From: a virus
Virus record (IMG/VR): IMGVR_UViG_3300048599_000037
Coordinates: 1-38,370 of that record
Direction: 5' to 3' (one strand)
Length of the DNA stretch: 38,370 nucleotides
Shown here: one piece after another, positions 1 to 38,370 of the stretch
Layout: each line of letters opens with the position of its first letter
Numbering within the stretch: position 1 is the first letter of the stretch
Position numbers and translations under genes: made by a program
The notes under the pieces: generated by a model
What the model saw: only the letters and a program-made list of their open reading frames with translations
Databases searched by the model: none
Told to the model about the DNA's origin: nothing

Positions 1-127
1 AATTAACGACCGATTAACTTACAATTTAGTTCAATCAGTAGTTGATACTTTGATGTCTAAGTCTGCGAAGAACAGACCAAAAGCAATGTTTCTAACTGAA
101 GGTGGGGTATTCAAACAACAGCGCAAA
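1..127. repeat. Terminal direct repeat, copy 1 (identical to 38244..38370)
   Basis: Base-by-base reading shows that 1-127 (aattaacgaccgatt...acagcgcaaa) equals the last 127 bases of the window. This marks a circular or circularly permuted assembly, or a terminal redundancy. Confidence 0.95.
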
Positions 128-1648
128 GCTAAAAAGCGCGAAAAGTTCATTGATGGTGTTTTCTATAAAAACAAATTCTATGTGAAATTCAAAGAAGTAC
201 AGCGCGGAGCCTTAGTCAAAGGTGACGGTGTTCTACATGTATTCATCAAAGATGCTGAAATCTGTTATGAAGTTGTTCCTGTTGAAGAGCTATCAGTCGA
301 TCAAGCTGAAGCACGTTTTGGTGATCCAAGACAAATTCACAGAACAAAATATGTTGACCGCGAAGTCCTAATCGCAATGTTTCCTGATAAGGCTAAGATC
401 ATTCAAGAGTGTAACACTGCTAAAGTAGATTCTTCTGGAACTGTTCCTGGAGTTTCTGATTTGATTGAAGTCGTTGAATCTTATCACTTACCATCAGGCA
501 AAAAGAAAAAAGACGGAAAGCATACAATCGTAATTAATTCTGGTGAGCTTTTAGCTGAAGAGTACACAAAACAACGCTTTCCATATGTTAAATTAGGCTG
601 GTCTAAGCGTTTAAACGGCTACTGGTCACAATCTTTAGCTGAACAGTTGCAGAACCTTCAATTAGAAATCAACAAGACTCTATGGGTAATCCAGCGCTCT
701 ATGCATATGGCTGGCTCATTCAAAGTATTAATTGAAAATGGATCTAAGATTGTTACGGAGCATTTAACTAACGATATTGGTGCAATCATTAATTACAATG
801 GTACAGCTCCAATCTATGTTACACCTCCACCAATCCAACAAGAATATTTCCAACATTTACTTAACACTAAACAGTTAGGATTCGAACAAGCTGGTGTTTC
901 AATGTTATCCGCTGCTTCAATGAAGCCAACTGGTGCTGATAGCGGAAAAGCTTTAAGAACTTTAAATGATATCGAATCAGAAAGATTCCTTGCATGGGGT
1001 CAGGCTGGTGAAGAGTTCATGCTTGAAGTTGTAGAAGTAACAATGGATTTCGCAAAAGACTTAGCGGAAATCGTTGAGAAAGATTCTGATTCTGAAACTG
1101 AATTTGCTGTGACTTACGTTGGTAAAAACACAATTCAGAAAATCACTTGGGATGAAATCGCTCCAGATAAAGGTGAAGAGTTTGTTCTAAAAGCTTACCC
1201 AGTATCTCAATTACCAAATGAACCTCGTGGTCGTTTAGCTACTATTCAAGAGTACCGGCAAGCCGGTATTATTAAACCGCGTACTGCAAAACGTTTGTTA
1301 GACTTCCCAGATTTAGAACAAGTGGAAGTGTTGGCAAATGCTGAAGAAGATTATTTAAACAAGATCTTAGAAGACATTTGTGATTTAGGTGAAGCAGGAT
1401 ATGTCCCACCAGATAATTTCGATGATCCACAATTAGCGAAAGAATTGGTTCTGCAATATATCGCTTACGGTAAATTACACAATTTAGATCCTGACAACAT
1501 GGCTTTACTTGAAACGTTCTCAAATCAAATTGATACGTTAGTTGAAAAAGCTATGCCTCCGGTTGATCCAATGAGCCCTCCACAAGGGGCTCCAGAGGCG
1601 ACACCTACGAGCAATTTAATTCCTAACAATGCAGGAGCAGTAGCTTAA
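1..1648 (+). CDS. Portal (head-tail connector) protein, C-terminal part. The ORF begins at 38002 and continues across the junction, about 629 aa in total.
   Basis: The ATG at 50 is in frame with the ATG at 38002 once the 127-bp overlap is collapsed ((38293-38002)=291). Its size, its position next to the scaffold and terminase genes, and its acidic C-terminus fit a podovirus portal. The ATG at 50 in the ORF track is therefore an internal Met. Confidence 0.7.
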   Translation, partial: INDRLTYNLVQSVVDTLMSKSAKNRPKAMFLTEGGVFKQQRKAKKREKFIDGVFYKNKFYVKFKEVQRGALVKGDGVLHVFIKDAEICYEVVPVEELSVDQAEARFGDPRQIHRTKYVDREVLIAMFPDKAKIIQECNTAKVDSSGTVPGVSDLIEVVESYHLPSGKKKKDGKHTIVINSGELLAEEYTKQRFPYVKLGWSKRLNGYWSQSLAEQLQNLQLEINKTLWVIQRSMHMAGSFKVLIENGSKIVTEHLTNDIGAIINYNGTAPIYVTPPPIQQEYFQHLLNTKQLGFEQAGVSMLSAASMKPTGADSGKALRTLNDIESERFLAWGQAGEEFMLEVVEVTMDFAKDLAEIVEKDSDSETEFAVTYVGKNTIQKITWDEIAPDKGEEFVLKAYPVSQLPNEPRGRLATIQEYRQAGIIKPRTAKRLLDFPDLEQVEVLANAEEDYLNKILEDICDLGEAGYVPPDNFDDPQLAKELVLQYIAYGKLHNLDPDNMALLETFSNQIDTLVEKAMPPVDPMSPPQGAPEATPTSNLIPNNAGAVA

Positions 1649-2007
1649 TGGAAAGAGCACTATATAAATTAGGTCTTGATGGTCGTGAATATTTAGAATC
1701 AAAACTATTATCTCCAGCTGAGATTAAGATTCTGGAATTTTTATACCAATTAGATCGTAATGAAGAATTAGCTTGTAAGTTATTCGTAACAAAAAAAACG
1801 ATCAAGTTTCATTACACTAGAATCTATAGAAAACTCCAGGTCGGCAATCGCTTTGAGTTAATGATTCTTCTTAAAGACTTTTATTATCGTGCTTCAACTT
1901 ATGAAAAAATTAACGTAGGAGCTTCAGCTGTAAAGCGTGGAGCGAAATCAAACTTCGTTAAACAAGAAAATATGAAATACACATTACCAACAGGGACAAA
2001 TAAATAA
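1648..2007 (+). CDS. LuxR/GerE-type HTH transcriptional regulator (DNA-binding domain only)
   Basis: LSPAEIKILEFLYQLDRNEELACKLFVTKKTIKFHYTRIYRKLQVGNRFELMILL matches the GerE/LuxR C-terminal HTH pattern. The start overlaps the portal stop (TAATG). Confidence 0.75.
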   Translation: MERALYKLGLDGREYLESKLLSPAEIKILEFLYQLDRNEELACKLFVTKKTIKFHYTRIYRKLQVGNRFELMILLKDFYYRASTYEKINVGASAVKRGAKSNFVKQENMKYTLPTGTNK

Positions 2008-2312
2008 TGGCAAAGAACAGAGCTAGTAAGTTCAGAGCTTTATACACAAATGATTATACTCCGATTTTCTTCACTTATTACTTAGTTTTTCCAGATGGTG
2101 ATACGTGGTGCAGACAACAAGAGTTTCAAAATCATGAAGCGAACAAAGAAATGATGGAATACGAGATTAACAGAACTGCGTTTTCAATCGATGTTAAACA
2201 AAAATTAAGACATAAAAAAGAAGCGGACTGGAAAGATCACAACGGCGTTGAGCACAGAGTTGTGATTGAAAGTAAGTTACGTGACGAAAAATGGGGAAGA
2301 CAAAAACGATGA
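2007..2312 (+). CDS. Hypothetical protein
   Basis: The ATG overlaps the upstream stop (TAATG) and the gene is tightly packed in the operon. No motif recognised. Confidence 0.6.
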   Translation: MAKNRASKFRALYTNDYTPIFFTYYLVFPDGDTWCRQQEFQNHEANKEMMEYEINRTAFSIDVKQKLRHKKEADWKDHNGVEHRVVIESKLRDEKWGRQKR

Positions 2313-2584
2313 GCGACGGAACACAAAGAGTTAAAGTAGTAGAAAACACAAAGCTTCCAGATCTTTTATTTAGAGACTGGAAAAAGCGTTGGTTTAATTT
2401 ACCATTCCACCCGTTTACAAAATGGGTAATCAATAACAATGCTTATTTATACAATGATATTCACACAGGCCAGCAATGCGCACAGGTGACGTCTAGAACG
2501 TTCAAAAAGCTTTCTGGCAAGTCAGTAGGCCATAACGTTAAATTCGTTTCATTAGAGGCGTTAAAGGCTGTGTGCGGTGGGTAG
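2291..2584 (+). CDS. Hypothetical protein
   Basis: ORF in an operon with short overlaps. No motif recognised. Confidence 0.55.
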   Translation: MGKTKTMSDGTQRVKVVENTKLPDLLFRDWKKRWFNLPFHPFTKWVINNNAYLYNDIHTGQQCAQVTSRTFKKLSGKSVGHNVKFVSLEALKAVCGG

Positions 2585-2780
2585 ATATAAGATTGCAATT
2601 GAAACTCTCGAAGAAGAATTAACAGAAGAACAAAGAGAACTAACTCAGGAAAAGATTTCTCTTGAGCGTTCTAAAACAAGAGTCGAGCAACTTAAGAAAA
2701 TTTGCGATGACTTAACAGAGTCAATCAAGACGTTAAAGGATGCAGATGCAAAAGATTCAAAAAAAGAAAAAGAAAACTAA
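2577..2780 (+). CDS. Hypothetical coiled-coil protein
   Basis: GTG start. The sequence is E/K/L-rich with heptad character (EELTEEQRELTQEKISLERSKTRVEQLKK). Confidence 0.5.
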   Translation: MGRYKIAIETLEEELTEEQRELTQEKISLERSKTRVEQLKKICDDLTESIKTLKDADAKDSKKEKEN

Positions 2781-2967
2781 AGTTTTAACTATCGAAAAAA
2801 TCAAATGGTTAGTGGTGATCCGCACTCGTGGCGGTCGTCCTTATTCATTTCCGTTCTCTGTTAAAAAAGAAGCTAAAGACTTCATGAAGCATGGTGATTT
2901 CTCTAAAGGCCGCAGAAAGCTTTATCTTTACAAGATTACAAACACTCTTGTTGAGGTAATGGAATAA
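2740..2967 (+). CDS. Hypothetical protein (start uncertain, possibly the GTG near 2811)
   Basis: The ORF overlaps the previous gene by 41 nt through an A-rich tract. The lysine-run N-terminus is probably not translated. Confidence 0.4.
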   Translation: MQMQKIQKKKKKTKVLTIEKIKWLVVIRTRGGRPYSFPFSVKKEAKDFMKHGDFSKGRRKLYLYKITNTLVEVME

Positions 2968-3203
2968 TGACGGCTGTCGGTGCAATCAGATCCAAGAAAC
3001 TTATCCGCAGACCTATCGCTAAATACCTAGATGCAAACGGTAATCCATTATGGGTTCAGGCCGATACGATTTTATATCGTCAGGTTTTAGCGACTGTGAT
3101 TCCTGCCAATTATGCTGAAGCTCCGCCTTACTGGTGGTTAACAGAAGAAGATTTCTTCGCATATGATTGGGAAATTAAACAAGAAACAGAAGGAAACGAT
3201 TAA
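2967..3203 (+). CDS. Hypothetical protein
   Basis: ATGA/TAATG-type coupling on both sides. No motif recognised. Confidence 0.6.
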   Translation: MTAVGAIRSKKLIRRPIAKYLDANGNPLWVQADTILYRQVLATVIPANYAEAPPYWWLTEEDFFAYDWEIKQETEGND

Positions 3204-3805
3204 TGAAATACATTTTAATTTTAGCTTTATTATTTACAGGCTGTGTGACTACAGATGTAAAACCAGACTCTCCTAAAGTTCCAGAAGTTGTTGCGCCTGT
3301 TGAACAACCTTCAAAACCAATTGAAAGCGTTTCATTGCTTGCGTGGGGCGATCAAAAACCTTCATGGGATGTGGCTCTATACTCAGAAATCGCAAAGCAT
3401 GATTGGTCTTCTGTGAAGGTTCCTTGTAAGCAATATTCGAAAGAGCATTGTGTTGGTCAATTAATTTCTATCATGGCGAAATATGAAAGCTCATTTAAAC
3501 CAGAGGTAACTTATAAGGAAGGATTTAATGATTCAAAAGGAAAACCAGTTATCAGTCGTGGTCTGTTACAGTTGTCAATCGAGTCAGCTAATCAGAAAGC
3601 TTATGGATGTGAAATCGAGCAAGCCTCTGACTTACATGACCCTGCTATTAACCTTAGATGCGCAGTTAGAATCGTGGCATTCCAAGCTAAGAAATCAAAA
3701 ACACTTATGGGAGAACCAAAGTTGGGATGCGCAGCTTACTGGTCAGTTTGTAGAAAAAGCTCAGGATCAAACGCGAAGATCTTAAAATACATGGAGCAAT
3801 TCTAA
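3203..3805 (+). CDS. Lipoprotein with a family-1 lytic transglycosylase (SLT) domain
   Basis: N-terminus MKYILILALLFTGC is a signal peptide plus lipobox. YESSFKPE...SRGLLQLS matches the SLT catalytic E-S-x-F ... G-L-x-Q motifs. Confidence 0.75.
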   Translation: MKYILILALLFTGCVTTDVKPDSPKVPEVVAPVEQPSKPIESVSLLAWGDQKPSWDVALYSEIAKHDWSSVKVPCKQYSKEHCVGQLISIMAKYESSFKPEVTYKEGFNDSKGKPVISRGLLQLSIESANQKAYGCEIEQASDLHDPAINLRCAVRIVAFQAKKSKTLMGEPKLGCAAYWSVCRKSSGSNAKILKYMEQF

Positions 3806-4488
3806 TGGGGTATTTAAAAAGTATTTTCGCAAAGAAAGTTCCTTACACTGGCGGCTTAAACGCAATGACTTCAGTGTTGAAAGAATTTCTTGATGTCTTT
3901 AATGACGATCATGTTCTTTCTGATTTTCAAGACAACGACGATATTCCACAGATTTTAAATGATCTTCAGCCAAGCAGCACAACTTATTTAATCGGTGATA
4001 ACTACGATAGAACTTGTTGTAAAATGAAGGATGTTGAAAAGGTCACACGTTTGATTTATGCAGCGAAAGCAAAGCATGGTCATCGTTATGTATTTGGTAA
4101 TCATGAAGCCATGGGATCACATCCTAGCGACAACTACGTTGTTCACGAATTCAAATCAGGAAAGCGTGTTCTATTAACTCACGGCGACCTGGAGTCTGAT
4201 CCGGTTAAATGGATGAAATACCGTGAAAAAGAAGGCGGCGCAGGTTTAGTAAAATTATGGCGCACTAAAATATTCGATCACTTGGATATCGTTAAAGGGA
4301 ATGTTTTGTATAAAAACTTACCGGATGGATTCCTTGAGAGAGCAGCTGCAAAAGCTAAATCTTACGATTGTACTTATTATGTTTGCGGCCACTTCCACGT
4401 TGAAACAGAGAGACGCTACAAAGTAGGTGACATCACTGTAATTGTTTTACCTGCGCACAATAAAAACCGCTCTAAGGTTTGGTTCTAG
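3805..4488 (+). CDS. Calcineurin-like metallophosphoesterase (protein phosphatase or nucleotide phosphodiesterase class)
   Basis: Ordered motifs DDH ... GDNYDR ... GNHE ... THGD ... GHFH match the D-x-H / GD-x-x-DR / GNHE / H / GH-x-H signature of metallophosphoesterases. Confidence 0.75.
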   Translation: MGYLKSIFAKKVPYTGGLNAMTSVLKEFLDVFNDDHVLSDFQDNDDIPQILNDLQPSSTTYLIGDNYDRTCCKMKDVEKVTRLIYAAKAKHGHRYVFGNHEAMGSHPSDNYVVHEFKSGKRVLLTHGDLESDPVKWMKYREKEGGAGLVKLWRTKIFDHLDIVKGNVLYKNLPDGFLERAAAKAKSYDCTYYVCGHFHVETERRYKVGDITVIVLPAHNKNRSKVWF

Positions 4489-4691
4489 TGATTAACTTAC
4501 AAAAACAATTAGACATCATGGAAGATACATTGATCCGTGATGCTCTTAAAGAAAATGGTTACAGCATTACAAAAGCGTCTGCCGCACTTGGATTAAACAA
4601 GGGCAATCTTTTTAGTCGTATGAAGAAATTAAACATTAGAACACCTAAGCAGTTAGCTAGGGATTTAGAAAAATCTAAGGAAGGTAATTAA
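4479..4691 (+). CDS. Fis-type (HTH_8-like) small DNA-binding protein
   Basis: LIRDALKENGYSITKASAALGLNKGNLFSRMKKLNI resembles the Fis/NtrC C-terminal HTH. The start is ambiguous: TTG 4479, GTG 4488 or ATG 4518. Confidence 0.6.
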   Translation: MVLVINLQKQLDIMEDTLIRDALKENGYSITKASAALGLNKGNLFSRMKKLNIRTPKQLARDLEKSKEGN

Positions 4692-5656
4692 TGAGTGGGC
4701 CAGCGCCAATCCAAACGACAACACAACAACCGGGTGGATCATCAAATCAAAACACAGATCCGAAATCAGCCGCATCGCCGGGAGTCGGGAGTCAAGCCCC
4801 TGCCGCCAACGCAGGAACAGCGGGACAAACGAAATCAGAAACAGCGGAAAGGTTCGCAGCCCTTGCAAGACAGGAAAAAAGCAAGCTCGACCTTAAACGT
4901 CGTGCAGAAGAAGAGCTTAACAAAAACAAAGGTCTTTCAGAAAAGCTTTCAGCCTACGAAACTCGTAGAGCCGAAGCTCAAAAAGATCCGTTTAAGTTTA
5001 TCCAAGAAGAGCTTGGTCTTTCTTACGAACAGTTAACAGAAATGCAGTTGAATGGTGGAAAGCCAACAACTGAAATGGAAATAACTCAAAAGCTTTCTAA
5101 GATTGATAAATGGGAAGAAGAGCAAAAGCTTGCTCAGCAAAAGCGTGATGAAGAAGCTAAAACTTATCAAGAGCAGCAACAACAAGCTGAATACGAAAAG
5201 CAAGTTAAAGACTTCAAATCAGCTATTCCAGATCAATTAGCAAAGATTGAAAAACTGGATATGGTGACAGCTCTTTTAGAACCGGAAGAACAATCTGAAG
5301 AAATCTTTAAAATCATCGAAGCTCACTGGGCAACAGAAGAAGAGAAGTTTGAAAAAGATAATTCTTACCAACAGAAGATGATGTCAGTTGAAGAAGCTGC
5401 TGAAGTGTTGGAAGAAATCCTCCAGGAAAAGTTCGTTAAGTATGGATCTAAATCTAAAAAGTTTGGTGACGCAATTAAAAATGCTTTAAGTCCTGCGGCT
5501 CCTAAGGCTACAGAAAAGCCTTCTGGATTCACAGCTTCAAAAGCATCAACAACAACATTAACAAATGAAGCGACGTCTTCAGGTGCGACTTCTTTAGTAA
5601 GTGCCGCAACTGACAATGATCGTATGAAGCGCGCTATGGCCGCATTAGGGAGCTAG
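4691..5656 (+). CDS. Putative scaffolding protein
   Basis: 321 aa with a low-complexity N-terminus and a long acidic E/K/Q coiled-coil core. It lies between the portal and terminase genes. Confidence 0.4.
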   Translation: MSGPAPIQTTTQQPGGSSNQNTDPKSAASPGVGSQAPAANAGTAGQTKSETAERFAALARQEKSKLDLKRRAEEELNKNKGLSEKLSAYETRRAEAQKDPFKFIQEELGLSYEQLTEMQLNGGKPTTEMEITQKLSKIDKWEEEQKLAQQKRDEEAKTYQEQQQQAEYEKQVKDFKSAIPDQLAKIEKLDMVTALLEPEEQSEEIFKIIEAHWATEEEKFEKDNSYQQKMMSVEEAAEVLEEILQEKFVKYGSKSKKFGDAIKNALSPAAPKATEKPSGFTASKASTTTLTNEATSSGATSLVSAATDNDRMKRAMAALGS

Positions 5657-5657
5657 A

Positions 5658-5879
5658 ATGTTCGATACACACAAACTCAATGAAGAAGGTTTTAAAAACG
5701 TAAGTAACTTAAAAGCTAAGATGGCGAAAGCTGTAACTGAAGCTTTGGAGTTAATGCCTGAAGGCCGTGAGAAGCAAGTTTTCAAAACTAAGATTGAAGA
5801 AGCTATGTTTTTCGGAACAAAAGCTGTGGCCGGAAAAGAAGGAAACTTCTCTGAAATCGTAAAATACGAGGTGATCTAA
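5658..5879 (+). CDS. Small helical hypothetical protein
   Basis: 73 aa, tightly packed. The motif PEGREKQVFKTKIEEAMFFGTKAV looks like a recurrent small phage-protein motif, but I cannot name the family with confidence. Confidence 0.6.
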   Translation: MFDTHKLNEEGFKNVSNLKAKMAKAVTEALELMPEGREKQVFKTKIEEAMFFGTKAVAGKEGNFSEIVKYEVI

Positions 5880-6265
5880 TGGCTAAGAAAGAAACTCAAA
5901 CACCAGATGGCGAAATCAAAACAGAAGGTAAAGCTGGAGAATTAGGATCTGGAATGATTGCTGGCGGAACAGCTGATGTTCCCGCAGTAAAAGATCAAGA
6001 TCACGAGCCTCAAAAAGAAACTCTAATGGATAAGTTTTTTGACATGATGATCTCTGTCTTAAAAATGAAGATCCAAAGAATTTCTGTTCACAACGGAATC
6101 TTAATTGATGGTGGCACTAAAATGACTATCGACGTGACAGCTAACAAATGCCAAATGTTCATGACTCCGTTTGGAGTGATGTTAATCGGTAGTGGTTTTG
6201 CCAACAAGAAATCAAAACGTTTAATCACTTTTAACAACGCATACGAGATTACGTTTGCCGAGTAA
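5879..6265 (+). CDS. Hypothetical protein
   Basis: The ATG overlaps the upstream stop (TAATG). No motif recognised. Confidence 0.6.
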   Translation: MAKKETQTPDGEIKTEGKAGELGSGMIAGGTADVPAVKDQDHEPQKETLMDKFFDMMISVLKMKIQRISVHNGILIDGGTKMTIDVTANKCQMFMTPFGVMLIGSGFANKKSKRLITFNNAYEITFAE

Positions 6266-6578
6266 AAAAGTTTCCCCCGCAACTTTACAAGAGCGCGTGT
6301 TGACCCTTATGGATCAGCACGTTGCTATTCTTGAAGAAGAGATGACGGCTTATGTTGATTACAAAGAGCGCGAGAAAGCTGGAACTCTTGATGATGAAGA
6401 AAGAGAGCCTGATATTTCACGTTATCTTTCTATGAATCTCACAAGTTATTTAAGATCTCTTTCTGATTATCAAGAATCTCAAGACGAGGGAATTGGTAAA
6501 CAATTAAAAGCACTTCAAAAAATGTCACACGACCAAATTCTTAAAATAAAGGCCGATTTTGACAAGAGAAATAAGTAA
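6255..6578 (+). CDS. Putative small terminase subunit (start uncertain)
   Basis: A small acidic helical protein lying immediately upstream of, and overlapping, terL. The call rests on position only. TTG at 6255; alternative starts GTG 6297 and ATG 6309. Confidence 0.4.
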   Translation: MPSKKVSPATLQERVLTLMDQHVAILEEEMTAYVDYKEREKAGTLDDEEREPDISRYLSMNLTSYLRSLSDYQESQDEGIGKQLKALQKMSHDQILKIKADFDKRNK

Positions 6579-8070
6579 AGAAGTCTTAGACCTTTATTTG
6601 TCGTCTATCACAGCGAACAGATTTAAGGTTGAAGATTATTGTTTTGATAAACAGATCGCGTTTAAGCGTGATCCAGCACGTTTCAAAGTGGCTGTCTGCA
6701 CTCGTCGTGCGGGTAAAACTGTTGAATGCGCGGCTGATCTAATCGAAACAGCTACTGAATTTCGTGACATTGTTTGCTTGTATATTACGTTATCGCGTAA
6801 GTCCGCTAAGAAAATCATTTGGAAAGATCTACTTAAAATTCTAAATGAGAAAAAGATCCCACATAAATTAGACAACACAGATCTATCAATTACTCTTTTA
6901 GATACCAATTCGATCATTTACGTTTCTGGTGCGAAAGATAAATCAGAAATTGAAAAATTTCGTGGTCTTTCTATTAAGCTTTGCTATATCGATGAGTGTC
7001 AGTCATTCAGATCTTACATTGAAGATATGGTCGATGATGTTATCTCTCCAGCTTTATTCGATCATAACGGCACACTGTGCTTGATTGGAACGCCGGGGCC
7101 GGTGCCAAGTGGGTATTTCTATAATTGTTTCATGTCGAAGGCGTGGAGCGCTCACAGCTGGTCTTTATTTGATAATCCTTGGATTAAAAAGAAATCTGGC
7201 AAAGATCCGCGTATTTTATTAAATGAAGAGTTAGAGCGTCGAGGCGTTACGATTGATGATCCAAAGATCCAGCGTGAGTTCTTCGCTAAGTGGGCAGTCG
7301 ATACAGATGCGTTAATCTTTAAATACAATTCCGCTTTAAATGATTTCATTATTGCTAACTTAAAGCGAGATCACAATTGGGAATATGTAATCGGCGTCGA
7401 TATAGGACACGATGATGCGGATGCTATTGCTGTTCTTGGATGGCATAAGCACAGAAAACAAGTTTATCTAATTAAAGAAGATTTAATGCCAAAGCAAACG
7501 ATCACTGATTTATCAGAGAAGATTAATGCTTTTGTTAAAGAGTTTGATCCTCTTCGTGTTGTGATGGACACGGGTGGTCTTGGTAAAAAAATCGCTTTAG
7601 AAATAAACCGTCGTTATGAGTCGATGGTTTCTCCAGCGGAAAAAGTCCGTAAGTTTGAGTACATTGAACTCTTAAATACCGCAATGAGAAAAGGAAATTT
7701 CTTCGCTGAGAAGAAATCAGCATTCGCCCAAGATTGCTTTCTTGTCGAAAAAGATTTTGATAAGTCCAAAGTAGATAAGATTGTCGTGTCAGACCGATAC
7801 CATTCAGACATCTGTGATGCAGTATTATACGCGTACCGTGAGTGTTTACATTGGCTGTCTGTTGAACCATCTAAGCCGATCCTTCCAAATACTCCAGAAT
7901 ACTTCGATGCTGAAGAAGAGCGTATGATTAAGGGAATTGAGAAACAGTTTACGGGTGGCTCGGACCCGTTTGGAGAGAATGGGTTTTACTCTCTTGTAAC
8001 TTACGTTCGCAATCTTCTCTCTCGGCTTCGTCAAAGTCTCGAAGTGCCTGAGTTACTTCTTCATTCTTGA
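6559..8070 (+). CDS. terL: Terminase large subunit
   Basis: Walker A-like CTRRAGKT, Walker B LCYIDECQ, and RNaseH-like nuclease motifs IGVDIGHDDADAIAV and VVMDTGGLGKK. TTG start preceded by AAAGG. Confidence 0.9.
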   Translation: MTREISKEVLDLYLSSITANRFKVEDYCFDKQIAFKRDPARFKVAVCTRRAGKTVECAADLIETATEFRDIVCLYITLSRKSAKKIIWKDLLKILNEKKIPHKLDNTDLSITLLDTNSIIYVSGAKDKSEIEKFRGLSIKLCYIDECQSFRSYIEDMVDDVISPALFDHNGTLCLIGTPGPVPSGYFYNCFMSKAWSAHSWSLFDNPWIKKKSGKDPRILLNEELERRGVTIDDPKIQREFFAKWAVDTDALIFKYNSALNDFIIANLKRDHNWEYVIGVDIGHDDADAIAVLGWHKHRKQVYLIKEDLMPKQTITDLSEKINAFVKEFDPLRVVMDTGGLGKKIALEINRRYESMVSPAEKVRKFEYIELLNTAMRKGNFFAEKKSAFAQDCFLVEKDFDKSKVDKIVVSDRYHSDICDAVLYAYRECLHWLSVEPSKPILPNTPEYFDAEEERMIKGIEKQFTGGSDPFGENGFYSLVTYVRNLLSRLRQSLEVPELLLHS

Positions 8071-8323
8071 AGCAATAATATCCGGCCATCGATGATAGCG
8101 GAATAGATTGAGCATACACAAATTTGTAAGATCTAACTCCGCATTGTGGCTTTGGTTTAATTCTTTCAGTGTTGTAAATGTAACCTTTTCCATTCTTAAA
8201 ATCTAAAAGGGTGGGATGATAATCTTCAATTGGATATGATCCGCATCCTGCAATCAGCAAGCATAAGAAAACTATTACTAAAATTGCAAGACCCCAGTCT
8301 ATTAATTCTTCTACTAAGCGCAT
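7949..8323 (-). CDS. Lipoprotein of unknown function (candidate o-spanin-like or superinfection-exclusion protein)
   Basis: A hydrophobic N-terminus ends in the lipobox LLIAGC. It is the last gene of the leftward operon. Its 3' 122 nt overlap the 3' end of terL on the opposite strand. Confidence 0.55.
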   Translation of the reverse strand: MRLVEELIDWGLAILVIVFLCLLIAGCGSYPIEDYHPTLLDFKNGKGYIYNTERIKPKPQCGVRSYKFVYAQSIPLSSMAGYYCFKNEEVTQALRDFDEAEREDCERKLQESKTHSLQTGPSHP

Positions 8324-8910
8324 AATGCATTCCTCTCTAGTTGTTCCTGAAATAAATGTCTCCAGGTTTTATTGTGTTTAATGTCTGCAATTGTTTGTCG
8401 ATGAACTTTGTAGTCATTCGCTATGTCTACCAGTCTATCTCCGCGATTAATTCTAAATTTTATCTGGATGACCTCTGAACTTATAAGTTTAGCAAAACCT
8501 TGATCTTCGCCCTTAGCAGTATTCAATCTACCTAGTTTCTTTGCATGAAGAATGTTTTGTTGTTGGGTAACAATCTCCAGATTTTCAAGGCTGTTATTCG
8601 CTCTGTTTGCATCAATGTGGTTTGTGCATTTTCCAAAAAAATCAGCTTCTCTGTTGAAAAACAGAATAACTGCATGATGCGCTAGAACTGTAAATTTAAG
8701 ATCATCGATTACAAAAACATGGCAAACATATCCTTGCGAGTTCTTGCTTTGAGATAATCTGCGATTTACAGGCTTGTTCATAGCATCATTTCTAGAATGA
8801 TTATGAGAGTATACAAATCCGTCTTTTGTGCAGCTATATAAGCCAAGCTCAAAAGCTTTAATGATTGATTTTCTGTGTTTAAGGTCTTTGACCTTTTTTG
8901 GGTGTGCCAT
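8314..8910 (-). CDS. HNH homing endonuclease with C-terminal HTH
   Basis: AHHAVILFF...CTNHIDANRANNSLENLEIVTQQQN is an HNH (H-N-H/N) core. The C-terminal IANDYKVHRQTIADIKHNKTWRHL is the HTH typical of phage homing HNH enzymes. A sampled line has lower GC (about 33%). Confidence 0.8.
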   Translation of the reverse strand: MAHPKKVKDLKHRKSIIKAFELGLYSCTKDGFVYSHNHSRNDAMNKPVNRRLSQSKNSQGYVCHVFVIDDLKFTVLAHHAVILFFNREADFFGKCTNHIDANRANNSLENLEIVTQQQNILHAKKLGRLNTAKGEDQGFAKLISSEVIQIKFRINRGDRLVDIANDYKVHRQTIADIKHNKTWRHLFQEQLERNALCA

Positions 8911-9205
8911 TTAATAACGATCCTCCAGCTTGTATTACATCAGATTCCGTGCTGGCCGGATCGTCAATAACTTTCTGAAGGTCTTCTGAATTTTCTTTGT
9001 CGATATTTTTTTGATCGGCTTTGTCAGCTTCTTGGTCGATTTCCTCAAGAGCTTTTTCGGCGTACTTAGTTACGAAATATGTAACGATCCAAGTCCAAAC
9101 GCCGCCGGATAATGATAAAAAACGCATGATGAGGCCAACGATCCACTTAACCCCTGCTGATTTCACTAGTGATGAAACTAAGTCAGAAAGCTGGCCCCAA
9201 TTCAT
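8879..9205 (-). CDS. Small membrane protein, holin-like
   Basis: Two hydrophobic segments (VKWIVGLIMRFLSL, GGVWTWIVTYFVT) are followed by a highly charged C-terminal tail. Confidence 0.4.
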   Translation of the reverse strand: MNWGQLSDLVSSLVKSAGVKWIVGLIMRFLSLSGGVWTWIVTYFVTKYAEKALEEIDQEADKADQKNIDKENSEDLQKVIDDPASTESDVIQAGGSLLNGTPKKGQRP

Positions 9206-9206
9206 A

Positions 9207-9512
9207 TTAGCCTACTTTGCCATCGATAGAATCTTCAAGCTTTAACACAGCTGCTTTGAAAGCTGGTTGGAAGTGTTGAAGAATCATAGTTGCGATACCG
9301 TCGAATTGATCGCCCGGGATAGCTTTTTTAAGAGCTTCTAAACCTGCATCAAAACCTTTGTCGAAATATTTTTCAGTTAATGCAACAACAACGTCTTCAA
9401 CGTTATCCATAACAGTGTCGCCTTCTTTTTCTTTTGCTAAAGCTGTAACGGCAGTTTGAACCACTTCGCTAACACCAGCTAAATTTTGCATTAAATCATT
9501 TTCTTCTGACAT
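9207..9512 (-). CDS. Hypothetical acidic protein
   Basis: Packed in the operon. No motif recognised. Confidence 0.6.
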   Translation of the reverse strand: MSEENDLMQNLAGVSEVVQTAVTALAKEKEGDTVMDNVEDVVVALTEKYFDKGFDAGLEALKKAIPGDQFDGIATMILQHFQPAFKAAVLKLEDSIDGKVG

Positions 9513-9525
9513 TTGTGTCTCCTAG

Positions 9526-9849
9526 TTATTTGCCTGAATTGGCGTTGTTTTCTGAAATTTGAACAAAAGCTTGGATAAGAGATTGAATGTCACCTTTATC
9601 CACGCTGATCGGTCTTTGATCGGTTCTTAGATGTTTTAGATCTGATTGAACTACGATTAAAGACTCTGTGATCTTTTTAATATTTTCGGCCATGTCTTTG
9701 TAAATTGTATCTTCAAGGTCTTTGACCTTTTCTTTCAAATTTTCAACATCAGACTTAGTTCCTGAAAAATACATCGTCACGACTACAACAGTTCCAACGA
9801 TGCTTATGGCCGAAATTAAGAGTGCAAGTCCTGTGTTGATTTCACCCAT
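9526..9849 (-). CDS. N-terminally anchored coiled-coil membrane protein (i-spanin-like topology)
   Basis: A single N-terminal TM segment (GLALLISAISIVGTVVVVTMYF) is followed by a charged coiled-coil. Confidence 0.45.
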   Translation of the reverse strand: MGEINTGLALLISAISIVGTVVVVTMYFSGTKSDVENLKEKVKDLEDTIYKDMAENIKKITESLIVVQSDLKHLRTDQRPISVDKGDIQSLIQAFVQISENNANSGK

Positions 9850-9850
9850 G

Positions 9851-10051
9851 TTACACCGGGTGAATTAGTGATGATTTTTGCTCTTGAACCTGAGCTTCTG
9901 GAGAGTTGCAAGCTGCTACAATGGCATCAATCCAAGCATGACATTTCTTGTATGGTAGCTCTGCAATTAAATCCAAAAGTTCTGTGACTTGAGACTCTTT
10001 AAAAGTTAAAGAATATTTCTTTTCCTGTGGTGCTTGTTCTGCTGTTTGCAT
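9851..10051 (-). CDS. Hypothetical protein downstream of the tail fibre (possible fibre assembly factor)
   Basis: 66 aa, lying immediately after the fibre gene. The call rests on position only. Confidence 0.45.
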   Translation of the reverse strand: MQTAEQAPQEKKYSLTFKESQVTELLDLIAELPYKKCHAWIDAIVAACNSPEAQVQEQKSSLIHPV

Positions 10052-10065
10052 TTGTTCTCCTGTTA

Positions 10066-12024
10066 TTATCTAACGCGTAAAATAGTTAGATATCTATTTG
10101 TGCTCGTAAGTGTTCCATTTGTTGTTTTCCATCTAACTTCAATGGCCTGTGATCCGTTAACTGTAACTTCCGCCAAAATATTTGTCGGGAATGGAAATTT
10201 AATCGAGGGTGTAAGGCCTGTTTGAAATTGAGGAGCAACATTGATTTCACTCTCAGTTTCTTTAACTCCGCCCGCATAAACTGAAGCTGTGCCGATAGCG
10301 TTATTAGTATTGTGAGAGAAAGTTGTGTTGAAATTTACTTGATAAGTTCCAGCTGGAGGCGTGATCGTGAAGCCAGTCATTAAAACGTCTGCCGCTGAAG
10401 TTGTTGTTAAAGCTCCAGAAGATTTAATTCTTGTAGTGACAGGTTGCAATGCTGTTGGAGTAACAGAAGTTACGCGACCTTTTGCGTCTGTTGTAATAAC
10501 TGGAATTAAGATTGCGCTTCCGTAAGTTCCAGCAGTTCCCGCATTGATTAAATCAAGTGTTGGATTTCCTGCGATACCATCACCATTTGAAACAGAAATG
10601 TTTGAAGCTGTTCCAGCAATCGTTCTGCCTGCGTAAGTATTTGTTGCGGTCTTTACTAAAATTCCAGTCCCGGCAAAAGCTGCAATCGCTGTTAATTCAG
10701 ATGAAAGCGGCTGTTTTGCTGCAAGATCCGAAACTAAATTTGTTACTTGTGATTGAGCTATTTGAATTGAAACAGATCCAGCGTTCGTTAATTGGCCTTT
10801 TGCATTTACTGTAAAAGTTCCAACAGTTGAAGCCGAGCCATAAGCACCAGCGCCAACACCAGTTCCGTTTAATGTAAGAACACCAGCGTTTGACAATGAA
10901 GCGTCACCAGTTAAAGCCTGTGGAGTCGCTACACCGCCGCCAGAGCCAACATAAATTTGCGCCGATGGAAGAGCAGGAGAAAGTTTTCCGTTAAATGTAG
11001 CCCAATCAGCTGGCGTTAAAAGGCCACGATTAGAAGCTGAAGAAGAAGGAATATTAAAAGTATGTACGCCAGACGATGAATTGATTGCAAAATCACTCCC
11101 TGCTGATCCAGCTTGTAAAGTTTGAGCCGCTTGAGTTTGCGCGTTAATCGAAACTACTGCCGCAGTTAAGTAGGCAACAGTTGATCCAGAAGTCGCGCGC
11201 CCTTTTGCATCTACCGTCACATTATTGTAAGTGCCCGGCACAACAGTTGTATTTGTTAAAGTTGGATCTGGATAAGTACCAGTTAAATCTCCACCTGCTG
11301 ATCCAGTCGGAGTCCTGGCATTTGTTAACCTTGTGTCATCACCTTTAACAACTTCGCCAGTTGCGGCGTCGCCAGAAGAAGGCACGTTAAAAGTCGCAGA
11401 AGATCCAAGTCCAAGATTTGATCTTGTAGTTGAAGAATTTGCAAGAGTAAGAAGCCCAGTATTTGAAATGGTAGCGTCACCAGAAACAGTTTGTTCAGCG
11501 GCGACGTTTGAAATATTACCAATGAAAACTTTTCCATTTGCTAAAACCTGATTAAGTGGGGTGTAAGTTAAAGCAGATGTCACATCAGATGAGCTTAACT
11601 GAGTTCCAGCTGTAGCTCTTCCTTTTGTGTCTACTGTAATTTTCGTGTACGTACCGGCTCCAACGCCAGTATTTGCCAAAGTTAATGCGCCAGTGTTTGC
11701 CAGTGTCGCGTCTCCTGACATGGCCACAGCTGCCGCAATGTTTGAACCGTTACCAACAAGAATCAACGATGATGCTAACGCAGAAGAAAGTTTATTATTA
11801 AAAGTTGTAAAGTCAGCCGCAGAAACATAACCGTTTGTCCCGGTGTCTGCTTTTGAAATGCTGATTGTTCCAGTCATTGAGTTGTAAGTAATGGGCGCTT
11901 GAGTATTCAAAGCACCAACACCGATTTTTTGATCTAGTGCAAATTGAAGGTCAGTCTGATTCGAAAGTGAACCGCTGATTTGTCCCCAAATTGTAGAGCC
12001 CGGAATATTAATCGTTGCGCCCAT
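10066..12024 (-). CDS. Tail fibre protein with repeated modules
   Basis: At least four copies of the module SGDA(T/S)L(A/S)N(T/A)G.LTL ... G(T/A)Y..(I/V)TVD(T/A)KGR(A/V)T(A/S). Also ...TRSNLGLGS... and GDDTRLTNART..., all typical phage fibre motifs. Confidence 0.85.
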   Translation of the reverse strand: MGATINIPGSTIWGQISGSLSNQTDLQFALDQKIGVGALNTQAPITYNSMTGTISISKADTGTNGYVSAADFTTFNNKLSSALASSLILVGNGSNIAAAVAMSGDATLANTGALTLANTGVGAGTYTKITVDTKGRATAGTQLSSSDVTSALTYTPLNQVLANGKVFIGNISNVAAEQTVSGDATISNTGLLTLANSSTTRSNLGLGSSATFNVPSSGDAATGEVVKGDDTRLTNARTPTGSAGGDLTGTYPDPTLTNTTVVPGTYNNVTVDAKGRATSGSTVAYLTAAVVSINAQTQAAQTLQAGSAGSDFAINSSSGVHTFNIPSSSASNRGLLTPADWATFNGKLSPALPSAQIYVGSGGGVATPQALTGDASLSNAGVLTLNGTGVGAGAYGSASTVGTFTVNAKGQLTNAGSVSIQIAQSQVTNLVSDLAAKQPLSSELTAIAAFAGTGILVKTATNTYAGRTIAGTASNISVSNGDGIAGNPTLDLINAGTAGTYGSAILIPVITTDAKGRVTSVTPTALQPVTTRIKSSGALTTTSAADVLMTGFTITPPAGTYQVNFNTTFSHNTNNAIGTASVYAGGVKETESEINVAPQFQTGLTPSIKFPFPTNILAEVTVNGSQAIEVRWKTTNGTLTSTNRYLTILRVR

Positions 12025-12027
12025 CGT

Positions 12028-12399
12028 TTAAACCCCTTTACCGTTAAAATCGAATCTTGTAATTGTTCCAGCTCCAGAAGTTCTATCGTAGCGTGGACGA
12101 ATCCAGCGATGACCAGAAGAAAGAAAGTTGTAAATCTGATCACCAGCTCCATTCACATTTAATAATGTGCCTGTGTCTGTTGACCAAGAATCAGCAGGAA
12201 CGTCCTCTGGACGATTTACGTTTGCATTTGAAATTTCAATATACAAAATTCCAACCGGAACTGGTGCTCCGGCTGACCATTTTGCGACAATTGAAAACGC
12301 AATTAGAGAGCTACAATCTACGGCAGCTCCAATAAGACTTGCAGCCATACTTTTTGAGTTTGGAAAAAAATCATCAATTCCTACTGGTGACATTCTCAT
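12028..12399 (-). CDS. Small virion-associated protein, distant paralog of 16143..16520
   Basis: Shared blocks WS(A)GAPV..G...EISN and (H/F)(R/K)WI..(R/K)Y...SG(A/S)G..T.F..N. It sits directly upstream of the fibre gene. Confidence 0.6.
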   Translation of the reverse strand: MRMSPVGIDDFFPNSKSMAASLIGAAVDCSSLIAFSIVAKWSAGAPVPVGILYIEISNANVNRPEDVPADSWSTDTGTLLNVNGAGDQIYNFLSSGHRWIRPRYDRTSGAGTITRFDFNGKGV

Positions 12400-12408
12400 T
12401 GTAAACTC

Positions 12409-13323
12409 CTAAGGTGTGTAAGATCCATTAGCTGTGAATGTTAGAATTGTGTCGCCTCCACTTGTTGTAATGGAAGGAGATCCTGTAAAAATTGCAGAGT
12501 ATTGAGCTGTCGCAACTCTAATAATCGCAACGCCAGATCCACCAGTTCCACCAGCAGCTGCATCGCCACCGCCACCGCCGCCACCGCCGCGTCCATTAGT
12601 TCCAGATCCTCCGGGATTTAAATTTGATCCACCATTACCACCAATGCCAGAACCACCAGCGCCTCCAGTTACAGAAGATCCTGTTCCGTCATAACCGCCA
12701 CCGCCGCCACCGCCAGCATAAACTAAAGATGCTCCAGAAATTGAGGATGCCAAACCAGCACCACCGCCACCGCCGACAGGAACTCCACCACCAGACACTC
12801 CTCCAGAGCCAACTCCGCCACGGCCACCGCCGCCACCACCAGCACCTTTGTTGCTTGTGAAGGCTGCGTTTCCTCCGTTGTTTCCTTGTCCACCAATACC
12901 AGCGCCACCGACTCCGCCACCGACTCCTAGAGCACCAGCACCACCGCCAGATCCTCCTGATTTTCCATTGACGCCGCCGCCTCCGGGATTAGATCCACCG
13001 CCACCACCGCCAGTTGCTGTTGCTATACATGAGATTGCAGAATTTCCACCGTTAGTTCCATTGGCAGTTCCGCTTCCGCCACCACCACCAGCACCGATTG
13101 ATACAGTACAAACTACGCCAGCCGCTAAAGAGGTTGTCCCGGTAAGCATACCGCCACCACCGCCACCACCACCATTTGCACCACCGCCACCGCCGCCAGC
13201 AACGATTAAATATTGCGCTGATATTCCAGACGGTGCTGCATTTTTCCAAAATGAAAATGGAAAAACAATTGCAGCGCTTGACGTTTGAGAAAATAAAAAT
13301 ATTAATGCTGTTAAAAATTTCAT
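12409..13323 (-). CDS. Glycine-rich repeat protein with N-terminal signal peptide
   Basis: I place the start at ATG 13323 (MKFLTALIFLFSQTSSAAIV...), 2 nt after the upstream stop. The body opens with YLIVAGGGGGG, continues through long GGN repeats and ends with GGSGVAIIRV, like the glycine-rich domain proteins seen in phage tail modules. Confidence 0.7.
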   Translation of the reverse strand: MKFLTALIFLFSQTSSAAIVFPFSFWKNAAPSGISAQYLIVAGGGGGGANGGGGGGGGMLTGTTSLAAGVVCTVSIGAGGGGGSGTANGTNGGNSAISCIATATGGGGGGSNPGGGGVNGKSGGSGGGAGALGVGGGVGGAGIGGQGNNGGNAAFTSNKGAGGGGGGRGGVGSGGVSGGGVPVGGGGGAGLASSISGASLVYAGGGGGGGYDGTGSSVTGGAGGSGIGGNGGSNLNPGGSGTNGRGGGGGGGGDAAAGGTGGSGVAIIRVATAQYSAIFTGSPSITTSGGDTILTFTANGSYTP

Positions 13324-13324
13324 A

Positions 13325-14209
13325 TTAAAAATCCTGCACATAAGAACCGTAAACAAATGTTCCATCGTAATAAAAAGTATATACATCAGATTTTGCACCA
13401 ACCGTCATCGTCGGAGCTGTACCGCCAGACCATTTAAGTGTTGCCGAATTTGGCCATGTCACAGTGTAATTTGAAGCCGTATTGGTAAGTCTAACAACAA
13501 TCGTTTTTCCGGATTCAAGATTTGAAAAAGTAAAAGTGCTATTTGCCGCAAGAGTTTTGGTGAAAGAAGCCGCAGCTGCCCAATTTATATCTAGTGCCGC
13601 AATACTTTGAACGGAGTACATCCCGACCCAAACTGGAGTTGTCCCAGATGCAGCCAGTATTTGTCCATTAGACGGAACATTTGTAGTAACAACTTTAGAT
13701 CCGTCCATATAAAGAACAGTTCCAGCAGAAACTCCAAGTGATCCATTATTTGTACCACCGCGTGCAATTGGGAACACACCACTTGTGATATTTGATGCAT
13801 CCATCGTGGCACCCGTGATAGAAGCCCCACTAATTGAACCACCTGTGAATGTTGTCAAGGTGATTAACGTACTTGTAATCGATCCACCAGAAAACGCAGT
13901 TCCAGAAACTATTCCGCTATCAAAAACAGATCCAGTAATTGATGCACCATTAATGTCTGATGCAAAAATATCTGTTCCACTGATAGAGCCATTTAAAATA
14001 GTTGCTCCACTCACTAGAGGCGTTAAAATAGTTTTATTTGTTAATGTCTCAGCTCCATCAAGTGTTGATAAAGATCCTGCATAATTTGGCAAAGTAATAA
14101 TTGCGCCAGCAGGTCCTGTCACTCGCTTAAATCTGTCAGCATCAATTGTTCTTGATACCTGAGCAAATGCCGTTGTTGCTAAAAGCAATGTTAATAAAAA
14201 CGTTTTCAT
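13325..14209 (-). CDS. Fibre-like beta-repeat protein with Sec-type signal peptide
   Basis: MKTFLLTLLLATTAFA-QV is a signal peptide with an AxA site. The body carries G(G/A)SI(S/T)G(A/T) repeats and the fibre motif FPIARGGTNNGS. Confidence 0.7.
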   Translation of the reverse strand: MKTFLLTLLLATTAFAQVSRTIDADRFKRVTGPAGAIITLPNYAGSLSTLDGAETLTNKTILTPLVSGATILNGSISGTDIFASDINGASITGSVFDSGIVSGTAFSGGSITSTLITLTTFTGGSISGASITGATMDASNITSGVFPIARGGTNNGSLGVSAGTVLYMDGSKVVTTNVPSNGQILAASGTTPVWVGMYSVQSIAALDINWAAAASFTKTLAANSTFTFSNLESGKTIVVRLTNTASNYTVTWPNSATLKWSGGTAPTMTVGAKSDVYTFYYDGTFVYGSYVQDF

Positions 14210-14706
14210 TATTGATTTCTCCCTGTTTCGATTAATTCAGTTCCATCCCAAAACATTTCAACTGTTTTACCAGCTCCTAATACTACTGGGCCATTGATAC
14301 CATCGCTGATTTCAACAGTATTAGTGTCGTCTGTTCCTATTAGCATTAGTCTTTGCCCTGTAAATCCTGCATTTGTAATTTGTGATCTGGTTAAAACTGT
14401 TGGACCCGGAACTCCACCAGCATTTCCAACAACAAACACTTGAATTTCTCCAAAAGTGTTTTTAGAAGTTAAATCAATTACTGCATCAACCTCTAATGGA
14501 GCTGCCTTGGTTGCAATAATGCCAGGTCTAATAAAGACTCCAGCAACTAATGCAGCTTGAAGATTTGTAATAAATGTTTCAAGAGTTCCACCAGTAAGTG
14601 CAACGTAAACTTTGACTGCATTCAAAAGATCTGCAACTGTTCCACCGTCTGTTACTATTTCCGCTTCCGTCTTGAAATCATCATTGATTAATTGACCTTT
14701 AGCCAT
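14209..14706 (-). CDS. Hypothetical virion or tail-associated protein
   Basis: Start coupled to the upstream stop. Good SD (AAGGAG). No motif recognised. Confidence 0.65.
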   Translation of the reverse strand: MAKGQLINDDFKTEAEIVTDGGTVADLLNAVKVYVALTGGTLETFITNLQAALVAGVFIRPGIIATKAAPLEVDAVIDLTSKNTFGEIQVFVVGNAGGVPGPTVLTRSQITNAGFTGQRLMLIGTDDTNTVEISDGINGPVVLGAGKTVEMFWDGTELIETGRNQ

Positions 14707-14719
14707 TTTTTAATTCTCC

Positions 14720-15823
14720 TTAAATATGATAGTGAAATCTTAGTTGTGATCCATCTGCTGCTACCGACTCAAATCCTAAACCATTCCACTTGATAACATT
14801 TCCTTCAACGATAAAGTCATCTTCGTAAATTTGATAACCTGCTGATTTTGTATCGAATAAAACTTCTGTTGGATTTTTTGGTGTAAATTCTAATTGCAAT
14901 TGCTTCGCATCAACTTGATCTTGAGTCAAAGTGATGTATTCAGTTTGCTCTGAGCTTGCATAAACATAAAAATAAACAACGCTAATTGATTGACTGAAGT
15001 TTGGTTCAAATCCAGCGTTAAAAACAACGTTTTTACCCATCATTGTGTATTGATTATCAGGAACTCTTCGTCCATTTTTTAAAACTAAAATTGAAGTTGG
15101 TTCGTTTGCATTAAATCGCATTGGACCAAAAACCAAGTTTGAATTATTGGATAATCCTTTTAGTTTTTCTTGTGAAACTTTTAAAGCTGTTCCACCATCT
15201 TGATAAAAGAATGAAACGTTTTGAGCTGGCGTAGGAGCCGCACCAATATTGAATTGAACTTCATTGTCTGATTGATCGAATGAAAAATCTGATTTAGGAA
15301 CAAATCCGCCATCTATGACAGCGCAAACGGAAGCAGGATCAATTGGAATACCAGCAAGAGTATAATTAGGTCCAGATCCTACAGCAGTTTCTAAAGCAAA
15401 AGTAACTCCGTTTAATCCTGTTGCAATATAGAAAGCCACCACAGAATTTAAAACAACTCCGCCAGTAATATCGACTGAATTTGTTCCAACGTTATAAGTA
15501 TAAAAAGAAGGATCATTTGGTAAAAACTGACCACGAACAGAAACGAAAACCTGAGATCCATTAAGGGGAGTTGCAATCAATGGAAAGTTTACTTGTGCTG
15601 CTGTTGCTAAATACTCTTCCTGCTCTAAATATCCTGTCAAAATTGGAGGAGCATTAGTTGCAGAAATCTCAATTGTATTTCCAACTTGAAGCATCGAAAT
15701 ATTAGCACCTGAAATTAACTGAACTGGATCAGTAATAGCTGGATTACCATCTGCTCTGATAGAGAAGTTATTAACAAACTGTAAAATACCTTCTAATGCG
15801 TTTAATATAACCTTCAATTTCAT
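14720..15823 (-). CDS. Putative tail spike or fibre-related structural protein
   Basis: 367 aa with a beta-rich composition, located in the fibre operon. Position and composition only. Confidence 0.55.
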   Translation of the reverse strand: MKLKVILNALEGILQFVNNFSIRADGNPAITDPVQLISGANISMLQVGNTIEISATNAPPILTGYLEQEEYLATAAQVNFPLIATPLNGSQVFVSVRGQFLPNDPSFYTYNVGTNSVDITGGVVLNSVVAFYIATGLNGVTFALETAVGSGPNYTLAGIPIDPASVCAVIDGGFVPKSDFSFDQSDNEVQFNIGAAPTPAQNVSFFYQDGGTALKVSQEKLKGLSNNSNLVFGPMRFNANEPTSILVLKNGRRVPDNQYTMMGKNVVFNAGFEPNFSQSISVVYFYVYASSEQTEYITLTQDQVDAKQLQLEFTPKNPTEVLFDTKSAGYQIYEDDFIVEGNVIKWNGLGFESVAADGSQLRFHYHI

Positions 15824-16143
15824 TACGTCACCACGGCTTTTTGGAAATCGCCATCAATGTCATAAGTAATTGTCATCAACTGAACATTTGCGCCAAGAAG
15901 TTTTGATTGAATTGTTAAAGGTCCGTTTGCACCTTTTGTCAAAACTGTTAATTGATCGTAAGGAAGAGAAAATAACGTGTTTTTTCTAACTACGTTTGCA
16001 GATCCATCGGCATTAAAAGTTTGAAGATTAGTTCCGTCAGTTGGTTGAACAAACCATGGAGTGGCCGGATTTCCCGGAGCGCCTTGATTTGCTGTTACTG
16101 TGGTTGCGCCGCCGCCTTGTGGAGGCCAGAAAAATTGTGCCAT
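15823..16143 (-). CDS. Hypothetical structural protein
   Basis: ATGA/TAATG coupling on both sides. G/P/T-rich N-terminus. Confidence 0.6.
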   Translation of the reverse strand: MAQFFWPPQGGGATTVTANQGAPGNPATPWFVQPTDGTNLQTFNADGSANVVRKNTLFSLPYDQLTVLTKGANGPLTIQSKLLGANVQLMTITYDIDGDFQKAVVT

Positions 16144-16520
16144 TATCCACCTACCATTTTGTTATTCATGAAAACAGTTAAAGCGCCAGATCCAGAAGAG
16201 AAAACGTATTTAACCGCAATCCATTTAAAAGGAATCTGATTGATCGAAACAAGGTGATTTGTTTCAGTCGCATCAATTTCAATTGTTGCGCCGAAATCTA
16301 ATTTTACGAAATCATTAGCGCTTAATTGCTCTTTTATTTTTGCAGAATTTGAAACGTAAATTTCAAACTGTCCAACTGGAGCACCTGACCATGCTAAAAT
16401 AATCCCGATGTTATCCATGAAGTTTACTTCTGTTGGATCGGCAAAATTATCAACGTCAGTAACTAGAGTGTTATTTGTGAATTGTTTGACTATATAATTG
16501 AGCGTGTCCTTACGAGCCAT
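16143..16520 (-). CDS. Small virion-associated protein, distant paralog of 12028..12399
   Basis: See 12028..12399. The C-terminal FKWIAVKYVFSSGSGALTVF aligns with HRWIRPRYDRTSGAGTITRF. Confidence 0.6.
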   Translation of the reverse strand: MARKDTLNYIVKQFTNNTLVTDVDNFADPTEVNFMDNIGIILAWSGAPVGQFEIYVSNSAKIKEQLSANDFVKLDFGATIEIDATETNHLVSINQIPFKWIAVKYVFSSGSGALTVFMNNKMVGG

Positions 16521-16785
16521 AAGATTCCTTTACTGAAACATTTCGGTAATACCATTTACCTGTCGAAATGAATCGTTCAACGCCTCCCAATTGAAGGGCA
16601 TTGTTAATAGTCCTGTTGTTGTAGGGACTTTTGTTTAATTTCAGGATTTTGTAAATTGCGTCTTGGACTTTTCCGACTTGAGTGCGTTCTGAAGACTTTT
16701 CAGTTACCGCATGAAATGCCTTTAATATTAGATCATTAAGAGCTTCGCGCTTTTTTAATTCTTCATTAATTTGATCTAACATCAT
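16510..16785 (-). CDS. Hypothetical protein, first gene of the leftward late operon (possibly winged-helix-like)
   Basis: SD GGGGA lies before ATGATG. I am not confident of any motif. Confidence 0.55.
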   Translation of the reverse strand: MMLDQINEELKKREALNDLILKAFHAVTEKSSERTQVGKVQDAIYKILKLNKSPYNNRTINNALQLGGVERFISTGKWYYRNVSVKESYGS

Positions 16786-16844
16786 TATCCCCGCTGATTG
16801 GCTTTAATCGCTTGATAGCGAAAGGCATTTATAAACGGTTAGAT

Positions 16845-16869
16845 TGTATTCAATACAGCTTAGATACAG
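16845..16869 (+). promoter_or_regulatory. 13-bp perfect palindrome TGTATTCAATACA overlapping a conserved box AATACAGCTTAGATAC (ATACAG repeated with 11-bp phasing)
   Basis: Palindrome at 16845-16857. The box at 16852-16867 matches 37282-37297 at 15 of 16 positions. It lies in the divergent intergenic region between the fibre operon and the capsid operon. Confidence 0.55.
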
Positions 16870-17015
16870 CCACAGCACTTATATGGTGCGGAAGTTATGC
16901 GCCTAAAAGCCTATTTCGAGCTTTATCGAAATTCGTAGTGATCTTAAAAATTCCTGAAGTGAGCAGAAAAAAATTCAAAAACAATAACAATTTTTAAACT
17001 CTAAAGGAGTTGCTC

Positions 17016-18230
17016 ATGGCATTTTTAGATTTGGGAGCAATGAATGCAGCCTTAAAAGAACTATATGACGGACAAGTGGTCGAAAATTTAGTTTACGCAG
17101 ACAATCCATTTTTCGCAATGTTACCGAAATCGACTGATTTTGGTGGTAAATACAAACCAATTCCAATCATCACTGGCGTTTCTCAAGGTACATCTTCTAC
17201 TTTCGTAAACGCTCAAGGTAATCAAACTACTGTTGAAGTAGAATCTTTCTTATTAACTCGTTCTAAGCAGTACGCTTTAGCAACTATTGATAATGAAACG
17301 ATGTTAGCTTCTCAAACTGACAAAATGTCTTTCTTAAACGGTTCAAAATTGATGATCGATGGCGCTATCCGTTCAGGTTCAAACGCTATTGCTTCTTCTA
17401 TCTTCCGTTCTGGTACAGGTACATTAGGTCAAATCGCTTCTTACTCTTTATCAGTTTTAACTGCAACTATCGTTTTAACTAACCCGAATGACATCGTTCA
17501 ATTCGAGCGTGGTATGACTTTAATCGCAACTACAACTGATGGTGGTGCAAGCTCTGTTGATTCGGCACAAATCCAAACTGTGAACCGTTCAACTGGATCT
17601 ATGACTATTCTATTTGCTGGTGCTCCATCGGTAACATGGGCTGTAAATTCTTTCTTAGTGGTTCAAGGTGACTTAAACCAAAAAGCAAAAGGTTTAGCAG
17701 CATGGATGCCTTCTGGAAATATCGCTCCGGGCGACAATTTCTTTGGCGTAGATCGTTCAGTAGATCGCAATCGTTTAGGTGGTAACTACTACGACGGTTC
17801 TGCACAATCAATCGAAGAGGCATTAATCGACGCAAGTTCATTAGTAGCTCGTGAGGGTGGTCGTGTTGACGTTGGTATGACGAATTTCGCTTCTTATTCT
17901 TCTTTGGAAAAAGCTTTAGGTTCTAAAGTTCAGTACATCGATATGAAACAAGGTGAGATTGGTTTCCGTGGTATCATGGTAAATGGTGCTGCTTCAACTA
18001 TCAAAATCTTAGCTGACCGTAACTGCCAATCGCGCAAATTATGGTTATTACAAATGAACACTTGGAAATTAGAAGGTTTAGGCGATGTTCCTCAAATCTT
18101 AAAATACGGTGACGGATTAGAAATGCTTCGCGTGAACAATGCGGATGCTGGTGAAGTTCGTATCGGTGCGTACTTCCAATTACGCACAAATGCTCCAGGT
18201 TGGAATGCTAACGTTGATTTAAGTTCGTAA
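17016..18230 (+). CDS. Major capsid protein (putative)
   Basis: Strong SD (AAGGAG) 6 nt before ATG 17016, whereas the track's TTG at 17010 is unlikely. 405 aa, A/G/S/T-rich and almost Cys-free. A strong hairpin terminator follows, and head and tail genes lie downstream. Confidence 0.65.
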   Translation: MAFLDLGAMNAALKELYDGQVVENLVYADNPFFAMLPKSTDFGGKYKPIPIITGVSQGTSSTFVNAQGNQTTVEVESFLLTRSKQYALATIDNETMLASQTDKMSFLNGSKLMIDGAIRSGSNAIASSIFRSGTGTLGQIASYSLSVLTATIVLTNPNDIVQFERGMTLIATTTDGGASSVDSAQIQTVNRSTGSMTILFAGAPSVTWAVNSFLVVQGDLNQKAKGLAAWMPSGNIAPGDNFFGVDRSVDRNRLGGNYYDGSAQSIEEALIDASSLVAREGGRVDVGMTNFASYSSLEKALGSKVQYIDMKQGEIGFRGIMVNGAASTIKILADRNCQSRKLWLLQMNTWKLEGLGDVPQILKYGDGLEMLRVNNADAGEVRIGAYFQLRTNAPGWNANVDLSS

Positions 18231-18237
18231 TTCTTAT

Positions 18238-18300
18238 GGGTCTTCGAGCCTTAAAAAAGCTCTTAGACCCTTTCTACTTTTTACCTAGGGGGGCTTAGGT
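18238..18300 (+). terminator. Intrinsic terminator after the capsid gene, plus a second GGGG-tetraloop hairpin
   Basis: gggtcttcgagc-cttaaaaa-gctcttagaccc forms 10 pairs with a 2-nt internal mismatch and is followed by tttctacttttt. Next, acctagg-gggg-cttaggt at 18283-18300 forms 7 pairs. Confidence 0.7.
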
Positions 18301-18348
18301 AAAATTTTAAACCATACCTTGCGCACAGTCGCAGAAGGAAATTTCACA

Positions 18349-18747
18349 ATGGCAAATCGTCTATACAATCAATTCAGATTACAATTAGAAAAAGCAGTAG
18401 TTGATTTATTTGGTCACGTTACTATCGGTGCGGCAGGCGCTCCAACGCTTGTAACTGGTGGGACTGGCGGATCATCTAAAGGTATCGCATCAATCTCTCG
18501 TTTAAGCGCTGGCCGCTATTCGATTGTTTTACAAGATACTTACTACGGTTTATTAATGTTTCAAGCAATGTTAATCAGCACAGCAGCTCCAGCAGCTCCT
18601 GAAGTTCGCATTGTTTCTGAAGCAGTATCAAACTCAGCTTCTAAAGCTATTATCATTCAATTCGCTGTTGGTGGCGTTGCTACTGATCCAGCGAGTGGTG
18701 AGGCTTTCAGATTCGTAGCTCAATTAAAACAATCGTCTGCCTACTAG
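18349..18747 (+). CDS. Small structural protein after the capsid (possible decoration or minor capsid protein)
   Basis: ATG 18349 with AAGGAA 8 nt upstream is preferred over the TTG at 18319. 132 aa with a beta-rich composition. Confidence 0.55.
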   Translation: MANRLYNQFRLQLEKAVVDLFGHVTIGAAGAPTLVTGGTGGSSKGIASISRLSAGRYSIVLQDTYYGLLMFQAMLISTAAPAAPEVRIVSEAVSNSASKAIIIQFAVGGVATDPASGEAFRFVAQLKQSSAY

Positions 18748-18760
18748 TAGGGGGTCGAAA

Positions 18761-18988
18761 ATGTTTTTCACTGACAAGAAAAAAATCCAGACAGTTTTAA
18801 AGAGCCGCGCAGGTGGCTCTACTGTCGAATCAAAATCAGAAGAAAACTTAGGCGTCAAGGATGATGCCTTCACTGCTTTGGCTGAAGAGATCCTTTCAGC
18901 TGTTCAAGAGAAATCAGCTCTTCGTTTAGCAGAATGTTTAAGAAAAATTTCAAATAAGGATTACAAAAAAGATCAAAACGGGGAGTAA
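18761..18988 (+). CDS. Hypothetical protein
   Basis: SD GGGGG/GGTCG region upstream. Packed in the operon. Confidence 0.55.
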   Translation: MFFTDKKKIQTVLKSRAGGSTVESKSEENLGVKDDAFTALAEEILSAVQEKSALRLAECLRKISNKDYKKDQNGE

Positions 18989-18991
18989 AAT

Positions 18992-19693
18992 ATGGCTACA
19001 ACGATGACACTGGCGCAACTTAGAGCCGCAGTAAGACAACGTGCAGACATGGAAAACTCTCAGTTTGTTCAAGACTCTGAATTAAATTCATATATTAATC
19101 AGTCAGCTTTTGAACTTTACGATTTGTTAGTCCAAAAATACGGGGACAACTATTTTGTTGCTCCCGCTTTTCAAATCATCACAGACGGAACAAACGACAA
19201 ATACAACCTTCCAGCTGACTTTTATAAAGAGCTTGGAGTTGATTTACTTTTGTCAAATTCTGCTGAATCAGCTGTTACCGTTCCGCAATTTAATTTCTCT
19301 GACAGAAATAAATATGCGACTCCAAACTTTCAAACTTTCTACGGTGTAACAAATTTACGTTACCGTTTAAATGGAAATCAGATCTGGTTCACTCCTGTTC
19401 CAATGGCCGGGCAAAAAATCAATATGTGGTATGTTCCGACGATGACTACAATGGATTCAGACAGCGCAACGCTTGAAGGTGTTTCTGGTTGGACTGAGTA
19501 CGTTATCATTGATGCGGCTATCAAGTGCAAAGTGAAAGAAGAATCAGAAGCCACAATCTTAGTGGATGCAAAAAATAAAATTATCAATCGAATTGAAAAT
19601 GCGGCTGAGAATAGAAACGCTTCTTCTCCTCCGACAGTTTCAGACACGATGTTTAGAAATGTGGATTGGCCTAACGGCGATGGCGGTTATTAA
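18992..19693 (+). CDS. Putative head-tail adaptor or tail tubular A-like protein
   Basis: The N-terminus LAQLRAAVRQRADMENSQFVQDSELNSYINQSAFELYDLL resembles head-tail joining proteins. It occupies the position before the large tail protein, as T7 gp11 does before gp12. Confidence 0.4.
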   Translation: MATTMTLAQLRAAVRQRADMENSQFVQDSELNSYINQSAFELYDLLVQKYGDNYFVAPAFQIITDGTNDKYNLPADFYKELGVDLLLSNSAESAVTVPQFNFSDRNKYATPNFQTFYGVTNLRYRLNGNQIWFTPVPMAGQKINMWYVPTMTTMDSDSATLEGVSGWTEYVIIDAAIKCKVKEESEATILVDAKNKIINRIENAAENRNASSPPTVSDTMFRNVDWPNGDGGY

Positions 19694-20001
19694 TGAGAAT
19701 CAAAACAACTCCGATTGTTTATTCTCAAGACCGCGCCACTAATCAGAATAACATCAACACTTCAAACAACTTCGGACAGCTGGCGAAAAATCCTCAGTTA
19801 AGCGCCAATAGTTTGACAGGTATTTCTCTAAAAGCCGGTAAAAACACAATCCCGCACAAGTTAAACAGAAAACTTTCTGGCTGGACTCTGATCGGGAAAA
19901 ATGGCGCTGGCGATATTTACCAAACTACAGGAAGTCAGCCAGAATTGTTTTTATATTTAACTTCCACAACAGACGTAATTGTCGATTTAAGCGTGTTTTA
20001 A
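19693..20001 (+). CDS. Hypothetical small structural protein
   Basis: TAATG coupling. Beta-rich. Confidence 0.55.
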   Translation: MRIKTTPIVYSQDRATNQNNINTSNNFGQLAKNPQLSANSLTGISLKAGKNTIPHKLNRKLSGWTLIGKNGAGDIYQTTGSQPELFLYLTSTTDVIVDLSVF

Positions 20002-20009
20002 GGAATATT

Positions 20010-23000
20010 ATGTCATTACAAAAGCAAATCGTACCAATGAGTTTTTCACAAGGGTTAGACACTAAGACAGATCCAAAGCAAGTGTCTCCGGGAAAACTTT
20101 TGCTTTTGAAAAATGCTCATTTTCAAGAATCAAAAGAACTTAAAAAACGATTTGGTTATGAAGCATATCCTACAGCCATTCAAGGATCAGCTTTTCCTGT
20201 TACGACTGGAATTTCTACTTTCTCATATAAAAATGAGATTTTGATTCAGGATAAAAATGCGCTTTTAAGCTATAGCCCAGATCAAACATGGGTTACAAAA
20301 TCAATCAACCTAAGAAACTTTGATTATGATGTTAAGTCGGTTCAGTTTGATTCTTTATCAAAATCAAATCCAGTTGGATCTTACGATCCGGTGAACGACC
20401 TGGAGTTTTATGTTTATACAAACAAAGAATTTAACTCTAATTTACTTTATACAATTATCGAGAAATCAACTGGAAACATCATTGCAGACAATGTGATTTT
20501 AGATACTGAAGTGGTGACAAATATCCAAGTTCAATATTTATCAGGCCAGTGGGTTGTGTTTTACACAATCAACCAGTCTGCAACAGCTTCTCAGTCGTTA
20601 AGATATGTGATCGTTGACCCGGCTGCACCTTTGGCCGTCGTAACTCCAATTCAAATCACAGCGACTTTAACAGTAAATCAAAATTTCGATTCTACAAAAG
20701 TAGGTAATGAAGTTTTTATCGCTGTTTCTGAAACTGGATCACTTGTAAGAATTTATAGAATGACTTCTGCGTTCGTGGTTTCACTTCGTAGAAGCTTAGT
20801 GGGCCCGGCAGTCACTTTTACCGTAGCTTTACATGGAAATGTCAGCACGCGCATTGTGGTGCTTTACTGTGATCCAGTTGCAAATGACACTTATGTAAAA
20901 ATCTTTGATGATTCTAACACTGGCGGACCTGAGCCTACACAATACACGATTGATGCAACGAGAGCGGCTCAAACGGCCACTCTTTTTGTTGATTCACTGG
21001 GTGATGCTAAAATCTTTATCTATCACGCAGGTAATGCAACTTACCCAAGAGAAAATGCAATTGTTCGTTATGACTTCACAAATCTAAATGTGGCGTCAGC
21101 GCCTACGATTGTTTCATGCGGGTTATTGCTTCAATCAAAAGTATTTTTATACCAAAATTATTTATATTATTTCGCGTGCCCTACGGCTTCGTCATACATC
21201 AATGCAAATGAAAACACGATTTACAATACAAGCCAATACGGGCTTTATTTAATGGGTTTTGATTTTGTTAATTTGAATATGGTCTGCTACGAAAAAGCTG
21301 AATCAGGAACTTACGGATTCGATCGTGATCCAAATGTTTTAGGACAAAATCCTATACGCTCTCTCCCTGAAGTTTGTTTATTTTCTGAATCTGGAACTCA
21401 AAAATTCCTTTTCGCTTATTTAAAAAAATCTCGCACAATTGTTTTAAATGAGCAGATTTCATACCTTCATGGGGTTCAGACAATTCACTCATTCCAATCA
21501 ACTAAAGCGGTAGATCGTGAGCTAATCGCGCAGTCTCTTTGCTTCACTGGTGGTCAGCTGTTTCAATATGATGGATCTGACGTTGTAGAATCTGGATTTA
21601 ATATTTTTCCTTCTTTAAATACAACATTTTCGCAAGATACAATCGGTGGTGGTATTGGAAGTTATGGATTAACTCCAGATCCAACAGTCCAGATTGTTGG
21701 TGTTTACGAGTGGACAGATCAAAATGGCCAGCTTCACAGATCAGCGCCAAGTGATCCACTACCGATTAAAATGGTTGATTCAACTGAACCAGTTGGAGCG
21801 CGTCCTGTTTTTAACTTCACTGGGATTCAAGTTTATGGCGGGCCTCAACTTCCTCCGGGCAGAAGCTTCGTTGTAAATACAACTGGATTTGATAATCCAA
21901 TAAATTTAGCTGTTGGCGACACTGTAACAGATCCGACTGCATATCCCGGTGGAACTGTAGTCGAAAGAATTTATACAGAAGACGAGGCAGGAGCCGCAGG
22001 ACTTGGTCCAAATGGTTTAGTAATTTTTACAACAGTAGGCGCTGGAACTTTCGGAAGTACTTATTCGTTTACAAGAGCGGCAACTGCTTTCGCAGCTGGT
22101 ATTTATCCGATCAACACAACTAATGGCAGCAAAATGATTCAAGCCGCTGGTGGTGGGATTTTCCACGTTGGCCAAAGAATTAAATCAGTTACAGGAGCAC
22201 CAGCTGGTCTTCCAGCAAACGCAATTATTACTCGCGACTATGGCACTGGTTTTTATGACATTGATTTAGCTGCGACCGCAACAGCTGCAATCAATACGTG
22301 GACTCCAGATTCTAAAAGCTACTACATAGGCATTAGAAATATTTCATTAACAAACAAAAATAATATTTCTTTGGTTTTATACAGAACAAAAGTTAATGGA
22401 TCTATTTACTTCAGAACTACTTCTGTGGTGATTCCGATCATTAATAACAAACAACAGTTTCAAACTGTAATTAAAATTTCTGACTCGGATGGTGAAATTG
22501 AAGCAAATGAACAACTTTATACTTCTGGCGGAGAGGTTGAAAATATCGCTCCACCAGCTTTTGACTCAGTTCAATTCTACAAAAATAGAATCATGGGCGT
22601 TAGAAAAGATAACAAGTCAGAAATTTGGTATTCAAAACAAGTTATTCCCGGTTACGGATTAGAGTTTAACGATTCGTTCGTTTTAAACGTAAACGCTCCG
22701 GGCGGTGACGTAACTGCTACAGCTGTTTTAGATGAAAAGTTTATTACTTACAAAGGCGATGAGGCCTACTATATGTTAGGCGAGGGCCCGAATCCAATGG
22801 GTCTTCAAAATGATTTCACGCCTTTTCAATTAATTAATTCTGATAAAGCTGGATGTAAAAAAGGTGAAGAAGCTAGCGTTGTAAATATTCCAGAAGGTGT
22901 CATGGTTAAGACAAATAAAGGAATTTATTTACTTAATCGCTCTATGGGATTTGATTACATTGGCGATGCAGTAGAAGATTTCAACCAATTCACAATTATT

Positions 23001-23609
23001 TCATCTCGAGTAATGAAAACAGTTCATCAAGTTCGTTTTGGTTTATCTAACGGACAATTCATGACTTATGACTACTATCATAAACAGTGGTCAACACATG
23101 AAGGCCAAGGCGATTCACTTTCTCAAAATGATGCTGAAAACATTAATGGTGTTTATCACTTTTTAAGTTCTTCAGGAATTTTGAAAAAGGAAACGACTGC
23201 TTTTGCAGATTCTAGAACAGTTTCAGGAGTTCAAACGCCTTCATATATTCCAATGTCATTAGATACTGGATGGTTTTCATTCGCAGGAATTGAAGCATTT
23301 CAACGTGTTTACAAAGCAATTTTATTAGGTGACTACAAATCAAATCACAATTTAGTGATGCAGGTTTATTATGACTTTGATGAGAATTATTTTGACACAA
23401 TTCCTATTAACAATATCAATCCTGCTCTTGCTATCTATGCTTACAGGCTGCATATGCCAAGACAGAAATGTACTTCGATCAGATACAAAATTATTGAATC
23501 ACAATATTTAACAACAATCGGCGAAGGTCTAACGATCAGTTCAATTTCTTTTGAAGTTGGAGTGAAAAAAGGACTTAACAAAATTCGCGCTTCGCAAAGC
23601 TTTGGTTAG
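20010..23609 (+). CDS. Large tail structural protein (nozzle or tubular B-like by position)
   Basis: 1199 aa, between the adaptor-like gene and the internal-core genes. No enzymatic motif seen. Confidence 0.5.
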   Translation: MSLQKQIVPMSFSQGLDTKTDPKQVSPGKLLLLKNAHFQESKELKKRFGYEAYPTAIQGSAFPVTTGISTFSYKNEILIQDKNALLSYSPDQTWVTKSINLRNFDYDVKSVQFDSLSKSNPVGSYDPVNDLEFYVYTNKEFNSNLLYTIIEKSTGNIIADNVILDTEVVTNIQVQYLSGQWVVFYTINQSATASQSLRYVIVDPAAPLAVVTPIQITATLTVNQNFDSTKVGNEVFIAVSETGSLVRIYRMTSAFVVSLRRSLVGPAVTFTVALHGNVSTRIVVLYCDPVANDTYVKIFDDSNTGGPEPTQYTIDATRAAQTATLFVDSLGDAKIFIYHAGNATYPRENAIVRYDFTNLNVASAPTIVSCGLLLQSKVFLYQNYLYYFACPTASSYINANENTIYNTSQYGLYLMGFDFVNLNMVCYEKAESGTYGFDRDPNVLGQNPIRSLPEVCLFSESGTQKFLFAYLKKSRTIVLNEQISYLHGVQTIHSFQSTKAVDRELIAQSLCFTGGQLFQYDGSDVVESGFNIFPSLNTTFSQDTIGGGIGSYGLTPDPTVQIVGVYEWTDQNGQLHRSAPSDPLPIKMVDSTEPVGARPVFNFTGIQVYGGPQLPPGRSFVVNTTGFDNPINLAVGDTVTDPTAYPGGTVVERIYTEDEAGAAGLGPNGLVIFTTVGAGTFGSTYSFTRAATAFAAGIYPINTTNGSKMIQAAGGGIFHVGQRIKSVTGAPAGLPANAIITRDYGTGFYDIDLAATATAAINTWTPDSKSYYIGIRNISLTNKNNISLVLYRTKVNGSIYFRTTSVVIPIINNKQQFQTVIKISDSDGEIEANEQLYTSGGEVENIAPPAFDSVQFYKNRIMGVRKDNKSEIWYSKQVIPGYGLEFNDSFVLNVNAPGGDVTATAVLDEKFITYKGDEAYYMLGEGPNPMGLQNDFTPFQLINSDKAGCKKGEEASVVNIPEGVMVKTNKGIYLLNRSMGFDYIGDAVEDFNQFTIISSRVMKTVHQVRFGLSNGQFMTYDYYHKQWSTHEGQGDSLSQNDAENINGVYHFLSSSGILKKETTAFADSRTVSGVQTPSYIPMSLDTGWFSFAGIEAFQRVYKAILLGDYKSNHNLVMQVYYDFDENYFDTIPINNINPALAIYAYRLHMPRQKCTSIRYKIIESQYLTTIGEGLTISSISFEVGVKKGLNKIRASQSFG

Positions 23610-23617
23610 GAGAAAAA

Positions 23618-24514
23618 ATGGGTTTATTCGGAACAATCGGTTCAGTTGGTGGTGCAGCTTTAGGAAATGCAGTTTTGCCAGGTATCGGCGGAGTAATCGG
23701 CGGAGCACTGGGCGGCGCGCTAGGTAACTCTTTAGAGCCTCAAACATCAATGCCAAACAACGCTTTAAATCCGGGAGTCACAGGGGCTCAAAATCAACTT
23801 GTGTCTCAACTTCAGCAACAGGCAAACGGTCAGGGACCAAATCCAGCACTGGGAATGATGCGAAAAGCGAATGACGAAAATATTCGTCAGAATACTGGAT
23901 TTGTCGCTTCACAAAAGGGAATCAATCCAGCATTAGCCGGAAGATTAGCCGCTCAAAATCAAGCGATGATGGCGCAGAAAAACGCTGCCGACATGGGAAT
24001 TATTCAAGCTCAACAACAGATCCAAGCTCAACAAAACTTGGCTGGTGTTTTATCAGGTCAGCAAACTGCTAATATTCAAAACCAACAGTTACAGCTTCAA
24101 AATCAACAAGCTAATAACCAAAGAAGTACGCAAATGTTCGGTGGTGTTCTTAATGGAATCGGTGGTTATTTAGGTCATAAATACGGCCAACCAGATGTCC
24201 AGAAGGCTCAACAGCAAGAAGACGTTGTTCAAATGTCTGAAGGTGGACACGTACCGGGTGAAGCTAAAGTAATGGGAAATTCTGAAGCGAACGACACAGT
24301 TCCGGCAATGCTTTCACCGGGTGAGATTGTAATCCCTCGCACACACGCGAAGAGCCCTGAAATGGCTAAACGATTTATCGATCAGGTCTTAAAGAATAAG
24401 AAAACTCACGCGAAAGAAAAAGACATTGACGAAATTGACGTAGCACAGGTCATGAAAGTTAATTCACAAATGAAAAAACGTATTGCGCAATTAGAGAAAA
24501 AGGCTGGTAAATAA
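23618..24514 (+). CDS. Internal virion or ejection protein (gp14-like position)
   Basis: Gly-rich hydrophobic N-terminus and a Q-rich centre. The motif NDTVPAMLSPGEIVIPR is common in podovirus internal and injection proteins. Confidence 0.55.
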   Translation: MGLFGTIGSVGGAALGNAVLPGIGGVIGGALGGALGNSLEPQTSMPNNALNPGVTGAQNQLVSQLQQQANGQGPNPALGMMRKANDENIRQNTGFVASQKGINPALAGRLAAQNQAMMAQKNAADMGIIQAQQQIQAQQNLAGVLSGQQTANIQNQQLQLQNQQANNQRSTQMFGGVLNGIGGYLGHKYGQPDVQKAQQQEDVVQMSEGGHVPGEAKVMGNSEANDTVPAMLSPGEIVIPRTHAKSPEMAKRFIDQVLKNKKTHAKEKDIDEIDVAQVMKVNSQMKKRIAQLEKKAGK

Positions 24515-27000
24515 TGAAATTTCTAAAAGAAGAGAACGGCTGTTATCACTTTTCTGATGGTGGTCGCGTTGTCAAAGTTGCAAAAAATGCTGTAGGCCCT
24601 GATTTTATTAAAAAATACAATCAAGGTGGCGTTATTGAAGTTCCAGCTGTTACCAATCCAACTATGTTAAAGAAGAAAAAATCTTTACATGAAAAGCTTT
24701 ATGAAGGAATGGAGCCGGGCATTGATCTTCCTCGCGTATCACAAGAGCGCGGCCACAGTCCTCAGCCTCACGAACCAAACGACACAATTATTCATAAAGC
24801 AAAAATTGATTATAATAATTCAAATATTGGTGGTGACATCAAAAAAGCTTTTCAAAAGATCGGCGAAGATCTGGAAGATCAAGAGCTTCGCGGATATAAT
24901 CAAGGTGGGCGCATACCTCAGTCTGTAGAGCCTACTCCTATTGATCCGGTTTACATTGATGGCAATGAAGTTTTAAAAATGGCTCAAGAAAAGGGGTTAA
25001 ACGAAAACCAAAAAAGAGCTGCTTTACAGCTTTATTACATGGAGTCTGGTGGCGGAAAAGATCCAAGAATTGCAAAGCCAAATAAAGTTGGCGCACAGGG
25101 TGGATTCCAAGTAACTACAGACACTCTTAATACATTAAAGAGAAATGGATACTCAAGACAAAATTTAGATTTATCAAATCCAAGGGATGCAGTTGAAGCT
25201 GGTCTTGATAACATTAAATATAATTCATCAAAGCCAAACGTAGGAGCGGACACAAATAACTTAAGAGAGGCGCACATTGGCGGACCCGGATCTATTGGAA
25301 AGCCAGCAAGATATGACTATTATGGCACATCTACAAAAGATTACGCCAATCCTAATTCTGATCGCGTTAAAAGAGCAGATCAATATGCCTCTCAGTATTT
25401 ACCCCAAAGTGAGTTTAGAACTTCATCGCAAGAAAAACCTTTTTATCAAAGAGAAAATCAATCTTTAGATCAGGCCATGAATTTCAATCCAAACAATCCA
25501 GCAATTTTTTCTGGAGTTGAATATCCTTCTGGAGTTGAAGAAGTTCCGGGAAATATGTTCAATGTTGAAGGCCAACAACGAATGGTTGATGCGCGCACAG
25601 CTGAGCAAGATTCATATATCGCAGGTTATAGAACACCAGTTCAACAGGAAATGATTGCAACTCGTGGTGGCGTTCCTGGAGGTTATCAGGGCCCGGGATC
25701 TGCACCAGAGCAAGTTCCACCTTACAAGCTTGCGGCTCAAGAAAATCAACGTTTGATCCAACAAGCCCAAGGTGGTCAAGGTTCTCAATACCAATTTGCT
25801 TCAGGCCAAGCTCAACAGCAGCAGCCAATGTCAGCTTATGGAATGCAAAACCTTCCACAGCAGTATCAAGAAATTTATGATGCAAAATCTGGAGCTTTGC
25901 AAACTCAGGCCAACTCTCAAGAAATGCAAAGACAAGCTGAAGTTAAATATGCAGACACTCTTGCAAAACAACAACAGGACATGATTAACCGTCAAAATGA
26001 ATTACTTCAAAGATCAAACGATCAAATTGATTTATTCACGAAAGATTATTTAGCAAATAAAGTTGATCCCAATCGTTTATTTAAAAACGCTTCAACTGGC
26101 AGACAGTTTACTGGTGCAATCGGATTAATTCTTTCAGGAATTGGCGCTGCTTTAACTGGTCAGCCTTCACAGGCCCTGATGGTAATCGATCGCGCAATTG
26201 ATCGTGACATTGAAGCGCAAAAATTAGAAATCGGAAAAGGTAAAACTATTCTTGATGTTCAATTACAAAAATACGGAAATGAGCGTGATGCTATTCAGGC
26301 GACACGTATTGCGTTGGGCGCTCAAGCATTGGCCGAAATGGAAAAAGCTAAGGCTATGGCTAGAAAACCAGAAATCAAAGCCGCCCTTGAAATGAATCAA
26401 GCAAATTTAAAATTGGCCTTGGTTCAAAACATGTTAGAGCTTAACAATAAATACTTAAATTACGGAGCAACAACTGGCGCATTCAGATTAAAAGAAGGAA
26501 CTCCTGAATATTATCGCGCTATCGGTAACAATCCAGATCTAGTTGAAAAAATGTATGTTGATGGAAATGGTGAAGTTTACTTCGCAAAACGCAAGGATAA
26601 TGCTGAGAAGGTAGATCAGTACATGACTAACTTCCACGATTTAGAGCAGTCTCTAGATAACCTTTACCAGTTCGATAGCGTTTCAACAAAAATTCCTTTA
26701 ACTAAGCAAAGACAGCTTGCGGCTTCTGAATATAAACGCGCTATCGGTAACTTTATGTCGAATGAGTCCGCGAAAGTGGCCTCTACTCGTTTATCTGAGC
26801 TTGAGTTTGATATCGCTGAGTCAATCATTCAAGATCCTCGCAAATGGAATACAGTTCACTTTAGAGAGCAGCTTGACGCAGTTAAAGAAATTCTTCAGCA
26901 TGAAAAGGAGAACTTTTTAAGAAACAACTTAATTGGTTACACTCCTAAACAAAGCTTGAAAAATAAAGCGAAATCAAAAGGATTCACAAGTGCCAACTAG
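24514..27000 (+). CDS. Internal virion protein with lytic transglycosylase domain
   Basis: LQLYYMESGGGKDP...GAQGGFQVTTDT matches the SLT catalytic Glu and G-x-x-Q motifs. 828 aa with a long Q-rich coiled-coil C-terminal part. Confidence 0.7.
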   Translation: MKFLKEENGCYHFSDGGRVVKVAKNAVGPDFIKKYNQGGVIEVPAVTNPTMLKKKKSLHEKLYEGMEPGIDLPRVSQERGHSPQPHEPNDTIIHKAKIDYNNSNIGGDIKKAFQKIGEDLEDQELRGYNQGGRIPQSVEPTPIDPVYIDGNEVLKMAQEKGLNENQKRAALQLYYMESGGGKDPRIAKPNKVGAQGGFQVTTDTLNTLKRNGYSRQNLDLSNPRDAVEAGLDNIKYNSSKPNVGADTNNLREAHIGGPGSIGKPARYDYYGTSTKDYANPNSDRVKRADQYASQYLPQSEFRTSSQEKPFYQRENQSLDQAMNFNPNNPAIFSGVEYPSGVEEVPGNMFNVEGQQRMVDARTAEQDSYIAGYRTPVQQEMIATRGGVPGGYQGPGSAPEQVPPYKLAAQENQRLIQQAQGGQGSQYQFASGQAQQQQPMSAYGMQNLPQQYQEIYDAKSGALQTQANSQEMQRQAEVKYADTLAKQQQDMINRQNELLQRSNDQIDLFTKDYLANKVDPNRLFKNASTGRQFTGAIGLILSGIGAALTGQPSQALMVIDRAIDRDIEAQKLEIGKGKTILDVQLQKYGNERDAIQATRIALGAQALAEMEKAKAMARKPEIKAALEMNQANLKLALVQNMLELNNKYLNYGATTGAFRLKEGTPEYYRAIGNNPDLVEKMYVDGNGEVYFAKRKDNAEKVDQYMTNFHDLEQSLDNLYQFDSVSTKIPLTKQRQLAASEYKRAIGNFMSNESAKVASTRLSELEFDIAESIIQDPRKWNTVHFREQLDAVKEILQHEKENFLRNNLIGYTPKQSLKNKAKSKGFTSAN

Positions 27001-29896
27001 TCCAAACTTCATAAATCTAATCGGAGCAGACGGTAAAGTTTACTCCGGCCCAGTCGATCAAGCTAATGAACTCGTAAAATCTGGCGAGTTTAGATTTATG
27101 GAGCCAAGCGAAGCTGAAAATCTTTCGATGAAAGACTTCGCTTCAACACCGGGCGAGCAAATTAAAAACGTTGCCTCTAATTATTTATCAACTTCAAGCT
27201 TTGGAGCGACAGATCTCGCTGCGCGCGCAATGCTTCCAGATGATGAATTAAAATATGAACAAGTAAGACGCGAAGAAAATCCATTAGGAACAATTGCCGG
27301 AACTGGTTTAGGCGTTGTTATTGATCCTTTATCTGGTCTTGGCTTAGTCGGTAAAAGCGTTGGACGCTTAACAAAAGCCGCAGGCATAGAGAAGCTAGGC
27401 GACAGTGTTATTCGTGGATCTGAAGCGGTTATGGGAGCTTCTAAGTATGCTCCAACTCGCGTTGTTGAAGAAGGTGCAGAAGCTTTAGGTAAAATGGTTG
27501 ACCCGCTTGGCGGAATGATGGCTTCTAGCATTGCAAAAGAAGCAACAAGCCCTATCACGCATCAAGTGCTTTCAAAAATCCCAGGTCGCGCTATTCGTGG
27601 ATCTACAATCGGCGGAGCTTTTGCTGCTGGTCAGTCTATTTCAGAGCAATCACTTGGCGATATGGATCTTAACGGCGAAAGAGTTTTTGCTGATGGTATG
27701 AATGGCGCAATGCTAGGTCTTGTTTTTGATACTTCTCTTGGAGCATTAGGTGACGCCGCAGTAGGTGGAACTAAAAAACTTTATGGCGCATTAAAAAATA
27801 ATGATGCTCTTGCAAATGCTTATTCTAGAATTATTTCTAAATTTAATTCTGCCGATGAAGCTACTATTAAAGCAACAATCAATGCTGAACGCGAAGCTCA
27901 GGCTGTTTTAAATTCAGCTGAGAAAGACATTGGCGCTCTTCAAAGATTAGAATCAGAATTGAACATGGTATTTGGTGATGGTTCTAACGGAACACAAGCT
28001 GAACTAGGTAAAAAAGTTACTGATGGTTTTGCTGCTCAATACAAATTCGTTAATGATCTTTATGAAACAAAGTTTAAACCACTTCGTGAAACTTACGGGC
28101 AAACTCCATTAAACAAAATATTTGGCGACAACATCCTTGGAGCCTTAGAAAAAAAGTTATACGGATCTAAGCTTTATAATTCAATAGAAGATATGCTTCC
28201 GACAAATTCTACGGCGAGACAGGTTTTTAGAGATTTCAAAGAAGATTTCTTAAGACTAAATTCAGCTGATGACATTTGGACTTTAAAACAATCAATAAAT
28301 TCAACTTTGAGCGGTCGTGCAGCTTCTGGGTTTTATAAAGACACTCTTTTAAATCGTGAAATGGGAATCATTGCTGATGCTATGAATACAGCTCAGGATG
28401 ACGCTTTAATGTATGCAGCTCGCGCCACTGGCAATAAGTACGAAATTAAAGCCGCTGAAGATGCAGCAAATGCTATTAAATTCGAGCGTGAATCTTATGG
28501 AAAAGATAAACAGAAATTAAGAACACTAGCTGAATCTCTTGGAATGAAGAACCCAAATTCATTTAGAGCTTTCGTTGAAAAACTAAAAGACATGGAAGGT
28601 AATGTCTTAGTTGAGAAAATGTTTAAGGCTCGCAATAACGTCGAAGGCCTTAAGTTTTTACAAACAAATTACCCAGATCAATTTGCAAATTTAGCTAACG
28701 CCTTTAAAAATAAAATCGCAAATGAAGCTACCAAAGCCGGTAAATTTAACCCGGTTAAAGCTTTGGAATTAGTTTCTGATAAAAAGCTTGCCCCTGAAAC
28801 TAGAAAACTAATTTTCGGTGAAGCTGGCGATGATATGTTAAAAAATGCGGCCAAAGCTTTTCATGGTGAAACAGCTGAAAACTACGCGAGAAATCAAGCG
28901 CGTAAAGAAATGCTTTTACAAACTGAAGACGACAGCACATTCACACAAATGGGAGCCATTGCCGGATCTATTGGTGGAATCCCCGGCGCTGGTGCTGGTG
29001 CTGCCGTTGGTAAAGCCTTAGACACTATCACAGATAAAAACAAAGCTGCTCGCGCATTCTTAGGTTTTGAAAAGGCCTTTAAAGCATTTGACGAAAAGAT
29101 CGGTCAAAAGGCTGCGGCTATTTTCGATAAAAATCCAATCACAGCGCGTGATCTTGGAAAAGTTGCAACAAGTTCAAATGTAACTTCTGAGAGAATGACG
29201 AGAGAAAAACAGAAGAGAGAAAATTTTCATCCTTCTGAATTAAACCACGATCAAATGATTAAAAACTTGAGTGAGTGGTCTGAAAATCCAGATAAACTTG
29301 TCGAGCATCTATCTAATGAGCTGGGTGAAATGAATAATTTCGCACCTGGCATTTCTCAAGCTACTCAAGCCACAGCTTATAGAGCGCTGGATTTCTTAGG
29401 AGAAAAGCTTCCGGTTCAACCACCTAGAAAGCCTTTAGATAGTAATAATTTCGTAGTAAGCAAATCAGACGCATACAAGTTTTCTCGATACTACAATACT
29501 GTTGTGAATCCTACAGGTGTATTAAATGACGTTCGTGCTGGAACTTTAACAAACGATCACTTGGAAACTTTACTTCGCGTTTACCCGTCATTATATAAAT
29601 CAATGCAAGAAATTCTAATGATGGAAATGATTAAGTACGATCAGAAGAAAGACAAAGAAGCTCTTCCATCTTGGAAAAAACTTTCGATTTCTTATTTCTT
29701 AGAAAACAATTTAGCAGCTGGTTTAGAACAGAAAAACATTGGAGCTAATTTTAACAACTGGTTAAACCCTACAATGCTGTCTGGACAAGACGGAATGGGC
29801 ACACCGCAGTCACCATCAAAAGGAAATCAATCTGGCCGCAATGCGATTGCTGCGAGTTATTCAACGCCAACACAAAAATTAGAGAATGAAGTTTAA
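26990..29896 (+). CDS. Large internal core or ejection protein (gp16-like position)
   Basis: 968 aa, GTG start overlapping the upstream stop, last gene of the late operon. Helical composition. Confidence 0.55.
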   Translation: MPTSPNFINLIGADGKVYSGPVDQANELVKSGEFRFMEPSEAENLSMKDFASTPGEQIKNVASNYLSTSSFGATDLAARAMLPDDELKYEQVRREENPLGTIAGTGLGVVIDPLSGLGLVGKSVGRLTKAAGIEKLGDSVIRGSEAVMGASKYAPTRVVEEGAEALGKMVDPLGGMMASSIAKEATSPITHQVLSKIPGRAIRGSTIGGAFAAGQSISEQSLGDMDLNGERVFADGMNGAMLGLVFDTSLGALGDAAVGGTKKLYGALKNNDALANAYSRIISKFNSADEATIKATINAEREAQAVLNSAEKDIGALQRLESELNMVFGDGSNGTQAELGKKVTDGFAAQYKFVNDLYETKFKPLRETYGQTPLNKIFGDNILGALEKKLYGSKLYNSIEDMLPTNSTARQVFRDFKEDFLRLNSADDIWTLKQSINSTLSGRAASGFYKDTLLNREMGIIADAMNTAQDDALMYAARATGNKYEIKAAEDAANAIKFERESYGKDKQKLRTLAESLGMKNPNSFRAFVEKLKDMEGNVLVEKMFKARNNVEGLKFLQTNYPDQFANLANAFKNKIANEATKAGKFNPVKALELVSDKKLAPETRKLIFGEAGDDMLKNAAKAFHGETAENYARNQARKEMLLQTEDDSTFTQMGAIAGSIGGIPGAGAGAAVGKALDTITDKNKAARAFLGFEKAFKAFDEKIGQKAAAIFDKNPITARDLGKVATSSNVTSERMTREKQKRENFHPSELNHDQMIKNLSEWSENPDKLVEHLSNELGEMNNFAPGISQATQATAYRALDFLGEKLPVQPPRKPLDSNNFVVSKSDAYKFSRYYNTVVNPTGVLNDVRAGTLTNDHLETLLRVYPSLYKSMQEILMMEMIKYDQKKDKEALPSWKKLSISYFLENNLAAGLEQKNIGANFNNWLNPTMLSGQDGMGTPQSPSKGNQSGRNAIAASYSTPTQKLENEV

Positions 29897-29902
29897 AAGA
29901 AC

Positions 29903-29924
29903 CCCGGCAATATTTCATGCCGGG
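29903..29924 (-). terminator. GC-rich hairpin at the convergent junction, with its T-run on the minus strand
   Basis: cccggca-atatttca-tgccggg forms 7 bp. On the minus strand the stem is followed by TTCTTTT. On the plus strand an A-run precedes it and no T-run follows. Confidence 0.5.
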
Positions 29925-30064
29925 TGAAAAATGAATGCTAAGCTTCCGGCTTTACGGAAATCTCGGGTATGCCTCCCACGTTTTAACTTTGCAACGTCTC
30001 GCAAAGGTCCCTTTTAAACTAGCTTAACAAAATGACTCAAGTCACGCGATCAGGATTTGCTAAA

Positions 30065-30098
30065 TTTGCATATACTATGTTTGCATATAATATGTTTG
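30065..30098. repeat. 15-bp tandem repeat, 2.3 copies (TTTGCATATAMTATG)
   Basis: tttgcatatactatg / tttgcatataatatg / tttg, read directly. It lies in the 273-bp convergent intergenic region. Confidence 0.9.
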
Positions 30099-30132
30099 TC
30101 AGCTCAGCCTAATCGCGCTACTTCAATCAATC

Positions 30133-30162
30133 GCGCCTGAAAGGTTACTGGCAATCAGGCGC
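30133..30162. other. 8-bp GC-rich hairpin (gcgcctga ... tcaggcgc) with a 14-nt loop
   Basis: Perfect inverted repeat read directly. No T-run on either side, so it is not a canonical intrinsic terminator. Confidence 0.6.
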
Positions 30163-30169
30163 AATTAAA

Positions 30170-30469
30170 TTACTTCTTAGAAGATTTAGTTGTCTTTTTT
30201 GAAGATTTTTTAGTTTTTTTTGCTTTAGCAGCCATTTTAATGTCCTTTCTGATTAACTTATCGAACTGACCATGCATATCGACAGCTAATCTCAATTGAC
30301 CGATTCCGATCATTAAATTATTGAACTGATTCGGTGTTAATGTTTGTTGTAAAAATCCAAATTGCATAAAAATTTGCCGGACTTGGACCGCTCCGGCTGC
30401 GTTTAAGAAAGGATTGATAATGCTTCTACACACTATCACAGGCACCAAGCTTGCCTGCACGAAAATCAA
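30170..30469 (-). CDS. Small protein with a hydrophobic N-terminal part and a lysine-rich tail (holin or lysis-accessory candidate)
   Basis: The TTG start directly follows the hydrolase stop (TAATTG). Hydrophobic segments are present, and the C-terminus is AAKAKKTKKSSKKTTKSSKK. The start is uncertain (alternative ATG at 30367). Confidence 0.45.
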   Translation of the reverse strand: MIFVQASLVPVIVCRSIINPFLNAAGAVQVRQIFMQFGFLQQTLTPNQFNNLMIGIGQLRLAVDMHGQFDKLIRKDIKMAAKAKKTKKSSKKTTKSSKK

Positions 30470-31039
30470 TTATGCCTTATCAGGCCATACACAAAAAACT
30501 ACATCAGAAATTTTATATTTGGAAGTCATTGCTTGGTTTTGCTGATTCGCGCCGAAGCCATAAAACACTCCATTTTTTTCATCAATTGCTTCGCAGAAAG
30601 TAACATGAATGCCAGAAGCCGCTGCTGTTGAGCGTTTTCCTACTAAACATCCTAATTTCAATTTACAAAGCTGTCCGACTTTTCTGGCGTCAGCAGCCCA
30701 CAATGATTTAATATATTTCATTCCAGCACGCTTAAACATACACATAGCAAAAGCCATGCAGTTAGCTGTTTCATCATGCTGAACTTTCTTGTTTCCCATG
30801 ACTTCCCAGTACCATGACATGATCTCGGGATTGTCTTTGTTGCCGGGAATTTCCTTCTGACCTCTATGCTTTAAAGCTTCGCGTCCCCAAGCATAATCCT
30901 TCAGTGTTAAAATTATTAATTGGTCTTCAATAACTTTCGGTGGAATCACAGCAGGTGGCTTGTTAGAGCCATCCTGCGGATCTTTTTTAAAAAGATTTGT
31001 TAATGAGTTTAAAAGTGATTTAAAAAATTCTGCAAACAT
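30470..31039 (-). CDS. Peptidoglycan hydrolase, TIGR02594 / CHAP-NlpC-P60-like (endolysin candidate)
   Basis: EIPGNKDNPEIMSWY ... ETANCMAFAMCMF ... GIHVTF ... GFGANQQNQ matches the TIGR02594 family pattern with Cys and His catalytic residues. Confidence 0.7.
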   Translation of the reverse strand: MFAEFFKSLLNSLTNLFKKDPQDGSNKPPAVIPPKVIEDQLIILTLKDYAWGREALKHRGQKEIPGNKDNPEIMSWYWEVMGNKKVQHDETANCMAFAMCMFKRAGMKYIKSLWAADARKVGQLCKLKLGCLVGKRSTAAASGIHVTFCEAIDEKNGVFYGFGANQQNQAMTSKYKISDVVFCVWPDKA

Positions 31040-31108
31040 TCTGCGTTTTCCTTATTTGTTAAAATTATAAAATACAAGATTACCAAAAAGCAATGGGTGT
31101 AAATTGCT

Positions 31109-32026
31109 TTATTCATCCTTAAACTGCGCTGTCTTTGGTGGTGTATAGTTCATGTCTTGCAGCCATTGTTCTAAGATTCTAATTTCTTGTACATTGCCTT
31201 CATTTACTTTCTCATTTGACCACATTCTCTCAACGAATTTAAAAACTTCTTCTGTGCCAATGTCTTTTAACATTTTGTTTTTATTTAATCCGATAGTTAA
31301 AACGTGATCAGAGTAGTCTACTTTCTGATTGGCTAAAGCTGCAACTTCTGGAGAAAGATCAAATCCAGATCCATTCTCAGCAATGTCATCAGATTTAGTT
31401 GGAAGACCTTGCCATGGCGTGAAACTAGTTTTTTTAAGGGTAGGGGCGGCAGTAACTTCACGCTCTGGTTGTGGAATTTCTTCAGTCGCATAGATGCCTG
31501 ACATTTCATTGGGGAAAGCTTTTCTTAAAGCCAATGCTTCAGCAACTTTCGCAATCATTAAAGCAGGCATTTTTTTCCACATATGGCCAAGATCACCAGC
31601 TTTATACTTTCCATATTTGTCATCGTACTGTTGTTTCTGAGCATATTCATCAAACATGGCCGTAGCTACTAAAGGCTCACGGAATCCTTTTTTGTAAACT
31701 CCAACACGGGCAGCTTTCGGAGTACCTTCTTTAATCCAAACGTCAGACCAATTTCCTTCTTTGTCGCACCACTCAGCTTTTGTTTGGCCTTCGTAAGCTC
31801 CTGAGCGTTCTGCGATTAAGCGAAGGCCATCAATAGACGCCATGATGTTAATTTTACCTTGGCCCGCTGGGATTGCGTAAATTTGCTTTGTGATCGGATC
31901 TAAGCCAGTACGAGCACACTGAATCAGAAAGAAATCTAAATCCGCCCCAACAAGTTTAAATTGGTTCTGGATTACTTGCGCATTCTTGTGAAGGTACTGT
32001 TCTGTTACTGCGATTTCGTTTTTCAT
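31109..32026 (-). CDS. recT: RecT-family single-strand annealing recombinase with a ~120-aa C-terminal extension
   Basis: GLDPITKQIYAIP...IMASIDGLRLIAERSGAYEG...VGVYKKGF...MWKKMPALMIAKVAEALALRKAFP is the RecT core. I prefer the start at ATG 32026 (MKNEIAV, SD AAGGAAA) to 32065. Confidence 0.85.
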   Translation of the reverse strand: MKNEIAVTEQYLHKNAQVIQNQFKLVGADLDFFLIQCARTGLDPITKQIYAIPAGQGKINIMASIDGLRLIAERSGAYEGQTKAEWCDKEGNWSDVWIKEGTPKAARVGVYKKGFREPLVATAMFDEYAQKQQYDDKYGKYKAGDLGHMWKKMPALMIAKVAEALALRKAFPNEMSGIYATEEIPQPEREVTAAPTLKKTSFTPWQGLPTKSDDIAENGSGFDLSPEVAALANQKVDYSDHVLTIGLNKNKMLKDIGTEEVFKFVERMWSNEKVNEGNVQEIRILEQWLQDMNYTPPKTAQFKDE

Positions 32027-32183
32027 TTTTACGTTTTCCTTTTCTTTTTTCTTTTTCAGTTGCAACGGCCAATCTTAGGGCATCATTGCAAGTTTTAGAT
32101 TTATCAATTTTATAAGTTTTGCATTCATCAAGTAAGTCATTTCTGGCTCTGATTGTGAATGGCCTGCTTTTGTTAGTAGCCAT
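31956..32183 (-). CDS. Ribbon-helix-helix (Arc/CopG-like) DNA-binding protein
   Basis: SD AGGAG before ATG 32183. RPFTIRARNDLLDECKTY...CNDALRLAV fits a beta-strand plus two helices. The basic tail overlaps the recT start through an A/G-rich tract. Confidence 0.55.
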   Translation of the reverse strand: MATNKSRPFTIRARNDLLDECKTYKIDKSKTCNDALRLAVATEKEKRKGKRKNEKRNRSNRTVPSQECASNPEPI

Positions 32184-32194
32184 CTATTTCTCCT

Positions 32195-32335
32195 TTATAT
32201 ACATTCGTCTATCGAACAAATATCTAGCTCTGTCTGTACATTCTGAGCCGGATATTTGTCACGTTTAAACTTCATGATAAAGACCGCATAAACCGCAACG
32301 TATATTAACATTATCAAGATTGCTTTTTTCATCAT
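32195..32335 (-). CDS. Unlisted 46-aa single-pass membrane micro-ORF
   Basis: MMKKAILIMLIYVAVYAVFIMKFKRDKYPAQNVQTELDICSIDECI, translated by hand. Below the 60-aa cutoff of the track. It overlaps the next micro-ORF. Confidence 0.35.
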   Translation of the reverse strand: MMKKAILIMLIYVAVYAVFIMKFKRDKYPAQNVQTELDICSIDECI

Positions 32336-32408
32336 GTCGTTCCGCCATTTTTTCTAATTCTTCTTCAAATAATTCAGGAGTTTCAATTGGTTCAAAATCA
32401 CTTGTCAT
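32265..32408 (-). CDS. Unlisted 47-aa acidic micro-ORF
   Basis: MTSDFEPIETPELFEEELEKMAERHDEKSNLDNVNIRCGLCGLYHEV. Its ATG lies within the stop region of 32398..32628 (ATGACAAGTGA coupling). Confidence 0.35.
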   Translation of the reverse strand: MTSDFEPIETPELFEEELEKMAERHDEKSNLDNVNIRCGLCGLYHEV

Positions 32409-32628
32409 TTGGGACTCTCACATCCATCAAGTGACTCGCTGCTATTTTTGCTTTCTGAAAACCCAATGCGTAAATGCTTTCATAAAACTTACGCTCTGAT
32501 TCAGTTTTTGAAGCGAGGATTAAGTTTAATTCCCTAACCCCTTCTTCTTCTTGTTGTGCGAAAGCTTTTTCAAGGCTTGTTACGAAAATTTCAATTTGTT
32601 TGCTAGTCATTTTCAGCCACTCTTTCAT
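32398..32628 (-). CDS. Hypothetical early protein
   Basis: Packed in the operon. Helical. No motif recognised. Confidence 0.55.
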   Translation of the reverse strand: MKEWLKMTSKQIEIFVTSLEKAFAQQEEEGVRELNLILASKTESERKFYESIYALGFQKAKIAASHLMDVRVPNDK

Positions 32629-32794
32629 GGTTAGATTCTAATTCAGCCGCTGCATCAAATTCTAACTCAGCGATTTGACCTTCAACATATTCAAGATCAA
32701 GTTTAAGATCGTGTCTTTCGTCAGCTGTTAAAGGGCTTTGAAGTTGCATTCTGATTGATTCTTCTTTGTTTTTTAGTTGTTCAAGTGTTCTCAT
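32603..32794 (-). CDS. Hypothetical acidic early protein
   Basis: Packed in the operon. No motif recognised. Confidence 0.5.
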   Translation of the reverse strand: MRTLEQLKNKEESIRMQLQSPLTADERHDLKLDLEYVEGQIAELEFDAAAELESNHERVAEND

Positions 32795-32803
32795 TTATAA
32801 CTC

Positions 32804-33082
32804 CTAGTATAGAGAAGCTGCGAATTGTTCAGCTGTATCAAAAGATTTGTTCATTCCGTTTTCTTCTAAGTAAGATTGCATCATTTCTTCAGCTTCAGCA
32901 TTTACTTTGGTCCAAGCTGCACCAGATAAAGTTAACCAACAAAACCATGAATCAACTGCTGGGATATAAACAGCGCAATCTAAAACTTCATTGCCATGTT
33001 TATCAGATAGGATTGTGATCTCCATAGTTTGCTCTTCGTTTTGTCTTCCTTTTAATTCGTTATTCATTACTTTGATTTTCAT
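32804..33082 (-). CDS. Hypothetical early protein
   Basis: First gene downstream of the promoter-operator cassette at 33127-33190. Confidence 0.55.
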   Translation of the reverse strand: MKIKVMNNELKGRQNEEQTMEITILSDKHGNEVLDCAVYIPAVDSWFCWLTLSGAAWTKVNAEAEEMMQSYLEENGMNKSFDTAEQFAASLY

Positions 33083-33126
33083 CTTTCATCCTTTTGTTTA
33101 GCGTTTCTTAATCCGCTTTGTTAAAT

Positions 33127-33190
33127 ACAGTTCTAATCCAATTGTAATACACCATCAACATATATTTTAATTGTATTACACCGCGTTAAT
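33127..33190 (-). promoter_or_regulatory. Leftward promoter-operator cassette with two TGTA-W-TACA sites
   Basis: Sites at 33143-33151 (tgtaataca) and 33172-33180 (tgtattaca). The minus strand reads AATTAAAATA-TATGTTGAT-GGTGTATTACA-ATTGGATTAGAAC, with possible -35 TTGATG, a 17-nt spacer and TAGAAC. About 27 of 32 positions are shared with 35220-35251. Confidence 0.5.
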
Positions 33191-33661
33191 TTTATGTTTA
33201 ATTCTATCCAAAATCGTCATTATTAAATCAACTTGAGCATCTGTTTTTATTTTACACTTAGACATTTTTCTAAGTAAGTGGTGATATTTGGCGTGTTTTT
33301 TCGCCAAAATAGCAGCTTTATCATATTTTGAAATTTTTTCTTTTATTGAATTAAATTTAGAAATATCAAGATGTTTAACTTCTTGAGGTAATATAGGATT
33401 GAGATTTATTTTACTCATTATTATGTCGTGAGCAGATTTAAAAGAACTTCCCGTCGGTATATATAAACCCCCTTTGCCACGTCCTAGAACTAAACCAGTA
33501 TTTTTATATTCTTTTGCTCTTCTTTTAAGAGATTGCAAACTAAGAGCAGGGTCCATATTGGGCTTATCAATGGACTTCTCTTTATATTTTAAAGAACTGC
33601 AATTTTTGCCTTTTTCAGGTATATGTGCCACCAAAAAGCTTGGAGTTATTCCTTTTTTCAT
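33176..33661 (-). CDS. Hypothetical protein, AT-rich compositional outlier
   Basis: 161 aa, K-rich. A hand count gives about 30% GC over 33181-33660 against about 40% elsewhere. No motif recognised. Confidence 0.55.
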   Translation of the reverse strand: MKKGITPSFLVAHIPEKGKNCSSLKYKEKSIDKPNMDPALSLQSLKRRAKEYKNTGLVLGRGKGGLYIPTGSSFKSAHDIIMSKINLNPILPQEVKHLDISKFNSIKEKISKYDKAAILAKKHAKYHHLLRKMSKCKIKTDAQVDLIMTILDRIKHKINAV

Positions 33662-33960
33662 TTATTTAACCCCATTGGCAAATTTGAATCGACCTGGACT
33701 ATTTTGTCCTCAAAATCTTCTCTGTAGGCTATCATGCTTTCTTCTTTCAAAGCCTTCTTCCTGTAGTACCCGGCAAGACATCTCTCAGCCTGACGCTTTC
33801 TAGAGGCCTCAGCTTGTTCAGCTGTCATCCTTCTAGAATCCCCGTAGCATTGTGGATTGCAGTAGAAGTTTTTATGTCCTCGCTTCTGTGCAGTCTTGTG
33901 ATCGCTCTGTGAAATCTCTTTATCAGCTTTGCAATGAAAGCATTGGACTATTATTTTCAT
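33658..33960 (-). CDS. Zinc-ribbon protein
   Basis: CFHC ... CNPQC gives four Cys in a CxxC...CxxxC arrangement. Basic C-terminal half. Confidence 0.55.
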   Translation of the reverse strand: MKIIVQCFHCKADKEISQSDHKTAQKRGHKNFYCNPQCYGDSRRMTAEQAEASRKRQAERCLAGYYRKKALKEESMIAYREDFEDKIVQVDSNLPMGLNK

Positions 33961-34172
33961 TTTACATCCTCATAAGGCCACTTTGATTTAGGCAGTAAAA
34001 ACTTAAACATATCTATATCGCCTTCGCACTTTTTCAATGCAAACATTACATCATCCAACTTTACTAGCTCCGTGGTATCTTGATCGTCGCAGAGCATAGT
34101 TCCTTTATTGTCAGTGTAAATTTTGTATTGATCTTCAGTTCCATCAACTAAGATTGGTGTCCAGATTTTCAT
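33957..34172 (-). CDS. Hypothetical acidic early protein
   Basis: 4-nt overlaps on both sides. Confidence 0.55.
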   Translation of the reverse strand: MKIWTPILVDGTEDQYKIYTDNKGTMLCDDQDTTELVKLDDVMFALKKCEGDIDMFKFLLPKSKWPYEDVK

Positions 34173-34414
34173 TTATCACCACGGATCTTTTCTAGGGCTT
34201 GGTCTGCAATAGCTGCAAATGAGTTTCTTGTGTATTCTGTTTTTGAAATAGCTTTATTCCCTATTTCGTCCAAAGCTTCTTCAGCGATTTTAAGCTTCTC
34301 GGTTAGCGATTGGATTCGCTCATTCTGCTTAAGATACCCAGCTGAAGATTCTAACTTTCTATTTTTTTCATCAATCTCAGCAATCTTCTTTTTCAATTCT
34401 TCAATAAATGACAT
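34169..34414 (-). CDS. Hypothetical coiled-coil early protein
   Basis: Heptad-like E/K/L composition. Packed in the operon. Confidence 0.55.
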   Translation of the reverse strand: MSFIEELKKKIAEIDEKNRKLESSAGYLKQNERIQSLTEKLKIAEEALDEIGNKAISKTEYTRNSFAAIADQALEKIRGDK

Positions 34415-34415
34415 T

Positions 34416-34598
34416 TTAAAATCCTAACTCCTTAGTGGCAAATGGGACAAAAACAGAAGATAGAATATTTGATGATTTGTCATAACTTCTGTAAATCCAG
34501 CCATGAGGCACTCTCATCACCGTGGTGAATAAACTGCAATCATCTACCACTGTAGTTTCGTGCATCTCTAATTTATAAATATCTTTTTTTGTTAACAT
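34416..34598 (-). CDS. Hypothetical small early protein
   Basis: The motif MRVPHGWIYRS resembles a recurrent small phage-protein motif of unknown function. Confidence 0.5.
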   Translation of the reverse strand: MLTKKDIYKLEMHETTVVDDCSLFTTVMRVPHGWIYRSYDKSSNILSSVFVPFATKELGF

Positions 34599-35086
34599 TA
34601 TTCATTCTCCTTTAAATATCCAATGACAGTAAAGTCAGGGTTTTTGTATGCAACTTTGTATTGGGCTTTAGGAAGTTCAGTATGAATCACTGGCGCAAAG
34701 CCTTTAAAAGTAACTTCCCAGTAGCAAGAAACACCTTCATCAGATAATTCATCAACAATGGCCTGCATTTCTTTGAAACCACACTCTTTGTAATCAGTGA
34801 TGTCACCACCGTCTTGATCTACTTCAAACACATGAGAGTCATCGAATAGTTCTTCTAGAGTGTTACCAGAAGCTTGTAAGTCATAAGATCTCCAAGCTCC
34901 AGCGTCTGCAAATTCTTTATAATCAGAGATTTCTAAGTTGTATTTTTTTTCATGACTACACCAATACCTGAATGAAAGATTTGATTGATTTGTGGAAAGT
35001 GTGTGATTCGCCTTCTTGCCCATTTCTGAAAGTTGAAACACAAACTGCTTTACCTTCTTGAAAGAAGTAAGATCCAGTTTTACCAT
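34598..35086 (-). CDS. Acidic early protein (5' end uncertain)
   Basis: The C-terminal ~113 aa hold about 24 D/E against about 9 K/R by hand count. The N-terminal 44 codons overlap the upstream ORF, and an A8 tract sits at 34943-34950. Confidence 0.5.
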   Translation of the reverse strand: MVKLDLTSFKKVKQFVFQLSEMGKKANHTLSTNQSNLSFRYWCSHEKKYNLEISDYKEFADAGAWRSYDLQASGNTLEELFDDSHVFEVDQDGGDITDYKECGFKEMQAIVDELSDEGVSCYWEVTFKGFAPVIHTELPKAQYKVAYKNPDFTVIGYLKENE

Positions 35087-35183
35087 TTTTACCGATTACA
35101 TAAACTTGGTTAGAACCAGATACAGCCATCATTGTAGGTAGACCGGCTTGAGCAATTTTATTTTCTAAAGACATTGTTTTCAT
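34956..35183 (-). CDS. Hypothetical first early protein
   Basis: I prefer ATG 35183 (MKTMSLENK..., SD AAGGAA) to the track start at 35240, which would run through the operator. Confidence 0.5.
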   Translation of the reverse strand: MKTMSLENKIAQAGLPTMMAVSGSNQVYVIGKNGKTGSYFFQEGKAVCVSTFRNGQEGESHTFHKSIKSFIQVLV

Positions 35184-35199
35184 TTGTTCGATTCCTTTT

Positions 35200-35262
35200 C
35201 TTGAAACCAAACTAACAAAGTGTAATACACCTGACAACAACTATTTTAATTTTATTTATTAT
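35200..35262 (-). promoter_or_regulatory. Leftward early promoter-operator cassette
   Basis: Perfect palindrome GTGTA-A-TACAC at 35220-35230. The minus strand reads AATTAAAATA-GTTGTTGTCA-GGTGTATTACA-CTTTGTTAGTTT, with possible -35 TTGTCA, a 17-nt spacer and TAGTTT. It is a paralogous copy of the cassette at 33127-33190. Confidence 0.5.
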
Positions 35263-35267
35263 TTGTG

Positions 35268-35282
35268 ATGCACTATGTGCAT
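35268..35282. promoter_or_regulatory. 15-bp palindrome ATGCAC-TAT-GTGCAT
   Basis: Read directly. It lies just upstream of the leftward promoter cassette. Confidence 0.5.
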
Positions 35283-35293
35283 AAGTGCACTTA

Positions 35294-35310
35294 ATTGGCT
35301 GTTCATTAAA
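35294..35310. repeat. Direct repeat ATTGGCTGTTCATTAAA (copy 1)
   Basis: Matches 35429-35445 (ATTGGCTGTTTCATAAA). A partial copy, CCGGCTGTTTAAC, lies at 35324-35336. Confidence 0.7.
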
Positions 35311-35370
35311 AAGATTGATAAATCCGGCTGTTTAACTTTTCCCATCGGCTTGCAATTGCGAAGCAATTCA

Positions 35371-35417
35371 AACGAGGTCCAAGCGGTAGCGCGGCAGGGA
35401 TGCAAGACATTCTCGTT
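35371..35417. other. GC-rich stem-loop (aacgag ... ctcgtt closing stem)
   Basis: A 6-bp closing stem encloses gtccaagcggtagcgcggcagggatgcaagacatt. It is locally far more GC-rich than its flanks and sits between the direct repeats. Confidence 0.45.
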
Positions 35418-35428
35418 AATTTAATCAG

Positions 35429-35445
35429 ATTGGCTGTTTCATAAA
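35429..35445. repeat. Direct repeat ATTGGCTGTTTCATAAA (copy 2)
   Basis: See 35294-35310. The copies start 135 bp apart. Confidence 0.7.
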
Positions 35446-35693
35446 CTAGATATAGGAATCCCCTACCTGTAGGGAAAACAGTTTTAAAAAATACTTTTGA
35501 ACCCGCTTACTTCTTAGATTCAGCAAGGTTTATATGTCTAATAAGGTTAGTGGCCTTTCGCTTGGAGCTAATTCCTGTCGCTTTCCAAGTGCTCCGGTCG
35601 GTAGATAAGGGGGAGCCCTGTCAGTTGATCCCAAAACGGGGCACAACTATTTTTTAACGATCCACTAAACTTAATAAACTTTTAAAGAAGTAA

Positions 35694-35722
35694 TTGACCT
35701 GAAACGGTCTATGACATAATAA
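35694..35722 (+). promoter_or_regulatory. Sigma70-like rightward promoter
   Basis: TTGACC at 35694-35699, then CATAAT at 35715-35720 (15-nt spacer) or TAATAA at 35717-35722 (17-nt spacer). Confidence 0.5.
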
Positions 35723-35728
35723 TGAGTC

Positions 35729-35783
35729 TATCAGTAATCATTATTAAATGCTTGGAGATGACCTCTTCAGGCATTTTCTTTAT
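35729..35783 (+). ncRNA. Predicted ~55-nt transcript or leader ending in a 13-bp hairpin and T-run (terminator/attenuator 35746-35783)
   Basis: 35746-35758 pairs with 35764-35776 (13 bp including 2 G.U, loop TGACC), followed by TCTTTAT. It lies about 20 nt downstream of the predicted start site. Confidence 0.45.
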
Positions 35784-35839
35784 CAGTTCAAACATCATCA
35801 CACGACAATCCAAATTTAAGCAATAATCATTTTTTACAG

Positions 35840-35848
35840 TGTAATACA
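35840..35848. promoter_or_regulatory. Operator-like site TGTAATACA (context AGTGTAATACAATTTT)
   Basis: Same core as 33143, 33172 and 35221. Its context matches the minus-strand reading of the 33172 site (GGTGTAATACAATTAAAA). Confidence 0.45.
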
Positions 35849-35870
35849 ATTTTACTGCGCACTTCATTTA

Positions 35871-35948
35871 CCCGCGGTCTGCAAACACTACGAGCAGCCG
35901 GCCGGACCGGTACCATGTCACTAAATAACAGATTTTTGGATCCAAAAA
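35871..35948. other. GC-rich island dense in perfect palindromes
   Basis: CCGCGG 35872-35877, CCGGCCGG 35898-35905, ACCGGT 35906-35911, GGTACC 35909-35914, and the 16-bp TTTTTGGATCCAAAAA at 35933-35948. GAGCTC and CTGCAG follow within the next 25 bp. Confidence 0.8.
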
Positions 35949-35980
35949 GGAAGAGCTCGAATTGCTGCAGCTCTTTTTGC
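35948..35980 (+). terminator. Second hairpin plus T-run in the rightward leader
   Basis: aagagct (35951-35957) pairs with agctctt (35969-35975) and is followed by TTTGCTT. It is weaker than the first hairpin (7 bp, 11-nt loop). Confidence 0.35.
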
Positions 35981-36076
35981 TTATTACCTGGACTTTTCTT
36001 GCAATTACACATATCGTCATAATTACAGATCATTTCATTGATTTAAGTCGGTTAGTTAGCCAAACTTTTATTTGAC

Positions 36077-36406
36077 ATGACAAAATGCCTCAAAACGCTT
36101 CAAAAAGAATGGTACAAAAAAATAGAAGCCCAAGGCTTCACTGACATCGAATACCCCACTGGCCAAGTAAAAAAGTTCCAAGCATCCATCCACAAAATCG
36201 AACATACCCAAAAATACTTCTCAATCGCCCAAGACTTCTTAAATAACTTCACATTCAATTCTGAATTAGATAAACAGATCTGGGCCCTACACTGCGAAGG
36301 CTGGAGCTACCGTCAAACCGCTAAAATCTTAAATATTGGAACTAACAAAACCCAATACCGAATGACTAAACTTAAAACAATCATGGAAATCTGGAGAAAA
36401 CTATAA
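36077..36406 (+). CDS. Sigma-70 region-4 / LuxR-like HTH protein (candidate activator), first gene of the rightward operon
   Basis: DKQIWALHCEGWSYRQTAKILNIGTNKTQYRMTKLKTIM resembles a region-4-type HTH. 109 aa. Confidence 0.55.
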   Translation: MTKCLKTLQKEWYKKIEAQGFTDIEYPTGQVKKFQASIHKIEHTQKYFSIAQDFLNNFTFNSELDKQIWALHCEGWSYRQTAKILNIGTNKTQYRMTKLKTIMEIWRKL

Positions 36407-36846
36407 TGACTAAATTTGAACTGCTATTTTGTATCTTAATATCAACATACGGATTCTTTAGCTTATTGTTTCAATGGCTATCTGCTGACAATAAACAGCA
36501 ACATAATTTCACTCTCATGACCCTATCTGAAAAATCTAATGAATTAAGTAAGATTAAAAGTGTAAGCTATTACAATGCTAAGGCTTATAAACATTCTGAA
36601 GCTGAGGTCAGTAATTTAACTACTCTCCTAAAGCAATTAGAGGCTGACCATAAGGATTTGTTGTCTAAGCATGAGCAATTGGTTTCTTCTTTTAATAGAG
36701 AGGCTGAAGAGCATTATCAGTTGAATGTTAACTACAAGGATTTGTTCAATAAAAACAAAGAGTTTTCGAATGTAAATGAACTTCTAACTAAGAAAGTAAT
36801 CGACCTGGAGTCTATAAGACGGAGCCGTAAAAATGATCCTAATTAG
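36406..36846 (+). CDS. N-terminally anchored coiled-coil membrane protein
   Basis: TM segment LLFCILISTYGFFSLLF followed by a charged coiled-coil. TAATG coupling. Confidence 0.55.
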   Translation: MTKFELLFCILISTYGFFSLLFQWLSADNKQQHNFTLMTLSEKSNELSKIKSVSYYNAKAYKHSEAEVSNLTTLLKQLEADHKDLLSKHEQLVSSFNREAEEHYQLNVNYKDLFNKNKEFSNVNELLTKKVIDLESIRRSRKNDPN

Positions 36847-37261
36847 ACCTTACAAAGAATCTGACCATGACTTCATTTGTTCTTCTTACTTGAAGTCTAC
36901 CTATTACAATTCAGTGGATAAAACCACACGTATGGTTAACCAACTGGACCACGACAAAGCTATGGATCGAAAGATCAATGCGATGCTGGCCCAGTCGATA
37001 ACTTTGGTGGCCTGCCCGGAATCAGATCCAGATGTGATCGTTGGTTACGTCATCTTCACAAACGATTGTTTACATTATATCTATGTTAAGAAAAGCTTTC
37101 GTGGGATGGGAGTCGGCACTGATTTAATCAAGTCATGCACTTTCGAACCGGACGAATCAGGCAGAAGGTATGTGACAGCCAGCCACTTAACGCAGGAAGG
37201 TGTTGCCATGCTTAACAGACTTTTCTTATGGTCATACAACCCTTACAAAGTACTCATTTAA
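36833..37261 (+). CDS. GNAT-family N-acetyltransferase
   Basis: MILIRPYKESD..., then VGYVIF...IYVKKSFRGMGVGTDLI, which matches GNAT motif A (R/Q-x-x-G-x-G/A). Confidence 0.7.
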   Translation: MILIRPYKESDHDFICSSYLKSTYYNSVDKTTRMVNQLDHDKAMDRKINAMLAQSITLVACPESDPDVIVGYVIFTNDCLHYIYVKKSFRGMGVGTDLIKSCTFEPDESGRRYVTASHLTQEGVAMLNRLFLWSYNPYKVLI

Positions 37262-37278
37262 ACGCACATAAATGCAGT

Positions 37279-37298
37279 TTGAATACAGATTAGATACG
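37279..37298 (+). promoter_or_regulatory. Conserved box TTGAATACAGATTAGATACG (second copy of the 16852 box)
   Basis: 37282-37297 (AATACAGATTAGATAC) matches 16852-16867 (AATACAGCTTAGATAC) at 15 of 16 positions. It lies 17 nt upstream of ATG 37314, which has no obvious SD. Confidence 0.5.
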
Positions 37299-37313
37299 TT
37301 TTGACATAGATAT

Positions 37314-37691
37314 ATGGCAAAAAAATCTACGCCTGTTAAGGCTGATAAGAAGCGTACAAGACCTAAGAAAACTGAATTTGAGAAATCACTAGAGCGTGTC
37401 ATTAAAATTGGCAAAGCTTCTGGTGTTCATGCTATTCAAACCACTGAATTTAAAATCTATTTTACGCCGGGTTCTGTTGTGACTACTCCCCAGCAGACGA
37501 CATCGACTAAGGGCCCGGCTCCCCTTACTGGCCAACCTTTAGAAAAACACAAAGTAACTGCCGGCGGAATCATGATCGATGGTGATGTCCCAAAAGAAGA
37601 AATCTTATCAGATGATGAATTCTTGTTTATGTCTACTCCATTCTTTCAACGTGAAAAGCCTTTAATGAATGGCGATGGGGAAAATCAATAA
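37314..37691 (+). CDS. Hypothetical protein with a basic N-terminus
   Basis: MAKKSTPVKADKKRTRPKK... No SD seen. Function unknown. Confidence 0.5.
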   Translation: MAKKSTPVKADKKRTRPKKTEFEKSLERVIKIGKASGVHAIQTTEFKIYFTPGSVVTTPQQTTSTKGPAPLTGQPLEKHKVTAGGIMIDGDVPKEEILSDDEFLFMSTPFFQREKPLMNGDGENQ

Positions 37692-37978
37692 TGCAGAAGT
37701 ATGTCGAACAACAGTTAACAGAGAAGATCTGGGAAACTCAGAATAAATACGTTGAGCTTTCTGAAAAGTACGTTTCTGTATTAACTGAAAATATCAAACT
37801 CAAAGAAGAACTTAATCACTATAAACAAAATACAATTCACATCGTCACAGAAAACGGAATCGGAACTGTCACGGCTGATGAATTGGCTCAAGTGAAAAAT
37901 AGATCAACTTGCTTTGGCGGTCACACCTTTAACAATCAAGATAAATGCCTTTATTGTCCTGCAACAAGGCAAACATAA
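37691..37978 (+). CDS. Hypothetical protein (coiled-coil N-terminus, C-terminal Cys cluster)
   Basis: TAATG coupling. C-terminal CFGGH...CLYC. Confidence 0.55.
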   Translation: MQKYVEQQLTEKIWETQNKYVELSEKYVSVLTENIKLKEELNHYKQNTIHIVTENGIGTVTADELAQVKNRSTCFGGHTFNNQDKCLYCPATRQT

Positions 37979-38001
37979 CACCATTAGAAAAGGATTTTTA
38001 A

Positions 38002-38370
38002 ATGGATATAAATACTATGTCTCACAACGGGAAACCTCCTGAAAAGAAACAGTCAGAAAACAAATCTCGTCGTTGGTGGTTAGAGCCAAACAACAAAATC
38101 GCTGACGCTGTTATCTCAAACTTTAATATTATCTATCAAAATGATTCTGCCAGAAGATATCAATATGAAATCTCCTCACGCCTTTACGCTAATATCAATA
38201 TCGTAGGCGCTCCCACTCAAGTCGTAACCAATCAAAAGAAAACAATTAACGACCGATTAACTTACAATTTAGTTCAATCAGTAGTTGATACTTTGATGTC
38301 TAAGTCTGCGAAGAACAGACCAAAAGCAATGTTTCTAACTGAAGGTGGGGTATTCAAACAACAGCGCAAA
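38002..38370 (+). CDS. Portal protein, N-terminal part (continues at base 128 of the window through the repeat)
   Basis: ATG 38002 preceded by AAAAGGA. The frame stays open to the window end and is in frame with 50..1648. Confidence 0.7.
   Translation, partial: MDINTMSHNGKPPEKKQSENKSRRWWLEPNNKIADAVISNFNIIYQNDSARRYQYEISSRLYANINIVGAPTQVVTNQKKTINDRLTYNLVQSVVDTLMSKSAKNRPKAMFLTEGGVFKQQRK
38244..38370. repeat. Terminal direct repeat, copy 2 (identical to 1..127)
   Basis: See 1..127. Confidence 0.95.

Follow-up and report, generated by a model that had tools for sequence, protein, structure and literature searches.

Consecutive tail-fibre genes with predicted secretion signals in a podophage-like genome: a possible exported adaptor-plus-tip module

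Tail fibres are taken to be products of cytoplasmic assembly, and host-range prediction and phage engineering aim chiefly at receptor-binding proteins. Why, then, should two consecutive genes in a tail-fibre operon both begin with what looks like a secretion signal? The window, meaning the whole stretch of 38,370 nt analysed here (IMG/VR record IMGVR_UViG_3300048599_000037), is a complete, circularly closed podophage-like genome of ~38.2 kb, with portal, terminase, capsid and adaptor genes. Both open reading frames (ORFs) named in the preliminary description, here called A and B, were confirmed with their boundaries unchanged, on the minus strand, which that description had not specified (Table 1). 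Literature searches that covered secreted fibres, fibres with signal peptides and glycine-rich fibre domains brought up no report of signal peptides on the tail fibres of tailed phages, nor of the paired arrangement of A and B.

As noted earlier, A and B lie inside a fibre operon with next to no spacing. The start ATG of A overlaps the stop codon of the upstream 165-aa gene (TAATG), with GGGAG 10 nt upstream, and the start ATG of B lies 1 nt past the TAA of A, with AGGA upstream; with this 1-nt overlap and 1-nt spacing, the two genes are translationally coupled within the operon. Neither start codon lies downstream of its hydrophobic segment, a possibility that the preliminary description had raised. 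A longer, TTG-initiated version of B from 13401 overlaps A and is unnecessary, and a 146-aa Pro-rich ORF on the plus strand (12848..13288) is the mirror image of the glycine codons of B. The 165-aa gene also directly precedes A in L001 and L002, and its product matched P0016 (residues 21-158), P0097, P0052, P0105 and L054 (2291..3151) in phmmer. Downstream, the PHROG matches of the 652-aa protein are structural and tail fibre proteins, and it is a candidate for a separate receptor-binding protein of the virion. The whole genome holds a single A-B module and a single FPFSFWK-type motif.

Table 1. Features of the A-B locus and its neighbours (positions in the window; arrows mark predicted cleavage).
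Feature	Position	Strand	Extent or description	Basis
Gene A	13325..14209	-	294-aa pre-protein	ORF and translation, orthologues, AF2 model, BFVD matches
A signal peptide	14162..14209	-	residues 1-16, MKTFLLTLLLATTAFA; predicted cleavage AFA↓Q	heuristic
A GxSISG-type beta-repeat shaft	13805..14047	-	about residues 55-135	sequence; AF2
A C-terminal beta-sandwich domain	13328..13618	-	~97 aa; proposed docking platform for B	
Gene B	12409..13323	-	304-aa pre-protein: signal peptide, FPFSFWK, polyglycine-rich globular domain	
B signal peptide	13273..13323	-	residues 1-17, MKFLTALIFLFSQTSSA; predicted cleavage SSA↓A	heuristic
B FPFSFWK motif	13243..13263	-	residues 21-27; proposed docking peptide	homologue comparison
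B polyglycine-rich 'brush'-type domain	12412..13227	-	residues 33-304	AF2, Foldseek
Protein upstream of A	14209..14706	-	165 aa, without signal peptide	phmmer matches
Further protein of the A-B operon	14720..15823	-	367 aa, without signal peptide or family match	syntenic in L002
Downstream protein and tail fibre	10066..12399	-	123 aa and 652 aa, both without signal peptide	

Signal peptides were called with a home-made heuristic combined with comparison across homologues. The leader of A consists of an MK n-region, an uncharged 14-residue h-region (TFLLTLLLATTAFA) and the site AFA↓Q, the pre-protein beginning MKTFLLTLLLATTAFA↓QV and its conserved mature N-terminus reading RTIDADRFKRVTG. That of B has MK and a 9-residue h-region (FLTALIFLF); its c-region is polar, cleavage is predicted at SSA↓A, and the pre-protein begins MKFLTALIFLFSQTSSA↓AIVFPFSFWK. 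Residue 2 is Lys in both proteins (most related leaders carry one to three Lys or Arg), the Kyte-Doolittle 10-residue maxima are 2.15 for A and 2.46 for B, neither predicted site has Pro at +1, and no Cys occurs at or near either of them. Among the real genes of the window, the heuristic gave positive N-termini only in A, B and one lipoprotein (3203..3805), which was also the only credible lipoprotein in a lipobox scan of the window; all other positives came from start codons within genes or from small ORFs, either antisense or nested in larger genes. Two such N-termini side by side exceed what chance would give. By sequence, both N-termini look like textbook Sec/signal-peptidase-I leaders. 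Moreover, the design is kept in orthologues. Over the first 30 codons, A of the window and A of L002 differ by five synonymous and no amino-acid changes, their leader peptides being identical; the A leader of L001 is diverged yet equivalent, and for B the leaders found in L001 and L002 have changed in both sequence and length yet retain the K/hydrophobic/AxA layout. The n/h/c layout, the AxA sites and their conservation bear out the preliminary description, which had taken both N-termini for cleavable signal peptides, as predictions of Sec export.

Could these N-termini instead stay on as uncleaved helices, anchoring A and B to the inner membrane or to one another during assembly, with both remaining cytoplasmic virion parts? 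The charge balance in A is ambiguous, with K2 before the h-region and R, D, D, R, K and R after it, and in the AlphaFold2 (AF2) model of A residues 2-14 are helical, followed by a low-confidence stretch at residues 19-23. However, the h-regions of 9-14 residues are of signal-peptide and not transmembrane length and would not suffice to span a membrane. Across 11 loci, the 22 leaders predicted for A and B have Ala at position -1 in 19 cases and a small or aliphatic residue (A, S, G, T, V, I or L) at position -3 in every case; of the other three, two end in S and C and one, the leader of the B-type protein of L049, is a lipobox (LTA↓C, -1 also A). Leader sequences drift freely while the residues just past the cleavage site are conserved. 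Finally, 26 signal-less homologues of B carry the FPFSFWK-type motif right after Met1, which argues that a free N-terminus is needed. We regard uncleaved helices as very improbable.

What, then, do the leaders precede? The orthologues of A (P0002-P0006) share 48-64% identity. In the AF2 model of A, short regular beta-strands run over the GxSISG repeats (residues 55-102), residues 113-135 fall below pLDDT 50, and the C-domain is modelled at pLDDT 84-96. At E<=1e-3 the model matched 175 viral proteins in BFVD; where these carry a name, it is mostly that of a tail fibre protein. The C-domain always occupies the extreme C-terminus and is 60-78% identical across unrelated proteins; a full-length A profile, which this domain dominates, reached 4,708 cluster representatives (E<=1e-3). 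Tail proteins without a signal peptide carry it in rV5-like, Limnohabitans DC31, Roseobacter CRP-603 and Leptospira LE1 phages, and on this distribution it is a tail-protein module. Neither a sequence search of PDB chains nor Pfam gave a match to the C-domain. With Foldseek, the model of A found the Pa223 spike and the N-terminal region of CBA120 TSP4, which carries tailspike-docking domains; these matches are weak (E = 0.005-0.07, TM ~0.25); for TSP4 1-335 the values were prob 0.97-0.98 and E = 0.016-0.07, at the same weak TM of ~0.25. For the mature N-terminus of A (DADRFKRVTG), the local data held no signal-less homologues beyond close orthologues, and the back-translated pattern had no matches in IMG/VR.

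B is modelled by AF2 as one confident domain (pLDDT 91, pTM 0.87), residues 1-12 lying below pLDDT 50 and the first 30 residues averaging 45-55. Gly makes up 35% of the longer TTG-initiated ORF. The protein matched phrog_2295 (2e-30), and Pfam Gly_rich_2 (PF21722) over residues 30-270 with 15.1 bits and E = 0.023, below the 24.3-bit gathering threshold. It has 2,482 homologues, and most of those among the matches listed carry PF21722, as do nearly all of its phmmer homologues down to E = 1e-37. The phrog_2295 match and the PF21722 assignments of its homologues thus make B a divergent Gly_rich_2 relative and not a formal member. Its best PDB matches in Foldseek were Bxb1 tail-tip chains (E = 8e-4) and a cyanophage Pam3 fibre, with TM of 0.28-0.37; the ALK glycine-rich domain was a much weaker match. 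In homologues, the B-like domain is the C-terminal module of 350-520-aa proteins, and in 118 of the 120 best B homologues it follows a long N-terminal fibre or LamG part, without a signal peptide. In the window, by comparison, the glycine-rich domain comes almost directly after the signal peptide. The fibre-type character previously ascribed to both proteins is thereby upheld, through the GxSISG strands and BFVD matches of A and through phrog_2295 and the Gly_rich_2 homologues of B. The structural comparison that had been suggested succeeded for B, which folds confidently and has glycine-rich phage tail-tip and fibre structures as its nearest matches; for A it produced a docking-fold match that is weak.

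The two genes recur together in other phages. The gene after an A-type gene usually encodes an N-terminal (V)FPFSFWK motif, and an A-type gene followed by a [VI]FPFSF[WIV]K gene was found on podo-like (L015), myo-like (L014) and other contigs of uncultured phages and in the cultured Leptospira phage LE1. A secretion signal occurs in 40-55% of 210 distinct A-family members with scored N-termini. Both partners have a signal peptide at 11 loci and neither has one at 26, with no mixed pairs (Fisher p = 1.2e-9 over the 37 loci, a statistic that takes no account of common descent); on the C-domain tree, 93 of 120 nearest neighbours have the same signal state, which is thus clustered. Across phages, A-type and B-type genes gain or lose their predicted signal peptides jointly.

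The position of the motif tells a similar story. It lies 3 residues past the predicted cleavage site in B, and 1-5 residues past it in the signal-bearing B-type proteins (15 in L053); at the 26 signal-less loci it directly follows Met1, at residues 3-9 (MIVFPFSF..). Predicted cleavage would thus place the motif near the N-terminus, just as in the signal-less homologues, whose N-termini are the same as the motifs that follow the signal peptides. Indeed, the two elements match by subtype: C-domains at least 58% identical to that of the window are mostly paired with ..SFW motifs and those at most 51% identical with VFP[FV]SF[IVLF..] motifs, as expected for a co-evolving interface. On sequence evidence, A and B are not independent: together they make up an adaptor-plus-tip module that is widespread. 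Conservation, co-variation and the order of the genes lead us to infer that the C-domain of A pairs with the N-terminal FPFSFWK of B. Motif and C-domain would together form a compact, apparently portable docking system, usable for tip swapping.

How does this module compare with known fibre tips? In T2 and S16, the long tail fibre protein gp37 is tipped by a small glycine-rich (polyglycine-II) adhesin, gp38, a separate protein that is encoded by the next gene and attached via its own N-terminal part. Neither gp37 nor gp38 has a signal peptide, and both are assembled in the cytoplasm with chaperones. The two-gene layout of fibre plus tip and the compact glycine-rich domain predicted for B recall this pair. 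However, there is no sequence similarity, S16 gp38 is absent from the 37 PDB matches of B in Foldseek, and the proposed A-B dock is a ~95-aa beta-sandwich with a 7-residue motif as the attachment element. The resemblance to a gp38-type adhesin is functional and architectural only. In the T4 gp10-like (XD) branched systems, which include CBA120 TSP4/TSP2, G7C gp66-gp63.1 and those of rV5/phi92-type phages, a small conserved beta domain of one tail protein acts as a socket into which the following receptor-binding protein plugs its N-terminus, and tips are swappable. Possible points of likeness are the weak match of A to TSP4, the presence of the C-domain of A on a 222-aa rV5 tail protein, and one signal-bearing B-type partner that carries a sialate-O-acetylesterase (SASA) domain and is an esterase like G7C gp63.1. 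In contrast, the domain of A is at the extreme C-terminus, the gene next to the rV5 C-domain protein lacks the FPFSFWK motif, and the known systems are not exported. Polyglycine-rich 'brush' domains, as in the siphophage tail tips of mycobacteriophage Bxb1 and Alishewanella phage LSH1, are regarded as receptor-binding ends (PMC13243795). B resembles them in its Bxb1 and Pam3 matches and its PF21722-bearing homologues, and differs in scoring below the Pfam cutoff and in the low TM values of those matches.

We propose that A is a fibre or adaptor, probably trimeric, with its conserved C-terminal beta-sandwich as the docking site, and that B is a globular polyglycine 'brush' tip that would dock via FPFSFWK, which must be at a free N-terminus. 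Both would be made late as Sec pre-proteins, from the same coupled operon as the other fibre genes. Host Sec machinery would carry them across the cytoplasmic membrane, signal peptidase I would cut at AFA↓Q and SSA↓A and so expose FPFSFWK, and the A-B complex would form in the periplasm or envelope, apart from the cytoplasmic capsid and tail. In the last step as we favour it, A-B would stay a structural fibre and join the virion only when holin and endolysin merge the compartments. There is a precedent for a late phage protein using host Sec: endolysins such as Lys44 of Oenococcus phage fOg44 are Sec-exported and rely on the signal peptidase of the host ahead of lysis (summarised in PMC8878798). 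Lys44, however, is an enzyme of the lysis pathway and not a virion-type fibre protein.

These steps differ in how firmly we hold them. The core, a partner module of A and B that is exported and cleaved, is likely: the comparison across phages shows the partnership, the signal-peptide features and their co-variation, while export, cleavage and complex formation are predicted steps. Both halves carry a classical secretion signal, so the A-B tip probably takes shape beyond the cytoplasm, the compartment in which all other parts of the phage are assembled. The explanation as a whole, an exported two-part fibre tip that attaches to the virion at lysis, is quite possible and is put forward tentatively; the arming of virions with A-B after lysis is possible but by no means probable. 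To our knowledge, no tailed phage takes a virion part from the periplasm, and the literature searches on this subject turned up no such case. That some tailed phages have a second, extracytoplasmic assembly line, from which an adaptor and tip are clipped on at lysis, is doubtful. If true, such assembly may keep sticky, lipid-binding or immune-detectable receptor-binding proteins outside the cytoplasm.

Virion attachment after lysis, which we slightly favour, has receptor masking or exclusion as its main rival. A-B would then never join the virion and would work from the periplasm on the envelope of the cell that made it, binding the receptor or its precursors (or modifying them, if the B-type partner is enzymatic) and blocking superinfection or the loss of progeny on debris, as a fibre-derived counterpart of Llp and Cor. 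Exported receptor blockers beside receptor-binding genes are established in T5 (Llp) and in phi80 and N15 (Cor). Like A and B, the phage proteins Llp, Cor, P1 Sim and TP-J34 Ltp carry an export signal at the N-terminus and are encoded within or next to the tail-fibre region; they act in the envelope of the infected cell. None of them is related to fibres: they are small, either lipoproteins or periplasmic, and are expressed early or from the prophage. A and B, in contrast, have predicted signal-peptidase-I sites and no lipobox, are ~280 aa when mature, are homologous to fibre modules and lie in a structural operon that is presumably late. The separate signal-less fibre of 652 aa means that the virion may not need A-B. 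Signal-bearing A-type members are also shorter on average (median 260 aa, against 312 aa for signal-less ones) and do not have the extended N-terminal regions of the latter, and A lacks a ~100-aa N-terminal region present in its signal-less relative P0009, which would fit a form unattached to the virion; the SASA domain of the one signal-bearing B-type partner could destroy a receptor. In ten signal-bearing A-type proteins scanned with Pfam, no domain that binds the envelope, such as LysM, OmpA or SPOR, was found.

However, masking needs the binding domain alone, and in 11 of 11 signal-bearing pairs the adaptor, shaft and both docking elements are co-exported, by prediction. The conserved N-terminus, shaft, dock and tip are all kept, and some signal-bearing members are fibres of 1,000-1,500 aa, which favours a structural fate. 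So does the tight coupling in a structural operon, unlike that of an inserted accessory gene (moron); it suggests late expression, which would be poor timing for exclusion. The identity of the post-signal motifs with the N-termini of signal-less homologues points the same way, as does the single A-B module of the genome: there is no signal-less second copy of the tip, hence no virion-borne counterpart whose receptor would need masking. Moreover, a periplasmic protein cannot reach a receptor on the outer surface before lysis. We therefore rate action on the envelope as unlikely.

A-B could also be exported as a cell-surface or released fibre or lectin, serving as an adhesin or as a diffusible 'public good' that prepares neighbouring cells. 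The mosaic adhesive trimer (MAT) fibres that Bdellovibrio places on its surface are phage-tail-fibre-like, with a signal peptide, then a conserved beta-rich N-terminal domain of ~130 aa, and variable tips (PMC10769870); A-B parallels them in having a predicted Sec signal peptide directly before a conserved part, and apparently swappable tips. The signal-bearing phage members share conserved motif families right past the cleavage site, and contig L001 has four more signal-peptide ORFs after B. However, MAT genes are chromosomal genes of a predatory bacterium, displayed on the cell, whereas the window is a phage genome, and many MATs end in a peptidase S74 domain, which Pfam found in neither A nor B. 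A search for a MAT link with the 165-aa protein of the window returned one near-identical protein and nothing else. There is also no evident route across an outer membrane: Pfam and PHROG scans (~38/~44 genes) found no T9SS-type C-terminal domain, autotransporter or usher. No integrase was found among the ORFs scanned, which makes lysogenic conversion unlikely. A surface-displayed or released A-B is quite improbable.

If A and B are exported as we propose, virions may receive their fibre tips beyond the cytoplasm, which would add a new step to phage morphogenesis. Alternatively, phages may have converted their own fibre tips into envelope-acting factors, and done so repeatedly; such proteins for exclusion or host manipulation would then form a class that is new and very common. 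Signal state itself is a simple, testable marker for metagenomes.

Which host would supply the Sec machinery? Neither megablast with 9.5 kb of the window nor tblastn with the capsid protein found near-identical cultured relatives, and the terminase is only ~25% identical to those of Pelagibacter and Rhizobium phages. A GTDB scan with the C-domain returned only seven MAG contigs, from scattered phyla, which are probably binned phage contigs. A Bacteroidota host, suggested by many AxA↓Q sites, was rejected for this phage: Shine-Dalgarno motifs precede 29 of the 44 genes, which argues against it. Export of A and B as T9SS cargo was rejected as well. No Por_Secre_tail-type domain is present, the C-domain of A, which lacks a Pfam match, is also present in phages of E. 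coli, Leptospira and Roseobacter, on tail proteins that have no signal peptide, and B has a signal peptide without such a C-terminal domain. An o-spanin-like lipoprotein, searched for as a sign of a diderm host, was not found in the window. As a separate observation, small lipoprotein ORFs lie near the lysis genes of L001, L014 and L054.

The genome carries an exact direct repeat at its two ends, which marks it as a circularly assembled, complete phage genome of ~38.2 kb. It encodes a portal protein, a large terminase, an SU10-like major capsid protein and adaptor, a RecT-type recombinase, and three proteins of very large size (1,199, 828, and 968 aa). The ORFs scanned in the window included no integrase, and no close cultured relative of the phage was found. 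Genes A and B lie in a minus-strand operon whose products, in order, are of 91, 125, 106, 367, and 165 aa, A, B, a 123-aa protein, and a 652-aa fibre. As noted in the preliminary description, spacing in this fibre operon is tight: the start codon of A, an ATG at 14209, shares bases with the stop of the preceding gene (TAATG), a GGGAG lies 10 nt ahead of that ATG, and B starts with an ATG at 13323, 1 base past the TAA of A.

Features of the window and of related loci
Feature	Position	Strand	Description
Direct repeat	1..127 and 38244..38370		127 bp, exact; the two ends of the 38,370-base window
Portal ORF	50..1648		TTG as listed start; true start probably before the circular junction
Lipoprotein	3203..3805	+	200 aa; SLT lytic transglycosylase domain (Pfam E = 6.9e-6); signal MKYILILALLFTG ahead of C
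HNH endonuclease	8314..8910	-	phrog_59, E = 1.6e-29
Small membrane proteins	8879..9849	-	107 aa, N-terminal membrane span and coiled coil; 108 aa, two hydrophobic segments
Operon	~16785 down to ~8880	-	
GC peak	12001..13000		0.50 vs ~0.38
Gene B	12409..13323	-	304 aa
Rejected ORF	12848..13288	+	146 aa, proline-rich
Gene A	13325..14209	-	294 aa
165-aa protein	14209..14706	-	signal-less; N-terminal domain MAKGQLINDDF..; directly upstream of A
L001 ORFs	12526..16564		four signal-peptide-like ORFs after the A-B pair
L017 long fibre	1085..4276		
L049 B-type gene	1853..2428		lipobox leader
L053 gene pair	2833..4385		adjacent A-type and B-type leaders
L054 protein	2291..3151		homologous to the 165-aa protein

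The assignment of Sec signal peptides to both N-termini is supported by their layout and conservation. A begins with MKTFLLTLLLATTAFA ahead of QV and B with MKFLTALIFLFSQTSSA ahead of AIV, and in both leaders a single lysine is followed by an uncharged core (9-14 residues) and an AxA-type site. By a simple heuristic, the only other real window gene with such an N-terminus is that of the 200-aa lipoprotein. Compared with its counterpart in L002, a syntenic contig, the window's A has five synonymous and no amino-acid changes in its first 30 codons. The B leaders of L002 and another related contig, L001, have drifted in sequence and length with the signal-peptide layout kept, and the residues directly past the predicted cleavage site are conserved. 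On this comparison, both leaders are evidently translated and under selection. Start codons downstream of the hydrophobic segments are neither needed nor plausible.

The last ~95 residues of A, the C-domain, are confidently modelled as a beta-sandwich (pLDDT 84-96). This domain always lies at the extreme C-terminus and is 60-78% identical among proteins otherwise sharing nothing; it dominates the full-length profile, which in an exhaustive search matched 4,708 cluster representatives at E<=1e-3 (1,599 of them at E<=1e-10). Tail proteins of cultured phages that end in it have ordinary N-termini without a signal peptide. They are a tail protein of rV5-like coliphages (222 aa), proteins of Limnohabitans phage DC31 (231 aa) and Leptospira phage LE1 (447 aa), and the putative tail fibre of phage CRP-603 of Roseobacter (471 aa). 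In BFVD, 175 viral proteins match the A model at E<=1e-3, the named ones being mostly tail fibre proteins, and the PDB gave weak matches to the Pa223 spike and to the N-terminal region of CBA120 TSP4, which carries the docking domains for other tailspikes. Together, these carriers and matches identify A as a genuine fibre-type protein.

Past its leader and a short linker, B is modelled as one compact glycine-rich domain (pLDDT 91, pTM 0.87). Among solved structures, it comes closest to glycine-rich chains in the tail tip of mycobacteriophage Bxb1 and to the fibre of cyanophage Pam3; the match to the ALK glycine-rich domain is non-significant (E above 1). Its family matches are phrog_2295 (2e-30) and, with a score below threshold, Pfam Gly_rich_2. 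We group its domain with the polyglycine "brush" domains, which are considered to be the ends of tails that bind receptors (PMC13243795). In the 2,482 B homologues, mostly of 350-520 aa, the glycine-rich domain is a C-terminal module behind a fibre or LamG-like part; a signal-peptide-like N-terminus occurs in 2 of the best 120. The fibre character first ascribed to both proteins is thereby supported. The plus-strand proline-rich ORF was rejected as a gene, being a by-product of B's glycine codons, and so was the GC peak as a foreign insert, since the same codons cause it.

From 116 collected loci and a C-domain HMM we obtained 76 distinct A-type ORFs whose 5' ends are complete. In most of the 76, the next gene begins within a few bases and its product bears the motif [IV][VF][FY]PFSF[WIVL]K. 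Where A is signal-less, the motif directly follows Met1 of the partner (26 distinct pairs; MIVFPFSF.., MIFPFAFW.., MQFPFSYWK). Where A is signal-bearing, so is the partner, and the motif lies 1-5 residues past the predicted cleavage site, or 15 in one case (11 distinct pairs: the window, L001, L002, L014, L015, L019, L020, L023, L049, L053, and L054). No mixed pair, with a signal on one gene only, occurs among these 11 + 26 pairs (Fisher p = 1.2e-9, pairs counted without correction for relatedness). The signal-bearing pairs belong to different virus types, L015 being podophage-like (SU10-type adaptor) and L014 myophage-like (Baseplate_J). Ala occupies -1 in 19 of 22 leaders, and the -3 residue is small or aliphatic in all 22. 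In L049, the B-type leader is a lipobox directly ahead of the motif (LLTA/C-YPFSFWK), which would make the product a tip protein with a lipid anchor. The two leaders in L053 are almost identical (..VFLSAIRFPQSGFA and ..VFLSALRFPQSGFA), which suggests copying from one gene to its neighbour.

C-domain subtype tracks motif subtype: partners of C-domains >=58% identical to the window's mostly carry ..SFW, and those of C-domains <=51% identical carry VFP[FV]SF[IVLF..]. Behind the motif, B-type proteins vary (glycine-rich domains, SASA esterase, unknown domains of 150-1,070 aa), as expected of exchangeable tips. On the simplest reading, the C-domain would be a socket and the FPFSFWK peptide its plug, requiring a free N-terminus that signal-peptidase cleavage would restore. 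Motif position and co-variation thus lend strong comparative support to cleavage of the leaders, and argue that A and B would have to share the same compartment. That the N-termini are instead uncleaved hydrophobic segments, with no export, is very unlikely given this motif position, the short h-regions, the AxA sites, and the drift of the leader sequences.

Signal-peptide-like N-termini were found in 63 (heuristic) to 67 (by eye) of the best 120 database homologues of A and in 37 of 90 further 50%-identity representatives. Signal state clusters on the C-domain similarity tree (shared by 93 of 120 nearest neighbours vs 60 expected), yet 9 of the 19 clusters formed at 75% identity contain both states; the state has therefore switched repeatedly. 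Signal-bearing members vary in size from proteins of only 125 aa up to fibres of 1,000-1,500 aa and form groups, each with its own conserved motif directly past the cleavage site. The motif of one group (…A/GKLQNSDFxTSAxITGAGG…) and the N-terminus of the window's signal-less 165-aa protein are homologous. Homologues of the N-terminal domain of this protein form the post-signal region of fibre proteins of other phages, namely database protein P0016 (residues 21-158) and an L054 protein; in P0016, this module is fused to an A-type C-domain. A separate long-fibre subgroup, of 620-1,210 aa and likewise predicted to be exported (P0245, P0249, P0260, P0264, P0290, P0309, and an L017 protein) has a signal peptide, the shared motif ..A/xP[VTL]IW[DAS]G.., and a terminal A-type C-domain. 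The window itself holds one C-domain and one FPFSFW motif only, and its genome has no signal-less copy of the module.

The finding of a signal-bearing A-B pair holds up; such pairs are widespread in metagenomes and, so far as our searches went, undescribed. Functionally, the module would resemble the fibre and adhesin pair gp37-gp38 of T2/S16-type phages, and also branched receptor-binding systems whose docking domains are gp10-like, although T2/S16 gp38 is absent from the structural matches of B and the match of A to the docking domain (XD) is weak. Precedents for the exported state concern other kinds of protein only: Sec-exported endolysins, exclusion lipoproteins, and Bdellovibrio fibres. 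Comparison of sequences establishes the partnership, the signal-peptide features and their co-variation; beyond these, A and B would be exported by Sec, cleaved at AFA/Q and SSA/A, respectively, and joined in a complex outside the cytoplasm, a course that we consider probable.

For the fate of the complex, we tentatively and slightly favour its remaining a structural fibre, added to particles once lysis merges the compartments. A and B are coupled in a structural operon, whereas an inserted accessory gene would stand apart; the layout is kept and co-exported in full, from the N-terminal motif through shaft and socket to the tip; very long signal-bearing fibres exist; and post-signal motifs equal the N-termini of signal-less homologues, suggesting the same docking partners. 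Counting against this fate, the virion has another fibre, of 652 aa, and signal-bearing members are shorter on average. We know of no virion part of a tailed phage added in this way, and our literature search found no report of exported tail fibres in tailed phages. A non-virion complex that acts on the envelope and masks or modifies the receptor, in the manner of Llp or Cor, is somewhat unlikely, since masking would need a binding domain only and here the whole layout is co-exported. Quite unlikely, too, is a surface-displayed or released adhesin like the Bdellovibrio MAT proteins, which are phage-fibre-like and bear a signal peptide (PMC10769870).

After the 652-aa fibre, the operon continues into small membrane proteins of lysis-like appearance, which are likely holin or spanin-type lysis proteins; proteins of similar layout are encoded 3' of the B-type gene in L014, L015, L016, and L054. 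A search of the window for an o-spanin-like lipoprotein found none; small lipoproteins lie near the lysis genes of related contigs. The 200-aa lipoprotein, encoded among the head genes, could be a lipid-anchored muramidase and is the third predicted exported late protein of the phage. The short leaders and this lipoprotein-SLT gene point to a diderm host without proving it, and Shine-Dalgarno motifs before 29 of the 44 window genes argue against Bacteroidota. The HNH endonuclease gene lies near the large terminase gene on the opposite strand; phages with cohesive (cos) ends commonly have these two genes paired. In the 50.7-kb contig L001, the further signal-peptide-like ORFs encode 313, 270, 148, and 136 aa, a 120-aa lipoprotein adjoins a Peptidase_C92-like gene, and the 313-aa protein, predicted to be exported, has the same C-terminal end as a neighbour of 153 aa that is signal-less.

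Follow-up and report, generated by a model that had tools for sequence, protein, structure and literature searches.

A putative modular control region between the divergent operons of an uncultured podovirus-like phage

The stretch of DNA analysed here (the window) is a viral sequence of 38,370 nucleotides, IMG/VR record IMGVR_UViG_3300048599_000037, positions 1 to 38,370. We propose that its divergent intergenic gap is a conserved, modular region that controls transcription in both directions in an uncultured tailed, podovirus-like phage. We give this explanation as a whole a probability of about one half. On our best reading, the gap combines an operator-controlled switch with a terminated rightward leader that would need antitermination. 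All promoters and the terminator in the gap are sequence predictions.

35184 to 36076, no strand: the entire divergent gap of 893 nt that separates the leftward early operon from the rightward portal/structural operon

A divergent control region with operators and a terminator is by itself ordinary phage biology. Two features are out of the ordinary: a 20-nt box with an intact ops core that is common to unrelated mobile elements and hosts and is not in Rfam, and a 100-nt island of restriction-type palindromes that the rest of the genome avoids. The analysis also yields a first regulatory map for a large uncultured phage family with genomes of about 38 kb.

Among GenBank phages there are no nucleotide or close-protein relatives of this phage, and exact look-ups of the flanking-gene proteins found none on record. 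The terminase is at most 28% identical to that of Pelagibacter phages and less than 30% identical to that of any cultured phage. The portal family has more than 1500 portal relatives. We used the portal as the anchor for finding relatives because scans anchored on the HTH protein of the first rightward gene yielded almost nothing. The relatives with a matching gap are the closest ones and come from independent metagenomes. Their gaps are 627 nt (L005), 664 nt (L006 and L007) and about 880 nt (L053) long. L006 is Logan SRR31712301 and L053 is IMG/VR 3300010429; their portals are only 63-66% identical to the window's. L049 is a contig of an unrelated phage, which we compared for shared blocks.

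The gap is poor in ORFs, as the initial annotation had described it. Between the leftward start (35183) and the rightward start (36077) the longest ORF has at most 68 aa. The reported AT-rich tract is present as well, with 27-30% GC at 35160-35310 and again at 35640-35850. Most of the other listed features are found at the coordinates given for them, but several hairpins do not exceed chance level.

The initial annotation had itself named a finding that would speak against it: conserved small proteins encoded in the gap that explain its conservation. There are 25 stop-free frames of at least 20 aa in the gap, and in tblastn one of them (35929-36072) matches L006 over 42 aa (E 1e-5). However, a control gene scores E 1e-21 in the same comparison. 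Several frames and both strands match over identical nucleotide blocks, the best frame is interrupted by stops in L006 and L053, and indel lengths between relatives are not multiples of three. A frame-by-frame comparison found no reading frame in the gap that is kept across relatives. We consider small proteins a very improbable explanation.

The leftward part of the proposed control region rests on an operator system.

35209 to 35237, minus strand: predicted leftward promoter P_L, with TTGTCA (35237-35232), a 17-nt spacer and TAGTTT (35214-35209)
33130 to 33181, minus strand: predicted internal leftward promoter TTGATG-N17-TAGAAC, which lies outside the gap and belongs to the operator system
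35838 to 35848, no strand: operator-like copy GTGTAATACAA, about 620 bp to the right of the P_L operator

GTGTA(A/T)TACAC is a predicted clade-specific palindromic operator. We call the palindrome an operator because it is enriched, conserved in relatives and located inside the spacers of two leftward sigma70-like promoters. The two copies that had been annotated in the gap are both present. The first, GTGTAATACAC (35220-35230), lies inside the 17-nt spacer of P_L, in a context that matches in L005 and L006. The palindrome has 8 matches compared to 1.9 expected (fourfold), and 8 matches were reached in 0 of 100 shuffles. Two copies, 30 bp apart (33142-33152 and 33172-33181), lie in the internal leftward promoter. 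Equivalent pairs with a spacing of 31-33 bp occur in L006 (2574/2607) and L053 (3254/3285), and the operator geometry is kept in L005, L006 and L053. In more distant relatives the operator is essentially absent (one match in 774 kb). A short palindrome that is over-represented, present in multiple copies, promoter-overlapping and kept in relatives is what one expects of a repressor operator. A repressor on these operators would switch off early leftward transcription.

Two candidates could bind the operator, the HTH protein (36077-36406) and a GerE protein (1648-2007). The first leftward protein (75 aa) is not conserved among relatives, and its predicted structure is unusable (pLDDT 56). The enrichment, placement and conserved geometry of the operator, together with a first rightward gene that encodes an HTH protein, support the genetic switch that had been proposed for this region.

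The rightward part of the control region consists of a promoter-like site, two inverted repeats and a terminator, followed at some distance by the first gene.

35694 to 35709, plus strand: invariant TTGACCTGAAACGGTC, a -35-like hexamer overlapping an inverted repeat GACC-N6-GGTC
35718 to 35745, plus strand: inverted repeat AATAATGA-N12-TCATTATT, overlapping the -10-like region
35746 to 35785, plus strand: predicted intrinsic terminator, a 13-bp hairpin (35746-35776) and then TTTTCTTTAT; -15.1 kcal/mol, z -3.6
36016 to 36059, plus strand: conserved proximal block GTCATAATTACAGATCATTTCATTGA .. GTTAGTTAG, which precedes the first rightward gene
36077 to 36406, plus strand: first rightward gene, encoding a 109-aa sigma-region-4/LuxR-like HTH protein, with no Shine-Dalgarno sequence

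A promoter followed by a terminator-like hairpin had been annotated here, and we find a promoter-like TTGACC-N18-AATAAT, then a hairpin and T-run at 35746-35785. The motif TTGACC.GA..CGGTC is invariant in the window, L006 and L053. The -10 of this promoter-like site is poor and variable, and the predicted start falls within the first inverted repeat. In place of this repeat L006 and L053 have AAGTTTGA-N10-TCAAACTT. In the terminator, a G+C-containing hairpin stands directly before the T-run. L006 and L053 also have a hairpin and T-run at the matching place, with compensatory changes between the two. The two-hairpin architecture is kept with different sequences in all three genomes, despite the divergence of their portals.

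Rightward transcription would start in the gap and stop at the terminator unless the polymerase is termination-resistant. The need for a termination-resistant polymerase would give a form of late control that resembles lambda PR'/tR'.

Downstream of the terminator, ATTACAGAT (36022) repeats ATAACAGAT (35925), and the two AATTACA repeats that had been listed are found at 36003 and 36021. The HTH gene opens the long rightward portal and terminase operon. Its Shine-Dalgarno score is the lowest among 41 genes.

A cluster of palindromes and a weak hairpin lie between the terminator and the proximal block.

35872 to 35970, no strand: palindrome island with CCGCGG, GCCGGC, CGGCCG, CGGACCG, ACCGGT, GGTACC, GGATCC, GAGCTC and CTGCAG
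35948 to 35983, plus strand: weak hairpin AAGAGCT..AGCTCTT followed by TTTTG, terminator-like, specific to the window and not conserved

The initial annotation had pointed out a GC-rich palindrome island, which is indeed denser than expected. Nine GC-rich palindromes lie within about 100-110 nt, and none of 300 order-3 Markov simulations gave more than 7. Eight of them are unique in the 38-kb genome, where 32-45 would be expected elsewhere. CCGCGG/CGGCCG/GCCGGC and GGATCC are common to L006, and GGATCC also to L053. The only GGATCC of these relatives is kept at the island position; in the window it sits inside TTTTTGGATCCAAAAA (35933-35948). The RNA fold of the island gives no signal (z +0.4). 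A second hairpin that had been annotated at its right end (35948-35978) did not hold (z -0.6, not conserved). Matches to an 18-mer of the island in IMG/VR were chance matches only, in contigs of 65% GC. The island is a DNA-level element that keeps a GGATCC box otherwise purged from the genome.

Eight sites within 100 nt, each unique in 38 kb, look like a designed multiple cloning site. The island would then be an engineered polylinker, and the contig would derive from a laboratory vector. Yet the contig comes from a JGI metagenome, and the phage-like sequence between the sites aligns with relatives. L006 and L053 carry CCGCGGCCGGC and/or TTTGGATCC at the homologous place amid diverged sequence. 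Since its core is common to these two natural relatives from independent metagenomes, the island is natural. They already refute the polylinker, to which we assign almost no probability. Polylinker-like clusters in metagenomic contigs are not necessarily vector contamination. Eight GC-rich restriction-type palindromes are purged everywhere except in one 100-nt island, a clear case in nature of a functional constraint that overrides restriction-site avoidance.

The left segment of the gap contains a direct-repeat unit, which may be an inserted module, and several blocks that are shared with L049 and partly also with L005 and L006.

35268 to 35290, no strand: palindrome ATGCAC-TAT-GTGCAT, then GTGCAC; its RNA fold is not significant
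35294 to 35445, plus strand: unit bounded by the direct repeats ATTGGCTGTTCATTAAA and ATTGGCTGTTTCATAAA, enclosing the 20-nt box
35379 to 35398, plus strand: conserved 20-nt box CCAAGCGGTAGCGCGGCAGG, two tandem GCGGTAG-like heptamers, with the ops-like 12-mer AGCGGTAGCGCG at 35382-35393
35453 to 35470, plus strand: shared block TATAGGAAT.C.CTACC
35552 to 35593, plus strand: shared block GCCTT.CGCTTGG..CCAAGT
35632 to 35656, plus strand: shared block GGCAC..TTTTTAAC

The 15-bp palindrome (35268-35282) and the 17-bp direct repeats (35294 and 35429, 135 bp apart) are as initially annotated. The GC-rich stem-loop said to lie between the repeats is not: the hairpin upstream of the box is weak (-9 kcal/mol, z -0.3), no stable hairpin is present, and the repeats enclose the conserved 20-nt box instead.

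The annotation had further suggested one or more structured non-coding RNAs. The promoter-like site, the strong terminator and the conserved two-hairpin architecture make a structured non-coding RNA in the gap plausible. The left segment adds neither thermodynamic nor covariation support to this claim, nor an Rfam match. As a whole the 320-nt segment folds no better than its shuffles (z -0.8), and the fold energy of the shared blocks (35449-35657) is not significant. A single large stable RNA at 35340-35660 has no support from fold energy (z -0.8, +0.1 and -1.6).

A stronger version of the RNA claim is that the left half of the gap, about 35340-35785, is a self-contained plus-strand non-coding RNA gene of 300-450 nt, possibly processed. 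In L049 the homologous element runs opposite in strand to all its neighbours and ends at a terminator. Several spaced blocks are common to the window and L049, the terminator closes the unit in the window, and the box lies on the sense strand in ISLre2 elements and in Apis microvirus 27. But the fold energies quoted above are not above those of shuffles, no Rfam family matches even at E<5, and upstream of 35340 there is no clear promoter. No covariation could be established across the left segment with three alignable sequences, and a four-sequence MAFFT alignment was too poor. We find an RNA gene doubtful. If it existed, the 20-nt box would belong to the RNA, perhaps as a site that binds protein or RNA, and would not be a DNA signal.

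Identical or nearly identical copies of the box occur in L006/7, L049, 11 bacterial loci, 2 microviruses, the inovirus pMU1 and a Peribacillus plasmid. Among its carriers are ISLre2 elements and plasmids. A strong hairpin of 11-23 bp usually precedes the box. Its occurrence in ssDNA phages and beside a plasmid primase gene is the sole, indirect hint at an origin. Direct repeats also flank the box elsewhere, with different sequences and a similar spacing (136 in L006, 135 in L144 and 118/116 in L146/L142). Together with its flanks, the box has the appearance of a cassette exchanged horizontally among mobile elements.

Possibly this is all there is to the box. The segment 35311-35428 could be a miniature mobile or horizontally exchanged cassette without a regulatory role, and the 17-bp repeats a target-site or junction duplication. 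The patchy distribution of the box fits such a cassette: within the portal family it occurs only in the window and L006/7, and it turns up in microviruses, an inovirus, plasmids and ISLre2 elements of different phyla. So do the unrelated direct repeats around it (135, 136, 135 and 116-118 nt apart) and one Neobacillus genome with four identical copies, though these ride on an IS. Repeat length, however, varies from 9 to 18 nt, several repeats are individually not significant, and L144 differs in the position of the box relative to the repeats. No transposase or nuclease is consistently associated, and a function for the box remains compatible with its exchange. We consider a cassette devoid of regulatory function unlikely.

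For the box we infer an ops-like role from its sequence. AGCGGTAGCGCG agrees with 10 of the 12 bases of the E. coli ops consensus GGCGGTAGCGTG and deviates from it by G1->A and T11->C. The ops core C3 G4 G5 T6 A7 G8, the bases that recruit RfaH, is kept at 6 of 6 positions in the window, L006 and L049. The core is not universal in the box family, since the pMU1 and Peribacillus variants carry G5->A, with which RfaH is no longer recruited in E. coli. At positions 11-12 the window has CG and not the TG that all validated E. coli ops targets have at the pause; the pyrimidine-G of the general pause consensus is kept. The box is oriented as the non-template strand of rightward transcription, at a position that suits the rightward operon, with no promoter assigned upstream of it. 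In L049 and a capybara microvirus it is antisense to the neighbouring genes.

On the non-template strand, the box would pause the polymerase and load a NusG-family factor, acting as an accessory module. The loaded factor would also aid translation of the first gene, which lacks a Shine-Dalgarno sequence. Pfam and PHROG scans of the phage genome found no NusG_N/KOW, Q-like or other antiterminator protein.

About 65 more distant relatives lack the box in their gaps, so the whole family cannot depend on it. We also rejected ops-core motifs as a trait of the entire family, since the gaps of relatives lack them too. No Rfam 15 family reaches its gathering threshold in the window, and the gap gives sub-threshold eukaryotic snoRNA or sRNA noise only; at the box Rfam has no match in 27 other loci either. 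Literature searches for the box as a string returned nothing. Most of the 42 IMG/VR matches to a 16-mer of the box are coding-sequence coincidences. A tRNA, tmRNA or tRNA-like reading was dropped because ARAGORN was negative everywhere; CCAAGCGGTA presumably resembles tRNA D-arms. Chi-site, dif/XerCD, boxA/boxB and IHF readings were dropped, as they gave no testable match.

Tentatively, and with low confidence, we propose that the hairpin-plus-box N-CCA-AGCG(G/A)TAGCGCGG(C/T)AGG, with its two tandem ops-core heptamers, is an undescribed, horizontally exchanged signal that engages a conserved host machine. Its proposed carriers are dsDNA podophages, Microviridae, an inovirus, ISLre2 elements and plasmids, in Bacillota and Pseudomonadota. 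The universally conserved machine would most plausibly be elongating RNA polymerase, with a NusG-family factor as the link; a priming enzyme acting on ssDNA is the alternative. If the proposal is true, ops-type control reaches far past RfaH and enterobacterial operons. If the box recruits an elongation factor or a priming enzyme, phages, insertion sequences and plasmids would be trading a portable 'host-machinery handle'.

A priming enzyme leads back to the origin of replication that the initial annotation had proposed for the gap. The hairpin-plus-box would then serve as a signal for priming or for single-strand initiation, close to AT-rich tracts for unwinding. Such tracts exist, and no replication protein is recognisable in the genome: as had been stated, there is no replication gene in sight, and Pfam and PHROG scans found only RecT. 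Three ssDNA phages carry the box in their main non-coding region, and in a plasmid it comes directly after a gene with a primase domain. Known primase recognition sites, among them RSF1010 ssiA and the G4 ori, are laid out as a hairpin with a conserved 3' tail behind it. Nevertheless, nothing specific supports an origin. DnaA-box-like sites are not enriched (33 compared to 46 expected), the only perfect 9-mer is TTATGCACA (35276-35284, minus strand), and there are no iterons, tandem arrays or DnaA-box clusters beside the AT-rich tracts. The cumulative GC-skew minimum coincides with the coding-strand switch and is thus explained without an origin. Most relatives lack the box yet must replicate, and in one microvirus the box is on the non-virion strand. 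An origin in the gap is a decidedly unlikely reading.

How does the proposed control region compare with known systems? Its operators resemble lambda-type OL/OR: a short palindrome recurs in several copies that overlap promoters arranged divergently or in series, paired copies lie about three helical turns apart, and looping between distant copies is possible. In contrast to OL/OR, the palindrome has 11 bp and is sited within the promoter spacer, and no integrase or lysogeny module was found in this phage genome.

In lambda, PR' gives rise to a short leader RNA that ends at tR', which Q reads through. Our rightward leader shares with lambdoid late control a promoter-like site whose -35 and -10 enclose a conserved element, a leader some tens of nucleotides long, a strong intrinsic terminator and a structural-gene operon downstream. 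It differs in that no Q-like protein was found in this phage, the first gene begins about 290 nt beyond the terminator, with the palindrome island in between, and the first genes are regulators and accessory genes rather than lysis genes.

The box family resembles the ssi/sso signals of ssDNA replicons: non-coding DNA of microviruses, an inovirus and plasmids contains a strong hairpin with a conserved single-stranded tail behind it. The TAGCG in the box presumably resembles the ssoA CS-6 motif. However, a dsDNA phage and DDE-type IS elements contain the box too, the packaged strand does not always carry it, and no sequence match to a described ssi or sso could be verified.

LoaP recognises a small UNCG-tetraloop RNA hairpin, and LoaP leaders combine a hairpin, a pause and terminators. 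The gap is similar to the LoaP-dependent leaders of dfn and mln in Bacillus velezensis in having a predicted long untranslated leader with hairpin, pause and intrinsic terminator(s) before a long operon, but it has no UNCG-tetraloop hairpin and no sequence similarity to them.

Finally, the box differs from ops sites in several ways. The conserved unit has 20 nt in tandem heptamers, usually behind an 11-23 bp hairpin, with C for T11, G5->A variants and sometimes an orientation antisense to genes. Its carriers include Firmicutes elements and ssDNA phages, in which one would not expect RfaH proper, and a cognate NusG paralog was not found in this phage. What it shares with ops/JUMPStart (RfaH) and IncX PrfaH sites is the 10/12 match, the intact recruitment bases, the pyrimidine-G at the pause position and its place on the non-template strand, ahead of a long operon that is horizontally mobile and starts with a gene devoid of a Shine-Dalgarno sequence. 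RfaH paralogs encoded on plasmids are documented to have ops-like sites of their own.

The gap between the divergent operons (35184-36076) is a genuine, conserved, non-coding control region. As the initial annotation had claimed, it is poor in ORFs: the largest ORF between the two operon starts (35183, leftward; 36077, rightward) has at most 68 amino acids. The closest relatives (loci L005, L006/L007 and L053) come from independent samples, and their portals are 63-66% identical. They keep the same order: the leftward operon is followed by 627-880 nt of gap and then by a rightward operon leading to the portal gene. Gaps are shorter in more distant relatives.

Conserved small proteins were the alternative that the initial annotation had named as its own refutation. 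We compared the 25 stop-free frames of the gap, each of at least 20 amino acids, with the gaps of L005, L006, L053 and L049, an unrelated IMG/VR phage contig. Matches are weak (best E value 1e-5 vs 1e-21 for a 40-aa control), and the same nucleotide blocks give matches in several frames and on both strands. The best small frame is broken by stops in the relatives, and indels between the gaps are not multiples of three. Hence small proteins are not supported in these 25 frames.

Features of the gap and the leftward operon; right-half features come from aligning 35660-36090 with L006 and L053 (nhmmer, MAFFT).
33142-33181: cluster of palindrome sites; further sites in the gap at 35220 and 35838
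33158-33130, minus: predicted internal leftward promoter, TTGATG..TAGAAC, with the palindrome in its 17-nt spacer
35237-35209, minus: predicted leftward promoter in the gap, TTGTCA..TAGTTT, with the palindrome in its 17-nt spacer, 5' of the first leftward gene
35379-35398: 20-nt box, CCAAGCGGTAGCGCGGCAGG, common to the window, L006/L007 and L049
Right half: TTGACC.GA..CGGTC, a -35-like hexamer overlapping GACC-N6-GGTC; conserved
Right half, over the -10-like region: 8-bp inverted repeat with lineage-specific arms, AATAATGA/TCATTATT vs AAGTTTGA/TCAAACTT
Right half, after the inverted repeat: hairpin and T-run with compensatory changes between L006 and L053
Right half: TTTGGATCC; conserved
Right half: GTCAT.AT.ACAGA..ATTTCATTGA, GTTAGTTAG and the gene start ATG.CAAAATGCC; conserved

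Several elements read from the sequence alone hold up. The GTGTAATACAC copies, the hairpin with T-run at 35746-35785 (z -3.6) and the GC-rich palindrome island are all present and above chance. The AATTACA pair is present too; the overlapping 9-mer ATWACAGAT has three matches vs 0.75 expected, a number reached by 3 of 100 shuffles. The 17-bp direct repeats exist and are weakly significant, and the 15-bp palindrome exists but as an RNA fold is no better than shuffles. The same is true of the supposed GC-rich stem-loop between the direct repeats, the hairpin at 35948-35978, the island folded as RNA and the whole 320-nt left segment.

The proposal that the gap is an origin is unsupported. DnaA-box-like 9-mers are not enriched (33 vs 46 expected), and neither iterons nor tandem arrays are present. 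The GC-skew minimum falls where the coding strand changes. The one perfect DnaA-box-like 9-mer, TTATGCACA, does lie in the gap (35276-35284, minus), inside the 15-bp palindrome, where it is probably coincidental. Only one indirect point favours an origin: the box is associated with ssDNA replicons and with a primase gene.

The genome forms a closed circle of 38,243 bp, since the first 127 bases of the window recur at its end (1-127 = 38244-38370). The portal gene (629 aa, 38002 to 1648) crosses this junction and is split in the window; the truncated portal matches a record from a 38,370-bp JGI metagenome contig. Pfam and PHROG scans recognise a P22-type portal, a large terminase, an SU10-type adaptor, RecT, an SLT lysozyme, a GNAT protein, a GerE-type regulator and a CcdA-like protein. 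Among the window's recognisable proteins there is no polymerase, helicase, primase or initiator, which bears out the earlier remark on missing replication genes, and no integrase or NusG-like protein. GenBank phages contain no DNA-level match to the window, and the best terminase identity is 28%, to Pelagibacter podophages. Portal relatives number more than 1500, chiefly on contigs of 35-40 kb.

Some accessory genes deserve mention. A match to the CcdA antitoxin domain (PF07362, E 3.5e-5) lies in a 75-aa early protein (31956-32183, minus) that could have an anti-toxin or anti-defence role in the early operon. The GerE/LuxR-type HTH regulator (1648-2007, plus) directly follows the portal gene in an unusual position for a regulator; it is kept in all close relatives (L004-L007) and is a candidate binder of the gap motifs. 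An HNH_3 endonuclease gene (8314-8910, minus) adjoins the terminase region, and another HNH_3 gene is part of the L005 early operon; both nucleases may serve in homing or be associated with packaging. Between HTH gene and portal, L006 (4311-4490 and 5444-5519) and L007 each have two genes that the window lacks, a CsrA-like one (PF02599) and one for tRNA-Cys. Pfam matches resembling Acb2/Tad1-hairpin proteins (anti-CBASS/anti-Thoeris sponges) sit in the structural operons of L004 (8079-8456), L006 (11679-11918) and L007 (9117-9356). Only L005 has a 215-aa ORF (3759-4406) with a weak DUF559 (endonuclease-like) match between gap and HTH gene.

Allowing at most one mismatch, the palindrome GTGTAATACA has 8 sites vs 1.9 expected. 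It recurs in L005 and L006 in the matching context TTAAACCATA(A/G)GTGTA(A/T)TACA, and in the leftward operons of L006 and L053 it occurs in pairs spaced 31-33 bp. The other family loci (774 kb) contain a single match. We predict that the palindromes form a clade-specific operator system. The first leftward gene itself is not conserved among relatives.

The right half is laid out as a promoter-like site with a conserved element in its spacer, then a leader some tens of nucleotides long, a strong terminator and the structural operon. Since the predicted start would fall in the inverted repeat and the -10 is poor, the repeat may act as an operator on the DNA and not as an RNA hairpin. Comparative and statistical evidence gives good support to the predicted operator/promoter part and the putative terminated leader.

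The first rightward gene, which encodes a 109-aa protein, scores worst of 41 genes for a Shine-Dalgarno; 33 of the 41 have a clear one. A second gene of the rightward operon (37314-37691, plus) also lacks one (+0.4 kcal/mol). In the structure model of the 109-aa protein (pLDDT 83) the C-terminal half is confidently modelled and looks like sigma region 4 and LuxR/FixJ DNA-binding domains. The Foldseek matches are individually weak (none at E <= 0.001) and agree with weak Pfam and PHROG matches.

Two items are new, and the first is a natural 'restriction-site island'. CCGCGG, CGGCCG, CGGACCG, ACCGGT, GGTACC, GGATCC, GAGCTC and CTGCAG each occur once genome-wide, all in 35872-35970; GCCGGC occurs there and once elsewhere. 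Outside the island 1 copy of these hexamers is observed vs 32-45 expected, whereas GC-rich palindromes taken together are depleted only about two-fold. Nine palindromes in 110 nt exceed all 300 Markov simulations. Our first suspicion, an engineered polylinker, is ruled out by the natural relatives L006 and L053, which keep the island core. At the homologous place L006 has CCGCGGCCGGC..ATAACAGA..TTGGATCC, its densest palindrome cluster, and L053 keeps GCCGGA..ACAGA..TTTGGATCC. In each the island GGATCC is the only one in 14 kb, and GATC is over-represented. The shared core and this sole GGATCC argue that the island is natural, DNA-level and functionally constrained. Palindrome usage is uneven across the window (CAGCTG 31, AAGCTT 40, CAATTG 24; no GTCGAC, GCATGC, GGCGCC or CGTACG; eight GC-rich hexamer palindromes only in 35872-35970), which suggests selective restriction avoidance.

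The second new item is the cross-element 20-nt box. L049, which has a 700-nt gap of its own, has the box and further spaced blocks in common with the window; among portal-family members only the window and L006/L007 have it. By a GTDB scan it is also present in Ruminococcaceae, Eikenella and Azospirillum, and adjoins UPF0236/ISLre2 transposase genes in Sporolactobacillus and Neobacillus (four identical copies). Neobacillus sp. SM06 (L135, L136, L138, L143) has at least four identical ISLre2/UPF0236 IS copies with hairpin and box about 110 nt from the IS right end; a related IS, in Sporolactobacillus (L133, L134) and in viral contig L048, has hairpin and box 5' of the transposase gene. BLAST against annotated records placed it in non-coding regions of two microviruses and Eikenella pMU1, and directly after a primase-domain gene on a Peribacillus plasmid. 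pMU1 (Eikenella corrodens, L146, NC_007093), filed as a plasmid, carries zot, TspB, DUF2523, an RCR initiator and an IS110-family recombinase. Because of zot, TspB and the RCR initiator we read it as a filamentous-phage replicative form; its genes are those expected of a filamentous phage of the Neisseria type.

The box is preceded at 2-3 nt, in at least six independent lineages, by a hairpin of 11-23 bp whose stem sequences are unrelated. Seven of these loci reach z -3.0 to -4.9 vs local controls, L142 and L049 lie close to -2.1, and the 11-bp hairpin of L145, at z -0.8, is not significant. The two Eikenella copies differ by a compensatory change. The corresponding hairpin of the window and L006 is weak. 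No Rfam family or tRNA covers the box, and a literature search for the string was empty. Direct repeats of unrelated sequence flank the box in several lineages (116-137 nt spacing). These repeats and the patchy distribution suggest that the box belongs to a cassette passed on horizontally.

The box reads CCAA-GCGGTAG-C-GCGG(T/C)AG-G, two heptamers in tandem, and resembles ops, the RfaH recruitment site of E. coli. Its 12-mer AGCGGTAGCGCG is identical to ops12 GGCGGTAGCGTG at 10 of 12 positions. All six recruitment bases C3-G8, whose substitution reduces or abolishes RfaH recruitment, are kept, as is the pyrimidine-G of the pause position; position 11 is C, not T. However, pMU1 and Peribacillus have variants with G5->A, and in L049 and one microvirus the box runs antisense to the genes around it. 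The phage encodes no NusG paralog, and most relatives lack the box. Given these mismatches and contrary contexts we do not file the box as an ops site, but it may work like one. For rightward transcription the box is on the non-template strand, where ops acts. RfaH targets as a rule have no ribosome-binding site, and neither does the first rightward gene. Some plasmids encode RfaH paralogs that have ops-like sites of their own, and LoaP leaders combine hairpin, pause and terminators. We infer an ops-like role for the box and antitermination in the gap. A promoter-like site, a short leader and a strong terminator are what lambdoid late control looks like, and it is to this that we liken the right half of the gap.

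Follow-up and report, generated by a model that had tools for sequence, protein, structure and literature searches.

A conserved promoter–terminator unit in the control region of an uncultivated podovirus clade, a candidate small-RNA gene

The stretch of DNA analysed here (the window, 38,370 nt in full) is a complete circular phage contig. It carries the same 127 bp at positions 1–127 and 38244–38370, a terminal overlap that marks it as a circular assembly, and the circle measures 38,243 bp. The contig junction falls within the 629-aa portal ORF, which is why ORF lists made from the linear window truncate the portal. The genome encodes a P22/SU10-type portal, an SU10-type adaptor, the large terminase, a RecT protein, an HNH endonuclease and a GerE-type regulator. 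Matching of its genes against Pfam and PHROGs revealed no RNA or DNA polymerase gene, and Shine–Dalgarno sequences are present at most genes; it follows that the phage most likely relies on the RNA polymerase of its host and can reasonably be expected to use promoters of the sigma-70 type. A search for tRNA and tmRNA genes returned none. DNA and portal-protein searches gave no match among 50,697 GenBank phages, and no cultured relative is present in INPHARED, whereas a search with the full portal protein retrieved a large family of metagenomic contigs of 35–40 kb. Portal relatives in GTDB genomes fall in metagenome bins of many phyla. The sequences used for comparison, designated below by locus number (L002, L003 and so on), are the closest portal relatives, which share 55–66% portal identity and belong to the same uncultivated podovirus clade.

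The control region of the genome is an 840-bp non-coding stretch, 35240–36077. To its left lies a leftward block of small genes, and to its right a rightward operon whose first gene encodes a 109-aa protein and which extends to the portal and terminase genes. Within this stretch a compact unit combines promoter-like elements, two dyads and a terminator-like hairpin. Its components, together with two features found further downstream, are the following:

35684–35693, + strand: A-rich tract AAAGAAGTAA, of the TAAAAAG type, abutting the −35 hexamer on its upstream side and found at the same place in 7/7 lineages
35694–35699, + strand: −35 hexamer TTGACC, invariant in four lineages; TTGACA in L002, TTGCCA in L152 and L153
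35696–35709, no strand: dyad P0, GACC-N6-GGTC, overlapping the −35 hexamer and the spacer
35715–35723, + strand: −10 region, CATAAT / TAATAA / AATAAT
35717–35746, no strand: dyad P1 (inverted repeat I14), arms TAATAATGA (35717–35725) and TCATTATTA (35738–35746)
35729–35733, + strand: TATCA, a conserved YATC(A/T) motif; ATCA is invariant in the five-lineage alignment, and L152 and L153 have CATCT
35730–35783, + strand: predicted RNA of ~54 nt (~16 unpaired nt, hairpin, U-tail), derived from the promoter geometry and the terminator
35746–35776, + strand: hairpin P2, the stem of a putative intrinsic terminator; 35746–35758 pairs with 35764–35776 (13 bp, two G·U pairs, loop TGACC)
35774–35783, + strand: U-rich tract TTTTCTTTAT, after the P2 stem
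35948–35980, + strand: second hairpin with a T-run, not supported as a structure (z −0.38, no equivalent fold in L003 or L047)
35989–36017, + strand: promoter-like block of the 109-aa gene, TGGACT-17 bp-TATCGT, ~60 nt upstream of the gene

The −35 hexamer can be paired with three overlapping −10 candidates: CATAAT (35715–35720), at a 15-bp spacer and with TG at 35712–13; TAATAA (35717–35722), at 17 bp; and AATAAT (35718–35723), at 18 bp. The corresponding hexamers of the relatives conform to xAxxxT, being TAAGTT in L003, L047 and L050, TAGAGT in L002, and AATCAT with TG in L152 and L153, and direct reading of the sequences places xAxxxT 17–18 bp from the −35 hexamer in 7/7 lineages. The arrangement by which a sigma-70-type promoter is recognised, hexamers 16–18 bp apart with A at −11 and T at −7, is thus present in all seven. 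A consensus scan gave the window site a score of 10/12, under sigma-70 rules that are assumed and may not fit the host; this score ties for best within 33000–38370 and is shared by four sites genome-wide. Promoter-like sites as a class are rarer than in shuffles, so that the motif by itself proves nothing. The A-tract resembles an UP element, as judged from the established proximal UP subsite of promoters, and the sequence 5′ of it is not conserved among the relatives, a loss of conservation that has the look of a promoter boundary. Transcription is predicted to start at A35730, on the strength of the conserved YATC motif 7 nt past the −10.

Hairpin P2 follows shortly after this predicted start. 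It has a minimum free energy of −15.1 kcal/mol, against −7.9 ± 2.4 for shuffled sequences (z −2.97; 1 of 200 shuffles as good), and it is the longest terminator-like stem genome-wide. Only 4 of its 13 pairs are G-C in the window, and the tail that follows, TCTTTAT, is an interrupted U-tract with 5 T in 8. The equivalent hairpins of the relatives range from −10 to −19 kcal/mol and are followed by 7–8 unbroken T in L003, L047 and L050, by TTTTTCTTTTT in L002, and by TTTTCTTTTTT in L152 and L153. Two sequence features by which an intrinsic terminator is recognised, a stable and usually G+C-rich stem-loop on the transcribed strand and a U-tract right after the stem, are both present. Terminator-like sites as a class are no commoner than in shuffles. 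In the unpaired 5′ part of the predicted RNA the sequence is not conserved apart from the start motif.

The unit was found in six other lineages of the clade, which makes seven lineages with five sequence-distinct versions: the window; L003 and L004; L047; L050, with a partial copy in L055; L002, on the opposite strand; L152; and L153. The L002 unit was detected with a covariance model built from four control regions (E 8e-5), whereas those of L152 and L153 were recognised by eye, the latter additionally by a weak model hit. The order of elements is constant in 7/7: A-tract, −35, 17–18 bp, −10, ~7 nt, YATC(A/T), hairpin and U-tract. The P2 stem sequences diverge and yet stay paired, as in AAATGCTTGGAGA, AAAGGGTCAGTGG, AACCCTC and GCCCCG. 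In the five-sequence model alignment, which was fitted to the structure and in which L002 was placed with low posterior confidence, 95.2% of the paired cells can pair, compared with 72.8% in shuffles, and 18 of the 25 pairs are changed on both sides, compared with 5.6 in shuffles, a number reached by none of 500. Pairing falls to 26–52% when the partners are slid as a control. Both-sided changes affect 10 of the 12 P2 pairs across the five lineages, and RNAalifold, run on the same five-lineage alignment, returns the same three helices, P0, P1 and P2. The U·G at pair 74–93 and the G·U at pair 77–90 are kept in four of the five lineages, L002 having A-U and C-G. On the opposite strand these G·U pairs would be C·A mismatches, which argues that the structure is selected on the + strand.

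It is scarcely credible that an AT-rich intergenic region has acquired a promoter-like motif and a hairpin by chance. Neither class of site is commoner than in shuffles, as chance would have it; against this, the geometry is kept with compensatory changes in seven lineages. A generic search through ~1 Mb of family loci for promoters with a terminator behind them was uninformative, with 29 units found and 23 in the reversed controls. The conserved geometry, the covariation and the textbook U-tracts of 7–8 residues in the relatives lead us to judge the promoter and the intrinsic terminator real, a supported reading in which a sigma-type promoter firing into an intrinsic terminator should yield an RNA of ~55 nt. 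That termination occurs there, and that this RNA is the functional product, we infer. An earlier note on this DNA, made from the window alone, had picked out TTGACC with CATAAT/TAATAA as the best sigma-70-type promoter of the control region, had described P2 with its loop and tail, and had proposed a ~55-nt RNA. The promoter and hairpin positions are exact, the score is tied for best in 33000–38370, the free-energy calculation that the note suggested sets P2 apart from shuffles, the hairpin is kept in relatives with compensatory changes, and the RNA, as a prediction, gains support from conservation and covariation. The second hairpin of the note, at 35948–35980, fared differently: it can be drawn in the window, but only its T-run is kept in the relatives.

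No reading frame is conserved across the unit in the relatives compared, the length of the T-run differing between them. A small peptide or type I toxin was considered and rejected: the 34-aa ORF 35722–35826 has no start codon in L003, and its frame shifts with the T-run length in L047 and L050. The 31-mer of the hairpin has no match in IMG/VR, and Rfam 15 has none in the window at the gathering threshold, an E-value threshold giving nothing usable.

Dyads P0 and P1 are superimposed on the promoter. The P0 pattern has its sole match in the genome at this site, with 0.13 expected, and in relatives its arms are kept while the inner bases vary; L002 has TGACA-N8-TGTCA, and L152 and L153 have CCAT-N12-ATGG. 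P1 occurs in 7/7 lineages, among which its arms have five different sequences (z −2.3 to −5.9), and 7 of its 9 pairs are changed on both sides in the five-lineage alignment. Its 5′ arm is the −10 and its 3′ arm spans +9 to +17, with the predicted start in the loop. This arrangement, common to all the lineages, makes the unpaired 5′ tail (+9 to +17) of the RNA complementary to the non-template strand of its own −10/discriminator region, and the tail may pair with this −10 sequence. P0 and P1 are real dyads. Lying as they do over the −35, the −10 and the start, they cannot be part of the short RNA. Given that they covary, the account above either lacks a longer RNA or overlooks a role at the DNA level. 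P0 combined with the A-tract was also examined as a leftward terminator; a gap of 5–7 nt between its stem and T-run makes it non-canonical.

The dyads may act at the DNA level. In the fullest form of this explanation, which we regard as distinctly unlikely, P0 and P1 would be operators bound by phage regulators or supercoil-sensitive cruciforms, transcription would serve to activate a nearby origin or open the DNA, and the RNA would have no role. The overlap of both dyads with the −35, the −10 and the start is what such a function would look like, as is the distance of 19–21 bp, about two helical turns, between the centres of the P1 arms. The unit moreover lies between divergent operons and beside other conserved non-coding elements, and the phage encodes two helix-turn-helix proteins. 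The half-sites and their spacings (6, 8 or 12 bp in P0) are nevertheless more variable than is usual for one protein family, the G·U pairs of P2 and the canonical U-tract argue for a terminator at the RNA level, and neither origin features nor a replication initiator were identified.

P0 and P1 may alternatively be hairpins of a longer read-through RNA that shares its 3′ end with the short one. Directly upstream of the unit lies a conserved non-coding element of ~330 nt (35330–35660), which has counterparts in L003 (3909–4200), L152 (1470–1810), L153 (1840–2200) and L043 (1030–1400), and its 3′ end in L050 (1–45). Its core (35379–35394) is the invariant 16-nt CCAAGCGGTAGCGCGG, which begins GCAAGCGG in L152 and is replaced in L153 by a small hairpin, GGAC-GAA-GTCC. 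It also contains a UUGC-loop-GCAA hairpin with four different loops and ends 3′ in TTTTTTAACG. To judge from this pattern the element looks like a structured RNA; it has no Rfam match. The 16-mer gave 42 matches in IMG/VR, and those other than L043, lacking any further similarity, are probably due to chance.

An RNA transcribed rightward through this element, with P0, P1 and P2 as its last hairpins and P2 as its terminator, would account for the covariation of all three dyads, which is of the kind seen in RNA helices; the internal promoter would then add a short 3′-derived RNA or be incidental. Folded as one RNA, the 108-nt region yields all three dyads in five lineages. In the window, L003, L050, L152 and L153 the element immediately precedes the unit on the same side, and its hairpins are swapped, as in the four loops noted above. 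We consider this explanation rather unlikely: L047 has the unit without the element, no similarity to the element was found beside the inverted unit of L002, the comparison yielded no conserved promoter from which such an RNA could start, and RNAalifold returned no convincing consensus for the element. Nor would RNA structure explain why a −35 TTG and an xAxxxT are maintained 17–18 bp apart through five versions.

The genes facing the unit bear on whether it serves as a leader. It points at the operon of the 109-aa protein, the portal and the large terminase in 5/7 lineages. The 109-aa gene has its own promoter-like block, which scores 8/12 in the window, below the scan cut-off, and 7–9/12 across lineages. 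Homologous blocks occur at the same place and spacing (alignment A10) in L047 (TGGACT/TAGCGT), L050 (TTTACA/TAGCAT), L003 (TTGCAT/TATAGT) and L002 (TTGATA/TAGCAT), in the last of which no unit precedes the gene. The whole of 35989–36076 is conserved, the hexamers being followed by GTCATAATTACAGATCATTTCATTGA and GTTAGTTAG, and the gene has no Shine–Dalgarno sequence. Homologues of its product (36077–36406) are confined to this small clade, with four clusters in the protein-database search and L002 by BLASTP. In IMG/VR one relative was found, only with a four-sequence alignment as query, and the relatives that a scan of metagenomes turned up were all distant (32%) and had an ordinary promoter. 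A structure model of the protein (pLDDT 81) has a weak likeness to sigma region 4 and LuxR-type helix-turn-helix domains (best E 0.08), not to Q. A second small regulator, of GerE type, is encoded after the portal gene (1648–2007) and is common to L001–L004, L047, L048 and L050; no GerE hit occurs at the corresponding position in L152 and L153. In L002 a gene of 215 aa (4759–5406) with a weak DUF559 (endonuclease-like) match lies between the control region and the 109-aa homologue, and it may have arrived as a mobile insertion connected with the rearrangement of the unit.

Control of read-through into this operon is the main rival to a small-RNA gene, and in our estimate it is unlikely. The promoter would then be the main late promoter, P2 would stop almost all transcripts, and a phage factor, which could bind the dyad between −35 and −10 or P1, would make the polymerase resistant to the terminator, after the logic of PR′-tR′ and Q and without a Q homologue. 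The orientation in 5/7 lineages fits such a gate, as do the conserved dyad between −35 and −10, the strength of the terminators in relatives (−16 to −19 kcal/mol, 7–8 U), the weakness of the gene-proximal promoter-like block, and the two small helix-turn-helix proteins that the phage encodes. What speaks against it comes mainly from the relatives. The unit is inverted in L002, where it faces the early-left operon, and in L153 it is followed by two convergent leftward genes, which departs from the fixed arrangement of a Q module, in which the terminator separates the promoter from the genes under its control; the 109-aa gene retains its block even where no unit precedes it; and the second terminator is not conserved. 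Pfam and PHROGs gave no Q- or N-family match among the ORFs flanking the region and the larger genes tested, as the earlier note had observed of the window, and the alignments contain no −10-like pause element (TAnnnT) at a conserved position on the non-template strand between +1 and +20. The comparison of this locus to a PR′-tR′ (Q) or put leader, drawn in that note, is weakened by these observations; of the three roles it offered, antitermination leader, RNA acting on its own, and trans-acting or antisense regulator, the first has lost ground and a stand-alone small RNA fits best.

We thus favour, with about even confidence, a self-contained small-RNA gene of ~55 nt in the control region of a podovirus that uses the host RNA polymerase; the unit is probably not a gate on the rightward portal/terminase operon, and read-through may make some contribution to the 109-aa, portal and terminase genes. 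The argument is that the internal anatomy is kept while neighbours and orientation change, in L002 and L153 as described and in L047, where the large upstream element is missing, so that the unit behaves as an independent gene. Transcription would start at about A35730 from the sigma-70-type promoter (A-tract, TTGACC, 17–18 bp, −10), the RNA would fold the 13-bp hairpin 35746–35776 after ~16 unpaired nt, and the U-tract behind it would end transcription, releasing the RNA of ~55 nt. A search for trans targets near the start codons of the phage gave no shared or outstanding match. Pairing of the P2 3′ arm with codons 2–5 of the 109-aa gene (repeat I5) was discarded, as it is not conserved and does not exceed shuffles in a single one of the five lineages tested. 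A leftward promoter convergent on the unit was likewise dropped, as it is plausible in L002 and L003 only and not conserved.

The nearest known counterparts of the candidate small-RNA gene, by architecture and location, are lambda OOP, P22 sar and similar short regulatory RNAs of phages, and it is best filed beside them as a new family. OOP and sar are short phage RNAs, each with its own promoter and intrinsic terminator, that are antisense to a defined mRNA. The predicted RNA shares with them a size of roughly 55–80 nt, its own sigma-70 promoter, a terminator hairpin with a U-tail, and a location among divergent regulatory promoters. It differs in having neither a conserved promoter on the opposite strand nor a conserved overlapping gene, in an unpaired 5′ part complementary to its own −10 region, and in showing no similarity to them in sequence or in Rfam. 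Like lambda PR′-tR′ (6S, Q), the unit has a strong promoter and a promoter-proximal terminator upstream of morphogenesis genes (in 5/7 lineages), and a dyad between −35 and −10, where the lambda Q-binding element lies; unlike it, the unit has no Q homologue, an RNA of ~55 nt rather than 194 nt, a downstream gene with its own promoter-like block, and an inverted position or convergent genes in two relatives. The HK022 put RNA similarly has adjacent stem-loops near a promoter with compensatory changes. Both put stems, however, are transcribed, suppress termination and are not terminators, whereas this unit has a canonical terminator as its second stem and, in P1, a first stem whose 5′ arm is the −10 and lies upstream of the predicted start, so that the pair of transcribed non-terminator stems typical of put is absent. 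FsrA (RF02273), with a hairpin, spacer and terminator hairpin of similar shape, is the best sub-threshold Rfam match over the unit (35693–35776); with 17 bits against a gathering score of 80 and E 1.1, the unit is not a member. Regulation in uncultivated environmental phages is almost unknown, and the comparison of seven lineages, on which alone this non-coding unit with its three helices rests, offers a concrete target for RNA work in a phage clade that has no cultured INPHARED member.

If P0 and P1 act on the promoter, the control mechanism would be an unusual one. The unit might regulate itself, with the RNA or the displaced DNA strand feeding back on its own promoter, or it could be a new kind of gate, in which a phage factor unrelated to Q or N reads the dyads, loads onto RNA polymerase and passes the terminator. 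In either form the locus would be a possibly not-yet-described, dedicated non-coding control locus, an idea to which we give little weight and which draws on the dyads together with an adjacent cluster of restriction-type palindromes otherwise purged from the genome. With two further conserved non-coding features beside the unit, the 840-bp stretch is a dense regulatory locus and not a mere gap between operons.

An 11-bp palindrome, GTGTAATACAC or GTGTATTACAC, recurs in the gaps of the leftward early region, at 33142–33152, 35220–35230 and 35839–35849 in the window, and one of these copies lies 55 nt past the terminator of the unit. In relatives it occurs in L003 (599, 3574 and 3849), L047 (704 and 3260), L002 (4192) and L152 (~1427). 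The L152 copy sits immediately beside the −35 of a leftward promoter that scores 11/12 (TTGAAA, 18 bp, TATAAT), and the palindrome probably serves the early promoters as an operator or activator site.

The cluster of palindromes resembles a natural polylinker. Located just downstream of the unit, at 35856–35970, it gathers within ~100 bp 7 of the 15 palindromic hexamers that are single-copy in the genome (CCGCGG, CGGCCG, ACCGGT, GGTACC, GGATCC, GAGCTC and CTGCAG). GCCGGC and TGCGCA lie there too, and an eighth single-copy hexamer, GTGCAC, occurs at 35285. The literature searched for clusters of restriction sites in phages offered nothing relevant. The cluster is present at the homologous place and partly reordered in L050 (235–350), L003 (4401–4439) and L047 (4516), where the sites are single-copy within the 7–16 kb examined per locus; L047 keeps GGATCC only, and L002 has none of the sites. 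The genome avoids 6-bp palindromes about two-fold and does not avoid 4-bp palindromes. Over the whole window, sigma-70-like promoter motifs are about half as frequent as in shuffles (23 against 45, and 27 against 52), and two palindromes are over-represented while most others of 6 bp are depleted, CAGCTG occurring 31 times with 5 expected and AAGCTT 40 times with 13 expected.
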